Source: Candidatus Alloscybalousia sp. (GTDB taxonomy: Bacteria > Bacillota_I > Bacilli_A > RF39 > UBA660). Taken from it: a DNA stretch of 64,000 nucleotides. Made by a program: the position numbers and the translations under genes. Shown here one piece after another: positions 1 to 64,000 of this stretch; positions within the stretch are counted from its first letter, which is position 1; each line of letters opens with the position of its first letter. The stretch covers positions 1,671-65,670 of the forward strand of contig JAZOBJ010000013.1 in NCBI GenBank assembly GCA_045595895.1, given 5' to 3'. The notes below the pieces were generated by a model. The model did not search any database, was not told the DNA's origin, and saw nothing but the letters and a program-made list of their open reading frames with translations.

Positions 1-360
1 ATTGGTTTAGTTATTCCAGAACTTGATGGAAAATTAATTGGTGGTGCACAAAGAGTACCAGTGCCTGATGGAAGTTTAACTATTCTAGACTGTGTTGTAG
101 ATAGAGAAGTAACTAAAGAAGAAATTAATAATTTAATGAAATCTAAAGAAAGTGTTTCATTTGGTTATACTGAAGATGATATTGTATCTAGCGATATAAT
201 TGGTGATACACATGGTTCAGTATTTGATGCAACACAAACTAAAGTTATTTCACTTGGAAATGGTAAATCTTTGGTACAGGTAGTTGCGTGGTATGATAAT
301 GAGAATTCTTATACTTCACAGATGGTTAGAACTGCACAACATTTAATGAATTTAATGTAA
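1..360 (+). CDS. gap: glyceraldehyde-3-phosphate dehydrogenase, C-terminal part (gene begins upstream of window)
   Basis: Frame 1 reads [33 protein letters not shown]..., the GAPDH C-terminal catalytic domain. Stop at 358-360. pgk follows, as in gap-pgk-tpi operons. Confidence 0.85.
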
Positions 361-467
361 TAAAAGTATAGTAAAGTTTACTATACTTTTTATTTTGACT
401 AAAATTGTCTCATTAATTTACATCTAAAAATATACATGTTATAATTAATGTTATGAATGGTGATGCT

Positions 468-1649
468 ATGAAGAAGACAATAAAAGATTTTAATTTAGAC
501 AATAAGAGAGTAATTATTAGATGTGATTTTAATGTTCCAATGAAAAATGGGGTTATTACTGATGATAATAGGGTAGTTATGAGTTTAGATACAATTAATT
601 ATGCTATTAATAATGGTGCTAAGGTAATTCTTTTATCACACTTAGGTAGAATTAAATCAGAAGAAGATTTAGCTAATAATTCTTTATCTGCTGTTAGTAA
701 GAGATTAGAAGAATTGTTAGGAAGAAAAGTTACTTTTGTTTCTAATACCCGTGGTTCTGAAGTAGAAAGTTTTATATCTAATATGAATTCAGGTGATGTA
801 GTATTACTTGAAAATACTAGATATGAAGATCTTGATGGTAAAAAAGAAAGTTCTAATGATATGGAACTTGGTAAGTATTGGTCTTCTTTGGGTGATATAT
901 TTATAAATGATGCTTTTGGTACTATTCATAGAAGTCATGCATCTAATGTTGGGATTGCTTCTAATATTCCTAATGGAGTTGGATTTTTAGTAGAAAAAGA
1001 GTTGAATGAATTATCAAAACTTAATGATCCTGAAAGACCATATGTAGTTATTCTAGGTGGTGCTAAAGTTTCTGATAAATTAGGAGTTATTAATAATTTA
1101 GTTACTAAGGCTGATAAGGTTATTATTGGTGGTGCTATGGCTTTTACTTTTTTAAAAGCACAAGGTTATAATGTTGGTAAGTCTTTAGTTGAAGATGACT
1201 TAGTTAATACATGTTTAGAATTATTAAATGAATACAGTGAAAAGTTAGTTTTACCCGTTGATGTAGTTTTATCTAAAGGAATAGGTGAGGATTTTTCTAG
1301 TGAAACTAAATCTGTTTCAGATATTTTAAATGATGAAATAGGTCTTGATTTAGGTAAAAGTACTTTGGATAATATAGAAATGATTTTATCTAATGCTAAA
1401 ACTGTTGTATGGAATGGACCTCTTGGTTATTATGAATTAGAAAAATATCAAGTAGCTACTAAGAGAGTGTTAGAATTTTTAGTTAGTAATAATATTAATA
1501 CTATCCTAGGTGGTGGAGATATTGTAGCTGCTAGTAGTAGTCTTGGTTATAAGGATAAAGTAACACATGCTTCTACTGGTGGTGGTGCTACTTTAGAGTA
1601 TTTAGAAGGTAAACAGTTGCCAGGTTTAATGGTGATTGATGAGAAATAG
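468..1649 (+). CDS. pgk: phosphoglycerate kinase
   Basis: MKKTIKDFNL..RVIIRCDFNVP N-terminus and full-length Pgk motifs. RBS ggtga is 5 nt upstream of the ATG at 468; the track ORF begins at an upstream in-frame ATG at 453. Confidence 0.9.
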   Translation: MKKTIKDFNLDNKRVIIRCDFNVPMKNGVITDDNRVVMSLDTINYAINNGAKVILLSHLGRIKSEEDLANNSLSAVSKRLEELLGRKVTFVSNTRGSEVESFISNMNSGDVVLLENTRYEDLDGKKESSNDMELGKYWSSLGDIFINDAFGTIHRSHASNVGIASNIPNGVGFLVEKELNELSKLNDPERPYVVILGGAKVSDKLGVINNLVTKADKVIIGGAMAFTFLKAQGYNVGKSLVEDDLVNTCLELLNEYSEKLVLPVDVVLSKGIGEDFSSETKSVSDILNDEIGLDLGKSTLDNIEMILSNAKTVVWNGPLGYYELEKYQVATKRVLEFLVSNNINTILGGGDIVAASSSLGYKDKVTHASTGGGATLEYLEGKQLPGLMVIDEK

Positions 1650-1657
1650 GTGTTACT

Positions 1658-2677
1658 ATGAAGGGTTTAAAGAAGAATAGTATTATACTACTTGCTATTA
1701 CGCTTGTTGTATTAGTTTGTGTTTTAAAAGATGATTTTCCAAGTATAGTGGAAACATTGATGAGTGCTAATTTATTATGGATTCTAGCAGCTTTATTATG
1801 TTATTTTATTGCGATTGGATTTGAAGCTAAAGCTTATCAAGAAATTATACAGGGATATCAATATGATTATAGTTTTTTAAAGGCATATAAAATGTTAATA
1901 ATAACTAAGTTTTTTAATGGGATAACGCCATTTTCTTCAGGTGGGCAACCTATGCAGATTTATATGTTAAAAAAAGATGGTGTTAGACTTACTAAGGCTA
2001 CTAATATAATTATTCAAAACTTTATTATTTATCAGGCTGCTTTAGTATTATTTGGTATTGGTGCTATTATTATTAATCATTGTTTAGAAATATTTACTGA
2101 AGTTACTTTACTTAAACAGTTAGTTATTATTGGTTTTTTAATTAATACTTTGGTAATGGTAGGATTGATTGTTGTTAGTTTTAGTAGTAAATTTAATCAT
2201 TTTATCGTTAAAAAAGGTATTTCTATTTTAAGTTGGTTTAGACTTGTTAAAAATAAAGAGGAAAAGTTGGAGAGCTGGAAAGAGAAAGTTGATGATTTTC
2301 ATGAAGGTGCTGAATATTTAAAGAATAATAAAATGTTATGTTTAAGAACCTTTATTTATAATATTATTTATTTGGGTCTTACTTATTTAATGCCATTTTT
2401 TATTATAGTTGCATTAAATAATGGTATTATAACAGGCATTAATCCGCTTAAAGTTGTTTGTGCTTCTGCTTATGTATTGATTATTGGTGCTTTTGTACCT
2501 ATTCCTGGGGCTAGTGGAGGTATTGAATTTGGATATTTTAAATTCTTTGGTAATTTTATCACTGGTTCTTTACTAAAGGCTTCTTTATTAATTTGGAGAA
2601 CTATATCATATTATTTACCAATGATAGTTGGTGGTTTATTATTTAATATACACACAAAAAGAGGCGATGAAAAATGA
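1658..2677 (+). CDS. polytopic membrane protein, UPF0104 / lysyl-PG-synthase-TM-like (flippase-like) family, translationally coupled to the glycosyltransferase
   Basis: 339 aa with about 8 TM segments and a PFSSGGQPMQIYMLKK motif. The ATGA overlap with the next ORF suggests translational coupling to the downstream glycosyltransferase. RBS aggtg. Confidence 0.5.
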   Translation: MKGLKKNSIILLAITLVVLVCVLKDDFPSIVETLMSANLLWILAALLCYFIAIGFEAKAYQEIIQGYQYDYSFLKAYKMLIITKFFNGITPFSSGGQPMQIYMLKKDGVRLTKATNIIIQNFIIYQAALVLFGIGAIIINHCLEIFTEVTLLKQLVIIGFLINTLVMVGLIVVSFSSKFNHFIVKKGISILSWFRLVKNKEEKLESWKEKVDDFHEGAEYLKNNKMLCLRTFIYNIIYLGLTYLMPFFIIVALNNGIITGINPLKVVCASAYVLIIGAFVPIPGASGGIEFGYFKFFGNFITGSLLKASLLIWRTISYYLPMIVGGLLFNIHTKRGDEK

Positions 2678-3918
2678 GAATAGGTATATTTACTGAAGCT
2701 TATACACCGTATATTAGTGGGTTAGTTACTAGCGTAGTAATGCTTAAAAAGGGTTTGGAAAAATTAGGACATGAAGTGTATATAGTAACTGCTAACTTAG
2801 AAAGTTATGAATATAATTACGATGAAAAAGAAAGAATTTTAAGAATACCTGGTATTCCTACTGGTATTTATGATTCTAGACTTACATCTGTTTATCCTTT
2901 AAAAGCAGTTAATATGATTAGAAATTGGGATTTGGATATTATTCATTCTCAGACTGAGTTTGCGATTGGGACATTTGCTAGACTTATGGCTTATCAGTTG
3001 GATATTCCATTGGTTCATACTTATCATACTATGTATGAAGATTATGTACATTATATAACTAAGGGTTATTTTGATAAATCAAGTAAAAAGATTGTTGAAT
3101 ATTTAACATTATTCTATTGTGATAAAACAGCTACTGAATTAATTGTTCCTACTAAGAAGACTTATGATTTATTTAAAGAAAAATATCAAGTTGATAGAAA
3201 TATTCATATTATTCCTACTGGAATCGAACTTGAAAGATTTTATAAAGAGAATATAGATACTGATAAACTTGATAAACTTAGAAAAAAGTTAAAATTAAAA
3301 GATAAAGATTTTGTCGGAGTTTTTATAGGAAGACTTGGTCAAGAAAAGAATGTATTATTCTTGATTGATGTTATGAAGAAATTGGTTGTTGATTATCCTG
3401 ATATTAAGTTATTAATAGTTGGTGATGGTCCTGATTATGATAATTATAAAAAAGTAATTAAAGACTACGGGATTGAAAAAAATGTTATTATGACTGGTAA
3501 AGTGGCTTGGGAAGAAGTACCTTATTATTATCAATTGTCTGATATCTTTTTAACTGCTTCTCATACTGAAACACAAGGATTAACTGTAATTGAAGCTATG
3601 GCTAGTGGTGTAGTTCCAGTATGTATTGAAGATGAAAGTTTTTTAATAGCTGTTGTTGATGGTTTGAATGGTAGAATTTTTAAAGATAAGACGGAGTGTA
3701 AAAAGATTATTTTAGAATTATATAATGATCGTGATTTGGTTAATAGACTTTCTAAACAGGCTCGTATTAATTCTGATCGTTTTGGTTCTAAGTTCTTTGC
3801 TGAATCAGTTTTAAATGTATATAAATATGCCATTGATAATAAGAAAAATAATCTTGGATTAATTGGTAAATTTGTTGACAGAATGAAAGGAAATAAGGAT
3901 GAAGTGGATAATAAGTAA
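2674..3918 (+). CDS. GT4-family glycosyltransferase, alMGS-like 1,2-diacylglycerol 3-glucosyltransferase (glycolipid synthase)
   Basis: N-terminus MRIGIFTEAYTPYISGLVTSVVMLKKGLEKLGHEVYIVT closely resembles Acholeplasma monoglucosyldiacylglycerol synthase. C-terminal GT4 EX7E-like region. Confidence 0.65.
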   Translation: MRIGIFTEAYTPYISGLVTSVVMLKKGLEKLGHEVYIVTANLESYEYNYDEKERILRIPGIPTGIYDSRLTSVYPLKAVNMIRNWDLDIIHSQTEFAIGTFARLMAYQLDIPLVHTYHTMYEDYVHYITKGYFDKSSKKIVEYLTLFYCDKTATELIVPTKKTYDLFKEKYQVDRNIHIIPTGIELERFYKENIDTDKLDKLRKKLKLKDKDFVGVFIGRLGQEKNVLFLIDVMKKLVVDYPDIKLLIVGDGPDYDNYKKVIKDYGIEKNVIMTGKVAWEEVPYYYQLSDIFLTASHTETQGLTVIEAMASGVVPVCIEDESFLIAVVDGLNGRIFKDKTECKKIILELYNDRDLVNRLSKQARINSDRFGSKFFAESVLNVYKYAIDNKKNNLGLIGKFVDRMKGNKDEVDNK

Positions 3919-4561
3919 TCATAAGAATGCTTTAGATGATGACGTAGTAGTTGATTATGTTGATGCACTTAATAGGGTTGAACTAGAGGGAATTAATTTA
4001 GTTATATGTCCTAAGGATTCACATTTAAGTTATTTTACTGGAAATTATTATCTAGGGTGTCAAGATGTTAATTTATCTTTTGATCAAATGAAGAAAAGTA
4101 ATATTAGATTTAGTATAGTAGGACATAGTTATAAGAGAAGTAAGTATAATGAATCTAATAAAATGATTAATAAAAAGATAAAAGATTTATTAGCTAATGG
4201 TATTACTCCTATTTTGTGTATAGGGGAAGAAGTTAATAATAATTTAAAAGATACTTTGCTTGTAGAACTTGAAGAAGGTTTAAATGAGGTTTCTGGTGAT
4301 GTGATTATTGCTTATGAACCCGTTTGGGCTATTGGTAGTGGTATGATACCTAATATAGAGGTTTTAAATGATACTGTTGATTTTATAGATAAACAGGCAA
4401 CTAGATTACTAGGAAGAAAACCTATAATTATATATGGTGGTAGTGTTAATAGGGACACAATTAATTTGTTAGAATGTGTTCACGAATTGGATGGTTATTT
4501 AATTGGTAATGCCAGCGTTGAAATAGATAAATTAGTAGAATTAATAGAGGTGATAAAATGA
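3899..4561 (+). CDS. tpiA: triosephosphate isomerase (divergent)
   Basis: AYEPVWAIGSG and IIYGGSV motifs are present, the catalytic Lys is in SNHKN and His in VGHSYKR. The N-terminal and GHSERR motifs are atypical. RBS aaggaaataagg. Confidence 0.8.
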   Translation: MKWIISNHKNALDDDVVVDYVDALNRVELEGINLVICPKDSHLSYFTGNYYLGCQDVNLSFDQMKKSNIRFSIVGHSYKRSKYNESNKMINKKIKDLLANGITPILCIGEEVNNNLKDTLLVELEEGLNEVSGDVIIAYEPVWAIGSGMIPNIEVLNDTVDFIDKQATRLLGRKPIIIYGGSVNRDTINLLECVHELDGYLIGNASVEIDKLVELIEVIK

Positions 4562-4713
4562 TAGTTGATATTATGGATTCTTTAAATGAAATAGGTGATT
4601 GGTTACAAGTATTTATGGATAAGAATTATGATAACCCATTGTTTTGGCTTATTTTATTTTTAGTTTTGTTTATTATTGCTTGTATAGTAATAGGAAAGAT
4701 GGCAAATAAATAA
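4558..4713 (+). CDS. small hydrophobic peptide (51 aa), ATGA-overlapping the tpiA stop
   Basis: ORF MIVDIMDSLNEIGDWLQVFMDKNYDNPLFWLILFLVLFIIACIVIGKMANK with one TM helix, not in the supplied track because it is under 60 aa. There is no independent RBS, so it would rely on coupling. Confidence 0.25.
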   Translation: MIVDIMDSLNEIGDWLQVFMDKNYDNPLFWLILFLVLFIIACIVIGKMANK

Positions 4714-4719
4714 ATTTTA

Positions 4720-4790
4720 AAATTCGACAAATTTTTACATATCTTGTCAATATTCGCTGTATCTTATTGTTGAATATTATTGTATAATAA
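4720..4790 (+). promoter_or_regulatory. spo0A upstream region: 0A-box (TGTCGAA on minus orientation at 4723-4729), a second near-match TGTCAAT at 4745-4751, and an extended -10 TGTATAAT at 4781-4788
   Basis: The sequence ttcgaca is the reverse complement of the Spo0A-binding consensus TGTCGAA. TGnTATAAT lies about 35 nt before the spo0A RBS. This suggests Spo0A autoregulation, as in Bacillus. Confidence 0.3.
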
Positions 4791-4819
4791 TACTTGCGTG
4801 GAGTACGAAAGGAGAGAAT

Positions 4820-5593
4820 ATGGACAAGATCAGAGTACTTATGATCGATGATAACATCGAGTTAGTAAGCATGATTAAGGAGTACTTTAATAATCACGCT
4901 AGTATTGAGGTAGTATTAGAAGCAAATGATGGAGAAAAAGGAATATCAGTTGCTAAGAGTTGTCAAAACGAATATGATGTAATTCTTTTAGATTTGATTA
5001 TGCCTAAAAGAGATGGTTTATCAGTTTTGGAAGACTTAAGACGTGAAAATATCGATAAGAAAGTTATTATCTTAACATCTTATAATGCTCAAGATATGAT
5101 ACGTAAGGTTTCTGAACTAGGAGTAAATTATTTTATTCTAAAACCATTTGAATTATCAGATTTAGAAAGAAGAATTGAAGATTGTCGTGAAAGTAGGAGT
5201 TATAATAATACGTCAATAGATATTTATCATAATAATTTACAAATATCTATTACTAAAATCTTACATGAACTTGGAATACCATCTCATATTAAAGGGTATC
5301 AATATATTAGAGAAGGGATATCTATTTTGTATGAAAGACCTGAAGTTATTGGTGGTATAACTAAAGAGTTATATCCTGATATAGCTAATAAGTTTGATAC
5401 TACAGTTTCTCGAGTTGAAAGAGCTATTCGTCATGCTATTGAAGTTAGCTGGAATAGGGGAGACTGGGATTTAATGGAAGAAATATTTGGTCACAGTGTT
5501 GATATTGATAAGGCTAAGCCTACAAATTCAGAATTTATAGTGACTGTTGCTGATAAATTAAGATTGGAATTTCAAAGAGATTATATTAAATAG
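4820..5593 (+). CDS. spo0A: sporulation master regulator Spo0A (response regulator receiver plus Spo0A C-terminal DNA-binding domain)
   Basis: The C-terminal domain carries the Spo0A-specific motifs [27 protein letters not shown] and [19 protein letters not shown]. The receiver domain has the expected D10/D11 and D58 equivalents. RBS aaggagag. Confidence 0.9.
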
Positions 5594-5660
5594 ATATAAT
5601 CTTTTTCTTTACAAATTTATTTAAAAGTGGTAAAATAATCACTACTTATAGGGGGATAAT

Positions 5661-7031
5661 ATGGATAAGTCTGTATATTTAAAAAATAATCAAAGAGTTA
5701 TTGCTAATTTAATTAAGAAGTATGAGTTCTTAGATGAAATTGATGTAACTGTTAAAGTATTAGAAATTATAGATACGGAGTTAACAAATAAGGGTACTAA
5801 TGTAGCTTTTTCTAATATTAGGACGGTAGTTGAGAAATATTTTTCTGACTATATTAGTAAGAAGATTAGGAATAGTGATTTTAAACCTATCGAAAGTTGT
5901 ATTAATTATATTATTAGTATTGATCATGTTAATGTTCTTACTAAATTTTGTACTAAGATAAATTCTTTAGATTTAGATTTAGATGTTGAACATTATATTT
6001 CTATAATTAATAATAATGCTATTATAAGTAGTGAGTTAAAGAGTTTAATTTCTAATTTTAAAAGGGTCGAGGGTATGGGAATAATTGTTCCTAAAAAACT
6101 TTCTACGATGGCTATTATGGATTTTATAGAAGCATATTGTATGATAAATGGTATTGATATTGATAGTAATAGAGATGATTATGATGATGTTATAGAAACT
6201 GATGTTTATACTACAGATGATGTTAGACAATATTTGAAGGAAATTGGTCGTTTTCCTGTATTGGCTGTTCAAGAAGAATATGAATTAGCTATACGTGCTC
6301 AAGCAGGTGATAGTTATGCTATTAATAAATTAACTGAACATAATTTAAGGTTAGTTGTTTCATGTGTTAAGCGTTATGTTGGACGTGGCTTATCTTTTTT
6401 AGATTTAATTCAGGAAGGTAATTTAGGTCTCATAAGAGCTGTTAAAAAATTTGATCCAACTAAAGGGTATAAGTTTTCAACATATGCTACATGGTGGATT
6501 CGTCAAGCAACTACTCGTGCAATAGCAGAACAGGCTAGAACTGTTCGTTTACCGGTTCATTTAGTTGAATTTATTAATAGATTCACACGTGTTCAAAAAC
6601 AATTAGCTATCGATTTAAAACGTTATCCTACTGACCAAGAAATAGCTGATTATATGGGTGTTAGTATAAAAAAAATACAGGATGTTAAAAGTATATCTCA
6701 GGAGATGCTATATTTAGATACTCCTATTGGTGAAGATGGGGATACTTTATTATTAGAAATGGTTGTTGATCCGAATGCTGTTTATACTGAACAAACTGCT
6801 ATTATGTCTAACTTAAGTGATGAAATGTTGAAACTTTTAGAAGGATTATCTACACGTGATGCTAAGGTACTTTATTTAAGATTTGGATTTGATGGTAATC
6901 CTAGAACTTTAGAAGAAGTAGGGCAAATCTTTGGCGTAACACGTGAAAGAATACGTCAGATTGAAGCTAAAGCATTGAGAAAATTAAGAAAAAGATCTGA
7001 AAAAGCGCAATTAGGAGATTATTTATTATAA
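5661..7031 (+). CDS. sigma-70 family group 1/2 sigma factor (RpoD/SigA-like) with an atypical non-acidic N-terminal extension of about 190 aa
   Basis: Regions 1.2 to 4 are conserved: [57 protein letters not shown] and [31 protein letters not shown] aggggga. No dnaG upstream. Confidence 0.6.
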
Positions 7032-7137
7032 TAATAAAGCATATTCATATGAATATGCTTTTTTCTTTTATATAATTGACTTTCTGTATATTAAATATTA
7101 TAATCAAATTATAAAATATGTTAGGAGGATACGATTT

Positions 7138-8412
7138 ATGGAACGAAAAATATTTTCTGATTTACTTAAATGGAAGAAAGATGTTAATAGAAAACCTTTA
7201 TTACTTTATGGCAATAAACAAATAGGTAAAACTTATAGTGCAATTGAATTTGGAGAAAAGGAATATAAAACTATTGCCTATATTAATAGTGATAATAATA
7301 CTCAGTTTTTATCTATTATGCAAAAAGAAAGAACTATTGATAAAGTTATAGCTAAAATGTCTTTATTAGTTGGTGAATCTATTTTAAAAAATGATACATT
7401 AATTATTATTGATAATGTAGTGGATGAAGATATAGTTAAAGCTATAAAAAAATTTGGAAAAGAAGCTAATGATTATCATATTATTATGATTACTTCTTTG
7501 AAAGAGAAACTTTCTGTTTTTAAGGGTGAAGAATTACAATATAAATATATGTTTCCAATGGATTTTGAAGAATATTTGATGGCCGTTGGTAATTTAGAAC
7601 TAATAGATTTTATTAGAACTTCATATCGTAATAATAAGGCTATGCCTTTTCATAGTATAGCTATGGATTATTATGAAGAATATTTAATAACTGGTGGTCT
7701 TCCAGAATCTGTATTTGCTTCTATTAATAAAGAATCTGATTTAAAAATTAAAATTATTCAACAAAAACAATTAGATAGTTATAAAAAAGAATTTTTATAT
7801 ATGAATAATTTAATTGATATTACACGTTGTAATGATGTATTAAATATAATTCCATATCAATTATTAAAATCCAATAGAAAGTTCCAATATGGTCTTATGA
7901 GAACTGGTGGTAGAAGTAAAGATTATGAAACTGCTTTAGATTTCTTATCTAATAATGGTATTGCTTATAAGTGTTATAAAATTAGTGAAGTTAAACCTCC
8001 ACTTAGTAAGTGTAAAGATCAAGAGAGTTTTAAATTATATTTAAATGATACAGGTATTTTATTTATGATGATGCATTTATCTAGAATAAAGCTATTTACT
8101 GATGATAGTTTAAAATATATTTTATATGAAAATAATTTAGCTAATACCATTATCTCTTGTGGTTATAATTTATATTACTATCAATCAGAAGGTAAAGCTG
8201 AAGTCCCTTTTGTTGTACAAACTAGGGCTGGTAAAATTATTCCTATTGAGATAGTTAATAAAAATTTATCTAAAGCTAAGTCATTATCATTGTTTATGAG
8301 TAAATTTGAAATTAATGAAGCTATTCGTTTTACTGAAGATAACTTTAGCATGAAAAAAGGAATTAAATATGTTCCTATTTATGCAGCCTTCTGTTTAAAA
8401 GAAAATTTATAA
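7138..8412 (+). CDS. AAA-superfamily ATPase of the DUF4143/AAA_14 type (COG1373-like)
   Basis: N-terminal P-loop-like LLLYGNKQIGKTY, length 424 aa, with the C-terminal DUF4143-like region. RBS aggagga. Confidence 0.5.
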   Translation: MERKIFSDLLKWKKDVNRKPLLLYGNKQIGKTYSAIEFGEKEYKTIAYINSDNNTQFLSIMQKERTIDKVIAKMSLLVGESILKNDTLIIIDNVVDEDIVKAIKKFGKEANDYHIIMITSLKEKLSVFKGEELQYKYMFPMDFEEYLMAVGNLELIDFIRTSYRNNKAMPFHSIAMDYYEEYLITGGLPESVFASINKESDLKIKIIQQKQLDSYKKEFLYMNNLIDITRCNDVLNIIPYQLLKSNRKFQYGLMRTGGRSKDYETALDFLSNNGIAYKCYKISEVKPPLSKCKDQESFKLYLNDTGILFMMMHLSRIKLFTDDSLKYILYENNLANTIISCGYNLYYYQSEGKAEVPFVVQTRAGKIIPIEIVNKNLSKAKSLSLFMSKFEINEAIRFTEDNFSMKKGIKYVPIYAAFCLKENL

Positions 8413-8500
8413 AAATTTACTAAAAAGTTAATAAAATTATTAAAACGTTGAAATAATATATATCGTTTTAATATAAAATACAACAGAAAAGAGGTAAAAT

Positions 8501-10000
8501 ATGAGACCGATTTTATTAACAATTATAGATGGTTTTGGACTTCGTGATGAAGTAAAAGGTAATGCTGTTAAATTAGCTAATAAACCTAATTTTGATATGT
8601 TGTGGAATAGTTTTCCACATTCAACATTGAGTGCTAGTGGTAGAGATGTAGGTTTGCCTGAAGGTCAAATGGGTAACTCTGAAGTTGGACATTTAAATAT
8701 AGGTGGTGGAAGAATAGTTTATCAACCTTTTGAACTTATTAATAAAAAGATTGAAGATAAAACTTTTTTTGATAATAGTCAATTAAAAGGTGTTATGGAC
8801 CATGTTAAAAATAATAATTCTAAACTACATATATTTGGACTTCTAAGTGATGGTGGTATTCATTCCCATATTAATCATATTTTTGCGTTATTAGAGATGG
8901 CTAAAAAAGAGGGTGTTAGCGAAGTTTATGTACATGCTTTCTTAGATGGTAGAGATACTTTACCTGACATAGCTTTAACCTTCTTAAAACAGTTGCAATC
9001 TGAGATGGATGAATTAGGTATTGGTAAACTAGCTGATATTTCAGGTAGATATTATTCAATGGATCGTGAGAGAATGTGGGATTTAACTAAAAAATATTAT
9101 GATTTATTAGTTAATAAAGTTGGAAATGTTGTCTTTGATTTAGAAAAATATATTCAAGATAGTTATAATAATAATATATATGATGAATTTATAGTTCCTG
9201 GTATTGTTACTTCTAGTGGTAATTTGGAAGAAAATGATGGTTTAATTTTTGCTAATTTTAGACCAGATCGTGCTACTCAGACATTTACTGCTATAACTAA
9301 TCCTGAGTTTAATGAATTTGAAACTAAAAAGTTTAGTAATATAAAATTGGTGACTATGATGCCAGTTGAGAAAAGTATAATTTCTACTAATGCTTTTTGT
9401 ATTCCTGATGTTACTAACTGTTTAGGTGAATATTTGGATAAAAATAATAAAAAAGTTTTAAGAATAGCTGAAGCTAGTAAATATCCACATGTAACATATT
9501 TCTTTGATGGTGGTAAAGATATGGAATTACCTGGTACTGATAAGATTATTATTCCAAGAAAGAATGTTGCGACTTATGATATAGCTCCGGAAATGTCAGC
9601 TAAGGAAATAACAGATAAGCTTATTCCGATTATAGAAAACTATGATGTTATTATTTTAAACTTTGCAAACTGTGATATGGTTGGGCATACTGGTAATTTA
9701 GAAGCGGCTATTACTGCTGTTGAAACAGTTGATGAATGTATTGGTAGACTATATGAAAAAATCAAAGAAATTAATGGTTTGATGATCGTAACTGCAGATC
9801 ATGGAAATTGTGAACTTATGATTGATGAAGATGATAATATAATTACATCACATACTACTAATAGGGTGCCATTTATAATATGCAATAATAATTTGAAGTT
9901 AGTAGATGGTAAACTTGGTGATATTGCGCCAACTATTCTAAAATTAATGAATTTAGAAATTCCTAGTGATATGACTGGTGATATTTTAATGAAAGACTAA
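8501..10000 (+). CDS. gpmI: 2,3-bisphosphoglycerate-independent phosphoglycerate mutase
   Basis: MRPILLTIIDGFG..SEVGHLNIGGGRIVYQ and the C-terminal metal-binding phosphatase domain ADHGN. 499 aa. RBS aagaggtaa. Confidence 0.9.
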   Translation: MRPILLTIIDGFGLRDEVKGNAVKLANKPNFDMLWNSFPHSTLSASGRDVGLPEGQMGNSEVGHLNIGGGRIVYQPFELINKKIEDKTFFDNSQLKGVMDHVKNNNSKLHIFGLLSDGGIHSHINHIFALLEMAKKEGVSEVYVHAFLDGRDTLPDIALTFLKQLQSEMDELGIGKLADISGRYYSMDRERMWDLTKKYYDLLVNKVGNVVFDLEKYIQDSYNNNIYDEFIVPGIVTSSGNLEENDGLIFANFRPDRATQTFTAITNPEFNEFETKKFSNIKLVTMMPVEKSIISTNAFCIPDVTNCLGEYLDKNNKKVLRIAEASKYPHVTYFFDGGKDMELPGTDKIIIPRKNVATYDIAPEMSAKEITDKLIPIIENYDVIILNFANCDMVGHTGNLEAAITAVETVDECIGRLYEKIKEINGLMIVTADHGNCELMIDEDDNIITSHTTNRVPFIICNNNLKLVDGKLGDIAPTILKLMNLEIPSDMTGDILMKD

Positions 10001-10016
10001 AATTAGTCTTTTTTTT
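9994..10016 (+). terminator. rho-independent terminator after gpmI
   Basis: Hairpin agactaaaattagtct followed by T8. Confidence 0.45.
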
Positions 10017-10063
10017 GACATTGTTTTTTGATTTTTTATCTTATAATACTGTTGGTGATATTA

Positions 10064-10236
10064 TGAAAGTAAAAATATTTGATTTTGAGGATGAAAAAGA
10101 TTTAGAAAAAGCTATTAATGATTTTTTAGATGATAGCATGGATGTTGTTGATATTAAATATCAAGTGTCTATGGGAATATTTAGTGAGGAACAGATATAT
10201 TGTTTTTCAGCAATGATAGTTTATGCAAAAAAATAG
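10064..10236 (+). CDS. small sporulation-type protein, Cse60-like (57 aa)
   Basis: MKVKIFDFEDEKDLEKAINDFL..VVDIKYQVS..EEQIYCFSAMIVY resembles the sigma-E-controlled 60-aa Cse60 family from memory. RBS ggtga. Confidence 0.35.
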
Positions 10237-10291
10237 ACTTGTTCGATTGTTTATATTTTCTTAATATTTTATAATTATATTGGGTGGTAGT

Positions 10292-11479
10292 ATGAGGGAA
10301 AGACTTATTTTTCATATTGATGTAAATAATGCTTTTTTGTCATGGACTGCTGTTGATTTATTGAAAAAAGGTTATGAGATAGATATTCGTACTATTCCAT
10401 CGGTAATTGGTGGAGATGAGGAGTCTAGACGTGGAATAGTGACTGCTAAAAGTCCGGTAGCTAAGAAAATGGGGGTAGTAACAGCAGAGCCACTTTATAT
10501 GGCTAGAAAAAAGTGTCCAGGTTTAAAAGTGTTTAAGGGTGACTATGAACTTTATCATCGTGAATCTAATAAATTGTATAAATATTTCTGTAATTTTACA
10601 GATAAAATAGAGCGTTATTCTGTAGATGAATGTTTTTTAGATATGACTGGTACTGAGCTTTTATATCCTGATCCTATTGAACTTGCTTATAAGATGAGGG
10701 ACGAAATATATGAGAAGTTTGGTTATACTGTTAACATTGGGATAGCTAATAATAAATTGTGTGCTAAGATGGCAAGTGACTTTGAAAAACCTAATAAAGT
10801 ACATACTTTGTTTAGTTATGAAATAGAAAAGAAAATGTGGCCTCTTTCAGTTACAGAATTATTTATGGTAGGTAAGTCTTCTAGTAAAATTTTAATGGAA
10901 ATAGGTATTAAAACAATAGGTGATTTAGCTAAAACAGATATTATTTTTTTAAGAAGAAGATTCAAGAGTCAAGGTGATATGATGCATGAATATGCTAATG
11001 GTATTGATTTTAGTGAAGTGGAAGGAAATAGAGCTAAAAGTAAAAGTATTAGTGTTACTGAGACTTTGCCTGTTGATATTGATTCGATTTCGGGGTTTAA
11101 AAAAATATTACTTCCTCAAGCAGATAAAGTTGGTAAACAAGCTAGACGTGAGAAACTTTATGCTAAAACTATAGCTATTATCTTTAAAACAAGTGATTTT
11201 GTTTCTTATACTCATCAAATGAAATTAGTAAATCCTACAAATGTTACTTCTGAAATATATAATTATGCATTAGAAATTTTGGAAAAAGGTTGGAGAGGGG
11301 AGCCTCTTAGATTGATTGGAATAAGACTTGCTGATTTTACTAATGATAATAGTAAACAAATATCATTATTCGATACAGTTAAAGATACTGGGAATGATAA
11401 AATTCAGGAAGTACTTGATAACATTAGTGATAAATATGGTGATGGTGTTATTATGCCGGCATCTCTTAAGAAAAAATAA
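10292..11479 (+). CDS. dinB: Y-family DNA polymerase IV
   Basis: IFHIDVNNAFLSWTAVD with a catalytic D.. motif, SVDECFLDMTG and the little-finger domain. RBS gggtgg. Confidence 0.8.
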   Translation: MRERLIFHIDVNNAFLSWTAVDLLKKGYEIDIRTIPSVIGGDEESRRGIVTAKSPVAKKMGVVTAEPLYMARKKCPGLKVFKGDYELYHRESNKLYKYFCNFTDKIERYSVDECFLDMTGTELLYPDPIELAYKMRDEIYEKFGYTVNIGIANNKLCAKMASDFEKPNKVHTLFSYEIEKKMWPLSVTELFMVGKSSSKILMEIGIKTIGDLAKTDIIFLRRRFKSQGDMMHEYANGIDFSEVEGNRAKSKSISVTETLPVDIDSISGFKKILLPQADKVGKQARREKLYAKTIAIIFKTSDFVSYTHQMKLVNPTNVTSEIYNYALEILEKGWRGEPLRLIGIRLADFTNDNSKQISLFDTVKDTGNDKIQEVLDNISDKYGDGVIMPASLKKK

Positions 11480-11490
11480 TGGGTGATATA

Positions 11491-12414
11491 ATGGAATATA
11501 ATGATAGATTTATTAATGAGTTAATAGATAACGAAATTAAGTTTTGTGATTCTATTTGTGATAAATATAAATATCCTGATAATATTGGCCATTTACTTTA
11601 TATAATTATTCCGGCTTTTATTTTAAAGTATGGTATTAATAATAAGAGTATAATTGAAAAATGTTTTTATGATACACCGATAATAATTGATGATATACAG
11701 GAGCAGATACACCAAGCTTATTATTTTGGTGTTCCAAGATATCAGGGGGATAGTATAGTTGTTGATAAGGGGATAGTGTTAAAAAAATATAAAAATATTT
11801 CTCTTATACAACTACTTGATAATTTGATCCATGAGTTTAATCATGCTATTAATTCCATTCAAAATGAAATAGTTATTAATGATTTTGTTTTAGTCAGAAC
11901 AGGTATTGTTTATAATTGTTTTGATATTAGAACTTTAAAGTTTATTGAAAAGGGTTTTGAGAGTATTTTAGAAGAAGTAATTAATACTAAACAAACTGAA
12001 GAAGTAATTGATATTGTTAAAAGTTTTTCAAAATATAATCTTAATAATACAGTTGTTTCTTATACTTTATATTCTATAAATCATATGACAGATATTAATT
12101 ATCGTTCAAAGAGTTATTTATTAGAATCGTTGGTATGTCGTAGGCTTTTGGAAAATAAAACATTTATTTCTACTTTTGAAACTTTAAGATTTGAGGGAAA
12201 AATTGATGATATAAATGTTTTTTTTGATGATATTGTTGGTAAAAAAGGTTCACTTTCTGAGTTATCTCAGTTGTTGAATGAGTCATTAAAATTACAGAAA
12301 AGTTTAAGCAATAAGAAATGGTTTAGGAAAAGAATAATGAATAAAATAAGAAGTATTAATATTGAGGCTTTTAAAATAGTTGAGTGTTTTGATAATAATA
12401 CTGTATATAAATAA
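11491..12414 (+). CDS. hypothetical protein with an HExxH motif (putative zinc metallopeptidase-like), coupled to dinB
   Basis: LIHEFNHAINS contains HEFNH. Its start overlaps or abuts the dinB stop (taATGggtgatataATG). Confidence 0.4.
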   Translation: MEYNDRFINELIDNEIKFCDSICDKYKYPDNIGHLLYIIIPAFILKYGINNKSIIEKCFYDTPIIIDDIQEQIHQAYYFGVPRYQGDSIVVDKGIVLKKYKNISLIQLLDNLIHEFNHAINSIQNEIVINDFVLVRTGIVYNCFDIRTLKFIEKGFESILEEVINTKQTEEVIDIVKSFSKYNLNNTVVSYTLYSINHMTDINYRSKSYLLESLVCRRLLENKTFISTFETLRFEGKIDDINVFFDDIVGKKGSLSELSQLLNESLKLQKSLSNKKWFRKRIMNKIRSINIEAFKIVECFDNNTVYK

Positions 12415-12436
12415 AAAGACTATTTTTTTAATAGTC
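12405..12436. terminator. bidirectional terminator between convergent genes
   Basis: Palindrome aagactatttttttaatagtctt with T-runs on both sides. Confidence 0.5.
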
Positions 12437-12941
12437 TTTTTTCTTTTTTATAAAGTTTTTTAATCTCTGACAATAACATATATGGTATTTGGTATATTGG
12501 GATGTTTTGATTTGTAATTATTCTTTTAATTGTATTATCTTGATGTTCGATAATTATACTTTTATCCATTTCTTCTTTTTGTTCCCATGTTATTTCAGGT
12601 TGTTTATTTATTTTTCCTGTTATAAAAATGATACAATGGATATATTGAGAGAAATACGATATTCTTTCTTTTTCTGTTGGAATATAAGAATTTATTAGTT
12701 CACAAATGTTATTTAAACTTGTTAGTGATTTCATATCAAAATTATTTTGGTTCCATTTTAATAATTTAAGAATAGAATAGCTAAATAAACTATGTTCCAA
12801 TAAATTTATGTTTTCTAGTTTATCATTATGATAAAAATTTAATTCTATTAAATTATCACAACATTCTTTCATTACTGTTATTGATTCGCTTTCATAATTT
12901 ATTCTTTTTGTATACTTGATTTCCACATTGTTATTCTTCAT
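12420..12941 (-). CDS. hypothetical protein (173 aa)
   Basis: Clean ORF convergent with the dinB operon. No recognisable motifs. Confidence 0.4.
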   Translation of the reverse strand: MKNNNVEIKYTKRINYESESITVMKECCDNLIELNFYHNDKLENINLLEHSLFSYSILKLLKWNQNNFDMKSLTSLNNICELINSYIPTEKERISYFSQYIHCIIFITGKINKQPEITWEQKEEMDKSIIIEHQDNTIKRIITNQNIPIYQIPYMLLSEIKKLYKKEKRLLKK

Positions 12942-13055
12942 AATTTACCTCTTTTTCTGTTTATTATAATTATTTTTCTTGTTTTGTAAATAGAAATGTA
13001 CCAAAATTGAAAAAAATATGATATTATTATATTTAGAGGATCTGGAGGAAATAGT

Positions 13056-14690
13056 ATGAAAAAGAATTCCTTTATGCAAGGTGCGTTTATAGCTACTCTT
13101 GGTATTGTTTTAAGTAAGATTTTGGGAATTATTTATGTTATACCATTTTATGCCATTATTGGGGAACAAGGTGGTGCTTTATATGGTTATGCATATTCTA
13201 TTTACTCAATCTTTTTAGGCATATCACAGGCTGGTATTCCACTTGCAATCAGTAAAATAGTTAGTGAATATAATGTTTTAGGATATTATGATGCTAAAAG
13301 AAGAACTTTCCAACTTGGGAAAAAGGTTCTTTCAATGCTTGGTGTTGTTTGTTTCCTTATAATGTTTATTTTCGCTAGGGGTATAGCTACTGTTATTATT
13401 GGTAATGTTACTGGTGGTAATACAATTGAAGATGTTACTTTTGTAGTTAGAGTTATATCTTTTGCAGTGCTTGTTGTACCATTTCTTAGTATTTATAGGG
13501 GTTATTTACAGGGACATAAATTTATCACACCAACTTCTATTAGTCAGGTTTTAGAACAAATTGTTCGTGTATTGGTCATAGTGTTAGGAAGCTTTTTAAC
13601 TCTAAAAGTATTTAATTTATCTTTAACTACTGCAGTTGGTGTAGCAGTATTTTCTGCTACTATAGGTGCTTTAGTATCTTACTTTTATTTAGTATTTAAA
13701 ATTAGAAAAGATAAGAAAGCATTAGAAAAAGAAACAATGAAAGTTGAAGAACCAAAGATTGCTGATAGAGAGATAATTCAAAAGATAATTATATATGCAT
13801 TTCCATTTATTATGATAGATGTATTTAAATCATTAATTAATTCAGTTGATGTATTTATGTTGGTTAGAGTGTTAGTAAATGGTATTGGTTATACAGCGAT
13901 AGAAGCTGAGTCTATTATGAGTGTTGTTTCAACATGGGGACATAAATTAAATATGATTATTGCAGCTATATCTTCAGGATTAATGGTTAGTTTAATACCA
14001 CACTTAACTGCTAGTTTTGTAAAAAAAGATATGGATGATGTTAAGAAGAAAGTTAATCAAACATTACAGGGGTTATTATTCTTTACTGTTCCTATGACTG
14101 TGGGATTATCAATACTGGCTAAACCCGTTTGGACTATATTCTATGGTACAAGTAATTTTGGACCTAATGTTTATCAATTCTACGTATTTGTAGCACTGGC
14201 TACTACAGTGTTTACTGCTAGTGTTACTATTCTTCAGTTATTAAAAGAGTATAAACAAGTATTTATTTGTCTAATTACTGGTTTATTAACTAATGCATGT
14301 TTGAATATCCCATTGTTATATGCATTTGATTATATGGGATTTCCGGCTTATTATGGTTCAATATTATCAACAATTCTAGGATACTTTGTATGTAGTTATT
14401 TAGCATTACGTTATGTTAATAAAAAATATGAAGTTAGCTATGAAGATACTATTAGAAAAGTGTTTAATATTGTTTCAATTACATTAGTAATGGTAATTGT
14501 GTTACTTGGATTAAAATATATCTTACCATTTAATTCTACCAGTAGATTATTTAGTATTTTATATGTAGTTATATTTAGTATTATTGGTGGTGTTATATAT
14601 TTTGGCATTACATTTAAGACTAAGTTAATATATGATGTATTTGGAAAAGGGAATGTTTGTAAAATATTAGATAAATTTAGAAAAAGGTGA
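13056..14690 (+). CDS. MOP-superfamily flippase (MurJ / SpoVB-like lipid II or polysaccharide flippase)
   Basis: 544 aa with about 14 TM helices and an N-terminus MKKNSFMQGAFIATLGIVLSKILGIIYVIPF typical of MurJ/SpoVB. RBS ggaggaa. Lies immediately upstream of the FemAB genes. Confidence 0.6.
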   Translation: MKKNSFMQGAFIATLGIVLSKILGIIYVIPFYAIIGEQGGALYGYAYSIYSIFLGISQAGIPLAISKIVSEYNVLGYYDAKRRTFQLGKKVLSMLGVVCFLIMFIFARGIATVIIGNVTGGNTIEDVTFVVRVISFAVLVVPFLSIYRGYLQGHKFITPTSISQVLEQIVRVLVIVLGSFLTLKVFNLSLTTAVGVAVFSATIGALVSYFYLVFKIRKDKKALEKETMKVEEPKIADREIIQKIIIYAFPFIMIDVFKSLINSVDVFMLVRVLVNGIGYTAIEAESIMSVVSTWGHKLNMIIAAISSGLMVSLIPHLTASFVKKDMDDVKKKVNQTLQGLLFFTVPMTVGLSILAKPVWTIFYGTSNFGPNVYQFYVFVALATTVFTASVTILQLLKEYKQVFICLITGLLTNACLNIPLLYAFDYMGFPAYYGSILSTILGYFVCSYLALRYVNKKYEVSYEDTIRKVFNIVSITLVMVIVLLGLKYILPFNSTSRLFSILYVVIFSIIGGVIYFGITFKTKLIYDVFGKGNVCKILDKFRKR

Positions 14691-14694
14691 TATT

Positions 14695-15951
14695 ATGGAA
14701 TTTATGATATTAACAGAAGATGAATATAGACAATTTATAAATGGTAATAGTATGACATCTTTTATGCAAACTGTGGAGCTTTCTAATTTAAAAAAAGAAT
14801 TAGGAAGTAAAGTTCATTTTGTAGGAGTTAAAAAAGGTAAAAAAGTAGTAGCAGGTTCTATGATATTAGAAGATTCTACTATTCTTAATAAAAAGATGTT
14901 TTATGCTCCACGTGGTTTGATTGTTGATTATCATAATAAAGAACTTCTTGCATTTTTTACTTGTGAGTTAAAGAAATATATAAAGATGAATAATGGTTTT
15001 ATATTAACGATTGATCCTAATGTTATTTATAGGGTTAGAACTAGTGATGGTGAAATTGATCCCAATAATAATGCTGATGATGAGTCAGTTGATAATTTGA
15101 TTAGTTTAGGGTATAAGCATCATGGTTTTAATCTATATCTAGATACTATGCAAGCTAGATGGTGTTATTTATTTAGTTTAGATGAAGATTATGAAACTAA
15201 AAAATCTAAATTTTCAAAGAGTACTAGAAAAAATATTGACTTTTGCAAGAAAAAAGGTTTAATGGTAAGAGAGGGTACTATTGATGATTTAGCTGTTATG
15301 GCGGAGATTTTTGAGATAACTTCTAAAAGAAAAGATTTCTTTTCTAGGAGTTTAGAATATTATCAAAAAATGTATTATCATTTGAAAAATTTAATGACTA
15401 TATATATAGCTTATTTAGATCCAGAAATTTATTATAATCATACATTAAGTTTATTAGAAGTAGCTAAAAAAAATTATGAAGTTGTTTTGGATAAGATGGA
15501 AAAAGATATGGTTGGTAGTAAACTTATTAATCAAAAAGAAACAGCTTTGAAACAAATTTCTAAATATGAAAAAGAATTGGAAAAAGCTAGCAAGTTTAAG
15601 AAAGATTACCCTAATGGTAAGGATATTGGTTGCTTGTTATCTCTTAGATCTGGGGATGAGTATTTAACTTTATCAAGTGGTACTTTAGCTGAATATAGAG
15701 AATTTACTCCTAAGTATTTAATGTATGAGCATCATATTAAAGAGGCTTATAATGAAGGATTTAAGTACTGTAATTTTTATGGAATAACAGGGGACTTTAA
15801 TCCTAATGGTAAGTATTATGGAATATATGAATTTAAAAAAGGATTTAATGGTAATGTCATTGAATATATAGGACAATTTGAATTAGCAGTTACTGGCTTT
15901 TATTCGGTTTATAAAATATTAAAAAGAATAAAGAAATTTATTGGGAGGTAG
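14695..15951 (+). CDS. FemAB-family peptidoglycan interpeptide-bridge aminoacyltransferase, paralog 1
   Basis: FemX/FemA-like GNAT-fold N and C domains with a coiled-coil insertion (KETALKQISKYEKELEKA) and YGITGDFNPNGKYYGIYEFKKGFNG at the C-terminus. Confidence 0.75.
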   Translation: MEFMILTEDEYRQFINGNSMTSFMQTVELSNLKKELGSKVHFVGVKKGKKVVAGSMILEDSTILNKKMFYAPRGLIVDYHNKELLAFFTCELKKYIKMNNGFILTIDPNVIYRVRTSDGEIDPNNNADDESVDNLISLGYKHHGFNLYLDTMQARWCYLFSLDEDYETKKSKFSKSTRKNIDFCKKKGLMVREGTIDDLAVMAEIFEITSKRKDFFSRSLEYYQKMYYHLKNLMTIYIAYLDPEIYYNHTLSLLEVAKKNYEVVLDKMEKDMVGSKLINQKETALKQISKYEKELEKASKFKKDYPNGKDIGCLLSLRSGDEYLTLSSGTLAEYREFTPKYLMYEHHIKEAYNEGFKYCNFYGITGDFNPNGKYYGIYEFKKGFNGNVIEYIGQFELAVTGFYSVYKILKRIKKFIGR

Positions 15952-15953
15952 TT

Positions 15954-16457
15954 ATGAAGGATAATTATGTATTTGAATATATGAATGAAAATGATTTTAG
16001 GGTAAAAGAAAGATCTGTTCGTAAGTATAATATGCTTGCATATAAAAAAATGATGTTTGAATATTATCCTAAATTAAAAACAGGTGAGTTTTTAGGTACT
16101 CAGATTAGTGAGAATAAAGATGGTAGTGTTTTATATGAGCTACCACTTCCTACTGATGAAATGTTTAGTAAGGTTCATGGTGTAATTACACTTCATTATA
16201 CTGTTTATTTAGATAAGAAGGTTATCTTACTTACTAATATCACACCTGAAGGTATTTTAGAAGAAGGTCATCGTACTGAGCTTGGTGCTTATAAAGGTGT
16301 AATGGTTTCTAAAACAAATAAAGAAAAAGATATGTTTAAAATCAATTTACTTAATATGATGAATAAAGGTTATGGTAGTCAATTTGCATTAGTTACTATT
16401 GTATCTGCAATGACAGTTTTAATGATTAGTGCAATAGTTTTCTTTATTTTAAGATAA
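15954..16457 (+). CDS. hypothetical protein with a C-terminal membrane anchor
   Basis: 167 aa with a C-terminal TM helix (FALVTIVSAMTVLMISAIVFFIL). RBS gggagg. Confidence 0.4.
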   Translation: MKDNYVFEYMNENDFRVKERSVRKYNMLAYKKMMFEYYPKLKTGEFLGTQISENKDGSVLYELPLPTDEMFSKVHGVITLHYTVYLDKKVILLTNITPEGILEEGHRTELGAYKGVMVSKTNKEKDMFKINLLNMMNKGYGSQFALVTIVSAMTVLMISAIVFFILR

Positions 16458-16477
16458 TAAAAAAAATAAGATTCATT

Positions 16478-17752
16478 TTAGTGAATCTTATTTTTTATAT
16501 TCTTTAATAGTTTGTATATTTTAAATGCTAGGTTATATATGATATATAATTTTTTATTTATTACTAAATCAAATTCTCCAATAAGTTCAACTACTTCGGC
16601 ACCAAATCCTCTTTTAAAATCAAATAATCCGTAGTTTTTAGATTCTTTTTTAAAGTCACCATCAATTCCGTAGAAATTGAATGTTTGATAGTTATATTCT
16701 TTTGCATAATTAATCATTTGCCATTGTAGTAAATATTGTGAGTTATATTTCATGAATTCTTTATATGAAGCACCAAGTAGATACACTAATTGATTTCCAT
16801 ATAACATATATAATCCACCAGCTATTATTTTAGTATTACCGTATTTTTCTTTATGTTCTTTTAAGTCATTAATTCTTTTTTCGAAAGATTTTGTTTCATT
16901 TTCAAGTTCATTTAATTGGTTTTGTTTTCTTGGATTATCTTTCATTTTTTCTATTTTTTCTTGTAGTTCTTTGTATTCTGCTTCAGTTTTTTCTAGAAGT
17001 TCTTTAAAGTTTATTTCTACTAATAGAACTTTTACTAAATTATCTTTACTTAGGACATCATAAATGTTTTGATAATAAGATAACGGTCTATCGATAAATT
17101 CTCTTCTATCGGCTGTATGTTTCATTAGTGCTTTAAATTCATTTAAATCTTCTCGTTTACATTCAATGACTCTTAAACAGTTCTTTTCACTGTTACGGAT
17201 TGACCATCTAGTAGTGGCTCTCATATCTTTTAGAATCTCATCTGTAGTTTTGTCTTCTATATTAAGCACTGATAACCATCTTGGTTCTAAGTCTTTTTTA
17301 TCATCCATAGTTATATAAAACCCTTGATGAGTAAAACCTAATTCTTTTAATTTGGTTACTAATTTATCATTTTTAGTATTTTCTATTGGTTCACCATTAA
17401 TATCTCTTTCTTGGTATTTAACATAGGGATTAATCTTTAAAAAAAGAGCATTTTTATCTTTTAAATAACTTTTAATTTCGTTAGTGAATGTTTCCAATAG
17501 ATCTAAATTATTATAATCTAATAGAAAACCACGTGGTGCGTATACCATGTTTTTATTTATTCCTTTTATGTTTTTAAATAATAGAACAGTAGCAGCTACT
17601 ATTTTATTATTTTCTTTGATACCAACCATTTTTCCTTGCCAGTTATTTTCTTTTTTTATTTCAATCCAATATGGGCTTTGAAAGAATAGAGAGTAGGGAT
17701 AATCTTTAGAAAATTCTATAAATTCTTCTTTTTCTAGTTCAATTAATTTCAT
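16478..17752 (-). CDS. FemAB-family aminoacyltransferase, paralog 2
   Basis: YAPRGFLLDY, a coiled-coil insert and YGIDGDFKKESKNYGLFDFKRGFGA. Confidence 0.75.
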   Translation of the reverse strand: MKLIELEKEEFIEFSKDYPYSLFFQSPYWIEIKKENNWQGKMVGIKENNKIVAATVLLFKNIKGINKNMVYAPRGFLLDYNNLDLLETFTNEIKSYLKDKNALFLKINPYVKYQERDINGEPIENTKNDKLVTKLKELGFTHQGFYITMDDKKDLEPRWLSVLNIEDKTTDEILKDMRATTRWSIRNSEKNCLRVIECKREDLNEFKALMKHTADRREFIDRPLSYYQNIYDVLSKDNLVKVLLVEINFKELLEKTEAEYKELQEKIEKMKDNPRKQNQLNELENETKSFEKRINDLKEHKEKYGNTKIIAGGLYMLYGNQLVYLLGASYKEFMKYNSQYLLQWQMINYAKEYNYQTFNFYGIDGDFKKESKNYGLFDFKRGFGAEVVELIGEFDLVINKKLYIIYNLAFKIYKLLKNIKNKIH

Positions 17753-19035
17753 TTTTGACCTCTTTTCATTTTAGCCATTTTTTTAATTATATTACGATAT
17801 ATTGGTACAAGTTTTGTGAATACAAAATACATTGGTTTATTAATTATGTAATCAAATTCACCTGTGAATTCAACGTAATCTCCACCAAATTTCTTTTTAA
17901 ATTCATGAAGACCCATTAATGGATTATTGTTCCTTAAATCACCTATTGTACCAAATTGGTCATATATTTTTAGGCCTTTATCATAATAATATTTTATATG
18001 TTCCTTGTATGTTTTATAGTTTGTGTATGTATCAGTTAAAATATTATGATTTCCAGCATATAATACCCAAGCTTTATTTCCATATTCAATGATAAAGTGA
18101 GCACTTAGTGTAATATTATTATCATATTCTGTTCTTAGACTAATATATTTTTCTAAATCTGAATTGATTTTATTTAATCTTTTTTGTATTTCTTGTTTTT
18201 TTGTATTTTGGCTCTTACTTAGATTTTCTGTTGGTAGTTCATTTAGTTCCTTTTCTAAAACAGTTTTAGTGTTAGTTTGAACATTTATAATTTTGTCTAG
18301 ATTTACTGTTCCTAAGAAGATGTTGCATGAATTATCTTGGTTCCATATTTCATATAGTGATTTATAATACTGTTCATTATGTGTTATAAAGTCTTTTCTG
18401 TTTTCAGTTATAATCATTAAATTATAAAAAGTGTTAATATCATTTTTTGTTCCTATTTGAACATTAATAAATAAATCTTCAGCTTTTTTTATTCTTTGTT
18501 TTGTTGTTTTAGAGAAGTTGTTTTCAATTTCTTCCCAATTTTTTTCAAAGTTAATTCTAAATGTATATCTTGGTTGCATTGTTTCAAAGTTTTTAGTAAA
18601 ACCTAAATGTTTATATTTTAACTTTTTTAATATATTAAATTCTTTAGTGTTGTTTGTTATGATTTTGTTACCATTTATATCTTCGCTATTGTAGATTAAA
18701 TCAGGATCTATCTTGAAAAAAATAGCTTTATTTCTTTTAGAATAATTATTTAATTCTTTAGTGAATTCTGTTAATAATTCCTCGTTATCATAATCTAAAA
18801 CAAATCCACGTGGTACATAAAAGTAACACATTCCAAGTGGTAATTTTTTTTCTAAAAGAAGTGCAGTTGCGACTAGTTGGTTGTTGTCGTCGACTAATCC
18901 TACATAATGGGGAAATAAATTTTTTTCTTTTTTAGAAAATTCACCCCAAGCATAAGATTGTAAAAAATGGCTTTTTTTATGATTTTTAACAAACTCTTCA
19001 TATCTATCTTTTTCTACATTTTTTATAAATTTCAT
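17749..19035 (-). CDS. FemAB-family aminoacyltransferase, paralog 3
   Basis: YVPRGFVLDY, a coiled-coil insert and FGTIGDLRNNNPLMGLHEFKKKFGG. ATGA overlap with paralog 2. RBS ggtga. Confidence 0.75.
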   Translation of the reverse strand: MKFIKNVEKDRYEEFVKNHKKSHFLQSYAWGEFSKKEKNLFPHYVGLVDDNNQLVATALLLEKKLPLGMCYFYVPRGFVLDYDNEELLTEFTKELNNYSKRNKAIFFKIDPDLIYNSEDINGNKIITNNTKEFNILKKLKYKHLGFTKNFETMQPRYTFRINFEKNWEEIENNFSKTTKQRIKKAEDLFINVQIGTKNDINTFYNLMIITENRKDFITHNEQYYKSLYEIWNQDNSCNIFLGTVNLDKIINVQTNTKTVLEKELNELPTENLSKSQNTKKQEIQKRLNKINSDLEKYISLRTEYDNNITLSAHFIIEYGNKAWVLYAGNHNILTDTYTNYKTYKEHIKYYYDKGLKIYDQFGTIGDLRNNNPLMGLHEFKKKFGGDYVEFTGEFDYIINKPMYFVFTKLVPIYRNIIKKMAKMKRGQK

Positions 19036-19105
19036 GTTATCACCATTAATAGTATAACATTTTTTAATTATTATAAAAAGATGTTGTTTAGATTAACATC
19101 TTTTT

Positions 19106-19330
19106 TTACATCATATTATAGCTGTTTGGTTGGTAGTTAGAAGTATAATTATCATTTAATGGCATTGGTGTATTTTCTAACTTCATTAGTTTATTTTGTA
19201 ATTTCATTACTTCTTTTTCTAAATTATAAACCCTGTTTTCAAGATTTTTTATTTCTTGGTGAATATTTATGTTGGGATTAAAATTAGGGTTTTGATTTTG
19301 AAAAAAGAATGGATCGATACTATTATTCAT
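19106..19330 (-). CDS. small Asn-rich coiled-coil protein (74 aa)
   Basis: Low-complexity N/P-rich ends with a central coiled coil (NLENRVYNLEKEVMKLQNKLMKLEN). Divergent from trmB. Confidence 0.3.
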   Translation of the reverse strand: MNNSIDPFFFQNQNPNFNPNINIHQEIKNLENRVYNLEKEVMKLQNKLMKLENTPMPLNDNYTSNYQPNSYNMM

Positions 19331-19387
19331 GTAACAACTCCTTTATTTATTTTATTATATGTTATATAATTTATGTTGGTGATATAT

Positions 19388-20032
19388 ATGAGACTTAGAA
19401 ATGTAAAAAATAAACAAGAAATTATGGATAATTCTAATTATCTTATTTTGGAACCTAAACGATATTTTGGGAAATGGAATGATGTCTTTGGCAATATTAA
19501 TCCTATTCATATTGAAGTTGGTACTGGTAAGGGTAATTTTATTATTGGAAAGGCATTAGCTAACCCTAATATTAATTTTATAGGTATTGAAAAGTTTGAT
19601 AGTGTTATAGCTAGGGCTTTAGAAAAAATTCCTGAAGGTCTTAATAATCTTAAAATGATTAGAATGAATGCCTTAGAAATAGACGAAGTATTTGAACATG
19701 AGGTAGAAACTATTTATTTGAACTTTTCTGATCCATGGCCTAAGAAAAGATGGCATAAGAGAAGACTTACTAGTTATGTATTCTTAGAAAAATATGATTC
19801 TTTATTTAAGGGTAAATGTCACATTATTCAAAAAACAGATAATATGGGGCTTTTCGAGTATTCTATATGTTCACTTAGTACTTATGGTTACATAATAGAA
19901 AATATTTCACTTGATTTACATAATAGTGAGATAGAAGGTAATATTATGACTGAGTATGAAGAAAAGTTTTCTAAGAAGGGCAATCCAATTTATTATTTAG
20001 AAACTGTAAAGAAAGATAAAAAAATAAAATAA
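19388..20032 (+). CDS. trmB: tRNA (guanine46-N7)-methyltransferase
   Basis: Near-identical motif set to Bacillus TrmB: GKWNDVFGN.NPIHIEVGTGKGNF...YLNFSDPWPKKRWHKRRL...DNMGLFEYS...SLDLHNSEIEGNIMTEYEEKF. Confidence 0.85.
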   Translation: MRLRNVKNKQEIMDNSNYLILEPKRYFGKWNDVFGNINPIHIEVGTGKGNFIIGKALANPNINFIGIEKFDSVIARALEKIPEGLNNLKMIRMNALEIDEVFEHEVETIYLNFSDPWPKKRWHKRRLTSYVFLEKYDSLFKGKCHIIQKTDNMGLFEYSICSLSTYGYIIENISLDLHNSEIEGNIMTEYEEKFSKKGNPIYYLETVKKDKKIK

Positions 20033-20092
20033 TTAAAAAATATTTTTTGTTTAGGAAAATATTTGATATAATAGGAATAGAGTAGGTGAATT

Positions 20093-20752
20093 ATGAAAAA
20101 ACTAGTGTTTTTATGTTGCATGATTTTACTCTTAAGTGGATGTTCTGTTGTTTATGTAGATAAACAATCAATAGATGAAGTGGTTGATAGTGTTTTAGAT
20201 AATAATATCAATTTAAAATCAGTATCGTTGGAAGGATATTCTTACTATTTGCCTCAGGGTGTTAATTTAAGTAGAAGTGATGCAGGAAATTCTATTCTTT
20301 ACTATAATCATAAGAGAATGTATTTATATGTTGATCTTATATCTTATTATCATAAAGTAGATAATGAATATAAGGAAAATAAACAATTTTATTATTCTAG
20401 GGCTATAGATAAAGATGGATATAAAGGATATTTAGTTATTAGTAAAATATCTGATGATTATTTTATTGAATTTATGTATCGTTATAGTAAAATGGAAGCC
20501 TATGTTAGTAAGGAAGATTTAAATAAGACTATTACAGTAATGGCATATATTCTAGATAGCATTAAGTTTAATGATGCAGTACTTGATTCGACGATTGGCG
20601 AGATTTCACTAGATCAATCTGAGGAAATATTTAATATTTTTAAACCTAACGGTGATGAAAGTGACTTCTTGGATTATGTTGAAAAATATGATGATGGTCG
20701 TACTGAGGCTAAGGATGAGGATATATTAGAGTTAGATGGAAATATAGAATAA
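20093..20752 (+). CDS. lipoprotein
   Basis: Signal peptide with the lipobox LLSGC. RBS aggtga. Confidence 0.5.
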   Translation: MKKLVFLCCMILLLSGCSVVYVDKQSIDEVVDSVLDNNINLKSVSLEGYSYYLPQGVNLSRSDAGNSILYYNHKRMYLYVDLISYYHKVDNEYKENKQFYYSRAIDKDGYKGYLVISKISDDYFIEFMYRYSKMEAYVSKEDLNKTITVMAYILDSIKFNDAVLDSTIGEISLDQSEEIFNIFKPNGDESDFLDYVEKYDDGRTEAKDEDILELDGNIE

Positions 20753-20766
20753 GGAAGAGGTTAATT

Positions 20767-21636
20767 ATGAAACTTTTAGAAAAATTAAAAAATACATTTT
20801 TTGAAGAAGAATATGTAGAAGTTGAAGAGACAGAGAAAAAAGAGGTTGTAGCTAGAAAAGTTGAACCTAAGGAAACAAAAAAGGAAGAGATTAAAGTTAT
20901 TCCTGAGATAAAAGAAGAGGTTCTTGAAGAAGAAAAAGCTACACCAGTTGAAAGTTATTCTGATAGAGAATTACTCAATAAGGATAAGAAAGTTCCATAT
21001 TTTGAAGATGATGATTTCTTAGATGTTGAGGTTAATACTCCTAAAAAAGAAGAAAAAAAGTTATATGGTGGAAGTGCTTCTGATATATATAGTGCTTTAG
21101 ATTTTTCAAGTACTAGTAATAAACCTTATAGTGCACCTGTAAAAGAAGCTTTTAAACCAACTCCTATAATTTCTCCAATTTATGGAGTTTTGGATAAGAA
21201 TTATAGAAAAGAAGAGGTTGTTGATAAAAAAGATAGACCTAGTAGTTACGTATCGAGAAAAAATGCTGATCTAGATTCTGTTAGAAGAAAAGCTTATGGT
21301 GGATTAAATCCATTTGAGGATGCTAGTGTTGGTGGATTCAAAGAAGATGTCCAAGAAGAAAATGAGGAAAGTTTATTTTATGATATGACTGTAGATAATT
21401 CTAAGCCAGTTGTTGATCAAGTAACTTTAGCTGATGCTGAAGAATATTTTGAAGATTTAGGATTAGAGTATAATATTGATTATAAAGATAATCGTTATGA
21501 GAGAGCTACTGGTAGAAGGACAAGCGCTAATAATCAAGATGTAAGTGTTAATGATGAAGTAGTTGAAGAAGATGCTAATTTAGAAGATAATTTATTTGAT
21601 TTAATTGATTCTATGTATGAGGAAGGTGAAGAATAA
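20767..21636 (+). CDS. acidic (E/K/D-rich) hypothetical protein
   Basis: 289 aa, highly charged. RBS aggaagagg. Confidence 0.45.
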   Translation: MKLLEKLKNTFFEEEYVEVEETEKKEVVARKVEPKETKKEEIKVIPEIKEEVLEEEKATPVESYSDRELLNKDKKVPYFEDDDFLDVEVNTPKKEEKKLYGGSASDIYSALDFSSTSNKPYSAPVKEAFKPTPIISPIYGVLDKNYRKEEVVDKKDRPSSYVSRKNADLDSVRRKAYGGLNPFEDASVGGFKEDVQEENEESLFYDMTVDNSKPVVDQVTLADAEEYFEDLGLEYNIDYKDNRYERATGRRTSANNQDVSVNDEVVEEDANLEDNLFDLIDSMYEEGEE

Positions 21637-21926
21637 TGGCTGAAATATTAGAATATTTTCCAATTGTTTTATATTTATTAGGTACTGTTTTATTAATTGT
21701 TTTAATTATTTTAGGACTTAAGTTGATTTATACTGTGAATAAAACGAATCAAATTTTAGATGATGCATATAATAAAACTAAGTCACTGAATGGTTTTTTT
21801 AGTGCGATTGACTCTATAACTGATACATTATCAAACTTGAGTGATAGTATTGTAAGCAATGTTACAGGTATTATTGGAAAAATATTTAGTAGAAAAAAAG
21901 GTAAGGAGATTGATGAAGATGAGTAA
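21636..21926 (+). CDS. small membrane protein, DUF948/YtxG-like
   Basis: N-terminal TM helix followed by a coiled region, overlapping start and stop with neighbours. RBS gaaggtga. Confidence 0.4.
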   Translation: MAEILEYFPIVLYLLGTVLLIVLIILGLKLIYTVNKTNQILDDAYNKTKSLNGFFSAIDSITDTLSNLSDSIVSNVTGIIGKIFSRKKGKEIDEDE

Positions 21927-22362
21927 AGAAGTAAAAAATACTAAAAAAAGTAGTGCTGGAAAGTTTATACTTGGTGCTTTAGTTGGTGCTGGTCTTGGAG
22001 TTTTATTTGCTCCAAAAGCTGGTAGTGAAACGAGACGTGAATTAAAGGAAAAGATGTCTGAACTTTTAAATAAGGCTAAAGAAGTAGATTTAGATGAAGT
22101 AAAAGATAATATAGCAGCTAAAGTTGAAGAAATTAGAGAAGAACTTAGTGAGTTAGATAAAGAAAAAGTTTTAAAAATAGCTAAACAGAAGGGTAAACAA
22201 TTAAAAGATAAATGTGGTGAATTAGTGGTGTTAGCAAAGGAAAAGGGAACTCCAGTTTTAGAGAATGCTGCTAATGAAGTGCGTGAAAAGACTATTCAGG
22301 CTGTAAAAGAAATTTTAGATAAATTAGAAGAATCAGATAAGAAAGCTAAGAGTAAAAAATAA
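21919..22362 (+). CDS. YtxH-like protein
   Basis: FILGALVGAGLGVLFAPKAGSETRREL matches the YtxH GxxxGAxxGxLxAPxSG motif. RBS aaggaga is 8 nt upstream of the ATG at 21919; the track ORF begins upstream at 21859. Confidence 0.5.
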   Translation: MSKEVKNTKKSSAGKFILGALVGAGLGVLFAPKAGSETRRELKEKMSELLNKAKEVDLDEVKDNIAAKVEEIREELSELDKEKVLKIAKQKGKQLKDKCGELVVLAKEKGTPVLENAANEVREKTIQAVKEILDKLEESDKKAKSKK

Positions 22363-22556
22363 TGCTTAATATTAATCCTATTAACTTTAATAATGGTAAT
22401 TATCATATTACTAAACCTAGTAAAAAGGTTATGCCTGTTAATAGTGTAAAAAAAACAAGTAATAGTAGTAATAATAATTCTGATTCTGGGTTTTCTAGAA
22501 ATTTAGAAGATGAGATACAAAAGATAAAAGTTAAAAATAAAAAGAAGAATAAATAA
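22362..22556 (+). CDS. small N/S-rich hypothetical protein
   Basis: ORF only, no RBS, low complexity. Doubtful. Confidence 0.2.
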   Translation: MLNINPINFNNGNYHITKPSKKVMPVNSVKKTSNSSNNNSDSGFSRNLEDEIQKIKVKNKKKNK

Positions 22557-22559
22557 TTC

Positions 22560-22576
22560 TTTTTTTTTTTTTTTTT
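22560..22576. repeat. homopolymeric T17 tract
   Basis: ttc followed by 17 T directly after the small ORF stop and before the next promoter region. Confidence 0.9.
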
Positions 22577-22625
22577 GACTTTTTTAGTATTTTTTGGTAA
22601 AATACGTGGCAAATAGGGGGATGCT

Positions 22626-23195
22626 ATGGCTATTGATTATTATAGAGATTTGTTAAATAAAACTAGGTACATAGATTCTAGAATAAAAGATACAGTTTTT
22701 TTCGATTTATGTTGTGAACAGTATATAAATCAAAAATATAATAATTGTCAATGTATTGTTGAAGTACCTAGTATTGTTAAATTTAAATCTAGGAATTTGG
22801 CTAATGCTGGATTGGGAATAAGATATGAAAGTTTATCGAAGAAGGTTATTCAAATGAATGGAAATTATTGTTTAACATATTCTGAGGTTAGACAATTTAA
22901 TTCTAAGCATAATATTGTTAATCTAGATATTGAAATTGAATTTTTGTTTGGAGAAAAAATTAAAATTTCTGCTTCTAAAAAGAATTATGGTGTAATTTTA
23001 AAGGTTAATCATTATAAAGTTTCTGAGATTGATAATTCATATGTTCCTTATGCTCACATTCCAACCACTGCTATTGAGGATTTTCATTTGATACCATATG
23101 GTGAAATATTTATTGGATGTTATCCTCAGACAGTACAGATGTTTGAAGATTATTATAGTGGTGATCTTTATTCTAGAAAAGTCTTAAAAAAATAA
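22626..23195 (+). CDS. hypothetical protein (189 aa)
   Basis: Clean ORF. RBS aggggga. Confidence 0.4.
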   Translation: MAIDYYRDLLNKTRYIDSRIKDTVFFDLCCEQYINQKYNNCQCIVEVPSIVKFKSRNLANAGLGIRYESLSKKVIQMNGNYCLTYSEVRQFNSKHNIVNLDIEIEFLFGEKIKISASKKNYGVILKVNHYKVSEIDNSYVPYAHIPTTAIEDFHLIPYGEIFIGCYPQTVQMFEDYYSGDLYSRKVLKK

Positions 23196-23239
23196 GAAAA
23201 AATTTGGAATAATTTGAATTTTGTGATAATATATTAATG

Positions 23240-23455
23240 TAATTTAATGGTGATTAGTTAATAGTAGTTATTGTTTTATATTTAGAGAGTTCATGGGTGG
23301 TGAAAATGAACATGAAATAATAATGAAGTTACATAACTAAGAATTAAATCGGAGTAGTCCGTTATTACTATGAAGGTAGATAAAGTTTCTATGAATTAAG
23401 GTGGTACCACGATAATGTCGTCCTTATTTTGTAGGGACTTTTTATTGTTTAGGAG
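23240..23455 (+). promoter_or_regulatory. T-box leader (tRNA-Tyr sensing) controlling tyrS
   Basis: AGAGA stem-I start at 23284. The specifier region gaaguuacauaac carries UAC (Tyr). Conserved T-box aattaaGGTGGTACCacg at 23395-23412, followed by a terminator T-run at 23439-23445. Confidence 0.7.
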
Positions 23456-23462
23456 GGAAAGT

Positions 23463-24698
23463 ATGAAATTATATGATGAATTATTATGGAGAGGTTTAAT
23501 TAAGGATGTAGCAGGTAGTGATTTGGAAAAAAAATTAAATGATGAAAAGATTACTTTTTATTGGGGTACTGATCCTACTGCTGATAGCCTACATTTAGGT
23601 CATTATTCATCTTTAGTTACGGCTAAAAGATTAGCTAAGGCTGGCCATAATCCTATTTTATTAATTGGTGGCGCTACAGCTTTAATTGGTGATCCAAGAC
23701 CTACTGCTGAAAGAGAAATTATTAGTAAAGAGGTTGTTAATAATAATTTAGAAGGTATTAAAAATCAAGTTCTTAAATTATTTGGTGGAAATGTTGAAAT
23801 AGTAAATAACTATGATTGGATGAAAGATTATAATTATTTGGAATTTTTAAGAGATATTGGGAAATATATTAATGTAAATTATATGCTTAATAAAGATATT
23901 ATCAGCAGAAGATTAGAAACTGGTATAACTTATGCAGAATTTTCTTATACTTTAATGCAGGGATATGATTATTTACATTTGTTTAGAGAAAAGAATTGTA
24001 TTTTACAGGCTGCTGGTTCTGATCAATGGGGTAATATCACTACTGGTATTGAACTTATTAAGAAGATTGAAGGTAAGGAAGTTTATGGATTTACTATGCC
24101 TTTAATTCTTGATAAATTCGGTAATAAGTTTGGTAAGAGTGAAGGTAATGCTTTATGGTTAGATATTAATAAAACTTCTTCTTATGAGTTATATCAATAT
24201 TTAATTAATTTAGATGATGAAATGATAGTTCATTATTTAAAAGTATTTACATTCCTTTCTAAAGAGGAAATAGAAAGTATTGAAAAAGAGCACTTAGAAG
24301 CGCCAGAAAGAAGAATAGCTCAACAAGCGCTTGCACGTGAAATTATTACTGATTTACATGGGCAAGAAGAATATGAAAAAGCACTTCGTTTAAGTCAAGT
24401 TTTATTTAGTGGTGATGTAGCTAATTTAACTGGTTCTGAGATACAACAGGTATTTCATGGTGTAACTCAATTTAATGTAGAAAATAATGAAAATATACTT
24501 GATTTTTTAGTAAATCATGGTATAGTAGCAAGTAAACGTGAAGCAAGAGAATTTATTGCGAGTGGTAGTGTTATGTTAAATGGTAATAAAATTACTGATT
24601 TAGATTTTGTTGTAACTAAAGAAATAGCTATTGAAGATAAATATATAATAGTTAGAAGAGGTAAAAAGAAGTACTATTTAGGAATCTATCATTCATAG
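23463..24698 (+). CDS. tyrS: tyrosyl-tRNA synthetase
   Basis: The HLGH class-I motif appears in DSLHLGHYSSLV, KFGKS is the KMSKS equivalent, and there is a C-terminal S4 domain. RBS ggaggg. The track ORF begins upstream at 23415 inside the leader. Confidence 0.9.
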   Translation: MKLYDELLWRGLIKDVAGSDLEKKLNDEKITFYWGTDPTADSLHLGHYSSLVTAKRLAKAGHNPILLIGGATALIGDPRPTAEREIISKEVVNNNLEGIKNQVLKLFGGNVEIVNNYDWMKDYNYLEFLRDIGKYINVNYMLNKDIISRRLETGITYAEFSYTLMQGYDYLHLFREKNCILQAAGSDQWGNITTGIELIKKIEGKEVYGFTMPLILDKFGNKFGKSEGNALWLDINKTSSYELYQYLINLDDEMIVHYLKVFTFLSKEEIESIEKEHLEAPERRIAQQALAREIITDLHGQEEYEKALRLSQVLFSGDVANLTGSEIQQVFHGVTQFNVENNENILDFLVNHGIVASKREAREFIASGSVMLNGNKITDLDFVVTKEIAIEDKYIIVRRGKKKYYLGIYHS

Positions 24699-24713
24699 AA
24701 TGGAGGGTGGAAA

Positions 24714-26513
24714 ATGGCTGAAAATAAAAAGGTAACATCGACTAAAAAAACTACTAATAAAAACACATCTACAGTTAAAAAAAAGAAAACAACTGTTAAA
24801 AAAGTTAATACTAATGTTAAGCCAAAGAAGAATGTTAAAACTGATAAATCTGTGGTAGTTGGTAGAAAGACTAAGGATAAGAAAGTAGTGGAAACTGTTA
24901 ACGCTATTGAAGTTAGTGAGAATAATGTTAAAGAAAAATTGTCTTTTAAAAAGAAGGTTTCTAATTTCTTTGATAAAATTAAAAATAGTATCAAAACAAA
25001 AAAAGCTAAATTAAATGAAAAAAAGAAGATTAAAAAATCTAATAAAGGAAAAGATAAAAAAGAAAAAAAAATTAAATCTTCTAGGAAACAAGTAGTTAAG
25101 AATAAGAAAGTTTCTTTTAAGGAAAAGTTATTAGCATTTTTTGATAGATTTAAAAAGAAAAGTAAAAAGAAACCTGTTAAGAAGAATACTAAGAAAAAAG
25201 ATAAAAAGAAAATTGAATTTTTTTTAACAGACAAGACTAAAAAAATCTTTATTGGATTATCTATCTTATGTGGGTTAATAATTTTATTAGAGATTGTTTA
25301 TATCGTTATTCATAAGATAAATATTGATAAAAAAACAGTATATTATGATGCAATGAATTCATTAGTAGTTGATGGTACTGATGTTGTTGCTGTTGGAAGT
25401 AGTAATTTTAGATATAGTAGCGAGTATAGTTACACTAATGGATTAGAAAAGGCTAAACTTATTAAATATGATAAGAATGGTAAAATTCTATTTGAAAAAA
25501 TGTTTGAAACTGGTATAAGTACTACTTTTAGTTCTGTTATTTCTACTGATGATGGTTATATAGTTGTTGGTAGTGGTATATTTAGTGAAAAGGAACAACT
25601 AGAAGAGGCTAGAGAAGCGTTTATAATAAAATATGATAAAGATGGTAATATGTTATGGGAAAAGTTTTATCATGATATTACTAATACTAGATTTAATAAG
25701 GTTATAGAAATTAGTGATGGCTATATAGTTGTTGGTCAAAGTATTTATGCTAATATGGAAATGGGTAATCATACTACTGGTGGTGGAATAATCATTAAAT
25801 ATGATAAAGATGGTAATCTTGTTTGGAAGAATAATCATGGTGGTATGAAGTCTGGAAACTTTAATGATGTTGTTGAAGTTAATGGTGATTTTTATGTTGT
25901 AGGAAAAGATGCTGTTGATAGTGGTAATCTGGTTATGTTTGATGAAAATGGTAAATATAAATGGCATAAAAATTATAGTTATACTGATGGAATTGGGTTT
26001 ACAGGTATTACTTATTTAAAAGATACATTATATGTAGTTGGTTCAGTTAAAATCCTTCCTGAAGACATTAAAGAGGAAGATAGTCGTTCTACGACTAATA
26101 CTGATGCTTTACTTGTTGCTTATAGTTTAGATGGTAAGAAAAAGTTTGAAAAGAATTATGGTGGAAGTAGTTATGAAAGATATAATTCTATTATAACTTA
26201 TCGTGATGAACTTTATGTTGTTGGTCACATTAGTTCTAAGGATGCTGGTTTTAAAATTGAGACAGATGGTGAATTGATGACAGGATTAGTTGTTCGTTAT
26301 GATACTAAAGGAAATATACTTAAAAAGGATGTTTTTGGTGGTAGCAATAATGATAATTTAACGGACATATTTACAGATGGTGTTTGTTTATATGTCAGTG
26401 GTTATAGTAATAGTGGTGATGGTAATATTACAACTGCTAAGAATAATGGTAAAGACTATTTTGGTAAAGTAATAAAACTTGATTTTAAATTTAGAACATT
26501 ATTAGTTAAGTAA
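24714..26513 (+). CDS. membrane-anchored beta-propeller repeat protein with a lysine-rich N-terminal tail
   Basis: About 170 aa of K/T/N-rich basic low complexity precede one TM helix (FIGLSILCGLIILLEIVYIVI). At least six repeats of about 50 aa follow, of the form IKYDKDGNxLWEK...DGYIVVG. RBS ggagggtgg. Confidence 0.5.
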   Translation: MAENKKVTSTKKTTNKNTSTVKKKKTTVKKVNTNVKPKKNVKTDKSVVVGRKTKDKKVVETVNAIEVSENNVKEKLSFKKKVSNFFDKIKNSIKTKKAKLNEKKKIKKSNKGKDKKEKKIKSSRKQVVKNKKVSFKEKLLAFFDRFKKKSKKKPVKKNTKKKDKKKIEFFLTDKTKKIFIGLSILCGLIILLEIVYIVIHKINIDKKTVYYDAMNSLVVDGTDVVAVGSSNFRYSSEYSYTNGLEKAKLIKYDKNGKILFEKMFETGISTTFSSVISTDDGYIVVGSGIFSEKEQLEEAREAFIIKYDKDGNMLWEKFYHDITNTRFNKVIEISDGYIVVGQSIYANMEMGNHTTGGGIIIKYDKDGNLVWKNNHGGMKSGNFNDVVEVNGDFYVVGKDAVDSGNLVMFDENGKYKWHKNYSYTDGIGFTGITYLKDTLYVVGSVKILPEDIKEEDSRSTTNTDALLVAYSLDGKKKFEKNYGGSSYERYNSIITYRDELYVVGHISSKDAGFKIETDGELMTGLVVRYDTKGNILKKDVFGGSNNDNLTDIFTDGVCLYVSGYSNSGDGNITTAKNNGKDYFGKVIKLDFKFRTLLVK

Positions 26514-26542
26514 AAGGATATACAAAGGTATATCCTTTTTTA
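26514..26542. terminator. bidirectional terminator
   Basis: Hairpin aaggatatacaaaggtatatcctt followed by T6. Confidence 0.5.
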
Positions 26543-26941
26543 TAGATTTGAATTTTCAATTTCAGCTGTTTGCAGGTTTGAGTTTGAGAAGTTGGTTATT
26601 ACTACATATAATCCAATTAATGCAGGTATTAATGAAATGAATGATGCTATTACTTGTAGATTTAGTGCTGATGTATCTTGGTTAGTATTAGCTGCAAAGT
26701 TTTTGGCTCTATTATTTAAATATAGGAACCAAAGAATTAGTGATAGAATTAAGATTTTATTTAATAGTGCTATAGTTTGAGATTCTTCGGGTGTTAAAAA
26801 TTCTTGTTTTCCTAAAGTTCTTTTTCTTTGATTTAAAATAATTAGTATTGATGCTACTAGGGAAATTATATATAAGATACATCCTATTAATTGTCCATCT
26901 ATGATAGTTAATTGTTCTTTTGTACTTTCTTGTTCACTCAT
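26540..26941 (-). CDS. hypothetical membrane protein (133 aa)
   Basis: Three predicted TM helices. No motif. Confidence 0.4.
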   Translation of the reverse strand: MSEQESTKEQLTIIDGQLIGCILYIISLVASILIILNQRKRTLGKQEFLTPEESQTIALLNKILILSLILWFLYLNNRAKNFAANTNQDTSALNLQVIASFISLIPALIGLYVVITNFSNSNLQTAEIENSNL

Positions 26942-26964
26942 ATATACACCTACTGTTTAAGTAT

Positions 26965-27003
26965 ATGTTTTTTAAAATAAAAAAACTTCACAAATGTGAA
27001 GTT
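26965..27003 (-). terminator. rpsD terminator
   Basis: Hairpin aacttcacaaatgtgaagtt with a T-run on the minus strand. Confidence 0.5.
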
Positions 27004-27008
27004 TAATT

Positions 27009-27611
27009 TTATCTGTTATAGAATTCAACGATTAATGATTCGTTAATGTCAGCGTTAAGTTCGCTTCTTTCAGGTAATCTTACGAATTTACCTTCTAATT
27101 TCTTATCATCAAATGTTACGTATTCAACTCTCTTAGTTACTTTTTCTAAAGCAGCTTTGATAGCTTTATGATCTTTAGAATTTTCTTTAACAGCAACTAC
27201 ATCTCCAGGTTTAACTCTATACGATGGAATGTCTACTTTGTTTCCATTAACAGTAATATGTCCATGGTTAACAACTTGACGTGCTCCACGACGAGTAGAT
27301 GCAAGTCCTAAACGGTAAACTACGTTATCTAATCTAGATTCTAATAGTTTTAAGAAGTTTTCACCGTGCATTCCTTTCATTTTTCCTGCTTCAACGAATG
27401 TTTTATGGAATTGTCTTTCGTTAACTCCATACATGAATCTAACTTTTTGCTTTTCTTTTAATTGTTCACCATAGTTAGATAATTTTCCTTTACGTTCAGC
27501 TCCATGTTGACCTGGACCGTAAGGACGACGAGCTAATTCTTTTCCTGTTTCAGAAATTGAGAATCCAACTCTACGAGCTTGTTTGTAACTTGATCCTGTG
27601 TATCTTGACAT
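27009..27611 (-). CDS. rpsD: 30S ribosomal protein S4
   Basis: [16 protein letters not shown]... with RBS aaggagg. The track ORF extends 19 codons upstream into the leader. Confidence 0.9.
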
Positions 27612-27801
27612 TTTTATGTCCTCCTTCGATATTTTGTCATAAACATCGAATCCTATTAAACCATTCATTAGGGAGTTTAGGTTTCAGAATTTCGCTAACA
27701 GTGAAGTTACTATTCATTTCTAAACACATTAATAAATTTTTAATAGCACTGTTCAATGAATATGCAGTTTAGATTATATATAAAATAAGGGTTTTTGTCA
27801 A
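27612..27801 (-). promoter_or_regulatory. rpsD promoter (TTGACA-17-TATAAT, minus strand) plus a leader of about 150 nt, the likely S4 autoregulatory site
   Basis: On the minus strand, ttgaca at 27796-27801, a 17-nt spacer and tataat at 27773-27778. A long structured leader lies before the RBS. Confidence 0.45.
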
Positions 27802-27816
27802 TCTTTTTTGCTTATT

Positions 27817-28239
27817 TTAATGTTCAATACCAGTTTTTATTCTTGAATCACATAATAAATCATTTTTTAGTTTCCTAAAACTAAGTTTCTTTGGCTGTTC
27901 TTCGTAATATGGTACTAAAGATTTTTCATCGTAAAATAATTCATCATTATAATTAGGAGTACTATTAATAATATTACTACTATCATCTAGAATAATCTTC
28001 AAATTATCAATAACCCCGTTACTAAGTTCATAATTATAAAAATGACCATATTCATTTTCAATTAATATTGCTTGATTATTAATTGTTTTAACATTTGGTT
28101 TGGCAGTACCCATTGTTATACTTGTAGTGCTTGTTCCTATTTGAAATTCTGGTATAAATGTAGATTCACCATCTTTTTTATAGTTCTTGATATCTAGACA
28201 TTTTTTTATTGTTCCTACATAAACAGTTAAATTTCGCAT
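27817..28239 (-). CDS. hypothetical protein (140 aa)
   Basis: Clean ORF with RBS ggagg. Confidence 0.4.
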   Translation of the reverse strand: MRNLTVYVGTIKKCLDIKNYKKDGESTFIPEFQIGTSTTSITMGTAKPNVKTINNQAILIENEYGHFYNYELSNGVIDNLKIILDDSSNIINSTPNYNDELFYDEKSLVPYYEEQPKKLSFRKLKNDLLCDSRIKTGIEH

Positions 28240-28361
28240 ACTAAAACCTCCTTTATTACCAATTATTATACGTAAAAATAAAATTATGTCAAAAAAAGTA
28301 AGTAAAAATTTGCATTCTATGATAGAATATAAATATAGATAAGATAAGGAGTGGTTGAATA

Positions 28362-30077
28362 GTGAATGGTGTCTATTTATTAATTGGTACCTTCTTTATC
28401 ATAGCAGTTATTTTGGTAACTGTTGTTTTAGTGTTGATTAATAAACATAGATATAAGGTATTAAGAGAAGAAGTAGAACAGTTAGATAAAGAGAAAAACT
28501 TAATTGCTAGTACTCCAGTTTATTCTGAACTTGCTAAAGTAGAATCTATTGTTAAAAATGATAAAATGGAAGAAAAATATAAGAATTGGCAAAAACGTTT
28601 TGAAGTGATCAAAGAAGAAAAAATTAATCAAATTAATGATATGATTAATGAACTTGACATTGCTACTAATACTAAGGATTATAAGGATATTGATAAAAGA
28701 ATTGCTAAAGTAGAAATGGAAGTTTATAAAGTTAGAGAGAGTGCTAATAATCTTTTAAGTGAAATTAAAGAGATAACGGTTAGTGATGAGAAATATCGTA
28801 GTATTGTTACTAAATTAAAAGCTAAGTATAGAAAACTAATGGGTGAGTTTAATAATCATAAATCTGATTATGAGGATATTGCTGATGCTATAGGTTTACA
28901 GTTTGAAAATATTGAAAAGAGATTTTTAGATTTTGAAAATGTAATGGAAAAGAATGAGTATGATGAAGTTGTTCATATCGTTAAAGCGCTTGACACTATG
29001 ATTGATCATATGGGACTTGTTGTAGTTGAAGTACCTAATTTAGTATTACTTTCTGAGAAACTAATACCAAAAAGGATTGAAGAAATTGTTGCTACTCATG
29101 AAGAAATGGTCGAAAAAGGTTATAACTTAGAATATTTGAATATTAAATTTAACATGGATGAGTGTAGTAAAAATATTAATACTGTTTTAGATAGAATACG
29201 TGTTTTAAATTTGGATGATTGTATGTTTGAACTTAAGACTATGTTAGATTATTTAGATAATATTTTAAATGATTTTGATAGTGAAAAATTAGCTAGAAAG
29301 AGTTTTGAGGAATTAGCTGTTACTTTTTCTAAAAAGTTGAAAAGGACAAATAAGATAGTTAAAGATATTTATAGTCAAATAGATGATATTAAAAATATGT
29401 ATGATTTAGATGAAGAAGATATTAAAGAGGTAAATGATATTAAGTTAAGGCTTGCCAGTATTACTAAAGATTACAAATCTCTTATTAATAAGGAAAAGAA
29501 TGGGGAAGAACCTTATTCACATTTTTATAAGCAAATTGAAACTTATGATAATTTACTTAGTGAGTTAGAAAATAATCTAGATAATACACTTAAATCTTTA
29601 GGAAGTATGCATGATGATGAAGCTAGAGCTAGAGAACAGTTAGATGAAATTAGAGATTTGCTTAAACAGTGTAAACTTAAAATACGTAGTTATAAGTTAC
29701 CAATTATAGTAAATAATTATTTTGTTGAATTATCAGAAGCTAATGATGCAATTAATGAAATTGTTAAAGAATTATATAAAAAGCCAATCATGATTAAGGT
29801 TTTAAATACTAGGGTTGATACTGCTCGTGATTTAGTATTAAAACTTTATAATACTACTAACGATATGATTAAAACTGCACAACTTGTTGAGATGGCTATT
29901 GTTTATGGAAATAGATATCGTAGTTTAATGCCTGAAGTTGATAAAGGATTAGAGAATGCTTATATGTTATACCATAAAGGTAATTATAAGGATGCTTTAG
30001 AGGTTTCTATATCTTCTATTGAATTAGTTGATTCAAATATTCAGCAAAAATTATTAAAGTTTTATGAAGAAAGCTAG
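28362..30077 (+). CDS. ezrA: septation ring formation regulator EzrA
   Basis: GTG start with RBS aaggag. An N-terminal TM helix is followed by about 540 aa of spectrin-like coiled coils, with EzrA-like length and architecture. Bacillus-like neighbourhood. Confidence 0.8.
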   Translation: MNGVYLLIGTFFIIAVILVTVVLVLINKHRYKVLREEVEQLDKEKNLIASTPVYSELAKVESIVKNDKMEEKYKNWQKRFEVIKEEKINQINDMINELDIATNTKDYKDIDKRIAKVEMEVYKVRESANNLLSEIKEITVSDEKYRSIVTKLKAKYRKLMGEFNNHKSDYEDIADAIGLQFENIEKRFLDFENVMEKNEYDEVVHIVKALDTMIDHMGLVVVEVPNLVLLSEKLIPKRIEEIVATHEEMVEKGYNLEYLNIKFNMDECSKNINTVLDRIRVLNLDDCMFELKTMLDYLDNILNDFDSEKLARKSFEELAVTFSKKLKRTNKIVKDIYSQIDDIKNMYDLDEEDIKEVNDIKLRLASITKDYKSLINKEKNGEEPYSHFYKQIETYDNLLSELENNLDNTLKSLGSMHDDEARAREQLDEIRDLLKQCKLKIRSYKLPIIVNNYFVELSEANDAINEIVKELYKKPIMIKVLNTRVDTARDLVLKLYNTTNDMIKTAQLVEMAIVYGNRYRSLMPEVDKGLENAYMLYHKGNYKDALEVSISSIELVDSNIQQKLLKFYEES

Positions 30078-30131
30078 TCTTTCTTTTTTTCTTTTGGTAT
30101 AATATTATAGATTTTATATGTGGGTGGTATT

Positions 30132-30674
30132 ATGGTTGATTTTTTTGATAGTTATATTTCTGGTGATCCTATTGACATTTCTAAGTTACTTGCAGAAGTT
30201 GATTTACCAGTAAGAATTAAGAATATATTGATTAGTGATAAGTTTTATAATGAAGAATCTTTTTTTAAAGCAGTTGATAAATTAGTATTAGAACACACTA
30301 GTAATTATTTATTTCCTAATAGTTTAATTTCATTTTATCCACAAGTTAGGGAATATAATGCTTCACGTGATTTAGTATGTAATTTATCAGGTGCAAGAAT
30401 AAAAAAAGGTAGTTTTTACTATACATACCATCCTTTTATGGAAGATTTAACTACTGGTAAAGTATACACTATTAGAAGGAATATTAAGGCTGAACTTGGT
30501 TACATAGATTATTTTCCACAAGATTTAGCTACATATGAAGATTGGTATTATAAAGTTAAAAATGCTTATTATGTTAATGATGAAAGAATAGATTTTTATA
30601 GTTTGAGTTGCGAATGTGGTGAAGATTGTCTAGAGCCATATTTGTTGGGAAAAAGTAAGAGAAGAAAGAAGTGA
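30132..30674 (+). CDS. hypothetical protein (180 aa)
   Basis: RBS gggtgg, with an extended -10 tggtataat at 30096-30106 upstream. Confidence 0.4.
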   Translation: MVDFFDSYISGDPIDISKLLAEVDLPVRIKNILISDKFYNEESFFKAVDKLVLEHTSNYLFPNSLISFYPQVREYNASRDLVCNLSGARIKKGSFYYTYHPFMEDLTTGKVYTIRRNIKAELGYIDYFPQDLATYEDWYYKVKNAYYVNDERIDFYSLSCECGEDCLEPYLLGKSKRRKK

Positions 30675-30678
30675 TATT

Positions 30679-31800
30679 ATGATTTATTTAGATTATAGTG
30701 CTACAACACCAGCTAATCGTGATGTTGTTGATACTTTTTCTAAGGTTAGTTTAGAATATATTGGTAATCCTAATTCTTTACATAAGTTGGGAGTAGAAGC
30801 TAAAAAGTTAATGGATGCTGCTACTAAACAAGTTGCTGAATTATTAGGTGTTAAGGAAAATGAAGTAATATTTACTAGTGGTGCCAGTGAAGCTAATAAT
30901 TTAGCTATTATGGGTGTAGTAGCTAAATATCCTAATCGTGGTAAACATATTATTACTACTAAGTTGGAACATTCTAGTATTTTAGAATGTGTAAATTATT
31001 TAGAAAGTATTGGTTATATTGTTGATTACGTAAATGTTAATGAAAATGGTATGATTGACATACAACACTTTAAAAGTTTACTTACTAAGGAGACAGTTTT
31101 AGTCACTATTCATCATGTAAATAGCGAAGTTGGATTTTGTCAAAACGTAAATGAAATAGGTAATATTTTAAAAGATTATCCAACTACTATATTTCATGTA
31201 GATGGAACCCAAGCAGTTGGCAAGATTCAAGTTTCATTAAATAATATAGATTTATATAGTTTTAGTAGTCATAAATTCTTTGGTTTAAAAGGTGTTGGTT
31301 GTTTAATTAAAAAAAATAATATTGAGATTGAATCAATGATACATGGTGGAAAAAGTCAAACTAATTATAGAAGTGGAACACCTGCTTTACCATTGATAGT
31401 TAGTACTGCTAAGGCATTAAGACTTGCTTTAAATGATTTAGATAAAAAATATAATTATGTTAAGGAGCTTAGTGATTATTTAAAGAAAGAAGTAAGTAAG
31501 ATAGATGGTGTAGTTATTAATAGTAATGAAAACTGTATTCCACATATTGTTAATATGAGTGTTCTTGGTATTAAACCTGAAACTATGCTTCATGCATTAG
31601 AAGAGAAAGATATTTATATTTCTACTAAAACTGCATGTTCTAAAGATAATAGTAATTCACTTACTTTAACTACTATTGGAAAAGATGATAGTATTAGTGG
31701 ACATTCTATTAGAATAAGTGTTAGTCACTTAACTACCAAAGAAGAAATCCACATTTTTGTGGAAAACTTAAAAAATTGTATTCAAAAATTAAAATTTTAA
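30679..31800 (+). CDS. cysteine desulfurase (NifS/IscS family, NifZ-like partner of ThiI)
   Basis: Class-V PLP fold (SGASEANN, HK at FSSHKFFG). The conserved pairing directly upstream of thiI matches Bacillus nifZ-thiI. Confidence 0.8.
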   Translation: MIYLDYSATTPANRDVVDTFSKVSLEYIGNPNSLHKLGVEAKKLMDAATKQVAELLGVKENEVIFTSGASEANNLAIMGVVAKYPNRGKHIITTKLEHSSILECVNYLESIGYIVDYVNVNENGMIDIQHFKSLLTKETVLVTIHHVNSEVGFCQNVNEIGNILKDYPTTIFHVDGTQAVGKIQVSLNNIDLYSFSSHKFFGLKGVGCLIKKNNIEIESMIHGGKSQTNYRSGTPALPLIVSTAKALRLALNDLDKKYNYVKELSDYLKKEVSKIDGVVINSNENCIPHIVNMSVLGIKPETMLHALEEKDIYISTKTACSKDNSNSLTLTTIGKDDSISGHSIRISVSHLTTKEEIHIFVENLKNCIQKLKF

Positions 31801-31828
31801 AAAATGTATAAAAATAGAAAGAGTGGGA

Positions 31829-33019
31829 ATGATAATGGAGAGAGTAGTATTAATTAAATATGGAGAACTTACTACTAAAAAAGGAAATCGTAAATTCTTT
31901 ATTAATACTTTATATCAAAATATTAAAAAGAAATTAGATGGACTTGAGGTTAAGATAAGTCGTGATATTTCGAGAATGTATATTGAGTTTTCAGATGATG
32001 AAATTGATTTAGTTTTAAAAAAATTAAACCAAGTATTTGGTGTTCATTCTTATCAAGTTGCTTATAAGATAGAAACTGATTTAGATTCTATTAAAAATTT
32101 AGCAGTCGAGGTTATGAAAGAAAAAACTGGCACTTTTAAAGTAGAAACTAGACGTGCTAATAAGAATTTTCCAATTCAAAGTACTGAGTTTAGTAGACAA
32201 CTTGGTGGTTTAATTTTAAAAAATAATTCTAATTTAAAAGTAGATGTCCATAATCCAGATACTACTTTAACAGTGGAAATTCTTGATCGTTATACATATT
32301 TATATACAGATATATATTATGGTCTTGGTGGATATCCTGTTGGAGTTCAAGCTAAGGGAATGCTTATGCTTAGCGGTGGGATTGATTCACCTGTTGCTGG
32401 ATATTTAACTTTAAAACGTGGTGTTAAAATAGAAGCTGTTTATTTTGAAGCTATACCACATACTAGTTTAGAAGCTAGAAATAAAGTAATTGAACTATCT
32501 CGTAAGTTATGTAAGTATGCGGATACGATAAAACTACATATAGTACCATTTACTAATATTCAAGAAGCTATTTATAAAGAATGTAATCCTGAGTACTGTA
32601 TTACTATTATGCGTAGAATGATGTATCGTATAATGGAAAGATTAGCTAAAAGAAATAAAGGATTGGTTATAGTAAATGGTGAATCTATTGGACAAGTAGC
32701 TAGTCAAACATTAACTAGTATGAGTGTTATTAATTCAGTTACTAATATGCCAGTTATTCGTCCTGTAGCTTGCTTAGATAAGTTAGAAATTATAGACATA
32801 GCTAAAAAAATTGATACTTATGATATTAGTATTTTACCTTTTGAGGATTGTTGTACAGTATTTGTACCTAAACATCCAGTTATTAATCCTAATATAAATG
32901 AGTGTTTAATAAACGAAGAAAAATTTGATTATGAAACTATGATTCAAGATACAATTAATAATATTAATACTATAGTTATACGTGAAGAAGTAGAGAAAAA
33001 ATTTAGTAATTTACTTTAA
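31829..33019 (+). CDS. thiI: tRNA 4-thiouridine synthase ThiI
   Basis: VLIKYGELTTKKGNR N-terminus with THUMP and PP-loop (LLSGGIDSPVA) domains. Confidence 0.85.
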   Translation: MIMERVVLIKYGELTTKKGNRKFFINTLYQNIKKKLDGLEVKISRDISRMYIEFSDDEIDLVLKKLNQVFGVHSYQVAYKIETDLDSIKNLAVEVMKEKTGTFKVETRRANKNFPIQSTEFSRQLGGLILKNNSNLKVDVHNPDTTLTVEILDRYTYLYTDIYYGLGGYPVGVQAKGMLMLSGGIDSPVAGYLTLKRGVKIEAVYFEAIPHTSLEARNKVIELSRKLCKYADTIKLHIVPFTNIQEAIYKECNPEYCITIMRRMMYRIMERLAKRNKGLVIVNGESIGQVASQTLTSMSVINSVTNMPVIRPVACLDKLEIIDIAKKIDTYDISILPFEDCCTVFVPKHPVINPNINECLINEEKFDYETMIQDTINNINTIVIREEVEKKFSNLL

Positions 33020-33096
33020 TAAAAATTAGTAAAAATTACCATGGGAATTGATGTATGAAATTAGTTCATTTGCGACATTCTATTAATGTATAGGAG

Positions 33097-33327
33097 GTGA
33101 AACAAATGAACAACAATTCAAATAGCAACAACAATTCAATGAAAATGAGAGTACCAGGAGCTAAACAAGCTATCGATAAAATGAAATACGAAATCGCTAA
33201 CGAATTCGGTGTATCTTTAGGTGCTGATACTACTTCTCGTGCTAATGGTAGCGTTGGTGGTGAAATCACTAGACGTTTAGTTCAATCAGGAATGAACAAC
33301 CTTAGCGGAAATTACCAAAGTAAATAA
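33097..33327 (+). CDS. alpha/beta-type small acid-soluble spore protein
   Basis: [33 protein letters not shown] is the canonical SASP alpha/beta signature. RBS aggaggtga. Terminator follows. Confidence 0.85.
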
Positions 33328-33356
33328 TAATATTTAATATATTATGTTTCTTAAAT

Positions 33357-33382
33357 AAGATAGGTCTCCTATCTTATTTTTG
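33357..33382 (+). terminator. rho-independent terminator after the SASP gene
   Basis: Hairpin aagatagg tct cctatctt followed by atttttg. Confidence 0.5.
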
Positions 33383-33462
33383 TTTATATATATATATTAA
33401 TTTTTTCTTTTGTTTCTTTAGGTTTTGTTGTATAATATTAGCAGAGAAAGAAGGAGAAAATT

Positions 33463-34644
33463 ATGAAAATTATGGCAATTAATGCTGGTAGTAGTTCATT
33501 AAAGTTTAGTTTATTTGAAATGAATACTAAAGAATGTATTGCTTCTGGTTATTTTGAAAGAGTAGGATTAGATGGAAGTTTTTATACTATTAAGTATAAT
33601 GGTGAAAAGATTCGTGAAGAAGTAGCTATGCCTAATCATACTGTAGCGGTTGAGGTATTATTAGATCGTTTAGTTTCTATTGGTATTATCAGTGATTTAT
33701 CTGAAATTGAAGGTATTGGACATCGTTTAGTACATGGTGCTGATAAATATAATACTAGTGTAGTTATTACTGATGAAGTAGTAGAAGATTTAAGAAAGTT
33801 TTCAGAACTTGCACCACTTCATAATCCAGCTAACATTTTGGGAATCGAAGCTGTTAAAAAAGCTCTTCCTAATGTACCTATGGTAGGAGTATTTGATACT
33901 GCATTCCATCAAACTATGGATAAAATTCAATATATTTATCCTGTACCTTATGAATGGTATACAAAATATGGTGTTAGAAAATATGGTTTCCATGGAACTA
34001 GTCATTGCTATATTAGTAAACAAATTCCTAGAATTTTAGGAAAAGATGAATATAAAGCTATTATATGTCATTTAGGTAGTGGTGGAAGTATTTCTGCTGT
34101 TAAGAATGGTAAGTGTGTAGATACTACTATGGGATTTACTCCACTTGCAGGTATTATGATGGGAACTAGAAGTGGTGATATTGATCCATCTATTATTCCA
34201 TTTATAATGAGTAAAGAGAATAAGTCTGTAGAAGAAGTTGTTAATGACTTAAATAAGAAATCAGGATTCTTAGGTATGAGTCAAGTATCTAGTGATTGTC
34301 GTGATATTGAAGATGGTATGGCAGCTGGGAATGAATTATGCGATTTAGCATTTGAAAAATATATGCAATGCGTAGTTAATTATATAGCTTCTTATTACGT
34401 ACTTTTAGGCGGATGTGACATTATTTGTTTCACTGCTGGACTTGGTGAAAATGGACCTAAGGTTAGAGCTAGAATTATGGAAAAACTTGCATGTCTTGGT
34501 GTTAAAATTGATTTAGAAAATAATAACACACGTGGTAAAGAAATTAGGGTTAGTACTGAAGATTCTAGTATCGCATGTTATGTTGTTCCAACTGATGAAG
34601 AATTAATGATTGCTGAAGATACTTTATCTCTAATTGGAGAATAG
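33463..34644 (+). CDS. ackA: acetate kinase
   Basis: MKIMAINAGSSSLKF..., HRLVHGA and FHGTSH motifs. RBS aaggag. Confidence 0.9.
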   Translation: MKIMAINAGSSSLKFSLFEMNTKECIASGYFERVGLDGSFYTIKYNGEKIREEVAMPNHTVAVEVLLDRLVSIGIISDLSEIEGIGHRLVHGADKYNTSVVITDEVVEDLRKFSELAPLHNPANILGIEAVKKALPNVPMVGVFDTAFHQTMDKIQYIYPVPYEWYTKYGVRKYGFHGTSHCYISKQIPRILGKDEYKAIICHLGSGGSISAVKNGKCVDTTMGFTPLAGIMMGTRSGDIDPSIIPFIMSKENKSVEEVVNDLNKKSGFLGMSQVSSDCRDIEDGMAAGNELCDLAFEKYMQCVVNYIASYYVLLGGCDIICFTAGLGENGPKVRARIMEKLACLGVKIDLENNNTRGKEIRVSTEDSSIACYVVPTDEELMIAEDTLSLIGE

Positions 34645-34658
34645 ATAGGGGAAATTTT

Positions 34659-35609
34659 ATGTTTCGAAAAATTTTTAAAACAATTAAAAAGTACGATAAT
34701 ATAGTTGTTGCGCGTCATATTGGAGTTGATCCTGATGCAATGGCTAGTCAAATTGGATTAAGAGATGCCATTTTAAATACTTTTCCAAAGAAAAAGGTTT
34801 ATGCTGTTGGTACAGGTGGATCTAAATTTTCGTACCTAGGTAAACTAGATCATTATGATGGTGATGGTAGTAATACCTTATTAATTGTTTTAGATACTCC
34901 TGATAAAAGAAGAGTTGACTGTGGAGATGTAGATAATTTTGAATGTAAGATTAAAATTGATCATCATCCATTCGTTGAAAAGTTTTGTGATATTGAACTG
35001 ATTGATGATAAAAATTCTTCTACCTGTCAGTTAATTATGGAAATGATTTATAAGACTAGACTTAAAGCTAATAAAGAAATAATGGAAAAATTATACTTAG
35101 GGCTTGTCTCTGATACAAATCGCTTTATGTTTAGTAATACAACATCTAAAACATTTAGTGTTGTTAGTAAGGTAATAGATGATTATAAGTTAGAGATATT
35201 TGATTTACATGCTGATTTATATATGAGACCACTTAATGAAGTTAGACTTCAAGGTTATATTGGGCAGAACATGAAAGTTACTGATAATGGTGTAGGTTAT
35301 ATTAAAATAACTGATGATATTTTGACTAAGTTTGGTGCTGATGTAGCTAGTGGTGGTAATATGATTAATAATTTTAATTATATTGAAGAAATATTAGTTT
35401 GGTTAGCTATTACTGAAGATAAGAAAAATAATATTATTAAAATAAATATTCGTAGTCGTGGACCTGTTATTAATAGTATTGCTGAAAGATATAATGGCGG
35501 TGGTCATAAACTTGCTAGTGGTGCTAAGGTTTCAACTATGGAAGAAGTTGATTGTTTAATTCAAGATTTAGATGATGCTTGTTCTAAATATATTGAGGCT
35601 ATGGAATAG
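34659..35609 (+). CDS. DHH/DHHA1 phosphoesterase (NrnA-like nanoRNase / pAp phosphatase)
   Basis: DHH motif (KIKIDHHP) and C-terminal DHHA1 (GGGHKLASGA). Confidence 0.7.
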   Translation: MFRKIFKTIKKYDNIVVARHIGVDPDAMASQIGLRDAILNTFPKKKVYAVGTGGSKFSYLGKLDHYDGDGSNTLLIVLDTPDKRRVDCGDVDNFECKIKIDHHPFVEKFCDIELIDDKNSSTCQLIMEMIYKTRLKANKEIMEKLYLGLVSDTNRFMFSNTTSKTFSVVSKVIDDYKLEIFDLHADLYMRPLNEVRLQGYIGQNMKVTDNGVGYIKITDDILTKFGADVASGGNMINNFNYIEEILVWLAITEDKKNNIIKINIRSRGPVINSIAERYNGGGHKLASGAKVSTMEEVDCLIQDLDDACSKYIEAME

Positions 35610-35620
35610 GTGGTGAAAAT

Positions 35621-36214
35621 ATGAAAATTACGGATGTTAGTTTAACAGTTCAAGCGGTAAGACGTAGTCAATATCCTGATGTTGATCTTCCTGAATTTAT
35701 GTTAGTAGGTAGAAGTAATGTTGGTAAAAGTAGTTTTATTAATACATTAGTTAATAGAAAGAATCTTGCTTATACTTCAGGTAAACCTGGTAAGACTCAA
35801 ACTTTAAACTTCTATTTAGTAAATGAAAATTTCTATTTAGTTGATGTGCCTGGTTATGGTTATGCTTCTGTTAATAAGAAGACACAAGAAAAATTCGGTA
35901 AGATGATTGAAGAATATCTTGAAAAAAGAGATGAATTAATCAGGGTATTTATGCTTGTTGATTTTCGTCATAAGCCAACTGAAGATGATAAGTTAATGTA
36001 TAATTTTTTAAAGTACTATAATATTCCAGTTACAGTTGTAGCTACTAAAGTAGATAAAGTTGGTTCTAGTAAAATAGAAAAAAATAAGAAGATTATTTTA
36101 GATACTTTAGACTTGGTAGTTGGTGATGATTTAGTATTATTCTCTAGTGTCAATAAATTAGGTAGAGAAGATATCTTAAAGAAAATTGAAGAATTAGTAA
36201 TAGAAACAATATAA
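35621..36214 (+). CDS. engB: ribosome biogenesis GTPase EngB/YsxC
   Basis: GRSNVGKSSFIN, DVPGYGY and TKVDK motifs. Confidence 0.85.
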   Translation: MKITDVSLTVQAVRRSQYPDVDLPEFMLVGRSNVGKSSFINTLVNRKNLAYTSGKPGKTQTLNFYLVNENFYLVDVPGYGYASVNKKTQEKFGKMIEEYLEKRDELIRVFMLVDFRHKPTEDDKLMYNFLKYYNIPVTVVATKVDKVGSSKIEKNKKIILDTLDLVVGDDLVLFSSVNKLGREDILKKIEELVIETI

Positions 36215-36240
36215 AGAGAATCAAATGATTCTCTTTTTTG
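36215..36240 (+). terminator. rho-independent terminator after engB
   Basis: Hairpin agagaatc aaat gattctct followed by tttttg. Confidence 0.5.
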
Positions 36241-36284
36241 TTTCTTATTTTTAGTTTTTACATAATTTATTATAGGGTGATATC

Positions 36285-36719
36285 TTGAAGGTTGATTTTA
36301 TAAATGAGGATAATTTTATAATATATTTTTTAACACATGATGAGTTTAGAACTGAAGATGAAATGAAAATATTTTTTAAACTTTTAAATAGTGAGTTAAA
36401 AACTAAATGTAACTATGAGTTTCATGGATTTTATGAAGTTAAAATATATTGTTGTGAGGGATTATATATTTTAGAATTTAACTGTATTGATGATTATGGT
36501 AGAACAGATTTTGATATTACGATGTTACTTAATACTGTTATATTATTTAAGTTTTTTGATGAGGATATTTTTAAAGGGGAAAAGATTTATTATAAAGGGG
36601 ATTTTTATGTAGAGGTTGTTCATATGATAGATGATATTCATTTGTTTGAATATGGTGATGTTATTTATGGGAAATATGTTGAAGAAGTATTAAATAATGG
36701 GATATTAGTTTCTATTTGA
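36285..36719 (+). CDS. hypothetical protein (TTG start)
   Basis: ORF with RBS agggtga and a TTG start. No motifs. Confidence 0.35.
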
Positions 36720-37220
36720 TTTAATTATTTTAGCTGGTATTCCAACAGCTGTTGTATTACTTTCTATATCTTTTAAAACAACAGCATTGGCACCAATTTT
36801 TACATTATCTCCAATGTTAATATTACCTAATATTTTGGCACTACTTCCAATAAAAACATTATTACCTATGGTAGGGTGACGTTTTCCTTTCTCTTTACCG
36901 GTTCCTCCTAGTGTAACACCATGAAACATAGTTACATTATTTCCAATAATAGCAGTTTCGCCGATTACTACACCTTGACCATGATCAATAAAAAGATTTT
37001 TTCCTATTGTAGCACCAGGATGGATTTCAATACCGGTTTTTCTTTTAGCTTTTTCTGATATATATCTGGCTATTAGAAAAAGTTTTTTTGTGTAGAAAAA
37101 TTTTGAGATTTTATGATAAATTTGGGCTTTAAAACTAGGGTATAAAAACACTTCTAAAACAGAATGAATGGCAGGATCATTCATTTTTATAGTTTTAATT
37201 TGTTCTAATATAAAATTCAT
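36705..37220 (-). CDS. cysE: serine O-acetyltransferase (short, hexapeptide-repeat)
   Basis: CysE-type N-terminal helical segment and left-handed beta-helix repeats ([44 protein letters not shown]). Confidence 0.6.
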
Positions 37221-37301
37221 AACATCACCTATTATAATTTATGAATTTATAATTTTTATGAATGTTTTATAACACAAAAAAACTAATGAATTTCATTAGC
37301 T

Positions 37302-38027
37302 TTAGTTAAATACTCTATTTATTACTTCAGGATAGTTAGTTAATATTCCTAGCCTAGTTAATACATTTTGTGAGTGTGGTGTTGATTTTTCACCTACATA
37401 ATGGTTATATAGGAAAGAAATATAATAATCTGAATTTACATATAAAATTACTTCTTTATTTTCTTTTAATAATATATCAATAATTGTATCATTGAAAGAA
37501 GGCATTGTCATTATGTAGTAGTTTACGTCAATAAAGTTTAAATCACGGTTTGTGATGACAAAACCAATTCTATGATCTTTTATTTTGTCTTTTAATACTG
37601 TTGCGATACTTTGATTAATAGTGTGTAGATGAATACTTAGATTGGGATATTTATCTATTGCTTCTTTAATTTTATTAACATATAGGTTTATTCTTCGTGA
37701 TATATCCTGAATGTTTTCATCTGTTAACTGACCTGTTCGGAATGGGGCGATGTTTACATATATATCTTTTTGTAGGTTTCTTTCATTTAAATTTTTTAAT
37801 GTATTTTCAAATAATTCAACCTCATAATTATTTAATTCTTTTAGATTACTATTTTCTATTGTGTTGATGTTGGCATCGATACTAGTATATATATTGTATG
37901 TTACAACTCTATCATCTTTTGTTAGTGCGATATTTAAAGCCATAGAGTCGATATAATCTTTTTCAATTACATTATTCCAAAAATCATAAGTGTTTAAAGC
38001 GTCTGTTTGTTGAGCTATTATTCTCAT
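37302..38027 (-). CDS. GDPD-like (glycerophosphodiester phosphodiesterase family) protein with degenerate catalytic motifs
   Basis: N-terminus MRIIAQQTD...ALNIALTKDDRVVTYN aligns to the GDPD pattern IIAHRG...lTKDg.vVv.HD, but with HRG replaced by QQT and HD by YN. Confidence 0.3.
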   Translation of the reverse strand: MRIIAQQTDALNTYDFWNNVIEKDYIDSMALNIALTKDDRVVTYNIYTSIDANINTIENSNLKELNNYEVELFENTLKNLNERNLQKDIYVNIAPFRTGQLTDENIQDISRRINLYVNKIKEAIDKYPNLSIHLHTINQSIATVLKDKIKDHRIGFVITNRDLNFIDVNYYIMTMPSFNDTIIDILLKENKEVILYVNSDYYISFLYNHYVGEKSTPHSQNVLTRLGILTNYPEVINRVFN

Positions 38028-38154
38028 ATAATCACCATTATATTTTATGTTTTTTAATTATTTTTTTTACTTTTTTTACAAACCTTTGATTTAGACTGGA
38101 AAAATTATGTATTTTGTGTTAAAATAACCTCATCTTATATGGGAGGTGGAATTT

Positions 38155-39462
38155 ATGAATTTACCAACTGTTGCGTTAGTAGGGAGACCTAATGTAGGAA
38201 AAAGTACTTTATTTAATAGATTGGTTGGAAGTAAAGTATCTATTATTGAGGATACTCCTGGTGTAACAAGAGATAGAATTTATAGTGAAGTTAGTTATAA
38301 AAATTATAGATTTCATTTAATAGATACTGGTGGGATTGATGTAAGTCAGGAACTGTTTAATGATGAAATTAAAGTACAAGCCGAGATAGCTATTGAAGAA
38401 GCTGATGTAGTAGTATTTATCGTAGATGGAAAAGAAGGTATTACTGAAAATGATAAAGTAGTTCGTGATATGCTTCGTAAAAGTGGTAAGAAGGTTATTG
38501 TTGCGATTAATAAAACTGATTCTAAAGATAGTTTTGAACATCAGTATGATTTTTATGAACTTGGTTTTGATTTATATGTTCCTATTAGTGCTGAACATAA
38601 TACAGGTATTTATGAACTTTTGGATGAAATTACTAGTGATTTTCATCAGTATGAAAATGTTGTTGAAGATACAAGACTTAAATTTTCAGTAATAGGTAGA
38701 CCTAATGTAGGTAAGAGTAGTTTAATTAATGCTTTACTTAATGAAGAGAGAGTTATTGTATCTAATAATGCAGGAACAACTCGTGATGCGATTGATACTG
38801 TTATGAAATATAATGGTGAAGAATTTGTTTTAATTGATACTGCTGGTATGAGAAAAAAGGGGAAAGTTTTTGAGTCAGTTGAAAAGTATAGTTTACTTCG
38901 TAGTTTAAAAGCTATTGATAGAAGTGATTTGTGTTTATTAGTTATTAATGCAGAGGAAGGTATTATAGAACATGATAAGCATATTGCTAGTTATGCTTTG
39001 GAAAAAGGTAAAGGTTTAATAATAGTTGTAAATAAATGGGATACTGTACAAAATGCTAATACTAAAGAATATGAAAAAATTGTTAGAAGTGAGTTCCAAT
39101 TCTTAAGTTATGCACCTATTGTTTATCTATCTGCTTTAACTAAGAAACGTATTCATACTTTAATGCCTGAAGTGTTAAAAGTAGCTGAAAACATTAAACG
39201 TGAAGTTAAAACTAGTGTTTTAAATGAGGTTATTACTGATGCCTATACATTAAACTTACCTCCATCTTATAAAGGTAAAAGACTTAAAATATATTTTACT
39301 AATCAATCTGGTACTAAACCACCTAAATTTACATTCCATGTTAATAATAAGGGATTAGTACATTTCTCATATGAAAGATATTTAGAAAATAAATTAAGAG
39401 AAAACTTCGATTTTGAAGGAACGCCAATTATATTACAGTTTAAAAATAGAGGTGAGGAATAA
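38155..39462 (+). CDS. der: ribosome-associated GTPase Der/EngA (tandem GTPase domains plus KH-like domain)
   Basis: Two G-domains (GRPNVGKSTLFNR and GRPNVGKSSLINA). RBS gggaggtgg. The track ORF begins 3 codons upstream of the ATG at 38155. Confidence 0.9.
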   Translation: MNLPTVALVGRPNVGKSTLFNRLVGSKVSIIEDTPGVTRDRIYSEVSYKNYRFHLIDTGGIDVSQELFNDEIKVQAEIAIEEADVVVFIVDGKEGITENDKVVRDMLRKSGKKVIVAINKTDSKDSFEHQYDFYELGFDLYVPISAEHNTGIYELLDEITSDFHQYENVVEDTRLKFSVIGRPNVGKSSLINALLNEERVIVSNNAGTTRDAIDTVMKYNGEEFVLIDTAGMRKKGKVFESVEKYSLLRSLKAIDRSDLCLLVINAEEGIIEHDKHIASYALEKGKGLIIVVNKWDTVQNANTKEYEKIVRSEFQFLSYAPIVYLSALTKKRIHTLMPEVLKVAENIKREVKTSVLNEVITDAYTLNLPPSYKGKRLKIYFTNQSGTKPPKFTFHVNNKGLVHFSYERYLENKLRENFDFEGTPIILQFKNRGEE

Positions 39463-39752
39463 TGTTGGGTTTACAAGAGTATGCAATGGCTTTTAGAAAT
39501 GGTTTAAATTATGTTTTATATGATAGTGAACAAGAAACAAGAGTAGAACCAGTTCTAGATGTAAAAAGTTTACAATCTATTGGTTATTATGATGGTTATC
39601 ATTATGGTGAATATTTGGAAATATGTTCTCAAACAATGAGTATTAGTAATGAACAATTAATAGCTGAAATAGATAAACGCCATACTAGAGCTATTGATAA
39701 ATATGGTGAACAGTTAGGTTTGGTTTCAACTGATAAGAATCAAATAAAATAA
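39462..39752 (+). CDS. hypothetical protein (96 aa)
   Basis: Its ATG overlaps the der stop. RBS gaggtgagg. Confidence 0.4.
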   Translation: MLGLQEYAMAFRNGLNYVLYDSEQETRVEPVLDVKSLQSIGYYDGYHYGEYLEICSQTMSISNEQLIAEIDKRHTRAIDKYGEQLGLVSTDKNQIK

Positions 39753-39842
39753 TGTTAATTTACACATATTTACAAAAAAAACTAAAGATCATTTACAAAA
39801 TATAGATAATTTAATTTATAATGTTCTTAAGTAGGTGATAAC

Positions 39843-40043
39843 ATGGGTTTAGGTTGGTTCTTAGATAGAAAAGATCCAAAAACAGAATTAGAGGGTTTAG
39901 ATAGAGCTCAAAAAATTCTTGATGAGAGATATCAAAAGGGACAAGTTATGTCTTCTGTATATCAAAAACAATGTTTGGAATTTCAAAAACGTAGGGAAAA
40001 ATACGAAAAGAAATCAAAAAAACAAGGTAAGTTATATGATTAA
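39843..40043 (+). CDS. small protein, SHOCT-like C-terminal pattern
   Basis: 66 aa with RBS aggtga. LEGLDRAQKILDERYQKGQV..Y..Q loosely fits the SHOCT domain. Confidence 0.3.
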   Translation: MGLGWFLDRKDPKTELEGLDRAQKILDERYQKGQVMSSVYQKQCLEFQKRREKYEKKSKKQGKLYD

Positions 40044-40087
40044 CATAATAAAAATCTTTTACATATAATTATGTAGGAGGTTTTTTT

Positions 40088-40327
40088 ATGTTTAATGATT
40101 CTTTTTTTAAAAAAGTGGAAGATAAATCAGGTGTAGATAAGAAGACAATTATATCTTTAGCTAATAAACTACAACATTCTAATATGAAAGATGAAAATGT
40201 TTTAAGAGATTTAGTTAAAGAAATAGGTCAGGTCGCTGGTAGGGATGTTAGTAAAGAAAAAGAGGATAAAATAGTTAATGCAATACTTAAAGATAATGTT
40301 CCTAAAGATCTTGATAAATTGATATAA
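40088..40327 (+). CDS. small sporulation-type protein, SpoVIF-like
   Basis: MFNDSFFKKVEDKSGVDKKTIISLANKL...DENVLRDLVKEIGQVAGRDVSKEKEDKIVNAI resembles the stage VI sporulation protein F family from memory. RBS aggagg. Confidence 0.35.
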   Translation: MFNDSFFKKVEDKSGVDKKTIISLANKLQHSNMKDENVLRDLVKEIGQVAGRDVSKEKEDKIVNAILKDNVPKDLDKLI

Positions 40328-40444
40328 ATGTGTAGAGTGAAGTGTTTTATATATAGAGAAATAAATCTTTGATGAAATATATTAACAAAAAAATTTAAGA
40401 AAAGTGTATTATCGTTTGGTTGTACCTAATAATAAACATTAATA

Positions 40445-40467
40445 AAGAACTTAGGTTCTTTTTTTCT
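40445..40467 (+). terminator. rho-independent terminator upstream of spoIVA
   Basis: Hairpin aagaac ttag gttctt followed by ttttt. Confidence 0.45.
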
Positions 40468-40524
40468 TGTCATAACTACTGATTTTCTACATATAGTTAA
40501 ATGAAATAGAAAGTGAGTGTTAAT

Positions 40525-42000
40525 ATGGATAAAAAAGACATTATAAAAAATATTGCTCTTCGTACAGGTGGAGATATTTATCTTGGTGTAGTAGGTGCAG
40601 TTCGTACTGGTAAAAGTACTTTTATTAAAAAAGTTGTTGAGAATTTAATTGTTCCTAATATTGAAGATGAATATGAAAGAAAGAGAGCTTTAGATGAAGT
40701 TCCACAGAGTGCAGCGGGTAAAACTATTATGACTACTGAACCTAAGTTTGTTCCTAATACAGCTGCTAAAGTTAATATTGATGATTTTAGTTGTAATATT
40801 AGATTAATTGATTGTGTTGGTTACTTAATTGAAAATGCTAAGGGTGCTGAGGATGAGAATGGACCAAGGCTTGTAAAAACACCTTGGTATGATGATCCAA
40901 TTGCTTTTAGTGAAGCTGCTGAAATCGGTACAGAAAAAGTAATTAAAGATCATTCTACGATTGGAATAGTTGTAACAACGGATGGAAGTATTGGCGAATT
41001 TAGTCGAAGCGATTATATAGAAGCTGAAACTAGAGTTATACGTGAACTCAAAGAACTTGGGAAACCATTTATAGTTGTTGTTAATTCAACTCATCCGATG
41101 GTACCTGAAACTGAAAAAATTTGTGAGAAGCTTAAAGAAGAGTATGATGTACCAGTTATTGCTATGAATGTTGATAATATGAATCAAAAAGATATGTATG
41201 ATATTTTAAGAGAAGCTTTATATGAATTTCCAATTTTAGAAGTTAAGGTTAATATGCCAGAATGGATAGCTATTTTAAATCATAAGAATGAAATTAAAAA
41301 AAGTTATATTGATGCGATTAGAGAAAGCGTTGTTGAAATAGATAAATTAAGAGATGTTGAAAAAATTACGGAACATTTTATGGGTGTTGAGAATATTTCA
41401 AAAGCTTATTTATCGGATATTGATCCTTCTACAGGTGAAGTTACTATTAATTTAGAAGCACCAACTGAACTATACAATAAAGTATTAACTGATATTATTA
41501 AAATTGATGTTACTAATAAGGCTCAATTATTATCGTTATTTCAAGATTTTAACGAAGCTAAAAGGGAATATGATCAAATTAAATATGCACTTAAGATGGT
41601 TAAACAAACTGGATATGGTGTGGCTTCCCCAACACTTGATGATATGAAACTTGATACTCCAGAGATAACTAAACAGGGTCCTAGATATGGTGTTAAACTA
41701 AAAGCTACAGCGCCATCAATACATATGATTAGAGTTGATGTTAATTCAACATTTGAACCAATTATAGGTAGTGAAATGCAAAGTAAAGAATTAATTGACT
41801 ATTTAATGAAAGACAAGGATAAAGATCCTAGTTGTATTTGGAAAAGTGAAATCTTTGGTAGAAGTTTAGATGTGATTGTTCAAGAGGGAATTCAATCTAA
41901 GATTAGTATGATGCCTGATAATATTAGGTTTAAACTTCAAAATACTTTAACTAAAATAGTTAATAAAGGTTCAAATAATATGATTGCATTTGTGTTATAA
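40525..42000 (+). CDS. spoIVA: stage IV sporulation protein A (spore coat basement-layer ATPase)
   Basis: Near-colinear with Bacillus SpoIVA: DIIKNIALRTGGDIYLGVVGAVRTGKSTFIKK, PQSAAGKTIMTTEPKFVP, IRLIDCVGY, ALKMVKQTGYGVASP and SIHMIRVDV. The upstream gtcataac...catatagt sequence may be a sigma-E-type promoter; this is weak. Confidence 0.9.
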   Translation: MDKKDIIKNIALRTGGDIYLGVVGAVRTGKSTFIKKVVENLIVPNIEDEYERKRALDEVPQSAAGKTIMTTEPKFVPNTAAKVNIDDFSCNIRLIDCVGYLIENAKGAEDENGPRLVKTPWYDDPIAFSEAAEIGTEKVIKDHSTIGIVVTTDGSIGEFSRSDYIEAETRVIRELKELGKPFIVVVNSTHPMVPETEKICEKLKEEYDVPVIAMNVDNMNQKDMYDILREALYEFPILEVKVNMPEWIAILNHKNEIKKSYIDAIRESVVEIDKLRDVEKITEHFMGVENISKAYLSDIDPSTGEVTINLEAPTELYNKVLTDIIKIDVTNKAQLLSLFQDFNEAKREYDQIKYALKMVKQTGYGVASPTLDDMKLDTPEITKQGPRYGVKLKATAPSIHMIRVDVNSTFEPIIGSEMQSKELIDYLMKDKDKDPSCIWKSEIFGRSLDVIVQEGIQSKISMMPDNIRFKLQNTLTKIVNKGSNNMIAFVL

Positions 42001-42055
42001 GAAGAGAAATCTTCTTTTTTCTTTGGTTTTATGTTATTATATTGGTGGTGGTTTT

Positions 42056-42514
42056 ATGGATTTATTAAATAGTAAATATATTATAGTTGAAGTTATTCCA
42101 ACTTCTACTAAGAGAGAGAATGGAGTAATAGTTCAGTTATCTGCTTTAAAATTAGATGGTATTAAATTAGTTGATAGATTTGATTATCGTATTGATGAAG
42201 ATAAAGTACCACTTTCTGATTTTATAGATATGTGTAGTTACGATAAGGAAAGTTTTACATATTTAGATACTACTGATGAAATTTTAGATAAGTTTAAAGA
42301 GTTTGTTGATGACTTACCTATATTAATTATTGACAATATATATACTAGAAATTATTTAGATGGTATATCTGATAAAATGGAGTCAGTTTTCTCATATTTA
42401 AATATAGAAAATAGTGATGATGCGATTGAAAAAATGATTTCTAAGTATCATTTAGAACCAAGCAATTATATTGTTGACTTATTATATGAGGCAATTATTC
42501 ATGAAAAAGGCTAA
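42056..42514 (+). CDS. hypothetical protein (152 aa)
   Basis: RBS ggtggtgg. Lies between spoIVA and hup. Faint similarity to a degenerate DnaQ-like exonuclease N-terminus. Confidence 0.35.
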   Translation: MDLLNSKYIIVEVIPTSTKRENGVIVQLSALKLDGIKLVDRFDYRIDEDKVPLSDFIDMCSYDKESFTYLDTTDEILDKFKEFVDDLPILIIDNIYTRNYLDGISDKMESVFSYLNIENSDDAIEKMISKYHLEPSNYIVDLLYEAIIHEKG

Positions 42515-42644
42515 AAAATAGTCTTTTTATTATTTTTTTTAGTAAAATTTCAGTCAAATTGGTTGATTTTATAATTATTTCATGCTATTCTTTAAATGTA
42601 AGCATAGTATGTGCTTAAATAGAAAATATGGAGGTTATTTTAAC

Positions 42645-42917
42645 ATGAAAAAAGCAGAATTAGTAGAAGCAGTAGCAGCTAAAGCAGGATTAACTAAAGC
42701 AGATGCAGATCGTGCTATCAAAGCTATGTGTGAAGAAATTCAAGGAGTATTAGCAAAAGGAGATAAAATCACTCTTCCTGGGTTTGGAACTTTCTCAGTA
42801 AGCAAGAGAGCTGCTCGTGAAGGACGTAATCCACAAACTGGTGCTACAGTTAAAATTGCTGCAAGTAAATCAGCTAGATTTAAACAAAGTTCAGCTCTTA
42901 AAGCAGCTCTTAACTAA
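42645..42917 (+). CDS. hup: DNA-binding protein HU
   Basis: MKKAELVEAVAAKAGLTKADADRAIKAM...GFGTFSV..RAAREGRNPQTG. RBS ggagg. The track ORF begins upstream at 42582 in the leader. Confidence 0.85.
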   Translation: MKKAELVEAVAAKAGLTKADADRAIKAMCEEIQGVLAKGDKITLPGFGTFSVSKRAAREGRNPQTGATVKIAASKSARFKQSSALKAALN

Positions 42918-42982
42918 TATATAGATAAGCAGTATTAAAGAATGATTTATTTCATTCTTTTCTTTTTGGAAAAGGAGTTATT

Positions 42983-43363
42983 ATGAAGAAGTTATTGATT
43001 TTACTTGTAGTTATTTTGGGTTTGTGTGGATGTAATGATAATAATACTATAGATATTGGTATTAAAAATATTTCTACTCAATCTGTTTTTTCTGAGGTAG
43101 ATAATAAAGAAACTTATATTATTGATGTTAGAGAAGAACATGAATATCTATCTGGACATATTAAGAATAGTTATAATGTACCATATTCTAATTTTAATTT
43201 AATTAGTGAGATAGGTATTTCTTTTGATAGTAAAATAGTAGTTTACTGTCAGAGTGGTAATAGAAGTGGTATGGCAGCTAGACAATTACTTGAGATGGGT
43301 TATACAAATGTTTACGATATGGGTGGAATTAATTCTTGGAATTATGAACTAGTAAAAGAGTAA
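42983..43363 (+). CDS. rhodanese-domain lipoprotein
   Basis: Lipobox LGLCGC, rhodanese fold and the active-site loop YCQSGNRS. RBS aaggag. Confidence 0.6.
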   Translation: MKKLLILLVVILGLCGCNDNNTIDIGIKNISTQSVFSEVDNKETYIIDVREEHEYLSGHIKNSYNVPYSNFNLISEIGISFDSKIVVYCQSGNRSGMAARQLLEMGYTNVYDMGGINSWNYELVKE

Positions 43364-43392
43364 ATATGTTATAATAAAGTTAGGTGAAAAAT

Positions 43393-44493
43393 ATGCTTAA
43401 AACAGCTTTAAAACTTATAAAAACAATTGAAGATAATGGATATCAAGCATATATCGTTGGTGGTTTTGTGCGTGATAAAGTATTGGGTATTACGTCTAAT
43501 GATATTGATATCTGTACTAATGCTAAACCTAGTGATATAAGAAATATTTTTCCTGCTTCATGTCTCCCTAATGAAGATTATGGTTCAGTTACAGTAGTAG
43601 TTAAGAATATAAGATTTGAAATTACTACTTTTAGAAAGGAAATTAAATATTTAAATAATCGTAAGCCTGTTGAATTTGAGTATATTGATGATTTATTACA
43701 GGATTTAATGAGAAGAGATTTTAAAATTAATACTCTTTGTATGGATAAAGATGGTAATATTATTGATTTATTAAATGGTGATAAAGATATAAAATCTCGT
43801 GAAATAACTACAGTAGGGGATAGTTATTTAAAATTTTCAGAAGATGCATTGCGTATTTTAAGAGCAGTTAGATTTGCAACTATACTTGATTTCAGACTTA
43901 GTAGTGATATTAAAGAAGCTATAATTAATGCTAAAAAATATTTAAAAAGTTTATCTTATGAAAGAAAAAGAGAAGAACTTAATAAAATATTTGCGAGTAA
44001 GCATGTAAAGTATGGTGTTAAACTACTTTTAGAACTTGCTCTCGATAAAGAGTTAGAACTTGATAATTTAAGAAATATTAAGTGTTTTGATGATTTAATG
44101 GGTATTTGGGCTCAACTTCATGTAGATAATATTTATCCTTTCTCTAAGAATGAAAAACAACTTATGAATGATATAAGAGATGTTTTAGAACTTGATAATT
44201 TGGATCCTTTAGTATTATATCGTTATGGTTTATATGTCAATAGTATTGCGGCTGATTCTAAGGGTATAGATAGAAAAGTTATTACAAAAAAATATAATGA
44301 ACTTCCTATTAAATCTCGTAATGAGATTTTAATTGATGGTAGTGAAATTATGACTTTACTTGGAACTAAACCGGGTAAATATTTAAGAAATATTATTAAT
44401 AGTATAGAAGAAGAAGTAGTAAGAGGGAATCTTTCTAATAATAGGGAAGAACTTGTTAATTATGTTTTAAATTATGGAAGTACACAGAATTAG
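43393..44493 (+). CDS. cca: CCA-adding tRNA nucleotidyltransferase (class II, PolA head plus HD-less C-terminal region)
   Basis: AYIVGGFVRD..G....DIDICT and RRDFKINTL motifs. RBS aggtga. Confidence 0.75.
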   Translation: MLKTALKLIKTIEDNGYQAYIVGGFVRDKVLGITSNDIDICTNAKPSDIRNIFPASCLPNEDYGSVTVVVKNIRFEITTFRKEIKYLNNRKPVEFEYIDDLLQDLMRRDFKINTLCMDKDGNIIDLLNGDKDIKSREITTVGDSYLKFSEDALRILRAVRFATILDFRLSSDIKEAIINAKKYLKSLSYERKREELNKIFASKHVKYGVKLLLELALDKELELDNLRNIKCFDDLMGIWAQLHVDNIYPFSKNEKQLMNDIRDVLELDNLDPLVLYRYGLYVNSIAADSKGIDRKVITKKYNELPIKSRNEILIDGSEIMTLLGTKPGKYLRNIINSIEEEVVRGNLSNNREELVNYVLNYGSTQN

Positions 44494-44546
44494 TGTACTT
44501 TTCTTAGTTTTTTGGTATAATATTTTGTAATTAGAGAGGTGATACT

Positions 44547-45230
44547 ATGAAAAGCAGTAAGTTAGTTAGTTTACTTAAAAAAGGAAATTTTGTAGTACCT
44601 TTATATTTGTTTCAATTAAGAGATAAATTTAATATTAATTTCAAAGAGTTTATCTTTTTAGTGTATTTGACTAATTTGGGTGATAAAGTTATTTTTAATC
44701 CTAACTCTTTATCTAATGATTTAAATTTATCTTTACAAGATGTATTATCATATGTTGATACTTTAACAGATAAGGGTTATATTAGTATTGAGGTTATTAA
44801 GAATGATAAGAATGTGATGGAAGAATATATAGTTTTAGATTTATTTTATGAAAAACTTACTAATATTATGATTGATGGTATTAATCAGGAAAAGATAGAG
44901 GAAGAGAAGAATAGTAATGTATTTGAAGTAATAGAAAAAGAGTTTGCTAGACCTCTTACTTCTATAGAATACGAGATTATTAGTGCTTGGATAGAGGATG
45001 GAGTATCAGAAGAACTTATTTTAGAAGCTATTAAAGAGGCTGTGTTTAGTGGAGTATGTAATTTAAGATATATAGATAAGATTTTATATGAATGGGGTAA
45101 AAAAGGCATTAAAACGGCTCGGGATGTAGAAAAGAATCGTGTTGATTTCAAAGAAAAACAGGAAAAGAAAGAGAAATTGGAGTTGTTTGAATATGACTGG
45201 TTTGAGGATGGAGAAGACGAAGAAGATTGA
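44547..45230 (+). CDS. DnaD-domain replication initiation/membrane attachment protein
   Basis: C-terminal DnaD/DDBH2-like region (EFARPLTSIEYEIISAWIEDGVSEELILEAIKEAVFSGVCNLRYIDKILYEWGKKGIKT). A dnaD-nth arrangement, as in Bacillus. Confidence 0.6.
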   Translation: MKSSKLVSLLKKGNFVVPLYLFQLRDKFNINFKEFIFLVYLTNLGDKVIFNPNSLSNDLNLSLQDVLSYVDTLTDKGYISIEVIKNDKNVMEEYIVLDLFYEKLTNIMIDGINQEKIEEEKNSNVFEVIEKEFARPLTSIEYEIISAWIEDGVSEELILEAIKEAVFSGVCNLRYIDKILYEWGKKGIKTARDVEKNRVDFKEKQEKKEKLELFEYDWFEDGEDEED

Positions 45231-45837
45231 TTTAATTGAATCATATTTAGATGAGTTATTTCCTAATCCTAGGTGTGAACTTAATTATATGAAGGATTAT
45301 GAGTTGTTGATAGCTGTTGTACTAAGTGCTCAAACAACTGATAAAAGTGTTAATTTAGTTACTAAGGTATTATTTGATAAATATAAAACTTTAGAAGAAT
45401 TAAAAGATGCTAAATTGAAAGATATTATTGATATTATTAGATCAATTGGTACTTATAACAGAAAGGCTGTTTATGTACTAGAGATAGCTAAAATTTTATA
45501 TAATGAGTATGATGGTATAGTACCTAATGATCGTAAATTATTAGAGGATATGCCTGGTGTTGGTAGAAAGGTTGCTAATGTTGTTCTTAGTGAATGGTTT
45601 CATGAAGATTGTATAGCAGTTGATACCCATGTTGATAGGGTTAGTAAGAGACTTGGTTTAGCTAATAATGGTGATTCTGTTTTAGAGGTAGAAAAGAAAC
45701 TACAAAAATATTATTTGAAAGAAAACTGGGGTAAACGTCATTTGCAAATGGTTTTATTTGGTAGGTATTACTGTAAAAGTAGTAAACCTATGTGTTCTTT
45801 GTGTAAATTAAAAAAAATATGTAAGAAAAAAGATTAG
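45193..45837 (+). CDS. nth: endonuclease III
   Basis: HhH-GPD with LPGVGRKVANVV and the C-terminal 4Fe-4S Cys cluster C-x6-C-x2-C-x5-C. Start uncertain (45193 or 45208) and overlaps the dnaD-like end. Confidence 0.8.
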   Translation: MTGLRMEKTKKIDLIESYLDELFPNPRCELNYMKDYELLIAVVLSAQTTDKSVNLVTKVLFDKYKTLEELKDAKLKDIIDIIRSIGTYNRKAVYVLEIAKILYNEYDGIVPNDRKLLEDMPGVGRKVANVVLSEWFHEDCIAVDTHVDRVSKRLGLANNGDSVLEVEKKLQKYYLKENWGKRHLQMVLFGRYYCKSSKPMCSLCKLKKICKKKD

Positions 45838-45850
45838 CATTTGCTAATCT

Positions 45851-46252
45851 TTATTTGTTTTTCTTTTTTAATAAGTCTCTTATTTCTTCTAGTAGTAATA
45901 CTTCATCACTTTTAACCGCAGCTGCTTCTTCAATTACTTCTTCTTTTTTCTTAGCTTTAGCTGTTAAAGTATTTATTACTTTTACGAACATGAATACGCA
46001 GAATGCTACTATTAAGAAGTTAATAACATTTTGGATGAAATTACCATAAAGAATTGTTGAATCTTTAATAGTTGCGTGTAATCCTGTAAAATTAATACCT
46101 CCAAGGACAATTCCAATAAGCGGCATTAAGATATCTTCTACTAGTGATTTAACAATACTAGTAAAAGCCGAACCAACAATCATACCAACAGCTAAATCTA
46201 CAACACTTCCACGTGAAATAAATTCTTTAAATTCATTAATTACCTTTTTCAT
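45851..46252 (-). CDS. mscL: large-conductance mechanosensitive channel
   Basis: MKKVINEFKEFISRGSVVDLAVGMIVGSAFTSIV..., 133 aa. RBS aggagg. Confidence 0.85.
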   Translation of the reverse strand: MKKVINEFKEFISRGSVVDLAVGMIVGSAFTSIVKSLVEDILMPLIGIVLGGINFTGLHATIKDSTILYGNFIQNVINFLIVAFCVFMFVKVINTLTAKAKKKEEVIEEAAAVKSDEVLLLEEIRDLLKKKNK

Positions 46253-46344
46253 AAGTTTACCTCCTTGTCTTAATTATAACGTTTTTAGTTGATTTGGACA
46301 AGTTATATTGTTTATTTAATCACATATAATTTAGTGGTGATAAT

Positions 46345-47082
46345 ATGCCTTACTTAATTACGTTCTTAGCTGGGTGTAGTACTTTAATTGGTTTTTTATT
46401 TGTATATTTTAAAAATGATTCTAATAAAGTTTTAGTTTCTTCTTTATCTTTTGCGAGTGGTGTTATGTTTTTAATATCTATTACTGATTTAATTCCATCA
46501 TCATTTTCATCTATTAATGAGGTTTATTATGTAATACCGGCTTTTTTGATATGTAGTATTTTTGTGATAGTTGGTGTAGTTTTTTCTATGATGATTGATA
46601 AGTATTTACCAGATAATAATTATCATGATGGATATCTTTATCGGGTTGGGATGATATCTATGATAGCCATTATTTTTCATAATGTTCCTGAGGGAATAGC
46701 AACTTTTTTAACATCTAATCATGATTTGAAACTTGGTATAACTTTGGCTATTGCGTTAGCACTTCATAATATACCAGAAGGTATAAGTGTTGCTGTTCCT
46801 ATTTATTATAGTACTGGTAGTCGTTTAAAGGCATTTTTATATACATTTGTTTCTGGTATGAGTGAATTTCTTGGGGCTATATTTGCATCTATTTTTTTAG
46901 TAGGATTTAGTAATGATTTTTTTATGGGATGTTTATATGCTGTGATTGCTGGTATTATGATGCATATTTCTATTTTTGAGTTGTTACCATCTAGTTTTAA
47001 GTATAATAAACCTTTGCGTACTATTTTATCTTTTATAATTGGATTGCTTTTTATGTATATTAGTGGAGTTTTATTACATTAA
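46345..47082 (+). CDS. ZIP-family zinc transporter (ZupT-like)
   Basis: Eight TM helices with HNVPEGIA and HNIPEGIS metal-binding motifs. Confidence 0.7.
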   Translation: MPYLITFLAGCSTLIGFLFVYFKNDSNKVLVSSLSFASGVMFLISITDLIPSSFSSINEVYYVIPAFLICSIFVIVGVVFSMMIDKYLPDNNYHDGYLYRVGMISMIAIIFHNVPEGIATFLTSNHDLKLGITLAIALALHNIPEGISVAVPIYYSTGSRLKAFLYTFVSGMSEFLGAIFASIFLVGFSNDFFMGCLYAVIAGIMMHISIFELLPSSFKYNKPLRTILSFIIGLLFMYISGVLLH

Positions 47083-47084
47083 AA

Positions 47085-47110
47085 AAAGAGATTTTTAAAA
47101 TCTCTTTTAT
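47085..47110. terminator. bidirectional terminator between the ZIP gene and ponA
   Basis: Palindrome aaagagatttt t aaaatctcttt. Confidence 0.45.
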
Positions 47111-49743
47111 TGTATTGGTTGATCACTTGGTGTAGGTTCTGGTGTTGGAATAGGAGGTGACGGTGGCGTTGGAGTTGGTGTTGGGGTTGGAGTAGGAACT
47201 GGTATAGCGTTTGGATCATTATATACAAAGTTATATATAGCTGGATCACTTTGATTTCCACTATAATTTTGATATGTTGTTACTACTTTATATGTTCCTG
47301 AAATATTTGAAGTTGCTTCAATTGAATATGAATTTTCAGTAGTAAAGTCTAATAATACATCACCATAGTATACATTATAACCAAATGCTCCTAATGATTC
47401 ATTTTCTAATGGTGTATTTAATAGTGACCAACTAATATTTATACGTTGAGTATTTTCATCGTAACTTACTCTTAAGTTATTTACTGTTTGTAGTTTATCA
47501 TATTTTGTTGATGTTTCGGTTGGTTCATCACCATTTTTGAAGTATTCACATGTAATTTGATCTTCAGGGGTATTAGCACTTGGTAATGCTGGTGGCCAAC
47601 TTCCAACTTCTACACATTTTTCTACAACACTAGTTGGTTGTTCAAAAGTTTTTCCTGTATTTTTATTGAATATAGCATTTCCTAATGCTTTGTATAATTT
47701 ACCTCTTTCGATAACAGCAGGAGTTTGTTTTAAGTGATATTTACTATCTGGTTTTTGATATCCATACCACATTGACATTGCATATTCTGGGTCGTAACCA
47801 ACAATCCATACATCATTTACTGCACTACTTGATAGTTTTTTTTGTTTCTTTGTAGCATTATCAAAGTTTGTTGTACCAGTTTTTGCTGCTAATGTTACAC
47901 CTTTAATTTTAGCACCGTTACTTAATCCGTCTTCTACAGCTGTTACTAACATGCTACTAATCATGAATGCTGTTGCTTCACTCATAGCCTTTGTTTCTTT
48001 TGGTTTAATAATTTTAACATCGTTATTTTCTCTAAATACGATTTTGTTAATAGTTAGTGGTTCAATATATGTACCACCATTTGCGAATGCGGCGTATGCA
48101 GCGGCCATTTGTAATGATGTGATACCATCTATTGCACCTAAGGAACTCGATTCATATAATTGACCATTAATTGTTTCTGGCGTTAATCCTAAATTAGATG
48201 CAAACTCATATATTTTTTTATTTCCAACTTTTTCTTGAACTGATTGAAATGCTTTTAATGCAGGTATATTTCTTGATTGGGCTAGGGCATACCTCATACT
48301 CATTTGACCCTTGAATTTCCTATCAGAGTTATTAATTGACTGTCCTGTTGAGTATTTCCATGGTTCATCAATTATTTGTTCGTATGTTGACCAATTTAAG
48401 TATTCAATAGCTGGTGCATAATCGAATATTGGTTTAGCAGTTGAACCTATTTGGTTAGTTTCTTGGACTGCAAAATTCCAATCACCACGCATCATATCAC
48501 GTGCACCACCAACTGCTACAATTTTTCCAGTTGATACTTCTACTACTGCTACACCACTTTGTACTTTATCATCTACCCATTTGTAACTAGAATTACCATT
48601 AAATACATTATCAATACCTTCTTGTCTTTTACTATCCATGTTAGTATATACTAAAACTGATGTGTTTTTTGGATTTATTTTATGTTTATCCCATAATTCT
48701 TTAATAACAGTATCTATATAAGATTCATAATATTGGGTTCTCTTTTTACCTGCAAGTAAACTATCAACTGTTATTTTACTTGCATTTTTTGCTTCTTCTT
48801 TAGTAATGTATCCATGCTTTACCATTAAATTTAAAACAGTGTCTCTTCTATCTTCAGCAGCTTTTGGGTGCTTATAAGGGTTATAGGCAGTTGGATTATT
48901 GAATATTCCTACTAGTAATGCTGCTTCTGATAAATTTAAATTACTTACGCTTTTTCCAAAATATGTTTGTGACGCTTGTTCAACACCCCAGGCATTATTT
49001 CCTAAGTCGTGATTATTTACATAATATTCAATAATTTTCTCTTTCGAAAAATTCTTTTCTAGTTTAAATACTGCTAAATAAATATCTTCAAATTTACGTA
49101 TAATTCCATCAATACCAGATACTCTTTGTCTATGTGGATCAGTATAATTATTTGTAATTACTTGCATTGATAGGGTAGAGGCTCCACCGGCATCACGATT
49201 ACCTAAAAGTTGTCCGATACTTGCTTTAATAAAACGTGGTGCATCTATGCCATTGTGTTGAAAAAATCTTGAGTCTTCTGTTGCAATTAATGCATCAATA
49301 AATACTTCAGGTAAATCATCATATCTAACGTTTTCTCTTAATTGAGATCCGACACGTGTAAATTCTTGACCATCTTTATCATAGAAAATACTAGCTTCCG
49401 ATTTATTTAATAGAGTAATATCAAATTCTGGAGCATTAACTACTATGTAACCTATAAAGGCACTTATTGCTAAACATATTAATATTGCTATAGTGAAAAA
49501 AATAATTAGTAAAATGTTTAATACTCTTCTTCTTTTTGGTTTAGATTTAATTTTATCTAATATTCTTGCTAGACCTAATATTAATAATACACCAACTAAT
49601 AAAACTATAGTTAAGTCCATACCAAAACTTATATAACTAAAAATTAAAATTGTTAATAAAATTATTCCTATTATAATCATAGGTGTTTCGATTTTTATTT
49701 TTTTTCTATTTGAATTGGTTGTTTTTCTATATTTTCTTGCCAT
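47107..49743 (-). CDS. ponA: class A penicillin-binding protein 1A (transglycosylase plus transpeptidase) with a C-terminal (PT)n linker and extra domain
   Basis: GT51 motifs (EDSRFFQHNGID, GGASTLSMQ) and transpeptidase motifs (STAKP, SRN, KTGT). The C-terminus reads PVPTPTPTPTPTPPSPPIPTPEPTP. Operon with recU. Confidence 0.85.
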   Translation of the reverse strand: MARKYRKTTNSNRKKIKIETPMIIIGIILLTILIFSYISFGMDLTIVLLVGVLLILGLARILDKIKSKPKRRRVLNILLIIFFTIAILICLAISAFIGYIVVNAPEFDITLLNKSEASIFYDKDGQEFTRVGSQLRENVRYDDLPEVFIDALIATEDSRFFQHNGIDAPRFIKASIGQLLGNRDAGGASTLSMQVITNNYTDPHRQRVSGIDGIIRKFEDIYLAVFKLEKNFSKEKIIEYYVNNHDLGNNAWGVEQASQTYFGKSVSNLNLSEAALLVGIFNNPTAYNPYKHPKAAEDRRDTVLNLMVKHGYITKEEAKNASKITVDSLLAGKKRTQYYESYIDTVIKELWDKHKINPKNTSVLVYTNMDSKRQEGIDNVFNGNSSYKWVDDKVQSGVAVVEVSTGKIVAVGGARDMMRGDWNFAVQETNQIGSTAKPIFDYAPAIEYLNWSTYEQIIDEPWKYSTGQSINNSDRKFKGQMSMRYALAQSRNIPALKAFQSVQEKVGNKKIYEFASNLGLTPETINGQLYESSSLGAIDGITSLQMAAAYAAFANGGTYIEPLTINKIVFRENNDVKIIKPKETKAMSEATAFMISSMLVTAVEDGLSNGAKIKGVTLAAKTGTTNFDNATKKQKKLSSSAVNDVWIVGYDPEYAMSMWYGYQKPDSKYHLKQTPAVIERGKLYKALGNAIFNKNTGKTFEQPTSVVEKCVEVGSWPPALPSANTPEDQITCEYFKNGDEPTETSTKYDKLQTVNNLRVSYDENTQRINISWSLLNTPLENESLGAFGYNVYYGDVLLDFTTENSYSIEATSNISGTYKVVTTYQNYSGNQSDPAIYNFVYNDPNAIPVPTPTPTPTPTPPSPPIPTPEPTPSDQPIQ

Positions 49744-50330
49744 TATAGCACCTCCGTATATTGTTTTATTATTTCTAAATAATCAAGTCTTGGGATATAT
49801 TTTTCTTTTATCTCATGACCTTTTTCCATAAAGTATTCATATGGTATTGATTTTCTGTTACTGTTATCAATATATGTGAAAAAATCATTTGCAAATAATA
49901 AAAATGTTTTATTATGTTCTATAAATCTAATAATTAGAAAACATATTCCTCCATTTTCTAAGACGTTTTTTAAATGATTTATTTGATGTTTATGGATATT
50001 TTCTAATGGGAAACAATTTTTGTTGTTAGTTTCTTTTGCTTCAAAATCAATATATTTACCATTATATAAACCATTATAATCAGTGGTAGATGGTGATTCA
50101 AAATAAGCTTCTTTAATAGTTATTTTTCCTACTTTATTTGTTTTGGTAGGGTAATCTACTTTTGTTATCTTAATTGGTGTTGGTTTCTTATAGATAAAGG
50201 CTTGTTTAGTATCAATATAATATTGGTTTGATATGTTAATATCATTTTCTAGATTCATACCACGATTATTATGGAATACTTGTTTTTTATTTAGTATTTC
50301 CTTTAAGGGATTAATTTTATTATATTCCAT
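49743..50330 (-). CDS. recU: Holliday junction resolvase RecU
   Basis: RecU family motifs (NRGMNLE, DYIGI-like DFEAKET). The recU stop overlaps the ponA start, as in the Bacillus recU-ponA operon. Confidence 0.85.
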   Translation of the reverse strand: MEYNKINPLKEILNKKQVFHNNRGMNLENDINISNQYYIDTKQAFIYKKPTPIKITKVDYPTKTNKVGKITIKEAYFESPSTTDYNGLYNGKYIDFEAKETNNKNCFPLENIHKHQINHLKNVLENGGICFLIIRFIEHNKTFLLFANDFFTYIDNSNRKSIPYEYFMEKGHEIKEKYIPRLDYLEIIKQYTEVL

Positions 50331-50473
50331 CTAATCACCTATATTGTATTATACTATATTGTGGTATTTTTTCCAACTTTTTTATGATGTGTTTTTGTGA
50401 AAAATTATCTAGTTTTGTCGAATTTGTGATTTTTATAACTTGTCGTTTTATAATATATTTGTTGGGAGGCACT

Positions 50474-50578
50474 ATGAATTATTTACATGTTATTGAATTA
50501 TTGAATAAGATGGATGGTAAGTTGGTACAGGTAAAACTTAGTACGTATACTAATTATTATTACAAAAATAGGATATAA
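50474..50578 (+). CDS. small peptide (34 aa) with a strong RBS
   Basis: gggaggcactATG. MNYLHVIELLNKMDGKLVQVKLSTYTNYYYKNRI. This is the credible core of the 64-aa track ORF. Confidence 0.25.
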   Translation: MNYLHVIELLNKMDGKLVQVKLSTYTNYYYKNRI

Positions 50579-50730
50579 TTAAATAAAGGATGTTTGTAAT
50601 TACTGATGTTTGAAAATGGTTATATGTAGTTAATTTATATGTTGATAGTTATTTGATTGAGAAGTGTTACTTTTAATTGACATTTAGGTTGATTTTTGTG
50701 ATAATAATAGCGTAAGGGATTGGTGATAGT

Positions 50731-51063
50731 ATGCAAGGAAAAATTACGTTAACAGCTCAAGATATTCTTGAGAAGGAATTTAAAATTGATACAAGAGGGT
50801 ATCGTTTAAAAGAGGTTGACCAATTTTTAGATGAGATTATTGGTGACTATGAACAATTCTATGAAATTATTAAAAGTTTAGAAAATGAAAAGCAAGAATA
50901 TTTGAAAGAAATTACTAATTTAAAACAAGAACTTCGTAATGTCAAAATGAGTATTGATATTGCTAAAGGTAGTGAAAAAGAAGTTACTAATATGGATATT
51001 CTTCGTCGCGTTTCTAATTTAGAAAAAATTGTTTATGGTAAAGATGAAAAAGTAGAGGAATAA
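50731..51063 (+). CDS. gpsB: cell-cycle protein GpsB (DivIVA-domain)
   Basis: ILEKEFKIDTRGYRLKEVDQFLDEIIGDYEQF, a coiled coil and a C-terminal helix. Position before rnpB matches Bacillus. Confidence 0.8.
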   Translation: MQGKITLTAQDILEKEFKIDTRGYRLKEVDQFLDEIIGDYEQFYEIIKSLENEKQEYLKEITNLKQELRNVKMSIDIAKGSEKEVTNMDILRRVSNLEKIVYGKDEKVEE

Positions 51064-51414
51064 TAATACTTTGACAAACGCTATATTTTTATAATATAGA
51101 GGAAAGTCCATGCTCACACAGTCTGTGATGATTGTAGTGTTCGTGCTAAGGGAAAAAATAACCTTAGGTAGTTTAAACTAACGGCGACGATTTTTCCTAA
51201 GTCATAAGATATGGAAATAGTAGTTGTAAAGTGCCACAGTGACGATATTTTTTCGAAAGGAAAAAGTGAAACGTGGTAAACCCCGCGAGTGAGAAACCCA
51301 AAATTTGGTAGGGGAGCTCTGATGGAGAAAACGAACGAAGTCAGGGATCGAGTAATCGATAGATAAATGTTTGTCACCTAGTAATAGGTACAGAACATGG
51401 CTTATAAAGTATTT
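51064..51414 (+). ncRNA. rnpB: RNase P RNA, type B (Bacillus-like); boundaries approximate within about 15 nt
   Basis: GAGGAAAGTCCATGCTC at 51099, AGTGCCACAGTGACGA, GGTAAACCCCGCGAGTGAGAAACCCAAAATTTGGTAGGGGA and ACAGAACATGGCTTA at 51390. Candidate P1 pairing aatacttt (51065) with aaagtatt (51406). Confidence 0.85.
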
Positions 51415-51440
51415 ATTATTTATTGTTAGAAGGTGTAAAC

Positions 51441-51956
51441 TTGAAAGAAATAGGAGAATTTCTAAAGTCTGCACGTATTAGTAATGGTGTTAGTCTTGAA
51501 GAAGCTGCGGAAGATTTGAATTTTTCTGTTATTCAGCTTGAGAACATCGAAGGTGGAAATATACGTGCATTTAAGGATGTTTTTGCATTAAGAGAATTAG
51601 TTAAAGAATATGGTAAATATTTGGGTGTTAAAACAGATGAAATTATTGATGAATTTAATGATTTTATGTTTGAACATACTTCTAAAATTTCTCTTGATGA
51701 TCTTTTAGAAGCAAGAAAGTTGGCTAAAGAAAAAGAGGAGGAAGAAAAACCAAAAGTAATTTCTCCTTATACCAATATTCATACCCCTAAGTTTAATTTA
51801 GAGCGATTTAAAAAAATGTTATTAATTTTGGCGGGTATAATTTTAGGAATTTTGGTATTTTGTTTTATTTGGATTAAAATTAATGATTCGAAGGGAAATG
51901 TTTCTTCTGAATTAATGAGAAGGAGTATGGAGGATGTTTATGAATGTACCTACTAA
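51441..51956 (+). CDS. RodZ/YmfM-like protein (N-terminal XRE-type HTH, one TM helix)
   Basis: LKSARISNGVSLEEAAEDLNFSVIQLENIE is HTH_XRE, with a later TM helix. TTG start with RBS gaaggtg. Position before pgsA-recA matches Bacillus ymfM. Confidence 0.55.
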   Translation: MKEIGEFLKSARISNGVSLEEAAEDLNFSVIQLENIEGGNIRAFKDVFALRELVKEYGKYLGVKTDEIIDEFNDFMFEHTSKISLDDLLEARKLAKEKEEEEKPKVISPYTNIHTPKFNLERFKKMLLILAGIILGILVFCFIWIKINDSKGNVSSELMRRSMEDVYECTY

Positions 51957-52530
51957 GTTAACAGTGTTAAGGATTATTTTGGCAATTGTTGTTTGTATTA
52001 TATTATTATTTCCATTTGAAGCTGTAGGAATAGCTTTACCAACAATTCGAAATGGAATAGATTTTGATGTTAGGTATTTAGCTGCTGGGATTATTTTTGT
52101 TATAGCTAGTATAACTGATTTCTTGGATGGTTATTTAGCTAGAAAGAACAATCAAGTAACTGATCTTGGAAAAATGTTGGACGCTATAGCTGATAAGGTA
52201 TTAACTAATCCAGTATTAATTATTTTTGCAGTAGATGGTGCGTTTAGTCCAATTGTTCCTGTAATTATAATTGTTCGTGATATTGTTGTTAATGCGATTA
52301 AGATGGAGGCTGCTTCTAAAGGTAAAGTTGTTGCTGCTATTTCTTCAGGAAAAGTAAAAACAGCAAGTTTGATGATAGGTATGATTTTGGTATTCTTTAA
52401 TAATTTCCCATTTGTTTATCTTAATATTGATTTACATTACTTATTTATTTATTTTGCAACAATTATGTCATTGGTTTCTATGATTCAATATTATTCTTTA
52501 AATAAAAAATTATTTTCTACCAAAAATTAA
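51934..52530 (+). CDS. pgsA: CDP-diacylglycerol--glycerol-3-phosphate 3-phosphatidyltransferase
   Basis: CDP-alcohol phosphotransferase motif DFLDGYLARK...G...D.iADK. Confidence 0.85.
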   Translation: MFMNVPTKLTVLRIILAIVVCIILLFPFEAVGIALPTIRNGIDFDVRYLAAGIIFVIASITDFLDGYLARKNNQVTDLGKMLDAIADKVLTNPVLIIFAVDGAFSPIVPVIIIVRDIVVNAIKMEAASKGKVVAAISSGKVKTASLMIGMILVFFNNFPFVYLNIDLHYLFIYFATIMSLVSMIQYYSLNKKLFSTKN

Positions 52531-52555
52531 AAATCGTATTATAGATTAGTTAAAA

Positions 52556-52590
52556 AAAGAAAATTCGTTAAAGGAATTTTCTTTTTTTAT
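52556..52590 (+). terminator. rho-independent terminator after pgsA
   Basis: Hairpin aaagaaaattc gttaaag gaattttcttt followed by a T-run. Confidence 0.5.
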
Positions 52591-52697
52591 TATAAATATC
52601 TTCTTAAAAATAATAAAACATTTGTTTGAAAAAAGTATTGATTTTTTTTATAAAATAAGATATGATGTATTTGTAAGCCAAAATATTAGGAGGATTT

Positions 52698-53711
52698 ATG
52701 ACGAAAAATACTGAAAAAAATGAAGCTTTAGAAAAAGTTTTAAATGACATTGAAAAACAATTTGGAAAAGGTGCTATTATGAAACTAGGAGATAATAAGC
52801 ATATGGAACTTGATGTTACTTCTAGTGGTAGTTTAACTTTAGATATAGCAATGGGTGTAGGTGGTTATCCTAAAGGTAGAATTATTGAAATATATGGTCC
52901 TGAATCAAGCGGTAAAACCACATTTGCTTTACATGCAATAGCTGAAGTTCAAAAACAAGGTGGTAGGGCTGCATTTATTGATGCTGAACATGCTCTTGAT
53001 CCTGTTTATGCTAAAAATTTAGGTGTTGATATTAATGAATTATTACTTGCTCAACCTGATACTGGTGAACAGGCGTTAGAAATTTGTGAAGCGCTAGTTA
53101 GAAGTGAAGCTGTTAATATAGTAGTAATCGATTCAGTAGCTGCACTTGTTCCACAAGCTGAAATCGATGGTGAAATGGGTGATTCTCATGTAGGATTACA
53201 AGCTAGACTTATGAGTCAGGCTCTTCGTAAACTTTCAGGTACTATTAATAAAACAAAAACAACAGCTATTTTTATTAATCAATTAAGAGAAAAAGTTGGT
53301 GTTATGTTTGGTAATCCTGAAACTACTCCTGGTGGTAGAGCTTTAAAATTTTATTCAACAATTCGTTTAGATGTAAGGCGTAGTGAGGCTATAAAATTAG
53401 GGGACAGTATTATGGGTAATAAAACTACTGTTAAGGTTGTTAAAAACAAAGTTGCTCCTCCATTTAAATCTGCAGTTGTTGATATTATGTATGGTGAAGG
53501 TGTAAGCCGTGAAGGTGAAATTATTGACCTTGGCAGTGATTGTGGTGTTTTAGAGAAATCTGGTGCTTGGTATTCATATAAAGGTGAAAAAATTGGTCAA
53601 GGTAAAGAAAATGTTAAATTGTTTTTAAAGGATCATCATGATATTAGAAATGAAATAGAGAATCAAATTCGTGAGTATTATGGTATCAATAAGAAGAAAG
53701 AGGCTAAATAA
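52698..53711 (+). CDS. recA: recombinase RecA
   Basis: [18 protein letters not shown] and the full RecA core. RBS aggagga. Confidence 0.95.
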
Positions 53712-53839
53712 TAAGCTTCTTTTTTATATGTATTGTTGAAGGGACATTTTCCTTGACTTATTTTTTATTTAAATTTACAATAGAGGTAGATGTTATGATT
53801 AATTAATATAATTTAACATATATAGAATGGAGGAATGTT

Positions 53840-55393
53840 ATGAACGATACAGTTATCTCCATTTTACTAGTCATTATTGGATTAATAGTTGGATTTGTTT
53901 TAAACGTTATATTAAATTCTTTGCGCGAATCCAATGCTAGCAGAAAAGTTGATGCTATAATAGAAAAAGCAAAGAAAGATGCTGAAAAAGCAAAAAGAGA
54001 TTCTATTTTAGAAACTAAAGAAGAAATTCATAAATTAAAACTTGAATGTGATAAAGAAATTAAAGAAAAGAAAAGCGAATTGAAAGAGTCTGAAGAAAGA
54101 CTTATTCAAAGAGAACAAAGTATGGATAAGCGTGATGAATTATATCAAAAACGTGAAGCTACTTTAGATGAAAGAGAAAATAAATTATTTGAAAAACAAA
54201 AAGATATCCAAAATGAACAAGTTAAAGTGGAAGAAATCAAACAACAACAACTAGATTTACTTCAGGAAATTTCAGGAATCAGCAAGGATAAAGCAAAAGA
54301 GATGGTTATGAGTAAAGTAAAAGAAGCAATGTCTATGGAAATTGCTGCTTATATCAAGGAAAGAGAAAATGAAGCAAAATTAGAGGTGGATAAGAAGGCT
54401 AAGGACTTACTTGTTTCTTCTATGCAAAAGTTTGCTGCAGATATTTCTAATGAGCAAACAGTAACAGTAGTTAATTTACCTAATGATGATTTAAAAGGTA
54501 GAATTATTGGTAGAGAAGGTAGAAATATTCGTACACTAGAAGCTATTACTGGGGTTGATTTAATTATTGATGATACACCAGAAGCTGTAGTTTTATCTAG
54601 TTTTGATCCTCTGAGAAGAGAAATAGCTAAGGTTACTCTTGATACTTTATTGAAAGATGGAAGAATTCATCCTACTCGTATTGAGGAAGTTTATGATAAA
54701 GTAAGTAAAGATATGAAAGCTAAAATAATAGAGTTTGGTAACAATGCTTTATTTGAATTAGGTCTTACAAAAGTTGATTCAGATTTAGTTGAAATTATTG
54801 GTAAACTTCACTTTAGAACAAGTTATGGGCAAAATGCACTTCAACATTCATTGGAGGTTGCTCATTTATCAGGGTTAATAGCTGGTGAATTAGGTGAAAA
54901 TGTTACTCTTGCTCGTAGAGCTGGTTTACTTCATGATATTGGTAAAGCAATTGACCATGAAATTGAAGGAAGCCACGTTGAGATTGGTGTTGATTTAGCT
55001 AAAAAATTTAAAGAACCTGAAGTAGTTATTAATTCTATTGCTTCGCATCATGGAGATACTGATGCAACTAGTGTTATTTCTGTAATTGTAGCTATAGCTG
55101 ATGCATTGTCTGCATCTCGTCCAGGTGCTCGTAATGATTCTTTAGAAAATTACATTAAACGTTTAGAACAGTTAGAAGCAATTGGAAATGATATTGAAGG
55201 TGTTGATAAAACTTATGCTGTTCAAGCTGGTCGTGAACTTAGAGTTGTAGTTAAACCTGAGGAAATTGATGATTTAACTGCTCATAAAGTTGCGCGTGAT
55301 ATTAAAGAAAAAATTGAGAATAATATGCAATATCCAGGAACAATTAAAATTACAGTTGTTCGTGAAACAAGAGCTCAAGAAGAAGCAAGATAA
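53840..55393 (+). CDS. rny: ribonuclease Y
   Basis: N-terminal TM helix, a coiled coil, a KH domain (GREGRNIR) and an HD domain ([14 protein letters not shown]). Confidence 0.9.
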
Positions 55394-55686
55394 TTGCTTC
55401 TTTTTCTATTTTTTTAAAACTGTGATATATTTTATCTAGAATAAAGAAAGACTAGGTTAATGATATTGCTATTTAAATTTATCAATGTGATAGTTGTTCA
55501 TGTAATCGTGTTGTTGCTGAGTCATCTTTTTATGTCTTAGTGGGTATATATTTTTAGATTCTAACAAATGTTGTCAAACATGTTATAAAACTTGTAACAA
55601 GATTATTTGGGGTGAGTGGAGTGAATGGTCTACTAATGGAATTATATCTAATTCTACCAGAGGGGATTAACTTAAAATAGAATAAA

Positions 55687-55725
55687 AAAGAATATTAGAT
55701 TATTCTAATATTCTTTATTTTTTAA
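55687..55725. terminator. bidirectional terminator between rny and rnj
   Basis: Palindrome aaagaatattag attatt ctaatattcttt with flanking T/A runs. Confidence 0.5.
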
Positions 55726-57385
55726 TATCAATAATTACTGGTAGGATAATTGGTTTTCTACCGGTTTTTTGTTCAATAAAACCTATTAAATCATTTATTA
55801 CTTTACTTTTGATTTCGTTAATACCATCTTTTGAATTATCTAGTCTTTCTTTAATTATACTATTTGCTGTATCTTCAATTTCTTTAATTAGTTCTTCATT
55901 TTCATTTACTAGAATAAATCCACGAGTAGTAATATTAGGTTTAATAAGTAATGTTCTTTTTTCCATATCGATATTAGCAATAACTACTAAGATACCATCA
56001 TTAGCCATTATTTTTCTATCTCTTAATACAACACTACCAACTTCACCTATACGGTTTCCATCTACATAAATATCTTCACCAGATACTTTTTCTTTAGATT
56101 TGGTAATGATGTGATCTTTCATAGATAAGATATCACCATTTTCTAAAACAAAAGTATTTTCTTTTGGTATACCACATTCGACACCTAGATTGGCATGTCT
56201 TTTTAACATACGGTAATCACCGTGGAATGGCATTAGATATTTAGGTTTAATTAATCTAATCATTAATTTTAACTCTTCTTGATTAGCGTGTCCTGAAGTA
56301 TGTAGTTCACTTAATGAAGTATTAGTAAATACTTTTACTCCTTTTAAGTATAATTTATTAATAGTTCTAGAAATACTTAATGCATTTCCTGGAATTGGAC
56401 TAGATGAGAATATTACAATATCATCTGGTCTTAGGGAGATTTGTCTAAATGTTCCATCAGCCATTCTTGATAGTGCAGCTAGTGGTTCACCTTGACTTCC
56501 TGTACATAATAAACATACTTCACTTGGTTTTAAGTTTTTAGCTTCTTCTGGAGTTATAATAATTTCTTTGTGGTCAATATAACCACCTTCAATTGAAATC
56601 TTAATGTTATTATCCATACTTCTTCCAAATACACAGATTTTTCTGTTGTGTTTATAACATGTTTCTACGATATGTTTTAGTCTATAAATATTAGATGCGA
56701 ATGTTGCGATAATAATACGATCAGATGTATATTTATCAAAAATATCCATTAAAGCATTGTCTACTTTTGATTCACTAATTGACATACCTTCGTTTAAGGC
56801 ATTAGTTGAATCACTAAGTAATAAGTCAACACCACGTGTTCCAAGTTCAGCCATTTTATGTAAATCTGCCATTGGACCAATTGGAGTTAAATCGAATTTA
56901 AAGTCACCAGTAGTAACAACACTACCATTCGGTGTTTTTAGGTAAATTCCGTGTGAGTCAGGTATTGAGTGCGTAGTTCTGAAAAACTCGATTTCAAAAT
57001 GTTTAAACTTTAATATATCTTTATCAGTATATGCAAATAAATTATCATAACGTATATTACGATCTTGTAGTTTAATTGCGATTAACTCTTTAGCTTGATT
57101 TGGAGCATAAATAGCTGGTACATTTACAGCTTGTAAGATAAATGGAATAGCTCCTATGTGATCTTCATGACCATGAGTTATAATTAAAGCTTTAATCTTT
57201 TCTTCATTTTGTTTTAAAAAAGTATAATCTGGTAAGACATAATCTATACCTAAAAGTTCTCCTTCTGGAAAACTAATTCCCGCATCAATAATAATAATTT
57301 CATCTTCATGCATTAAACAATACATGTTTTTCCCGACTTCACCTAAACCACCTAAAACAATAATTTTTGTTTCAGTGTTTGACAT
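55715..57385 (-). CDS. rnj: ribonuclease J (metallo-beta-lactamase / beta-CASP)
   Basis: ITHGHEDHIGA motif and 556 aa, typical of RNase J1/J2. RBS aaggagaaa. Confidence 0.9.
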   Translation of the reverse strand: MSNTETKIIVLGGLGEVGKNMYCLMHEDEIIIIDAGISFPEGELLGIDYVLPDYTFLKQNEEKIKALIITHGHEDHIGAIPFILQAVNVPAIYAPNQAKELIAIKLQDRNIRYDNLFAYTDKDILKFKHFEIEFFRTTHSIPDSHGIYLKTPNGSVVTTGDFKFDLTPIGPMADLHKMAELGTRGVDLLLSDSTNALNEGMSISESKVDNALMDIFDKYTSDRIIIATFASNIYRLKHIVETCYKHNRKICVFGRSMDNNIKISIEGGYIDHKEIIITPEEAKNLKPSEVCLLCTGSQGEPLAALSRMADGTFRQISLRPDDIVIFSSSPIPGNALSISRTINKLYLKGVKVFTNTSLSELHTSGHANQEELKLMIRLIKPKYLMPFHGDYRMLKRHANLGVECGIPKENTFVLENGDILSMKDHIITKSKEKVSGEDIYVDGNRIGEVGSVVLRDRKIMANDGILVVIANIDMEKRTLLIKPNITTRGFILVNENEELIKEIEDTANSIIKERLDNSKDGINEIKSKVINDLIGFIEQKTGRKPIILPVIIDIKK

Positions 57386-57570
57386 AATTTATAATTTTTC
57401 TCCTTTCATAAGTTCATAATAAAAGAACTAATCGTATAGATTATACTATTTTTTTGCTATTTTGTCTATTCTTTTATAATTAGTGAATGTTTTTGACGTA
57501 AAGTTGATTTTTATATTTAAATATTGTATACTTTAGTTGTAGTAGTCATAATATGATATAGGAGAATGTT

Positions 57571-57765
57571 ATGGATTTTTGTATATTAGATCAAGATGAA
57601 CTGAATGTTTTTAAAGAAACAAGCAAAGAAGAGTTGTTAGATTATTTTTTAACTTTTGTTAATTTTAGTAATTTTAGAGTTAGTAATGGTTTTAAACTTT
57701 ACTTATCTGGTTCATTTGGTTTACCATTTTTTAGTGTAATGCACGAAGATATAAAATTAAGATAA
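57571..57765 (+). CDS. small hypothetical protein (64 aa)
   Basis: Strong RBS aggagaatgttATG. No motif. Confidence 0.35.
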   Translation: MDFCILDQDELNVFKETSKEELLDYFLTFVNFSNFRVSNGFKLYLSGSFGLPFFSVMHEDIKLR

Positions 57766-57821
57766 AGACTAGGAAATAGTCTTTTTTTTTGATATAATAG
57801 TTATATTATACAGGAGGATTT

Positions 57822-58871
57822 ATGGGACTATTTAATAAGATTAAAAATATTTTTGTAAAAGAAGAAAAGATAGAAGAAAAAGAAAGTGTAGAAGTAGTTG
57901 ATTTTACTAATGAAGCAGTGGGAGAAACTGTTGCTAAAGAAGAACAAACAGTTAAAGTTTATGAAAAAGGACTTACTAAGAGTCGTAAGGGTTTTGTTTC
58001 AAATTTAATTTCACTTACTTCTCGTTATAGTAAAATAAATGATGATTATTTTGATGAATTAGAAGAAATCTTAATTATGGCTGATATTGGTGTTAATACA
58101 GTTATGAAGTTTATGGATCGTTTACGTGATCGTGTAAAACATGAAAAAATAGAAGATCCTAATTTATTAAAAGAAGTTATAGTTGATGAATTATTTATTA
58201 TTTATGTAGATGATAATATTTTAGAAAGTAAAATTAAATATAGTGAGAGTAGACCTACAGTTTTATTATTTGTTGGTGTTAATGGGGTAGGTAAAACTAC
58301 TACCATTGGAAAACTTGCTAGTAAAATGATTAGTGAGGGTAAAAAGGTTTTATTAGTAGCTGGTGATACTTTTAGAGCTGGTGCAACTAAACAACTTGAG
58401 GAATGGGCTTTTAGGGTTGGCGCTAGTTTTGTTGGTAGAGAAGAGGGCTGTGATCCAGCAAGTGTTGTTTTTGATGGATTACAAAAAGCTAAGAAAGAAG
58501 CTTTTGATGTTGTATTAATAGATACAGCTGGTAGACTTCAGAATAAAGTTAATCTAATGAATGAGCTTGAAAAAATTAATCGTGTTATTGCTAGAGAAAT
58601 ACCTGATGCACCACATGAGACATTATTAATAATTGATGCAACAACAGGTCAAAATGGAATAAGCCAAGCTAAGAGTTTTAAAGAAATTACTAATATTACA
58701 GGTATTGTTTTAACTAAATTAGATGGTACTGCTAAGGGTGGTATCGTACTTGCCATTAAAGAGGAAGTTAATATTCCAGTTAAATATATTGGACTTGGAG
58801 AAACAAAAGATGATTTACAACCTTTTGATATTGAGACGTATATTTATGGATTATTTAAAGATATGATGTAG
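57822..58871 (+). CDS. ftsY: signal recognition particle receptor FtsY (short N-terminus)
   Basis: NG domain motifs GVNGVGKTTT, DTAGR and TKLDGTAKGG. RBS aggagga. Confidence 0.9.
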   Translation: MGLFNKIKNIFVKEEKIEEKESVEVVDFTNEAVGETVAKEEQTVKVYEKGLTKSRKGFVSNLISLTSRYSKINDDYFDELEEILIMADIGVNTVMKFMDRLRDRVKHEKIEDPNLLKEVIVDELFIIYVDDNILESKIKYSESRPTVLLFVGVNGVGKTTTIGKLASKMISEGKKVLLVAGDTFRAGATKQLEEWAFRVGASFVGREEGCDPASVVFDGLQKAKKEAFDVVLIDTAGRLQNKVNLMNELEKINRVIAREIPDAPHETLLIIDATTGQNGISQAKSFKEITNITGIVLTKLDGTAKGGIVLAIKEEVNIPVKYIGLGETKDDLQPFDIETYIYGLFKDMM

Positions 58872-58878
58872 GTGAGTT

Positions 58879-59169
58879 ATGGATAGAAAGATTTATTTTA
58901 ATAACTTATATGATTATTATCAGGATTTATTTACTGATAAACAAAAAGAATATTATGAAGCATATTATTTTAAAGATTTGTCTTTAGCTGAAATAGCTGA
59001 AAATAATGGTGTTAGTAGAAATGCTGTTCATGGACAAATTAAAATAGTTGAAGAAAAATTAGAATTTTATGAACAAGTGCTTTGTTTATATAAGAAGTCT
59101 TTAAAGATGCATGAAATACTTAGAGATGTCGATAGTGATTTAAGAAAAAGAATAGAGGAAATAATTTAG
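58879..59169 (+). CDS. ylxM: YlxM/UPF0122 putative HTH protein of the SRP operon
   Basis: 96 aa with LSLAEIAENNGVSRNAVHGQI, the sigma-70 region-4-like HTH typical of YlxM. Confidence 0.7.
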   Translation: MDRKIYFNNLYDYYQDLFTDKQKEYYEAYYFKDLSLAEIAENNGVSRNAVHGQIKIVEEKLEFYEQVLCLYKKSLKMHEILRDVDSDLRKRIEEII

Positions 59170-59184
59170 TTTTGGAGGGGTACT

Positions 59185-60939
59185 ATGTTTGATAAGATTA
59201 CTTATGTAGGAGATACTGTAGTTGAAATTAAGTTACTAGCGGGTATTAATAATAATATTGATATTATGAATATGCCTATTATTTTACAGGATGATAATAA
59301 GAGTATTTTAGCTGAAATAAAAGATCTTAATTTTGACTCAGTTAAGGCTAAAATGCTTGGTGAAATTATTAATGATAAATTTATTAGTGGTATATTGAGA
59401 AAACCAAATCTTAATGCTAAAATCAGATCATTAAATGAAAATGAACTTTATTATATAGTTAATAAGGAAGAAAAAGAAAACCTACTGTTAGGTGTTAGTC
59501 CTTTTTATGATAATAAATCAGTTTATGTTGACATGAATGAACTATTTAGTAAACATACATGTATTTTTGGTAATACTGGTAGTGGTAAGAGTTGTGGAGT
59601 AGCTAGAATATTACAAAATGTATTTAATAATCCTAGTTTTGTTCCTTTCAGATCTAATTTCTTTATTTTTGATTCAACAGGTGAATATTATTCTGCTTTT
59701 TCTAAGATAAATGAAATTAATCCTAATTATAATTATCGTTTTATAACTACTAATTCTAATAGTCCATATGAAGGGGAATTATTAAAAATACCAGTATGGT
59801 TACTTAATGTTGATGATTTAGCTCTTTTATTGTCGGCTAATACACATACACAGATTTCAATACTTGAAAAAACATTAAAATTAGTTAAGATATTTTCTCA
59901 AACTGATGAAACGGCAATCAATTATCAAAATCATTTAATAGCTAGTGCGGTTATGACTATTTTATATTCAAATCAAGTAGCTGCTAGTAAAAGGGATGAA
60001 ATATTTACTATTTTAAATACTTGTGCAACAGATGCGTTTAATTTGAATTCTACTGTACAAGGTATTGGTTACACAAGAAGACTTCAAGATTGTTTCTTGA
60101 TTGATACTTCTGGTAACTTCTCAGAGAGAGTTTTACTTACTGAGTATGTTAATAATTATATTAAACCTGAATTAAATAGATATGAACCAGATAAAGTTAA
60201 TTATTATACTTTAGATGATTTGGAAAGGGCTTTAAATTTTGCGTTAATTAGTGAAGGTTGGCTTAGAAATGAAAATGTTTATGCTGATGCGATTACTTTA
60301 AGGGTTAAATTACATGAGTTAGTAATTGGACCTAATAGAAAATTCTTCGAATGTAAGGATTTTGTTAGAATAGATCAATTTATTAGTAGTTTAATAATAG
60401 TTAAAGATACAAAATATCAAATAGTTAATATTAATTTAGAAGATGTTGATGATAGTTTTGCGAAGAGTGTTGTTAAAATATTTACTAGGCTTATCTTTGA
60501 TCTTTCTAAGAAGATTCAGAGGGGTAGTATTCCATTTAATATTATGTTAGAAGAAGCTCATAGATATGTTCAACATGATACTGATGAATTCTTATTTGGT
60601 TATAATATTTTTGATAGGGTAGCTAAAGAGGGAAGAAAGTATGGAGTTTTAATGACTTTAATTAGTCAAAGACCTGTTGATTTATCTGAGACTGTTATAT
60701 CTCAATGTTCTAACTTTATTATATTTAAAATGAGTCATCCTAGAGATATTGAGTATATTACTAAGATGATACCTAATATTACAGAAGATACTATTGAAAA
60801 ACAGAAATCACTTCAAGTTGGTAATTGTTTAGCTTTTGGTTCTGGTTTTAAGATACCTATTGTGGTTAGATTGGAACTTCCTAATCCAGTGCCTCAAGGT
60901 AGTAGTTGTGATGTTGTTCATAAGTGGACAAGTAATTAA
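59185..60939 (+). CDS. HerA/DUF87-type (FtsK-HerA superfamily) P-loop ATPase inserted between ylxM and ffh
   Basis: Walker A CIFGNTGSGKSCG, FIFDSTGEY, Walker B IMLEEAHRY and GRKYGVLMTLISQRP. N-terminal small barrel-like region. RBS ggagggg. Confidence 0.6.
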   Translation: MFDKITYVGDTVVEIKLLAGINNNIDIMNMPIILQDDNKSILAEIKDLNFDSVKAKMLGEIINDKFISGILRKPNLNAKIRSLNENELYYIVNKEEKENLLLGVSPFYDNKSVYVDMNELFSKHTCIFGNTGSGKSCGVARILQNVFNNPSFVPFRSNFFIFDSTGEYYSAFSKINEINPNYNYRFITTNSNSPYEGELLKIPVWLLNVDDLALLLSANTHTQISILEKTLKLVKIFSQTDETAINYQNHLIASAVMTILYSNQVAASKRDEIFTILNTCATDAFNLNSTVQGIGYTRRLQDCFLIDTSGNFSERVLLTEYVNNYIKPELNRYEPDKVNYYTLDDLERALNFALISEGWLRNENVYADAITLRVKLHELVIGPNRKFFECKDFVRIDQFISSLIIVKDTKYQIVNINLEDVDDSFAKSVVKIFTRLIFDLSKKIQRGSIPFNIMLEEAHRYVQHDTDEFLFGYNIFDRVAKEGRKYGVLMTLISQRPVDLSETVISQCSNFIIFKMSHPRDIEYITKMIPNITEDTIEKQKSLQVGNCLAFGSGFKIPIVVRLELPNPVPQGSSCDVVHKWTSN

Positions 60940-60944
60940 TGAAA

Positions 60945-60971
60945 AGACTAGTAAATACTAGTTTTTTTTAG
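60945..60971 (+). terminator. rho-independent terminator after the HerA-like gene
   Basis: Hairpin actagt aaat actagt followed by T8. Confidence 0.5.
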
Positions 60972-61002
60972 TATAATATTAATAGTTTATAGGAGGGATA
61001 AT

Positions 61003-62310
61003 ATGTTTGAATCACTTGGAGATAGACTTCAAAATGCTCTTCATAAGATTAAAGGTTATGGGAAAATTACAGAAGAAAATATTTCTGATATGATGAGAGA
61101 AATTCGTTTAGCTTTACTTGAAGCTGATGTTAATTATCAAGTAGTAAAAGAGTTTACAAATACAGTAAAAGAAAAAGCACTTGGTGAAGAAGTACAAAAA
61201 AGTATTAAACCTGGAGATTTGTTTGTTAAAATAGTAAAGGATGAGTTGACAGAGTTATTAGGTGGTGAAAGTTCTCCACTTAATATGAATGGTAATCCTG
61301 CTACTTTGATGTTAGTTGGGTTACAAGGTTCTGGTAAAACTACTACTATTGGAAAGTTAGCTAACTTCTTAAGAAAGAAGAATAGTAAGAAACCACTTCT
61401 TGTTGCGTGTGATGTTTATCGTCCTGCTGCAATTGATCAGTTGAAACAACTTGGTAAACAACTTGGAATTGAAGTATATGAGGAAGGTAAAAAAGATCCA
61501 GTTGAAATTAGTAAAAATGCAATTAATTACGCTAAACAAAATGGTTATGATTATGTGTTAATTGATACTGCTGGTAGACTTCATATTGATAAAGAGTTAA
61601 TGGAAGAGTTACAAAATATTAACGCTGAAGTTAAACCTCAAGAAGTATTATTAGTAATTGATTCAATGATGGGTCAAGATGCTATTAATGTTATTCAAGG
61701 TTTTAATGATAGTTTAAAGTTAACTGGTGTTATTTTAACTAAGTTAGATGGTGATACACGTGGAGGTGTCGCTTTATCTGTTAGACATTTGACTAATGTA
61801 CCAATTAAATTTATTGGTGTTAGTGAAAAGTTAGATGGTTTAGAAAACTTTGATCCTGAGAGAATGGCTGGTAGAATTTTAGGAATGGGAGATATCATTT
61901 CTCTTGTTGAAAAAGCTACTGAAGTAATAGATGAAGAAGAAGCAATGAGTGCTGCTAAGAAGATGCAGTCTGGTAAATTTGATTTAGAAGATTTTTTAAA
62001 ACAAATGAAACAGATCAAAAAACTTGGACCTCTTGAAAATTTAATTAAGATGTTACCAGGAGCTAAGAAAATGGGACTTACTAATGTAAATATTGATCCT
62101 AAACAAATGGCTCATGTTGAGGCAATTATTCTTTCAATGACACCAAAAGAAAGAAGAAATCCTGATATTATAAAAGCTAGTCGTAAAACACGTATAGCTA
62201 AAGGTTGTGGACTTTCTGTTCAAGAAGTTAATAAATTATTAATGCAATTTGAACAGATGAAAAAAATGATGAAACAGATGTCAAATGGTAATTTTAAAAT
62301 GCCATTTTAG
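61003..62310 (+). CDS. ffh: signal recognition particle protein Ffh
   Basis: GLQGSGKTTT, DTAGR, TKLDGDTRGG and a Met-rich M domain. RBS aggaggg. Confidence 0.95.
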   Translation: MFESLGDRLQNALHKIKGYGKITEENISDMMREIRLALLEADVNYQVVKEFTNTVKEKALGEEVQKSIKPGDLFVKIVKDELTELLGGESSPLNMNGNPATLMLVGLQGSGKTTTIGKLANFLRKKNSKKPLLVACDVYRPAAIDQLKQLGKQLGIEVYEEGKKDPVEISKNAINYAKQNGYDYVLIDTAGRLHIDKELMEELQNINAEVKPQEVLLVIDSMMGQDAINVIQGFNDSLKLTGVILTKLDGDTRGGVALSVRHLTNVPIKFIGVSEKLDGLENFDPERMAGRILGMGDIISLVEKATEVIDEEEAMSAAKKMQSGKFDLEDFLKQMKQIKKLGPLENLIKMLPGAKKMGLTNVNIDPKQMAHVEAIILSMTPKERRNPDIIKASRKTRIAKGCGLSVQEVNKLLMQFEQMKKMMKQMSNGNFKMPF

Positions 62311-62318
62311 GGGGATTT

Positions 62319-62735
62319 ATGAGAAAAAATAGGTTTATATCTAATGATTTTGCTGCAATAACTATAATTAAGATTAAACAGGTTTTGTTTGGTATTGTCT
62401 ATATTACTACTGATGAATTTGAATATATTAGAAATGAGTTGCAAAAAACATTTAATAAAGAGGATAATGGTATGATTATACATAGCGATTTTAATAAATT
62501 TGATCCAGATAATATAGAAGTTAACAATTCAATTATTACTATAGCTGAAGAAGCATCAATCATTTTTGGACCAAATCATAGATTAGCTAATTATTTTTAT
62601 GTTATAGCTGAGCTTATTATGGAATATGCTGAAGAAGAATCAGAAACAAAAAAGTTAGAATTTGAAAGATTTAAAAATGAAAATGATACTTTTGAAGAAA
62701 GACAAATTAGTTTATTAAAGAGACTATCAAATTAA
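62319..62735 (+). CDS. hypothetical protein (138 aa)
   Basis: RBS aggggga, immediately after ffh in the position normally held by rpsP. Confidence 0.4.
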   Translation: MRKNRFISNDFAAITIIKIKQVLFGIVYITTDEFEYIRNELQKTFNKEDNGMIIHSDFNKFDPDNIEVNNSIITIAEEASIIFGPNHRLANYFYVIAELIMEYAEEESETKKLEFERFKNENDTFEERQISLLKRLSN

Positions 62736-62812
62736 TAGTCTTTTTTAGGCCAATTTATTATTGCATAGTTATTTTTTTTCATACTATAAACTAGATAGGA
62801 GGAAAGAAACTA

Positions 62813-63150
62813 TGTTTAGAAATTGTTGTTATGATAGACAAAATGAAGTCAATAACACTTTTAATGCACAAAATATGGATGTCGATATGAATATCGAAAT
62901 GAATAATAATCAGATGATGGGTGCAATGGCTCCACAAATGGCTGGTGGAATGCAAACTCCAATTGTTGAACCTATGCAAGAAAGAGTTGTTAACCGTACT
63001 ATTGTGCATGAAGTTCCACACGTATGTCCTATGAGAACAAGAATAGTTAATCATCATGTTTTCAAACATACTTATCAACCATCTTATTCATGTTGTGAAG
63101 AAAACGTATGTAGTGAAGTTCAATGTGGTTCTTGTTGTAATTTTAGATAA
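62813..63150 (+). CDS. Cys/His/Met-rich spore-coat-like protein (CotD-like)
   Basis: IVEPMQERVVNRTIVHEVPHVCPMRTRIVNHHVFKHTYQPSYSCC...CGSCCNF resembles the inner spore coat protein D repeat pattern. RBS ggaggaaag. Confidence 0.45.
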
Positions 63151-63238
63151 AAAGTCGAAAGACTTTTTTTCTTTTTTATAAAATAATTGACAAAATGTAT
63201 AAACAATGTATATACTATAAGTGATTGGAGTTGATCAT

Positions 63239-63481
63239 ATGGAAGCAAGACTTCAAAAGTGGGGAAATTCAGATGGAATAAGAATTCCTAGCAGTATTTT
63301 AAAATCTTTAAATATAAAAACTAATGATATATTAATTATCGAGCAGCAAGATGATAAAATAATTATTAGTATTCCAAAAAAGAAAAAAGTATCATTAGCT
63401 GACAAGTTTAAAGAATATAAAGGAAAAAATTTAGCTAGAGATTTTACTTGGGATGAAAGTGTAGGCAGAGAAATATGGTAA
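63239..63481 (+). CDS. mazE: MazE/PemI-like antitoxin (SpoVT/AbrB swapped-hairpin)
   Basis: MEARLQKWGNSDGIRIPSSILKSL with a C-terminal acidic/K tail. Overlaps the toxin gene start. Confidence 0.6.
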   Translation: MEARLQKWGNSDGIRIPSSILKSLNIKTNDILIIEQQDDKIIISIPKKKKVSLADKFKEYKGKNLARDFTWDESVGREIW

Positions 63482-63816
63482 AAAAGTATGTGCCTAAACA
63501 AGGGGATGTTGTTTTTCTTGATTTTAATCCAACTAAAGGTCATGAACAATCAGAATTTAGACCTGCTGTTGTTGTGAGTAATAATGTTTTTAATGAGAAC
63601 ACTAAGATGGTAATGGTATGTCCTGTTACATCTAATGATAAAGAATTTCCAACACATTATCATTTAGAAGATACCAAAAATATACAAGGTTCTGTTTTAT
63701 GTGAACATATAAGAAGCATTGATTATGAGATTAGAAATTTGAAATTTGTTGAGAAACTAAGTGATAATGATTTCATTAGTATAATTACATTATTAAATGC
63801 TTGTATAGAGGAATAG
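63475..63816 (+). CDS. mazF: MazF/PemK-family endoribonuclease toxin
   Basis: PKQGDVVFLDFNPTKGHEQSEFRPAVVVSNNVFN...MVMVCPVTS. Confidence 0.7.
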   Translation: MVKKYVPKQGDVVFLDFNPTKGHEQSEFRPAVVVSNNVFNENTKMVMVCPVTSNDKEFPTHYHLEDTKNIQGSVLCEHIRSIDYEIRNLKFVEKLSDNDFISIITLLNACIEE

Positions 63817-63940
63817 ATAAAGTTGAAAGACTTTTTTTCTTTGTCAAAATAAGTTAAATTAAGTTATAAAACTAGATATTCTTTTAATAAATGTTATACT
63901 TATTATAGATAGATAATCTATTTTGAAATGGAGATGATAT

Positions 63941-64000
63941 TATGAATAATAAAGTTGTTATAATTGGTTGTGGAAATGTTGGGATGAGTTATGCATATGC
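63941..64000 (+). CDS. ldh: L-lactate dehydrogenase, N-terminal 20 codons (continues beyond window)
   Basis: MNNKVVIIGCGNVGMSYAYA is the Rossmann GxGxxG region typical of the Ldh N-terminus. RBS ggaga. Confidence 0.45.

Follow-up and report, generated by a model that had tools for sequence, protein, structure and literature searches.

The window, by which we mean the whole 64,000-nt stretch analysed, begins with a plus-strand series of genes in the order gap / pgk–flippase-like gene–GT4 glycosyltransferase gene–tpiA–51-aa ORF / spo0A / 456-aa sigma factor gene / AAA_14/DUF4143 ATPase gene–gpmI / cse60-like gene (Table 1). The first-pass annotation had described a glycolytic cluster broken in two places, and both breaks, together with the genes that it named, are borne out by the ORFs and their Pfam and NCBIfam matches. 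These gene identities are direct observations. The same genes occur on a 127-kb ENA metagenome contig (L001), on which gap is complete and encodes 335 aa.

Table 1. Features of the spo0A-containing glycolytic locus (positions in the window)
Feature	Position	Strand	Basis
gap 3' end (type I GAPDH), cut by the window edge	1-360	+	Gp_dh_C and TIGR01534 C-terminal match
Intrinsic terminator-like hairpin after gap	362-390	+	13-bp A+T-rich stem, then U-run
Promoter-like site before pgk	417-445	+	TTTACA-17-TATAAT with TG; motif match only
pgk, phosphoglycerate kinase	453-1649	+	PF00162, 456 bits, full length
Flippase-like membrane protein (LPG_synthase_TM / TIGR00374, MprF flippase-domain family)	1658-2677	+	PF03706, 138 bits; TIGR00374, 92.8 bits (cut-off 43.2)
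GT4 glycosyltransferase, nearest to alpha-monoglucosyl-diacylglycerol synthase	2674-3918	+	Glyco_transf_4 and Glycos_transf_1
tpiA, compact (220 aa), fast-evolving triosephosphate isomerase	3899-4561	+	PF00121, 135 bits; aligns to solved TIMs
51-aa ORF with C-terminal transmembrane stretch	4558-4713	+	Translation; ATGA-coupled to tpiA
Perfect 0A box	4723-4729	-	TGTCGAA on - strand (TTCGACA on +), 97 nt before spo0A ATG
spo0A -10 TATAAT (4783-4788) and conserved leader CTTGCGTGGAGTACGAAAGGAGA with ribosome-binding site	4783-4819	+	Upstream regions of 79 loci aligned by eye
spo0A, master sporulation response regulator	4820-5593	+	TIGR02875, 281 bits (cut-off 200); Response_reg and Spo0A_C
Promoter-like site for sigma gene	5608-5636	+	TTTACA-17-TAAAAT with TG
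RpoD/SigA paralogue, 456 aa	5661-7031	+	Pfam regions 1.2, 2, 3, 4
Intrinsic terminator after sigma gene	7036-7061	+	11-bp stem, then T-run; z = -2.87
Promoter-like site before ATPase gene, then conserved leader TAGGAGGATACGATTTATG	7076-7104	+	TTGACT-17-TATAAT
AAA_14 + DUF4143 ATPase, COG1373 type	7138-8412	+	Pfam
gpmI, cofactor-independent phosphoglycerate mutase	8501-10000	+	TIGR01307, 632 bits (cut-off 331)
Terminator-like hairpin and T-run spanning gpmI stop codon	9993-10010	+	Hairpin scan; weak A+T-rich stem
cse60-like small sporulation protein	10015-10236	+	PF10957, 72.8 bits

The hairpin after gap was found both by folding positions 355-452 (-18.2 kcal/mol, z = -3.07) and by a separate hairpin scan, and the promoter-like site before pgk matches at 11 of 12 positions and is joint best in a 10.4-kb scan. 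The flippase-like gene starts 8 nt past the pgk stop and shares with the GT4 gene the ATGA overlap (2674-2677) already reported by the first-pass annotation, while the GT4 gene and tpiA share 20 nt. The best NCBIfam match of the GT4 protein is the alpha-monoglucosyl-DAG synthase model NF049988 (295 bits, under the 400-bit cut-off). The catalytic Asn, Lys, His and Glu of TpiA are invariant in every filled column of an alignment of 67 sequences (66 relatives and L001). The 51-aa ORF has no family match; it gave tblastn matches in 10 close relatives, and a 55-aa gene is called at its position in L083, L084, L086 and L088.

Downstream, fold analysis detected no terminator between the ATPase gene and gpmI, the two genes are spaced by 15-40 nt in many relatives, and they appear to lie in one unit. 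The gene after gpmI is not eno; the cse60-like gene and then dinB are found instead. The cse60-like gene was not detected after gpmI in any of the 45 relatives with sufficient flank, and we regard it as a species-specific addition.

Gene order among relatives

The relatives compared were 80 GTDB species representatives, the top 80 among 126 matches to peptide patterns of close relatives, and include MAGs from rabbit, human (Hadza), chicken and mouse guts, among others, built with differing assemblers. They probably belong to the RFN20/RF39/ML615J-28 group. Their names in NCBI are "uncultured Bacilli/Tenericutes", Ca. (Allo)scybalousia, Mycoplasma sp. CAG:877 and Clostridium sp. CAG:1193. Spo0A is 67-91% identical across the 80 genomes. 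The synteny comparison proposed by the first-pass annotation placed tpiA within 2 kb upstream of spo0A in 61 of 73 loci, and upstream of spo0A also the GT4 gene (59/71), the flippase-like gene (56/68) and pgk (53/57); the ATPase gene (52/68, its product 43-86% identical) and gpmI (44/60) lie downstream. The conserved order is thus observed directly: it is real, and normal for a group of uncultured gut Bacilli. According to the first-pass annotation, its view of the order as unusual would lapse if the order were universal in the clade and already described. The order is the rule in these best 80 of 126 genomes, and a literature search found no paper describing the arrangement.

With a short-read metagenome assembly as the source of the sequence, a contig in which glycolysis genes were joined to another organism's sporulation and regulatory genes was considered. 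However, the pgk/flippase-like, GT4/tpiA, tpiA/spo0A, spo0A/ATPase and ATPase/gpmI junctions are shared by dozens of independent MAGs and contigs that differ in host, study and assembler, G+C content and GC skew are uniform over the region, and gene overlaps span junctions. The probability of a chimera is negligible, and we rejected it because the order is the rule across 80 independent species-level genomes (the best 80 of 126), which span several hosts and several assemblers.

Departures from the order fall into several kinds. In L068 and L076, gpmI lies directly 3' of spo0A and the ATPase gene is missing; in L060 and L078, gpmI follows spo0A at about 1 and 2.8 kb, with no ATPase match. In L057, L065, L072 and L080 the lipid pair is missing and the order is pgk-tpiA-spo0A. 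A few lineages place spo0A in a different setting, with cdaA-cdaR, fba-murA-GDSL lipase or a reverse transcriptase.

The control region of spo0A and its relation to glycolysis

The perfect 0A box claimed upstream of spo0A is present. As a bare 7-mer it is not significant (3 matches in the window vs. 2.3 expected); its significance comes from conservation at a similar offset, since 60 of 79 relatives have TTCGACA no more than 200 nt ahead of the spo0A ATG, mostly at -84 to -105, and TCGACA is retained in most of those lacking the full motif. Across the 79 loci, TATAAT and a leader that hardly varies lie downstream of the box, and this leader gave no Rfam match and no significant fold; the conservation of these motifs is likewise a direct observation. 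The Spo0A recognition helix (18 residues, read from the sequence) was also counted toward spo0A as its own unit. The absence of an adjoining spoIVB was confirmed, with no SpoIVB-type domain among the window ORFs scanned, which included every listed ORF of at least 190 aa except one inside a longer opposite-strand ORF.

The first-pass annotation had suggested co-regulation of glycolysis and sporulation, for which read-through from a strongly expressed pgk-tpiA unit would tie Spo0A dosage to glycolytic expression, link carbon flux to the sporulation decision, and keep spo0A, and here also the sigma gene, in the cluster. Promoter/terminator, fold and hairpin scans of the window found no convincing terminator either in the gap from the 51-aa ORF to spo0A or in that from spo0A to the sigma gene, so transcription from the pgk operon may read through into both genes. 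The same-strand adjacency of tpiA and spo0A, kept down to 67% Spo0A identity, could reflect selection for linkage, and the rearranged L055 has the glycolytic gene fba three genes upstream of spo0A. Small, rearrangement-poor genomes, however, are expected to keep synteny for long anyway, and spo0A is immediately preceded by its private promoter region and 0A box. Terminator-like hairpins occur just upstream of spo0A, between tpiA and the 0A box, in 38 of 79 relatives and just downstream of it in 49 of 76, with 15 of 240 random windows (6%) as the control. Moreover, L063, L074 and L077 have no tpiA at that position, L036, L039 and L040 have 5-7 kb of unrelated genes between tpiA and spo0A, and spo0A is in non-glycolytic contexts in L013 and L045. 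With the sigma gene optional as well, co-regulation through shared transcription fares poorly, and we consider such coupling unlikely. The boundaries of the transcription units are themselves predicted: promoters and terminators were called at the motif level in 27% G+C DNA, where such motifs abound (88 promoter-like sites found vs. 77 expected).

The slot between spo0A and the ATPase gene

The spo0A–ATPase gap exceeds 450 bp in 19 of 52 loci, and its cargo is unrelated from locus to locus: cadherin-like, LPXTG and LRR surface proteins, a Mur ligase plus Ddl, a second DUF4143 ATPase, TelA/VWA/AAA proteins and Bro-N. In the window the slot holds the sigma factor, which is atypical, as first noted: a helical domain at residues 1-175 (5661-6185) stands in place of region 1.1, which Pfam did not detect, and the protein reaches 369 bits with the RpoD equivalog model, short of the cut-off of 572. 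The C-terminal part shares about 60% identity with the 363-aa RpoD of the clade, and the promoter-recognition regions 2.4 and 4.2 hardly differ from those of RpoD; the paralogue would guide RNA polymerase to sigma-A-type promoters, and a canonical rpoD presumably lies elsewhere in this genome. The N-terminal domain, modelled by AF2 with a pLDDT of 90, belongs to a very rare family, with 10 cluster representatives among 1.84 billion.

All placeable sigma paralogues sit in exactly this slot (the window, two each in L006 and L086, L082-L085, L087 and L088), and a TTTACA...T(A/G)TAAT counterpart of the promoter-like site precedes those in L006, L083, L086 and L088. This location and the restricted distribution, in 2 of 68 species representatives, are observed directly. 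Because the gene is absent from the other 66, we regard it as optional cargo and not as a fixed partner of the glycolysis genes. Between two strains, 18 synonymous vs. 10 non-synonymous codon differences are consistent with purifying selection on it.

A small defence island would also account for such a slot, with the DUF4143 ATPase as an anti-phage nuclease-ATPase and the sigma-A paralogue as a decoy or back-up against phage anti-sigma factors. The ATPase matches the PADLOC family PDC-S01 over its full length (E = 1e-109), although PDC-S01 is a candidate family only. The DUF4143 part of the ATPase belongs to the PD-(D/E)XK superfamily (PMC3424549). The hypervariability of the slot, including the second DUF4143 ATPase in L002 and the Bro-N protein in L043, agrees with this reading, as do sigma paralogues that show 31-41% identity from end to end and 37-51% in their C-terminal part, against about 90% for Spo0A, that occur as tandem duplicates in L006 and L086, and that vary in presence among close relatives. 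On the other hand, the ATPase is vertically inherited and slow-evolving (85-93% identical where the sigma paralogue is 31-41%), and it apparently belongs to gpmI's unit. The slot cargo consists mostly of surface or cell-wall proteins rather than defence genes, and the N-terminal domain of the sigma paralogue has no PHROG or viral-structure match. The top PADLOC match of the sigma factor, MzaA, is confined to the generic sigma2-sigma4 core, and the remaining MZA genes are absent. We therefore judge a defence role to be rather improbable.

Proposed history and comparison with known systems

Our preferred reading, to which we give a probability of about 0.72, is that the layout is the ordinary, vertically inherited central glycolytic cluster of a large low-G+C clade of uncultured gut Bacilli, with spo0A as a self-contained unit and the sigma paralogue in a hypervariable slot. 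We infer that an ancestral gap / pgk-tpiA ... gpmI cluster gained unrelated genes stepwise, an order of accretion suggested by the loci without the ATPase gene (L068, L076, L060, L078) and those without the lipid pair. First, a glycolipid module of the flippase-like and GT4 glycosyl-DAG synthase-like genes would have been inserted into the pgk-tpiA operon and become translationally coupled to it. Second, spo0A would have come to lie between tpiA and gpmI as an autoregulated unit equipped with a promoter, 0A box and leader of its own, and with private terminators in many relatives. Third, the COG1373-type AAA+/PD-(D/E)XK ATPase gene would have been added; its putative sigma-A-type promoter (TTGAC...TATAAT, 17-nt spacing) and leader are conserved in relatives, and it may now be the first gene of the gpmI-containing unit. 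Fourth, the spo0A–ATPase gap would have become the hypervariable slot, filled here by a fast-evolving paralogue of the housekeeping sigma factor, with a putative sigma-A-type promoter of its own.

Overall, the locus is a lineage-specific variant of known things, and the spo0A-linked sigma paralogue is the sole component that merits follow-up. The defence reading likens it loosely to MzaA, the sigma-70 protein of the MZA system; compared with the clade's 363-aa RpoD, which carries region 1.1, it has a private helical domain of about 170 residues instead.

Gene order of the glycolysis–spo0A region and its conservation

The first 10.2 kb of the window contains ten genes, all on the plus strand according to the ORF calls and the Pfam/NCBIfam identities. 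The gene content and order reported in the first-pass annotation are real and were correctly described: two insertions interrupt a glycolytic cluster, and spo0A and a sigma-70 gene lie inside it. The ATGA overlap between the flippase-like gene and the GT4 gene (2674–2677) was also verified; the GT4–tpiA overlap is 20 nt long, and tpiA shares an ATGA with the 51-aa ORF. The region differs from a canonical gap-pgk-tpiA-gpmI-eno operon in these insertions, in its predicted internal terminators and promoters, and in the lack of eno, which does not follow gpmI and was not found in the window.

Features of the window discussed in the text
Feature	Position	Strand	Basis
gap 3' end	1–360	+	Pfam/NCBIfam
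Hairpin after gap	362–390
Promoter-like site ahead of pgk	417–445
pgk	453–1649	+	Pfam/NCBIfam
LPG_synthase_TM/TIGR00374 flippase-like membrane protein	1658–2677	+	Pfam/NCBIfam
GT4 glycosyltransferase	2674–3918	+	Pfam/NCBIfam
tpiA, 220 aa	3899–4561	+	Pfam/NCBIfam
51-aa ORF, hydrophobic C-terminus	4558–4713	+	Translation
0A box, TTCGACA	4723–4729
TATAAT	4783–4788
spo0A leader	4795–4817
spo0A	4820–5593	+	TIGR02875
Sigma-70 protein, 456 aa, regions 1.2, 2, 3 and 4	5661–7031	+	Pfam
First good terminator downstream of spo0A	7036–7061
AAA_14+DUF4143 ATPase	7138–8412	+	Pfam
gpmI	8501–10000	+	TIGR01307
cse60-like gene	10015–10236	+	Pfam
dinB	10280–11479		Pfam/NCBIfam
ORF, 311 aa	11479–12414
ORF, 173 aa	12420–12941	−
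MurJ/Wzx-type flippase, then three FemAB-family paralogues	13056–19035
FemAB paralogue	14695–15951	+
FemAB paralogue	16478–17752	−
FemAB paralogue	17749–19035	−
ORFs, 219 and 289 aa	20093–21636
ORF, 599 aa	24714–26513
der ... spoIVA ... hbs	38146–42917
spoIVA	40513–42000		All three domains
ftsY	57822–58871
HerA/DUF87-type ATPase, 584 aa	59185–60939
ffh	61003–62310

Spo0A scored 281 bits against the TIGR02875 equivalog (cut-off, 200) and matched PF00072 and PF08769 over their full length; both the phospho-acceptor Asp context and the 0A-box recognition helix are present and presumably match those of Bacillus subtilis Spo0A. GpmI was also above its equivalog cut-off (TIGR01307, 632 vs 331 bits). 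Triosephosphate isomerase (TIM) scored 135 bits against PF00121 (cut-off, 20) and did not reach the NCBIfam equivalog cut-offs (124 vs 298 bits). This TIM is short and evolves unusually fast, with a median tblastn identity to relatives of 36%, compared with 61% for PGK and 76% for Spo0A. It is probably active because the catalytic residues N7, K9, H76 and E140 do not vary in any of the 67 aligned sequences that has a residue in the column. The residue after the GHS motif is Tyr in the window species and Glu or Asp in 64 of the 67 sequences.

We scanned one genome per species for Spo0A relatives, which gave 80 loci (L002–L081, the best 80 of 126 matches) with Spo0A proteins 67–91% identical to that of the window, and placed the window proteins in these loci by tblastn; denominators refer to loci with enough flanking sequence. 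tpiA lies at most 2 kb upstream of spo0A on the same strand in 61 of 73 loci. The GT4 gene (59/71), the flippase-like gene (56/68) and pgk (53/57) are likewise found upstream, and the DUF4143 ATPase gene (52/68) and gpmI (44/60) downstream. Assembly error in the form of a chimeric contig, which the first-pass annotation had considered, was ruled out because the order recurs in independent metagenome-assembled genomes (MAGs) from rabbit, human, chicken and mouse guts, among others, which were built with different assemblers. The order is the norm of the clade, which is one half of what the first-pass annotation had named as grounds against its observation. The earlier description of it as unusual holds against model Bacilli and Clostridia but not within its own clade, where it is the standard arrangement. 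We found no publication describing it: a search for spo0A with tpiA and gpmI gave nothing relevant, and spo0A synteny is not a topic of the papers on sporulation in RFN20/RF39/ML615J-28, on the sporulation gene set of Firmicutes or on Turicibacter. As the first-pass annotation had stated for the window, spoIVB is not the upstream neighbour of spo0A at any locus examined, including the rearranged loci scanned.

Variant loci point to how the layout may have formed. The lipid pair (the flippase-like and GT4 genes) is absent and pgk-tpiA-spo0A is kept in L057, L065, L072 and L080. The ATPase gene is absent in L068 and L076, with gpmI directly after spo0A, and also in L060 and L078, with gpmI 1–2.8 kb downstream of spo0A. 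A few further lineages are rearranged. In L063, L074 and L077, GT4 lies too close to spo0A for a tpiA gene to fit between them. Other genes lie upstream of spo0A in L045 (cdaA-cdaR), in L055 and L073 (murA and a GDSL lipase gene, with fba ahead of them in L055) and in L013, where a reverse-transcriptase gene (RVT_1, 3317–4345 of that locus) immediately upstream of spo0A replaces the glycolytic genes. The simplest reading of these variants is that the layout would have originated by stepwise accretion into an old gap/pgk-tpiA-gpmI cluster, followed by long-term vertical inheritance. It is an instance of small genomes placing housekeeping genes of unrelated function inside operons of older origin. 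For genome annotation in this large uncultured gut lineage, spo0A should be sought inside the glycolytic cluster, not beside spoIVB, and the glycolysis–spo0A layout is no sign of misassembly.

The window DNA has 27% G+C and a strong GC skew, carries a class B RNase P RNA and retains Bacillus-like housekeeping synteny (tyrS, rpsD, ezrA-iscS-thiI, ackA, der...spoIVA-hbs, ponA-recU, recA-rny and ftsY/ffh). Two sporulation genes were seen in it, spoIVA and cse60. The der...spoIVA...hbs order is that of B. subtilis, which supports a sporulation-capable member of Bacilli. The cse60-like gene directly 3' of gpmI was detected there in none of 45 relatives and is thus a further species-specific addition; it has weak matches to two PHROG families of unknown function. 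The three FemAB paralogues suggest that the peptidoglycan has an interpeptide bridge, in a lineage to which the label 'Tenericutes' is often given. Because spoIVA, these paralogues, the MurJ/Wzx-type flippase gene and a class A PBP gene are all present, the organism is probably walled and may form spores. The organism would fit the uncultured orders RFN20/RF39/ML615J-28, which have been predicted from gene content to be a mix of sporulating and non-sporulating families (PMC10868615). The 311-aa, 173-aa, 219-aa, 289-aa and 599-aa ORFs had no Pfam match, and the 311-aa ORF and the 173-aa minus-strand ORF had none in PADLOC or PHROGs; the 311-aa ORF after dinB is conserved in relatives at 39–49% identity. 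Where ftsY and ffh usually have no more than a small ylxM-like gene between them, the window has a HerA/DUF87-type ATPase gene.

Predicted transcription units around spo0A

gap is followed by a strong, A+T-rich hairpin with a U-run (z = −3.1), and the site ahead of pgk is among the three best promoter-like sites of the region. The genes from pgk to the 51-aa ORF are 8 nt apart or overlapping and thus almost certainly form one transcription unit. Upstream of spo0A, a perfect 0A box, a TATAAT and a leader, CTTGCGTGGAGTACGAAAGGAGA, occur in this order. By itself, the 0A-box 7-mer carries no significance in the window, where 3 matches were counted and 2.3 expected. TTCGACA is found upstream of spo0A in 60 of 79 relatives, mostly at nearly the same offset, TCGACA is kept in most others, and the chance of such recurrence is roughly estimated at <0.01 per locus. 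An 0A box upstream of its own gene implies autoregulation of spo0A. The TATAAT is conserved widely across the 79 loci; closer relatives have an almost unchanged leader, which can be recognized in most others. An Rfam search over positions 1–10400 gave no match at gathering thresholds or E ≤ 1, so that the leader corresponds to no known RNA element, and its predicted fold is no better than that of shuffled sequence; the leader may serve for protein binding or for the control of translation. No sigma-H-type promoter for spo0A was recognized with confidence, and this candidate was dropped: an AGGA lies in the right area in some relatives and is absent in the window.

Downstream of spo0A, relatives without inserted genes have a hairpin with a T-run after the spo0A stop codon, then TTGAC-17-TATAAT and a conserved leader of the ATPase gene. 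A relaxed scan found terminator-like hairpins within 110 nt after spo0A in 49 of 76 loci and from −260 to −80 of the spo0A ATG in 38 of 79, each to be read beside the 6% control rate (15 of 240 random windows), because this permissive scan yields false positives in A+T-rich coding DNA, such as 4630–4653 inside the 51-aa ORF. A gap of 15–40 nt separates the ATPase gene from gpmI in many relatives; in the window the gap measures 88 nt and contains no terminator, and a weak hairpin with a T-run sits on the gpmI stop codon. From the hairpins, promoter-like sites, spacing and overlaps, we predicted five units, namely, gap, pgk to the 51-aa ORF, spo0A, the sigma gene, and the ATPase gene with gpmI. 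On neither side of spo0A, towards the 51-aa ORF or towards the sigma gene, was a convincing terminator seen in the window, and thus some read-through into spo0A and the sigma gene is possible.

The first-pass annotation had proposed that the physical linkage of spo0A and a SigA-like sigma gene to glycolysis genes may reflect co-regulation of carbon flux and sporulation entry. The regulatory anatomy favours independent transcription of spo0A instead, and the predicted features together make shared transcription a less likely reason for the linkage. The layout gives little support for a circuit between carbon flux and sporulation.

A sigma-A paralogue family in the slot beside spo0A

The slot between spo0A and the ATPase gene exceeds 450 bp in 19 of the 52 loci with both flanks. 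Its cargo is unrelated between species: cadherin-like, LPXTG and LRR surface proteins; a Mur ligase with a D-Ala-D-Ala ligase (Ddl); a second DUF4143 ATPase; TelA with VWA and AAA proteins; and a Bro-N protein. Loci with cargo in the slot include L002, L011, L025, L043 and L062. In L036, L039 and L040, 5–7 kb is inserted between tpiA and spo0A instead. The cargo on either side of spo0A spans 1–7.6 kb and also includes AAA_5 proteins. As unrelated cargo is found on both sides, we regard the spaces flanking spo0A as insertion hotspots bracketed by conserved genes. In the closest relatives of the window, the recurrent occupant of the slot is a sigma paralogue.

The sigma factor is atypical, as first noted, and is the most unexpected part of the region. 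All of the Pfam regions 1.2, 2, 3 and 4 were above their cut-offs, which is the architecture of sigma-70 groups 1–2, but the protein fell below those of the RpoD equivalogs (NF006666, 369 vs 572 bits; TIGR02393, 309 vs 354 bits), and PF03979 found no region 1.1, which the 363-aa RpoD proteins of the clade carry. Its promoter specificity is likely sigma-A-like because regions 2.4 and 4.2 are nearly identical to those of the clade RpoD in the alignment. In B. subtilis, Spo0A presumably contacts sigma-A at K356 and H359. In the alignment, the paralogues and RpoD have different residues at the position of the His, from which we draw no claim.

The N-terminal 175 residues constitute a private family. 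In a collection of 5.8 billion proteins, the only full-length relatives formed the cluster with the 98%-identical copy of an ENA metagenome contig (L001); the remaining top matches were canonical 363-aa RpoD proteins, which covered the C-terminal 60% of the query at ~60% identity. With residues 1–175 as query, an exhaustive HMMER search of 1.84 billion cluster representatives gave 10 at E ≤ 0.001, of which eight are 430–471 aa long. The nine that were aligned all have RpoD-like regions, one being truncated within them. The helical domain, of about 170 residues, showed no convincing sequence or fold relatives. All members with retrievable context lie exactly between spo0A and the ATPase gene: in the window, in L006 and L086 (two in tandem each), and in the further contigs L082, L083–L085, L087 and L088. 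A TTTACA-17-T(A/G)TAAT site precedes the gene in the window and in the four relatives whose spo0A–sigma spacer was read (L006, L083, L086 and L088).

The paralogue is not a universal, single conserved orthologue as RpoD is, since only 2 of 68 species representatives have a sigma gene in the slot, and the L025 copy lacks the shared N-terminal domain. In the same contigs, the sigma paralogues are 31–41% identical to that of the window, compared with ~90% for Spo0A and 85–93% for the ATPase. To canonical RpoD, each paralogue is closer (55–61% in most cases; 38–43% for L088 and the 'a' copies of L006 and L086) than most are to each other (37–51% identity to the window copy). Their branches in the tree are long. 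In it, the two 'a' copies of the tandem pairs fall together, as do the two 'b' copies; thus, the tandem duplication is older than the L006 and L086 species. Between the window and L001, 18 codons of the sigma gene differ synonymously and 10 non-synonymously, which is consistent with a functional gene, and no codon differs in spo0A or pgk. L001, a 127-kb contig with the same genes, comes from a different strain despite its identical Spo0A. The differences, which affect 28 sigma-gene codons and 14 tpiA codons, are clustered in patches resembling recombination tracts, and the two sequences, compared over 1–12500, lose register after ~12.5 kb.

Most likely, the paralogue acts as an alternative sigma factor of the sigma-A kind. 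A specific connection with Spo0A, or with a genetic conflict, may exist. The boldest reading, that the spo0A-adjacent paralogues are a new class of alternative primary-like sigma factors tied to Spo0A, is given roughly one chance in eight. On that reading, the proteins may have kept sigma-A specificity and exchanged region 1.1 for a private regulatory domain, may be made from their own promoter and, in the window species, perhaps also by read-through from the autoregulated spo0A promoter, and may redirect RNA polymerase as sporulation begins. They could instead be decoys for sigma-A-targeting factors. The extreme rate at which they evolve, their tandem duplication and their presence or absence between sister species would then be signs of an evolutionary conflict over the sporulation decision in gut Bacilli. 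The lead of wider interest is a rare, fast-evolving sigma-A paralogue family found so far only beside spo0A; should the paralogue cooperate with Spo0A or sigma-A or counteract either, a new level of control over sporulation entry would have been found in uncultured gut bacteria.

Comparison with known systems

The central glycolytic operon of B. subtilis is cggR-gapA-pgk-tpiA-pgm-eno, with an internal promoter upstream of pgk. The window shares the gap, pgk, tpiA, gpmI order on one strand and, similarly, has a predicted terminator after gap and a separate promoter-like site before pgk. It differs in having five to six unrelated genes between pgk and gpmI, in gpmI being apparently driven from the promoter of the ATPase gene, and in lacking both eno and, as judged from L001, any called CggR-type regulator or regulator domain upstream of gap. 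Like Bacillus and Clostridium Spo0A, the window protein is an equivalog-level match with an almost identical recognition helix, and its gene has a consensus 0A box upstream. In those genera, spoIVB adjoins spo0A, whereas the upstream neighbour here is tpiA (61 of 73 genomes). SpoIVB is near-universal among spore-formers (bioRxiv 10.1101/2022.02.25.481979).

The lipid pair resembles MprF, Acholeplasma alMGS and gpgSDF modules in that a lipid glycosyltransferase gene is paired and translationally coupled with an LPG_synthase_TM flippase-like gene. The GT4 protein is an enzyme of the general Mgs/alMGS kind by its best model, alpha-monoglucosyl-DAG synthase (NF049988, 295 bits; equivalog cut-off, 400), and its partner has an MprF-type domain (PF03706, 138 bits, cut-off 33.4; TIGR00374, 92.8 bits, cut-off 43.2). 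By analogy, the pair likely makes a membrane glycolipid on the inner leaflet and then translocates it outward. The gpgSDF module of Pseudomonas aeruginosa combines a lipid glycosyltransferase and a flippase, the role of GpgF being only predicted (PMC12713373). Unlike gpgSDF, the window pair has no deacetylase gene; its GT4 is nearer to monoglucosyl-DAG synthase than to GpgS (295 vs 82 bits, below both equivalog cut-offs), and its flippase-like protein scored 47 bits against the 320-bit GpgF cut-off. Unlike known glycolipid modules, it is embedded in a glycolytic operon.

The window ATPase shares with COG1373-type AAA_14/DUF4143 ATPases and with PDC-S01 an AAA+ domain and a PD-(D/E)XK-type DUF4143 domain, DUF4143 belonging to that superfamily (PMC3424549). 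A role in anti-phage defence is suggested by its full-length match to PADLOC PDC-S01 (E = 1.2e-109, residues 1–422), a computational candidate defence family only. Unlike the usual patchy defence genes, it evolves slowly, is vertically inherited at a fixed position and is apparently co-transcribed with gpmI, which would be unexpected of a defence gene; we therefore rank defence as a minor alternative, although the slow vertical evolution speaks neither for nor against anti-phage activity. The sigma protein does not qualify as part of an MZA system: it scored 296 bits against MzaA (NF041931; cut-off, 800), over the sigma2–sigma4 core only, and its neighbours are spo0A and the DUF4143 ATPase gene, not mzaB–E.

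Three sigA paralogues have been noted, without characterization, in Turicibacter sanguinis (PMC13492147). Like SigA/RpoD and the sigA paralogues of gut spore-formers, the window sigma factor has regions 1.2, 2, 3 and 4 and its own predicted sigma-A-type promoter. Unlike SigA/RpoD, it has the private helical domain in place of region 1.1, and its family is optional and evolves very fast; the genes, in some cases tandem copies, always adjoin spo0A.

Follow-up and report, generated by a model that had tools for sequence, protein, structure and literature searches.

The MOP-Fem module described here, found in a low-GC (~27%) uncultured gut member of the class Bacilli with endospore genes, is a polymorphic cassette in which a MOP-superfamily gene stands beside three genes encoding FemAB-family aminoacyltransferases (Fem1, Fem2 and Fem3). 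Related MAGs carry deeply divergent versions of the cassette at the same chromosomal site, and the flanks of these versions are equally conserved. The most probable function, to which we give a probability of roughly 0.7, is that of a housekeeping cell-wall module, in which the Fem enzymes add a short peptide bridge to lipid II and the MOP protein flips lipid II. This kind of pathway is already known; what is new here is the occurrence of divergent cassette versions between conserved flanks, together with the swap of the FemX-like gene.

The MOP gene and the three Fem genes are adjacent in the loci L001-L004, L011, L012 and L013, with those of L011 standing together in a different neighbourhood, and the module is kept across the whole spore-gene-bearing lineage. 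Identity between cassette types is 53-56% for MOP and 46-50% for Fem1, as against 79-95% within a type. The other cassette version is rearranged, with four Fem genes and a MOP that has diverged along with them. Inside this four-Fem version, the FemX-like gene has been exchanged as a whole, in a gene-precise swap. In L009 and L010 the cassette site contains a second MOP, which is very divergent. The functional linkage of MOP and Fem is indicated by gene adjacency and parallel divergence. The trmB gene borders the cassette in L001-L003, L008-L010 and L024, and a 74-aa ORF is kept beside trmB in L001-L003 and L008-L010, regardless of cassette orientation. The Pfam search gave no match for this ORF, which is a conserved flank gene outside the module.

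In the window, i.e., the whole 64-kb stretch of DNA that was analysed, the ORF check reproduced exactly the coordinates first given for the five ORFs of the locus (Table 1), and the ATGA overlap claimed for Fem3 and Fem2 was seen by direct reading of the sequence. The gaps are 4 nt from MOP to Fem1 and 2 nt from Fem1 to the 167-aa ORF, and the genes form two convergent transcription units, MOP-Fem1-(167-aa ORF) and Fem3-Fem2, with a common hairpin end. The RNA fold of this hairpin has a dG of -17.7 kcal/mol (z -3.7; 0/200 shuffles fold as well), and it is likely a bidirectional terminator common to both units, which the terminator scan missed because its stem has too few G-C pairs. The hairpin behind the 74-aa ORF folds with a dG of -15.4 kcal/mol (z -3.6), and the element TGTTATACT that follows it, read directly from the sequence, is a putative Fem3 promoter. 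A putative extended -10 promoter stands upstream of MOP as well (Table 1), and the consensus promoter scan gave no enrichment as compared to shuffles. The 167-aa product had been described as a small membrane-anchored protein, and the hydropathy scan accordingly gave a single C-terminal TM segment (147-165). It is probably a bystander and not a pathway component: its fold is like that of RelE/ParE toxins, relatives in other places do not adjoin Fem genes, and L011 has the MOP-Fem module without it. Spo0A, SpoIVA and SASP, all previously placed in the window, were found there, and recU and ezrA belong to its wall-making context; murE is not in the 64-kb window, and no tRNA genes, riboswitches or natural-product genes were found near the module.

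Table 1. Features of the MOP-Fem locus and its surroundings in the 64-kb window
Feature	Position	Strand	Evidence and remarks
Spo0A	4820-5593		281 bits, cut-off 200
Cse60	10015-10236		
Putative extended -10 (TG-a-TATTAT, 13019-13027) and GGAGGA RBS (13044-13049)	13019..13049	+	5' of MOP gene; sequence read directly, elements assigned by eye
MOP-superfamily protein, 544 aa	13056..14690	+	~14 TM; probably YtgP-type MurJ lipid II flippase
Fem1, FemAB-family aminoacyltransferase, 418 aa	14695..15951	+	PF02388 307.5 bits, full length; FemA 1LRZ 167 bits
167-aa tail-anchored protein	15954..16457	+	RelE/ParE-like fold; co-transcribed here
AT-rich perfect hairpin	16461..16496	.	A run on one side, T run on the other
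Fem2, FemAB-family aminoacyltransferase, 424 aa	16478..17752	-	PF02388 374.2 bits; FemA 1LRZ 223 bits
Fem3, FemX (FmhB)-like transferase, 428 aa	17749..19035	-	PF02388 262.1 bits
Hairpin terminator of upstream 74-aa ORF (19105-19075), then extended -10-like element (19059-19051)	19051..19105	-	Before Fem3
74-aa coiled-coil ORF, N/Q/Y-rich	19106..19330	-	Divergent from trmB; called gene in L012
trmB	19373..20032	+	NCBIfam TrmB 179.8 bits, cut-off 132; right-hand flank marker of cassette site
Alpha/beta SASP	33097-33327		
SpoIVA	40513-42000		692 bits, cut-off 460
Class A PBP	47107-49743		Wall-making neighbour

The identification of three FemAB paralogues was borne out, as PF02388 matched all of them end to end with E values of 1e-78 to 1e-112 (gathering score 24). 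The alignments of Fem1, Fem2 and Fem3 to S. aureus FemA (1LRZ) and FemX (6SNR) cover the full length, coiled-coil arms included, and the best solved structure for Fem3 is FemX 6SNR (152 bits, versus 126 for FemA). Weissella FemX aligned to Fem3 residues 10-233 and 310-404 only, and Fem3 therefore has an extra arm of ~75 aa. The preliminary description was thus right that all three proteins have the coiled-coil arm, but not in using the arm as a marker of FemA/FemB against FemX/MurM, because the coiled coil is also present in S. aureus FemX (residues 235-297) and in the MurM model (242-293) (PMC8280954); it is missing only in the Weissella-type FemX of 335 aa. All 38 aligned sequences keep the equivalent of Phe304-Lys305 of Weissella FemX, one of them as Tyr-Lys, and the PRG motif is kept in all except the three type II Fem1 copies (PQG); Fem1 of the window has both motifs, catalytic FK and PRG. 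The entire Fem2 orthogroup has Asn at the position of Weissella FemX Asp108, and the Fem3 orthogroup is without the Arg211 equivalent; either change could alter activity.

On the question of tandem duplicates or distinct orthogroups, the pairwise identity of Fem1, Fem2 and Fem3 is just 28-31%, which makes them old paralogues and not tandem copies, and they fall into separate orthogroups in the tree. In the NJ tree, Fem3 fell into one group (bootstrap 74) with the Fem protein of B. mycoides and FemX of S. aureus, and has the DPD and KAW.LY motifs in common with both; Fem1 and Fem2 formed separate groups (bootstrap 100 each) on the FemA/FemB side; the deeper nodes had bootstraps of 59-60. The staphylococcal FemA, FemB, Lif and Epr proteins formed their own clade (bootstrap 100) with Fem1 and Fem2 outside. 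The proposed resemblance to the staphylococcal FemX-FemA-FemB pathway therefore holds as far as there are three distinct long-type enzymes, one of which goes with FemX; neither Fem1 nor Fem2 is an orthologue of staphylococcal FemA/FemB, which speaks for parallel evolution by independent duplication and not for the same pathway. S. aureus FemX adds the first bridge residue. By its grouping, Fem3 is probably the adder of the first bridge residue here as well, and Fem1 and Fem2 are probably the bridge elongators. The Fem2 orthogroup also takes in the single-copy homologues of L005-L007. These related lineages have no Fem gene within 10 kb other than that of the Fem2 type, and it could therefore be Fem2 instead of Fem3 that starts the bridge.

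The position of Lif and Epr, bona fide FemAB members that fall with Fem1 and Fem2 on one side of the tree, raises the alternative that one or more of the paralogues are resistance or immunity factors that shift the bridge composition against the bridge-specific peptidoglycan hydrolases of competitors or phages, with the variability of the cassette being the trace of an arms race. Close relatives do differ sharply, in three versus four Fem genes and in the FemX-like swap, as such factors might, and Epr adjoins the gene of its cognate M23 endopeptidase. However, no M23/lysostaphin-like hydrolase gene adjoins the module, either in the window or at the other loci examined, every type I genome keeps all three paralogues, 74-84% identical, in a core-gene-like manner, and the Fem genes are chromosomal, beside a flippase gene and with no association with plasmid or bacteriocin genes. 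We consider this alternative unlikely.

The 14-TM MOP protein first described was recovered in the hydropathy scan as ~14 hydrophobic segments. Its strongest Pfam match was Polysacc_synt (86 bits), and MurJ PF03023 scored 37.1 bits (cut-off 27.4), so that of the earlier designation as a MurJ/SpoVB-like flippase the MurJ-family part stands. The best NCBIfam match was SpoVB, but its 149.5 bits are far under the equivalog cut-off of 372.3, and the assignment as SpoVB was rejected; the cut-off of the proteobacterial MurJ equivalog is also above the score of MOP, and no specific equivalog model exists for its type. SpoVB, YkvU and YtgP have been treated as one family (PMC3533761), and YtgP is the MurJ of B. 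subtilis (PMC12096821). The best matches in the plasmid collection were 'polysaccharide biosynthesis protein' entries of Bacillus, Priestia and Listeria, and in the Listeria record the homologues carry a peptidoglycan-biosynthesis GO term. In Bacillus sp. and Listeria, trmB follows these homologues at a distance of ~7.5 kb on the same strand, and because MOP likewise stands just upstream of trmB, it is probably the housekeeping vegetative YtgP-type MurJ. With an identity to these homologues of only 34-36%, lipid II flipping by MOP is a prediction from family and synteny.

That the best NCBIfam match is SpoVB and that the window is rich in sporulation genes would also suit a sporulation-specific flippase, in a module that makes or modifies the peptidoglycan of the forespore, in its germ cell wall or cortex, instead of that of the vegetative cell. 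Field et al. (PMC10868615) reported that RF39 and ML615J-28 are mostly without recognisable spoVB, and therefore one MOP might serve both roles. The failed equivalog argues against this, as does the trmB-upstream position, which is the neighbourhood of the vegetative paralogue in Bacillus and in non-sporulating Listeria. Upstream of both MOP and Fem3 the extended -10 elements are sigma-A-like, as assigned by eye, and no sigma-E- or sigma-K-like motif was seen by eye in either region. The cortex peptidoglycan of studied species is not known to carry Fem-type bridges, and we hold a sporulation-specific role to be quite improbable. It is very improbable that the Fem-like enzymes act off peptidoglycan, on a peptidyl-nucleoside or other natural product, next to a Wzx-type polysaccharide flippase by chance: natural-product pathways do include FemAB-fold tRNA-dependent transferases, the strongest Pfam match of MOP is a generic one and the second MOP of L009 and L010 is very divergent, but no NRPS, PKS, nucleoside-antibiotic or glycosyltransferase genes occur within 10 kb on either side, all three Fem proteins are long-form with FemA/FemX by far the best matches, and MOP stays together with the Fem genes and has diverged in parallel with them.

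Branched peptidoglycan made from aminoacyl-tRNA is the most reasonable prediction from the sequence; the order of the enzymes, their amino acids and the length of the bridge belong to the prediction, as do flipping by MOP and expression in vegetative cells. In the housekeeping pathway proposed here, Fem3 would move the first amino acid from aminoacyl-tRNA onto lipid II at the cytoplasmic face of the membrane, with the side-chain amine of the position-3 diamino acid (Lys, Orn or LL-DAP) as acceptor, Fem1 and Fem2 would next extend or diversify the branch, MOP would flip the branched lipid II outward, and PBPs would take the branch as acceptor to give indirect cross-links. Walls of the mDAP type are usually directly cross-linked. 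An mDAP-type pathway was predicted for uncultured Bacilli orders, possibly that of this host, by Field et al. (PMC10868615), which counts against a bridge. A bridge had been called unusual in an endospore former, which is overstated: an LL-DAP-Gly bridge is on record for spore-forming C. perfringens (PMC7999503), a gene for a FemAB protein is carried on a megaplasmid of B. mycoides, and the module is conserved across the spore-gene-bearing lineage.

Among known systems, the Fem proteins resemble S. aureus FemX (FmhB), FemA and FemB in PF02388, a length of ~420 aa, two GNAT-like subdomains, the coiled-coil arm and the Phe-Lys motif, and the set resembles the pentaglycine pathway in having three paralogues, one FemX-grouped and two on the FemA/FemB side. 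The identity to the S. aureus Fem proteins is only 23-33%, and the Fem genes are clustered here with a flippase gene, whereas the S. aureus record examined has femAB after trpA, and fmhB and murJ of S. aureus lie elsewhere. The MOP protein is like B. subtilis YtgP (MurJ) and SpoVB in family, ~14 TM segments and a length of ~540 aa, and its gene precedes trmB at a short distance, like the homologues of Bacillus sp. and Listeria, but unlike YtgP and SpoVB it shares an operon with a Fem gene and varies between relatives. Weissella viridescens FemX has the same catalytic core, with the Lys305/Phe304 equivalent, and both GNAT-like halves align, although the matches reach only 49-58 bits, with none for Fem1 at E<=0.001; unlike the window proteins, it has 335 aa without the arm and acts on soluble UDP-MurNAc-pentapeptide. 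Lif and Epr, which belong to the FemAB family and alter bridge composition, are an example of additional Fem paralogues being accessory and variable, but they are plasmid-borne, with epr beside an endopeptidase gene, and nested in the staphylococcal FemA/B clade, whereas the Fem genes of the window are chromosomal, conserved within a cassette type and without a hydrolase partner. By description, S. pneumoniae MurM/MurN and E. faecalis BppA1/BppA2 also belong to the FemAB family and attach short two-residue bridges to lipid II step by step; the module differs from both in its three or four paralogues and linked flippase gene. MurM has been modelled with the same coiled-coil arm, and pneumococcal murM is highly mosaic through recombination (PMC8280954). 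This mosaicism parallels the allele swaps at the present cassette site, where, unlike in mosaic murM alleles, a whole gene has been replaced and the gene number has changed.

The best-supported model for the module made up of the MOP gene, encoding a 544-aa MurJ-family membrane protein, and the three FemAB-family genes beside it (Fem1, Fem2 and Fem3) is a pathway in which a FemX-like initiator and two elongating or diversifying transferases act on lipid II and a MurJ-type MOP carries out the export, a reading to which we give a probability of about 0.7. Fem3, the FemX-like protein, would act as the initiator on lipid II, the two further transferases would elongate or diversify the branch, all of them with aminoacyl-tRNA donors, and the MurJ-type MOP would then export the branched precursor. 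We infer the order of action, the amino acids and the bridge length in this model, and Fem2 could be the initiator instead, given the single Fem2-type genes in the homologous loci L005-L007 of relatives. Pathways of this type, in which Fem transferases are combined with a flippase of the MurJ family, belong to textbook knowledge of the cell wall, and automated annotation already gives these proteins the name of peptidoglycan bridge-formation enzymes (JGI).

The ORF map agreed exactly with the coordinates of all five genes in the preliminary description, and its 4-nt gap between MOP and Fem1 and its ATGA overlap of Fem3 and Fem2, 4 nt long, were both found; 2 nt separate Fem1 from the ORF of the 167-aa protein. 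The two convergent units meet at a perfect AT-rich hairpin set between an A run and a T run (RNA folding, dG -17.7 kcal/mol, z -3.7), and orf74, an ORF of 74 aa near trmB that lies upstream of Fem3, is terminated by its own hairpin according to the folding. On the 3' side of the orf74 hairpin, TGTTATACT forms an extended -10-like element, followed by a GGTGAT ribosome-binding site ahead of Fem3, and a TG-a-TATTAT element with a GGAGGA site lies 5' of MOP; both elements are putative promoters, judged by motif. No sigma-E- or sigma-K-like motif was seen by eye upstream of MOP or Fem3. The consensus scan for promoters and terminators gave no enrichment over shuffles and missed the AT-rich hairpins, which were recovered by folding.

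Positions of the features in the window and in the homologous loci of relatives
Feature	Sequence	Position	Strand	Remark
Glycolytic gene string	window	453-10000		interrupted
pgk	window	453-1649		glycolytic string
Flippase-like membrane protein	window	1658-2677		after pgk
GT4 glycosyltransferase	window	2674-3918		overlaps tpiA
tpiA	window	3899-4561
gpmI	window	8501-10000		glycolytic string
Conserved ORF	window	11479-12414	+	no or borderline family
Conserved ORF	window	12420-12941	-	no or borderline family
MOP	window	13056-14690	+	ORF map
Fem1	window	14695-15951	+	ORF map
167-aa ORF	window	15954-16457	+	ORF map
AT-rich hairpin	window	16461-16496		RNA folding
Fem2	window	16478-17752	-	ORF map
Fem3	window	17749-19035	-	ORF map
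orf74	window	19106-19330	-
Conserved ORF	window	22626-23195	+	no or borderline family
Conserved ORF	window	24714-26513	+	no or borderline family
RNase P class B RNA	window	51066-51409		Rfam
ftsY-ffh region	window	57822-62310
HerA/FtsK-like ATPase	window	59185-60939		between ftsY and ffh
TyrS	L003	2899-4191
Extra MOP-like gene	L009	3507-5099
Extra MOP-like gene	L010	3567-5096
281-aa ORF	L010	12707-13552	+	last Fem gene to orf74
Fem3, Fem2, Fem1, MOP unit	L011	8718-14407
YhcG/DUF1016 nuclease-like gene	L024	5004-5897	-	upstream of cassette

The GC content of the window is about 27%. The RNase P RNA was the only Rfam match and no tRNA gene was found in the window, so it holds no T-box, riboswitch or dedicated tRNA. 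The sporulation genes reported earlier were recovered, Spo0A and SpoIVA above their equivalog cut-offs and an alpha/beta SASP, and Cse60 is also encoded; a class A PBP gene adjoins recU, and EzrA, RNase J1 and RNase Y are present as well. By this gene content, the window is core chromosome of a wall-making member of Bacillota with sporulation genes. No murE lies in the window. In the glycolytic gene string, pgk is followed by a flippase-like membrane protein and a GT4 glycosyltransferase resembling monoglucosyl-diacylglycerol synthase, and spo0A, rpoD and an AAA_14/DUF4143 ATPase lie between tpiA and gpmI. The HerA/FtsK-like ATPase (584 aa), which shares the space between ftsY and ffh with a 96-aa ORF, matched the anti-phage-associated HerA weakly (159 bits against a cut-off of 800). 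Four conserved ORFs, among them the pair hyp311 and hyp173 on the left of the cassette, have no family assignment or only a borderline one, and the sole match of one of the four, a 599-aa protein downstream of tyrS, was DUF2283 (22.9 bits, just under the 23-bit cut-off). The product of orf74, which is kept divergent from trmB in relatives, is unannotated and has zero Pfam matches; its sequence is N-, Q- and Y-rich, has a coiled coil at the centre and ends in ...NYQPNSYNMM, and it may be a small protein of regulatory function or one resembling spore-coat proteins.

Fem1, Fem2 and Fem3 match PF02388 (FemAB), the family of tRNA-dependent peptidoglycan aminoacyltransferases, with 307.5, 374.2 and 262.1 bits, respectively, against a gathering score of 24, and the matches are full-length, from profile positions 1-2 through 402-405 of 406. 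Whether the three are tandem duplicates or distinct orthogroups, a check proposed in the preliminary description, was decided for the latter: they are 28-31% identical to one another and form separate orthogroups across relatives with a bootstrap of 100 each, which rules out recent tandem duplication. Within the lineage, five Fem orthogroups were obtained with bootstrap 100 each in a neighbour-joining tree of 38 sequences, 418 columns and 100 bootstraps, which had few named references, namely S. aureus femA and femB, the FemAB gene of a B. mycoides megaplasmid, lif and epr, all from the plasmid collection. Among solved structures, S. aureus FemA was the best match of Fem1 (167 bits) and Fem2 (223 bits), and S. 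aureus FemX (6SNR) was that of Fem3 (152 bits versus 126 for FemA). S. aureus FemX, the B. mycoides protein and Fem3 make up one group of the tree, at a bootstrap of only 74; Fem1 and Fem2 are both placed on the FemA/FemB side, yet outside the staphylococcal FemA/FemB/Lif/Epr clade (bootstrap 100), and orthology with staphylococcal FemX, FemA and FemB, paralogue by paralogue, was not recovered among these 38 sequences. The plasmid collection held no close relatives of the Fem proteins, the nearest homologues being at most 34% identical. It is unlikely that some of the Fem paralogues are Lif/Epr-like immunity factors, because no partner hydrolase gene adjoins the module in the loci examined and the Fem genes are conserved like core genes.

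The motif equivalent to Phe304-Lys305 of Weissella FemX, which we take to be catalytic, is aromatic-Lys in 38 of the 38 aligned sequences, as FK in Fem1-3 of the window and as YK in one relative. The Fem2 orthogroup has Asn (INP) at the equivalent of Asp108, where Weissella FemX has a DP motif, and the Fem3 orthogroup has His-Asn at the equivalent of Arg211, where the other Fem proteins have x-Arg. Each orthogroup carries its own substitutions near the active site, which may reflect distinct specificities or activity determinants, a pattern that fits but proves nothing. The alignments of Fem1-3 with FemA and S. aureus FemX run continuously through the coiled-coil segments, in line with the coiled-coil insertion described earlier for all three proteins and predicted here from alignment; in long-form enzymes this helical arm separates the two GNAT-like halves. 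Weissella FemX aligns to Fem3 residues 10-233 and 310-404 only, from which an extra arm of about 75 aa follows for Fem3. The insertion had also been taken as a mark of FemA/FemB against a shorter FemX/MurM type, and this did not hold, since S. aureus FemX (residues 235-297) and the MurM model (242-293) have a coiled coil as well (PMC8280954); among the enzymes compared, the arm is present in the lipid II-acting ones.

MOP had been described as a MurJ/SpoVB-like flippase, of which the MurJ part was retained: PF03023 (MurJ) was matched above threshold (37.1 bits vs 27.4, profile positions 47-436 of 451), Polysacc_synt of Pfam was also matched, and hydropathy gave about 14 hydrophobic segments. 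A SpoVB identity was ruled out, since TIGR02900, though the best NCBIfam match, reached 149.5 bits against an equivalog cut-off of 372.3. The proteobacterial MurJ equivalog TIGR01695 stayed below its cut-off (25.7 vs 235.55 bits), and no YtgP-type-specific model was among the NCBIfam matches. The closest annotated homologues are the 'polysaccharide biosynthesis protein' of Bacillus, Priestia and Listeria with 34-36% identity over the full length, those of the Listeria record being tagged with a peptidoglycan-biosynthesis GO term, and the plasmid collection held no homologue closer than 36%. Two whole chromosomes are filed in the plasmid collection, that of Bacillus sp. N5-665 (where 6 places matched and the best was taken) and that of Listeria monocytogenes, and in both the best-matching MOP gene precedes trmB by 7.3-7.6 kb in the same orientation; by their annotation, these genes are presumably ytgP/murJ. 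In the window, the Fem genes and orf74, together with the 167-aa ORF, stand between MOP and trmB. SpoVB, YkvU and YtgP belong to one family (PMC3533761), and the MurJ of B. subtilis is YtgP (PMC12096821). The trmB synteny, the homologues and these family relations suggest that MOP is probably the housekeeping YtgP-type MurJ. A sporulation-specific SpoVB module is even harder to credit than immunity factors, because the best NCBIfam match does not attain its equivalog cut-off and the synteny is that of the vegetative paralogue, and an acceptor other than peptidoglycan, to which the gene context lends no support, is very improbable.

The closest loci in the genome collection all belong to uncultured gut MAGs; an exact-sequence look-up of the window Fem2 gave no record, and a 99%-identical Fem2 was found in the same gene order on an ENA metagenome contig of the same species (L012). 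In L001-L004 the module is arranged as in the window, between dinB and the left-flank ORFs hyp311 and hyp173 on one side and orf74 and trmB on the other (type I). In L008-L010 the flanks are conserved to an equal degree, and the module lies on one strand with four Fem genes (type II), accompanied by an extra MOP in two of the three loci (L009 and L010). The global protein identity of the flanks is 62-85% in all comparisons but the close pair L009-L010 (80-89%). For MOP it is 81-84% within type I and 84-94% within type II versus 53-56% between the types, and for Fem1 79-95% within a type versus 46-50% between types; the window Fem2 shares 37-43% with the two extra Fem genes of type II and has no type II orthologue. 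The type II MOP scored 171.7 bits against TIGR02900 (SpoVB). Faster evolution alone is insufficient to explain these values, because L008 and L009 share 64-77% in the flanks, a distance equal to that between either of them and the window, and still reach 84-88% in the cassette genes. The identities indicate one site with two deep cassette types.

Between L009 and L010 the nucleotide identity is 84-95% through MOP and Fem1, falls to 37-66% exactly over the FemX-like gene and then returns to 81-97%. The L010 version of this gene belongs to a separate, well-populated FemX-like lineage of 404-417 aa, which holds the same slot in the metagenome contigs L024-L027. A 1-kb insertion is also found at the cassette edge of L010, and its 281-aa ORF matches Rpn (recombination-promoting nuclease/putative transposase) weakly, with 39 bits below a cut-off of 52.1. 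In L011 a type I unit of Fem3, Fem2, Fem1 and MOP about 80% identical to the window lies in an unrelated neighbourhood of CmpB-like, DUF4358 and MBOAT genes, which reflects either relocation of the module or an assembly or binning artefact of the MAG. We conclude from these comparisons that MOP and the Fem genes behave as one functional unit, which is polymorphic through whole-cassette and single-gene replacement. The dinB-trmB interval might then be a 'bridge-type' locus for peptidoglycan, akin to the loci for capsules or O antigens, in which cassettes (a Fem set with its co-adapted MurJ) and single Fem genes are swapped by recombination between conserved flanks, so that close relatives differ in cross-bridge chemistry; we propose this tentatively, at somewhat less than even odds. 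If it is true, bridge-specific endolysins of phages, hydrolases that serve as bacteriocins or peptidoglycan sensors of the host could exert selection, and the step-wise co-divergence of MurJ and Fem would suggest a flippase tuned to the branch structure of lipid II.

Other variation was observed at and around the site. In L024, the gene immediately upstream of the cassette is YhcG/DUF1016 nuclease-like, and nuclease genes at cassette edges may be linked to cassette variability. The extra MOP-like gene, located between hyp173 and the 167-aa gene, is 38% identical between L009 and L010, while the rest of those genomes is 80-95% identical; the family search gave no informative match and almost no signal for it, and the site thus seems to have a second hypervariable slot at this position. 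The left flank with hyp311 and hyp173 evolves fast, with 38-62% identity among most relatives and at most 70% in the close pair L009-L010. The TyrS of L003 is 62% identical to that of the window, versus 79-80% in L001, L009 and L010, and L003 shows the usual conservation in its remaining flank genes; its tyrS may have been replaced.

The 167-aa protein is probably a bystander rather than a cross-bridge component. Hydropathy bore out the earlier description of a small membrane-anchored protein, with one C-terminal TM. Zero Pfam or NCBIfam matches were obtained for it; an alignment-based structure model predicted a RelE-like alpha/beta fold, as in the RelE/ParE toxin superfamily, and the single-sequence AF2 model was uninformative (pLDDT 48.6). 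No antitoxin gene is apparent beside it in the window, where Fem1 and the convergent Fem2 are its neighbours, or in the type II loci, where hyp311 or the extra MOP lies upstream and the main MOP downstream. Of its homologues elsewhere, two were examined and neither lies beside a Fem gene, and the fusion partners of the domain are DUF6020 and a zinc ribbon only. The gene is the most conserved of the region in relatives (81-90%); the type II loci have it upstream of MOP, and L011 lacks it.

The organism may belong to one of the uncultured Bacilli orders RF39, RFN20 and ML615J-28, for which Field et al. predicted a mix of species with and without walls, some sporulating and some not, and an mDAP-type pathway, and found spoVB often absent in RF39 and ML615J-28 (PMC10868615). 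The statement that such a module is unusual in an endospore former was overstated, because the spore former C. perfringens has a bridged peptidoglycan with LL-DAP-Gly (PMC7999503) and a FemAB gene is present on a megaplasmid of B. mycoides. In the literature, we came upon no spore-gene-bearing lineage for which three or four Fem paralogues are documented, and nothing on bridges of Clostridium innocuum. For the cortex of spore formers whose vegetative wall is bridged, a classical precedent is Lysinibacillus sphaericus, in which the vegetative wall is of the Lys-D-Asp type and the cortex contains mDAP. From the module, a branched peptidoglycan made in a tRNA-dependent way is predicted for an uncultured lineage of gut Bacilli with reduced genomes; the orders in which this organism may be placed were modelled as mDAP-type with reduced wall machinery. 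How susceptible a wall is to endolysins, lysostaphin-like enzymes and beta-lactams depends on its bridge structure, which also influences NOD/PGRP recognition by the host, so that strain-level bridge polymorphism among gut commensals would bear on the host range of phages and on immune signalling. The cassette variants, in which Fem genes number three or four, the FemX-like gene has been swapped and MurJ has diverged along with the set, are a natural experiment, which could be used to map the determinants of Fem specificity and the discrimination of MurJ among branched lipid II species.

As compared with Weissella FemX, which is without it, Fem3 carries the arm of about 75 aa. The resemblance to the FemX-FemA-FemB pathway of S. 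aureus, proposed in the preliminary description, holds for the layout of a FemX and two elongators and for the place of Fem3 near FemX, but not for Fem1 and Fem2 as FemA/FemB orthologues, and since these two lie outside the staphylococcal clade, the similar layout is of independent origin. The mosaicism of pneumococcal murM (PMC8280954) is similar in spirit, whereas the lineage of the window swaps whole genes and cassettes, and the cassette polymorphism with a co-diverging MurJ may be the new part.

Follow-up and report, generated by a model that had tools for sequence, protein, structure and literature searches.

What does a HerA-type ATPase do among the genes of the signal recognition particle (SRP), with no effector gene beside it? 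To our knowledge, bacterial HerA ATPases are understood almost entirely as effector-paired motors (SIR2, DUF4297 or NurA). No description of an effector-less HerA between ylxM and ffh, or of an orphan or stand-alone HerA, was found in the literature searched, and within that literature the earlier claim that the arrangement is undescribed holds. The DNA analysed, called the window here, is a 64-kb stretch of Candidatus Alloscybalousia sp. (contig JAZOBJ010000013.1, assembly GCA_045595895.1). A sequence-only reading of it had proposed that a HerA gene with a strong ribosome-binding site lies within the SRP gene cluster, between ylxM and ffh. Pfam matches place ftsY, ylxM and ffh where that reading had called them, and both the embedding and the ribosome-binding site were confirmed. 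The locus is laid out as follows:

57822 to 58871, plus strand: ftsY (SRP receptor), with Pfam matches to SRP54 (2.9e-77) and SRP54_N; upstream of ylxM-herA in related loci too
58879 to 59169, plus strand: ylxM (UPF0122 helix-turn-helix protein), Pfam PF04297 (8.3e-25)
59174 to 59180, plus strand: GGAGGGG, the herA ribosome-binding site, by direct sequence reading, in a coupling spacer of 15 nt after the ylxM stop
59185 to 60939, plus strand: herA, a 584-aa effector-less HerA/DUF87 ring ATPase, from the ORF, profile matches and an AlphaFold2 model
61003 to 62310, plus strand: ffh (SRP54 homologue), with Pfam matches to SRP54, SRP_SPB and SRP54_N

The span originally assigned to the gene, 59185 to 60971, was right as to the ORF and too long at its end, i.e., the coding sequence stops at 60939 and position 60971 takes in the terminator. 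The genes rpsP-ylqC classically follow ffh, and the SRP operon here does lack rpsP downstream, as had been claimed; rpsP is absent from the 64-kb window. The description of the flanks as purely housekeeping did not survive a Pfam scan, which found a MazE/MazF toxin-antitoxin pair at 63221 to 63816, 2.3 kb downstream of herA. Two ORFs of unknown function precede this pair. An ORF after ffh that is syntenic in relatives resembles CotD at 17.4 bits, under the Pfam cutoff of 22, and the host encodes Spo0A and SpoIVA.

The assignment of the protein to the HerA/DUF87 family was upheld by profile searches and structure prediction. It matches Pfam PF01935 (DUF87/HerA) with an E-value of 2.4e-23 and 83.8 bits (cutoff 23.2) and the PADLOC HerA model PDLC04102 at 2.7e-99. 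The AlphaFold2 model (pLDDT 85.7, pTM 0.83) comprises an N-terminal HAS-type beta-barrel, a RecA-like domain and a helical insertion, and its best 50 Foldseek matches in the PDB are all HerA (anti-phage), with TM up to 0.76. The HerA motifs quoted in the earlier reading are all present: GNTGSGKS at residues 129-136, DSTGEY at 163-168, EEAHRY at 456-461 and GRKYGV...ISQRP at 483-497. Their conservation was followed in an alignment of 35 sequences from the SIR2-type clade and from the clade of effector-less HerAs that includes the window protein (the solo clade). Along the gene, the domains and motifs fall as follows:

59185 to 59532, plus strand: N-terminal beta-barrel (HAS-type), residues 1-116, from the secondary structure of the AlphaFold2 model
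59569 to 59592, plus strand: Walker A, GNTGSGKS, residues 129-136, invariant in the 35 sequences
59800 to 60396, plus strand: alpha-helical bundle within the RecA-like domain, residues 206-404, from the AlphaFold2 model
60535 to 60567, plus strand: Walker B region NIMLEEAHRY, with E456, E457, H459 and R460 invariant
60631 to 60675, plus strand: GRKYGVLMTLISQRP motif (GRKYGV...ISQRP, residues 483-497), with R484, K485, Q495, R496 and P497 invariant

The Walker A and B residues and the conserved arginines (R460, R484, R496) are thus intact across the alignment, and the window HerA is, judged by its motifs, catalytically intact. By its role in the family, the GRKYGVLMTLISQRP motif is a candidate arginine-finger/sensor region. 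Only the ATPase domain passes threshold in a Pfam scan of the protein, no membrane-spanning segment is evident by eye, and exact-sequence look-ups of the window HerA and of P0001 returned no record.

The closest relatives outside the solo clade are the HerAs of SIR2-HerA systems, e.g., those of Paenibacillus sp. 453MF, E. coli Nezha, and Listeria and Enterococcus plasmids (31-36% identity over residues 32-581; Foldseek E-value about 1e-26). In these systems, a SIR2 NADase gene lies directly upstream of herA, usually overlapping it, whereas the window herA has no SIR2 gene and follows ylxM instead. The three-domain fold and the catalytic motifs are shared, and the alpha-bundle topology of the window HerA is that of the solved SIR2-HerA HerA (PMC11472057); in contrast, the C-terminal arm domain of the solved structure is absent from the window model. 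SIR2-HerA is island- or plasmid-borne and patchy, whereas the solo HerA is chromosomal, syntenic and vertical. The nearest plasmid copies, 31-32% identical, sit behind an overlapping SIR2 gene, and members of the P0134 group (36% identity) are dispersed over Clostridia and Synergistota, behind SIR2_2 and in islands with transposases. The NCBIfam equivalogs for anti-phage HerAs are matched far below their cutoffs (NF042943, 159.7 bits against 800; NF042944, 158.9 against 850). The HerAs of mobile SIR2-HerA abortive-infection systems are probably the sister group of the solo clade.

Other HerA-like systems are more distant. The HerA of DUF4297-HerA (PDB 9c1m, 8xau, 8ziq) is the best solved-structure match (sequence 5e-44, fold 3e-29), but identity is about 22%, and neither the window nor the neighbours and cargo scanned in related loci contain a DUF4297 (Cap4-like) nuclease gene. 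NurA-HerA (Sulfolobus 4d2i, sequence match 8e-31; Deinococcus), a hexameric DNA translocase of the HerA family that serves repair as a housekeeping function, is the functional analogy that we propose. NurA-HerA end-resection modules often accompany Mre11/Rad50. NurA is adjacent to HerA there, whereas the scan of the window and of neighbouring genes in related loci found none, and the window HerA is phylogenetically nearer to defence HerAs; it scores 126 bits against NCBIfam HerA_Thermprot (cutoff 800) and 88 against helicase_HerA (cutoff 970). The FtsK/SpoIIIE proteins, ring pumps of the same FtsK-HerA superfamily that are chromosomally fixed and serve chromosome segregation, are a possible functional analogue, but the window HerA is without their N-terminal membrane domain and gamma/KOPS-reading domain and matches Pfam FtsK_SpoIIIE (PF01580) in the P-loop region only, at 19.2 bits (cutoff 24), where no single stretch reaches significance by itself. 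Searches for type IV coupling or VirB4 proteins gave a TrwB_AAD_bind match covering residues 122-174 only, with VirB4 and CD1110 far below their cutoffs.

No effector partner could be found for the window HerA. A scan of the ORFs in the 64-kb window showed no SIR2, NurA, DUF4297 or other nuclease candidate, whether close by or just beyond operon distance, and no conjugation genes, and neither a transposase nor an integrase lies near herA, in agreement with the partner-less, element-free neighbourhood of the sequence-only reading. A tblastn search for SIR2 gave no match in the chromosomal loci L001-L033 and L036-L115. In four related loci (L003, L014, L025 and L027) the gap between ylxM and herA holds a second HerA paralogue and no effector. 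The cargo often found between herA and ffh (0.9-5.7 kb, unrelated) encodes surface, membrane, transport or unknown proteins; neither a nuclease nor SIR2 or NurA is among them, PADLOC gives zero matches, and the cargo was likewise rejected as a source of a partner. An SNase gene 2.4-7 kb from herA in CAG:582-type loci is on the opposite strand and non-operonic. In related loci these searches reached at most some 10 kb to either side, and since no more than this is visible per locus, an effector encoded in trans may yet exist.

Genomes of related species share the gene order ftsY-ylxM-herA-ffh in 33/33 cases, as do about 47 loci from metagenomes, with HerA identity down to 49%; these counts hold among HerA carriers, as all loci were retrieved by a HerA search. 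This rules out a strain-specific insertion, one of the two outcomes that the earlier reading had allowed for, and does not bear out a recent insertion into the SRP operon: the arrangement is lineage-wide and ancient (over 80 loci, with identity as low as 49%). HerA distances track Ffh distances (Mantel r=0.81, 0/2000 permutations as high), and median dN/dS is 0.095 for herA, 0.040 for ffh and 0.160 for ylxM, values that are approximate because dS is about 1, near saturation. The gene is full-length in more than 110 loci and split only in L081. Judged by these comparisons, herA is inherited vertically under purifying selection. Members of the solo clade occur in uncultured low-GC gut Bacilli alone, and all carriers are MAGs of uncultured bacteria, under the labels Bacilli, Tenericutes, CAG:582 or Alloscybalousia. 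Searches of plasmids and phages gave no copy that exceeds 32% identity. A phage origin was considered and rejected, with two weak phage matches only, one of them a terminase.

The solo clade departs from the SIR2-partnered HerAs in the beta-barrel, where three segments of those proteins, of 14, 15 and 10 aa, have no counterpart in it (alignment A2). All three large indels between solo and SIR2-type HerAs fall in this domain, which is also the least conserved between them (20% identity, against 41-43% for the RecA core). In SIR2-HerA, SIR2 docks between the HerA beta-barrels (PMC11472057). What can be said of the barrel surface for the SIR2 alpha1 helix comes from the sequence alignment, i.e., from the three absent segments and the 20% identity.

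As to transcription, the following elements lie between herA and ffh:

60941 to 60970, plus strand: intrinsic terminator after herA, with an A/U-rich 12-bp stem and U8, from its fold and a position conserved in 24/30 short spacers
60972 to 60977, plus strand: TATAAT, a -10-like element of a putative ffh promoter, with a conserved place in related spacers some 20 nt ahead of the ffh ribosome-binding site

Folded alone, the herA hairpin is weak (dG -10.6, z -1.04), and a consensus terminator scan of the window did not call it. In 24 of the 30 related loci with short spacers, however, a hairpin and T-run recur at the same position with differing stem sequences; the terminator is thus conserved and covarying, and real, as the earlier reading had it. 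The TATAAT element probably serves an ffh-specific promoter. Between the ylxM stop and the herA start there are 38 nt or fewer in 55/74 loci. Most likely, ftsY-ylxM-herA form one transcription unit with ftsY first; the suggested co-transcription with the SRP genes would accordingly stand for ftsY and ylxM and not for ffh, given the conserved terminator and the -10 element of ffh itself.

In a simple neighbour-joining tree of HerA, rooted on SIR2-type sequences, each genomic context forms its own subclade. Sister subclades carry herA in the context rnpA-yidC | herA-dnaA-dnaN-recF-gyrB; in asnS-gatCAB-herA; beside an LtaS-like gene; or beside yqeH. No SRP genes lie near herA in the dnaA, gatCAB, LtaS-like, yqeH or BY-kinase contexts, and the housekeeping contexts share no theme pointing to one pathway. 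The last of these contexts concerns the degenerate paralogue P0132, for which a ParA/MinD link was rejected, the neighbour being a BY-type tyrosine autokinase (TIGR01007). Since sister subclades sit in other housekeeping contexts, the SRP adjacency is probably incidental, and the SRP neighbourhood probably a historical landing site without functional link.

A HerA without a partner that is inherited like a housekeeping gene throughout its lineage looks like a converted defence motor. We therefore favour, at about even credence, the explanation that a HerA ring motor of the defence type was turned into a core gene, passed on vertically and serving a housekeeping DNA transaction. The solo clade would have lost the SIR2 gene and the three barrel segments of the SIR2-docking domain, and in the window's lineage herA would have become fixed directly behind ylxM, in an ftsY-ylxM-herA unit that ends at the conserved terminator, with ffh read from its own promoter. 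HerA would assemble as a hexamer and use ATP to translocate or unwind DNA, like its solved relatives, serving a housekeeping transaction instead of cell suicide upon phage attack. That transaction may be end processing or repair, or else chromosome resolution or segregation, and a nuclease encoded elsewhere possibly takes part. Whether the change ran from defence to housekeeping or the other way can be argued from distribution but is unproven, because the tree is a simple neighbour-joining one.

The earlier reading had offered either a domesticated translocase, perhaps with a secretion- or spore-related role, or a single-gene defence module. Domestication fits better, given the synteny, dN/dS of about 0.10, tracking of Ffh, absence from plasmids and phages of copies exceeding 32% identity, and trimmed barrel. 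Continued immune function, as a single-gene HerA defence (e.g., a nickase) or the motor of a split system, fixed in a small-genome lineage, is unlikely. In its favour, all characterised proteins that come closest in sequence and fold are anti-phage HerAs, MazEF and a hot spot of variable cargo are close by, and some genomes carry extra paralogues, a diversification as in immune genes. In addition, the HerA of Type III Sir2-HerA nicks DNA by itself (PMC13434337), and this intrinsic nickase in one SIR2-HerA subtype means that a lone HerA could in principle act in defence. Against this stand synteny in more than 80 loci, Ffh co-divergence and low dN/dS, which contrast with the patchy, island-borne pattern of the SIR2-HerA outgroup, as well as equivalog scores of about 160 bits where 800-850 are required, the trimmed SIR2-docking barrel and the lack of an effector in every neighbourhood searched. 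Decay of a SIR2-HerA system into a functionless remnant would account for the missing effector gene; it is effectively refuted by the conservation data, namely a full-length ORF in more than 110 loci (only L081 is split), invariant Walker A/B residues and arginines, and dN/dS of about 0.10.

A link to sporulation, with HerA as a SpoIIIE-like DNA pump or a coat-related spore-assembly ATPase, is very unlikely. It draws on Spo0A and SpoIVA in the host, the weak CotD-like ORF after ffh, and CotE, which adjoins deep-branching HerA paralogues in two loci, L094 and L123; coat-gene adjacency is, however, limited to few loci, the CotD match is sub-threshold, and most contexts are unrelated. We regard as slightly less probable still a tie to SRP or secretion, in which HerA would translocate protein (as FtsK-like EssC/EccC ATPases do in type VII secretion) or be co-regulated with FtsY and Ffh. 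The close coupling to ylxM (15 nt here, mostly 38 nt or fewer), the conserved ftsY-ylxM-herA-ffh order and weak, P-loop-only matches to TrwB, FtsK and EccC models speak for it, as does the deep-branching L094 paralogue, just upstream of rpsP-ylqC. It is opposed by the sister contexts without SRP genes, by the terminator and frequent cargo between herA and ffh, and by a protein with no domain but the ATPase above the Pfam threshold, no visible membrane segment and the fold of DNA-acting HerAs. The secretion role of the earlier reading was thus not sustained.

The solo clade shows a HerA motor lasting alone over long evolution as a core gene that strong purifying selection maintains in essential operons. 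If the favoured explanation of a converted defence motor is true, a ring translocase would plainly have crossed between immunity and housekeeping, a natural minimal HerA would be at hand for parting motor functions from effector control, and abundant uncultured gut Bacilli would have an overlooked core component of their cell biology. The match of the window HerA to PADLOC HerA models at 1e-99 also counsels caution with automated defence labels for DUF87/HerA matches.

A more specific version of this explanation, which we hold rather doubtful, is that in a genome-reduced radiation of uncultured gut Bacilli a SIR2-HerA-derived HerA is now an essential chromosome-maintenance ring translocase, in place of another DNA motor, e.g., for FtsK/SpoIIIE-type clearance or AddAB/RecBCD-type end processing. 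It would explain the fixation in core operons (SRP, oriC/dnaA, gatCAB) and two further observations. Some HerA orthologues carry SSB-like disordered tails with acidic-aromatic tips, and some species keep HerA paralogues with dead ATPase sites, which may possibly form hetero-hexamers.

The gene under study, herA, lies between ylxM and ffh, and the features of the window that bear on it are as follows.

59185-60939, + strand: herA, 584 aa
59174-59180, + strand: ribosome-binding site of herA (GGAGGGG), read from the sequence
57822-58871: ftsY, Pfam-confirmed
58879-59169: ylxM (YlxM/UPF0122), Pfam-confirmed
61003-62310: ffh, Pfam-confirmed
63221-63816: MazE antitoxin (PF04014, 2.6e-11) and MazF/PemK toxin (PF02452, 9.3e-27)
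4820-5593: Spo0A (Spo0A_C, 1.7e-40)
40513-42000: SpoIVA (4e-108)

The window protein, i.e., the product of herA, is a DUF87/HerA protein by Pfam (PF01935, 83.8 bits against a cutoff of 23.2), and PADLOC HerA models match it down to 2.7e-99, which bears out the identity that the sequence-only reading had proposed from motifs, all of which are found in the protein. Among solved proteins, the closest in sequence are HerAs from anti-phage systems (9c1m, 5e-44; 8xau, 2e-35; 8j4u, 1e-28), and Sulfolobus HerA (4d2i) matches at 8e-31. An AlphaFold2 model predicted from a 35-sequence alignment was confident (pLDDT 85.7, pTM 0.83) and comprises an N-terminal beta-barrel (residues ~1-116) and a RecA-like core (117-205 and 405-565), with an alpha-helical bundle (206-404) inserted between the halves of the core. 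The HerA fold was upheld by Foldseek, as all 50 of the 50 best matches in the PDB were HerAs of DUF4297-HerA or SIR2-HerA systems (TM up to 0.76). Across the same alignment the Walker A motif (G129-S136), Walker B E456 and E457, R460, R484/K485, and Q495-R496-P497 are invariant, and with these motifs and arginines kept, the ATPase is predicted to be intact. The protein scores ~160 bits against NCBIfam anti-phage HerA equivalog thresholds of 800-850 and likewise falls below that for repair HerA; it is a HerA outside every curated HerA subfamily.

The three SRP-operon neighbors were located correctly by the sequence-only reading, which also noted a ribosome-binding site and the lack of rpsP after ffh, a gene absent from the window. 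The herA start codon lies 15 nt 3' of the ylxM stop, and GC across the gene (0.25-0.29) resembles that of the neighbors. Nuclease, SIR2, NurA, and DUF4297 families have no match among the unannotated ORFs of the window, and herA stands there without a partner, as was claimed for the surrounding 5 kb. The flanks, described earlier as purely housekeeping, are not, since a mazE/mazF pair with a 7-nt overlap lies 0.9 kb 3' of ffh, behind two ORFs of unknown function. The first of these (62319-62735, 138 aa) has no homologue among the related loci. The second (62761-63150, 129 aa) occupies the expected position of rpsP; it is Cys/Met/Asn-rich, has a sub-threshold CotD-like match (17.4 bits against a cutoff of 22), and recurs in synteny 3' of ffh in most relatives (44-93% identity). 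Elsewhere the window encodes core genes read by eye (pgk, tpiA, sigA, gpmI, tyrS, rpsD, ezrA, iscS, thiI, ackA, der, recA, and others) as well as RNase Y, RNase J, RecU, and DnaD. With Spo0A, SpoIVA, three FemAB-family genes (14695-15951, Pfam-confirmed, and two by eye at 16478-19035), and a class A PBP (by eye), the host appears to be a walled, probably spore-forming, low-GC gut member of the Bacilli (window GC ~0.24-0.35), and this set of sporulation and peptidoglycan genes would fit the RF39, RFN20, and ML615J-28 group of PMC10868615.

Homologues of the window protein number more than 120 at full length (~584 aa, 71-83% identity), all from gut MAGs, and every known carrier of a solo HerA, i.e., a member of the effector-less clade that includes the window protein, is an uncultured MAG. 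A one-genome-per-species scan yielded 33 loci labelled uncultured Bacilli, Tenericutes, Bacillales, or Candidatus Scybalousia (now Alloscybalousia) intestinigallinarum, and ylxM and herA lie on the same strand in all 33, with ftsY and ffh also present where the contig is long enough; the arrangement is therefore lineage-wide. A profile-guided metagenome scan added 80 loci (HerA identity 49-81%), of which ~47 keep the order with ftsY and/or ylxM 5' or ffh 3' (Ffh identity 71-90%). All of these loci were retrieved by the HerA search itself, with ~10 kb visible on each side. In 35 loci with complete genes, HerA and Ffh distances correlate (Mantel r = 0.81; 0 of 2000 permutations as high), with mean pairwise identities of 0.70 (HerA), 0.86 (Ffh), and 0.63 (YlxM). 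For herA, ffh, and ylxM, the median NG86 dN/dS of 60 close pairs is 0.095, 0.040, and 0.160, respectively, values that are approximate because dS is ~1. Together, co-divergence and dN/dS carry the signature of vertical inheritance under strong purifying selection. A single locus, L081, appears to have herA split into 144- and 466-aa ORFs (4543-6297), through a frameshift, an assembly error, or a rare pseudogene.

The spacer between the ylxM stop and the herA start is at most 38 nt in 55 of 74 loci, and that between herA and ffh is short (15-116 nt) in 30 of the 60 loci having both genes. A hairpin with a T-run directly follows the herA stop in 24 of these 30; its stem sequences vary between species, so it is the structure itself that is conserved, and a TATAAT element follows it in related spacers ~20 nt 5' of the ffh ribosome-binding site. 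The window's own hairpin (60941-60970) is weak when folded alone and was not called by a consensus terminator scan, but the comparison across loci supports the earlier proposal that it is a real terminator. In the remaining 30 loci, herA and ffh are separated by 0.2-5.7 kb of unrelated cargo, with genes for DUF5684 membrane proteins, cadherin-like and DUF285/VWA surface proteins, ABC transporters, a serpin, a beta-lactamase-like protein, and a LytTR regulator, as well as fmt. The cargo proteins screened with PADLOC match none of its defence models. From the conserved terminator, the TATAAT element, and the variable cargo we infer that ftsY-ylxM-herA forms a transcription unit and that insertions recur at a hot spot after herA; the suggested co-transcription would thus extend from ylxM to herA but not to ffh, which probably has its own promoter. 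The recurrent DUF5684 cargo protein has a long disordered tail (L010 2168-2974, L014 7759-9219, L017 7740-9059, L019 7769-8737, L024 7733-8953, and L025 7759-9276), and in four of the six copies the C-terminus is nearly the same peptide (LSSELSFLDSIL or LSNEISLIDSIL), possibly a short linear motif.

Where the metagenome loci lack SRP genes, herA lies in other conserved housekeeping neighborhoods. One is rsmG-mnmG-mnmE-jag-yidC-rnpA (minus strand) followed by herA-dnaA-dnaN-recF-gyrB, with rnpA on the opposite strand to herA (L091, L097, L098, L109-L112, L114, and L115; e.g., L114 6824-8755). In Bacillota the replication origin usually lies in the rnpA-dnaA gap, and by that position herA of this subclade would be in the origin region. 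A second runs asnS-gatC-gatA-gatB-herA and continues with a ThiF-like gene (by eye), gpsA, rarA, and xerD; RNase P, YidC, DnaA, DnaN, RecF, GatA, and GatB were confirmed, and the remaining neighbors were read by eye. In the CAG:582-type MAGs, which form the earliest-branching solo group, herA is monocistronic and divergent to an LtaS-like sulfatase gene, and two deep-branching representatives have herA after yqeH and after a BY-type tyrosine kinase gene, respectively. A neighbor-joining tree of 134 sequences gives each context a separate subclade, which points to a few relocations of herA with vertical descent after each. No effector gene is common to the solo-herA contexts. In the CAG:582-type lineage an SNase-like gene (L119 12187-12837, L121 17215-17764, L122 16465-17169) is a conserved but non-operonic neighbor, 2.4-7 kb from herA on the opposite strand. 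The sole nucleic-acid enzyme found adjoining a solo HerA, in a single occurrence, is a 735-aa protein directly after herA (L093 8779-10986) that has a UvrD-helicase domain at its N-terminus (2.5e-7) and a zinc-ribbon-like CxxC...CxxxC motif at its C-terminus.

The nearest plasmid-borne relatives, in Listeria and Enterococcus, are 31-32% identical over residues 53-581, and their herA genes have an overlapping SIR2 gene directly 5'. Beyond the solo clade the nearest 50%-identity cluster (P0134, 35% identity) is scattered over Proteiniborus, Acetobacterium, Caproiciproducens, and Fretibacterium, where herA follows a SIR2_2 gene, in islands that also carry transposases or PD-(D/E)XK and PLD nucleases. 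Searches of phage records returned nothing comparable. When two solo groups were compared with twelve SIR2-type HerAs (those paired with SIR2), all three large indels were segments found only in the SIR2-type proteins (14, 15, and 10 aa), all in the beta-barrel, at positions after window residues 7, 49, and 93. Conservation, too, is lowest in the barrel (20% identity, versus 41-43% for the RecA core). In the structure of the Paenibacillus complex, two HerA beta-barrels grip the alpha1 helix of SIR2, and HerA bears a C-terminal arm (residues 576-696) (PMC11472057), which the window protein lacks. As SIR2-HerA is broadly distributed and mobile whereas solo HerAs are narrowly distributed and vertically inherited, parsimony suggests that the latter derive from a defence-type HerA by loss of the effector; the direction is probable rather than firm, as the tree was rooted on SIR2-type sequences and not independently. 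With no adjacent partner gene and scores below the curated thresholds, the window gene does not belong to SIR2-HerA, DUF4297-HerA, or NurA-HerA. Nor is its product a member of FtsK/SpoIIIE or the type IV secretion ATPases; it belongs to the HerA family and would work alike. Full-text literature searches found no description of a HerA within the SRP operon, in agreement with the earlier claim of novelty, or of stand-alone core-genome bacterial HerAs.

What is observed is an intact HerA ATPase fold with no partner gene, core-like inheritance, and coupling to ylxM. By analogy with solved relatives, the protein would assemble into a hexameric ring with DNA bound in its channel and translocate or unwind that DNA at the expense of ATP. 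Related HerAs are responsive to DNA ends and to SSB proteins, and in one subtype the protein nicks DNA unaided (PMC13434337). The present role may be a housekeeping DNA transaction, e.g., end processing/repair or chromosome resolution, possibly with a nuclease helper encoded elsewhere in the genome, and we give this reading an even chance of being correct. Weak hints in its direction are the subclade with herA directly 5' of dnaA-dnaN-recF-gyrB, degenerate Walker motifs in some paralogues, as in hetero-oligomeric motors, and disordered, SSB-like tails in some orthologues.

The main rival, which we consider rather unlikely, is a defence gene that became fixed and whose effector is either intrinsic or encoded in trans. 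The SRP neighborhood is only one among several solo-herA contexts, and a role tied to SRP or secretion is quite improbable; a sporulation role is improbable too, and both are less likely than the housekeeping and defence readings. A dead remnant is effectively excluded.

The degenerate paralogues are P0125 (Walker A GNDGFGKS, Walker B LLIDNAHNY), P0132 (Walker B ILEKADRY), and P0139 (Walker B IIESAEK). That they retain full length suggests inactive paralogues, possibly in mixed rings. C-terminal extensions of 20-271 aa occur in 25 of 114 orthologues (e.g., L043, L044, L045, L054, L092, L039, and L074), although not in the window protein; they are disordered, low-complexity, and S/N/T/P/Q-rich, and several end in acidic-aromatic tips (GFDDFN, GIDFE, GDDFA, PNFDDE, TKFNDE), some thus resembling the disordered linker and acidic C-terminal tip of SSB. 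Four species have tandem HerA genes through an additional paralogue of 587-616 aa, catalytically intact and with ~53% identity to the window protein, that lies between ylxM and the orthologous herA (L003 4227-5999, L014 4115-5959, L025 4135-5985, and L027 4229-5992). L094 holds two divergent paralogues 5 kb apart (3-1739 and 6992-8884), the deep-branching one being followed by CotE (PF10628, 6.5e-47), rpsP, and the ylqC KH-domain gene; CotE also adjoins P0132 in L123.
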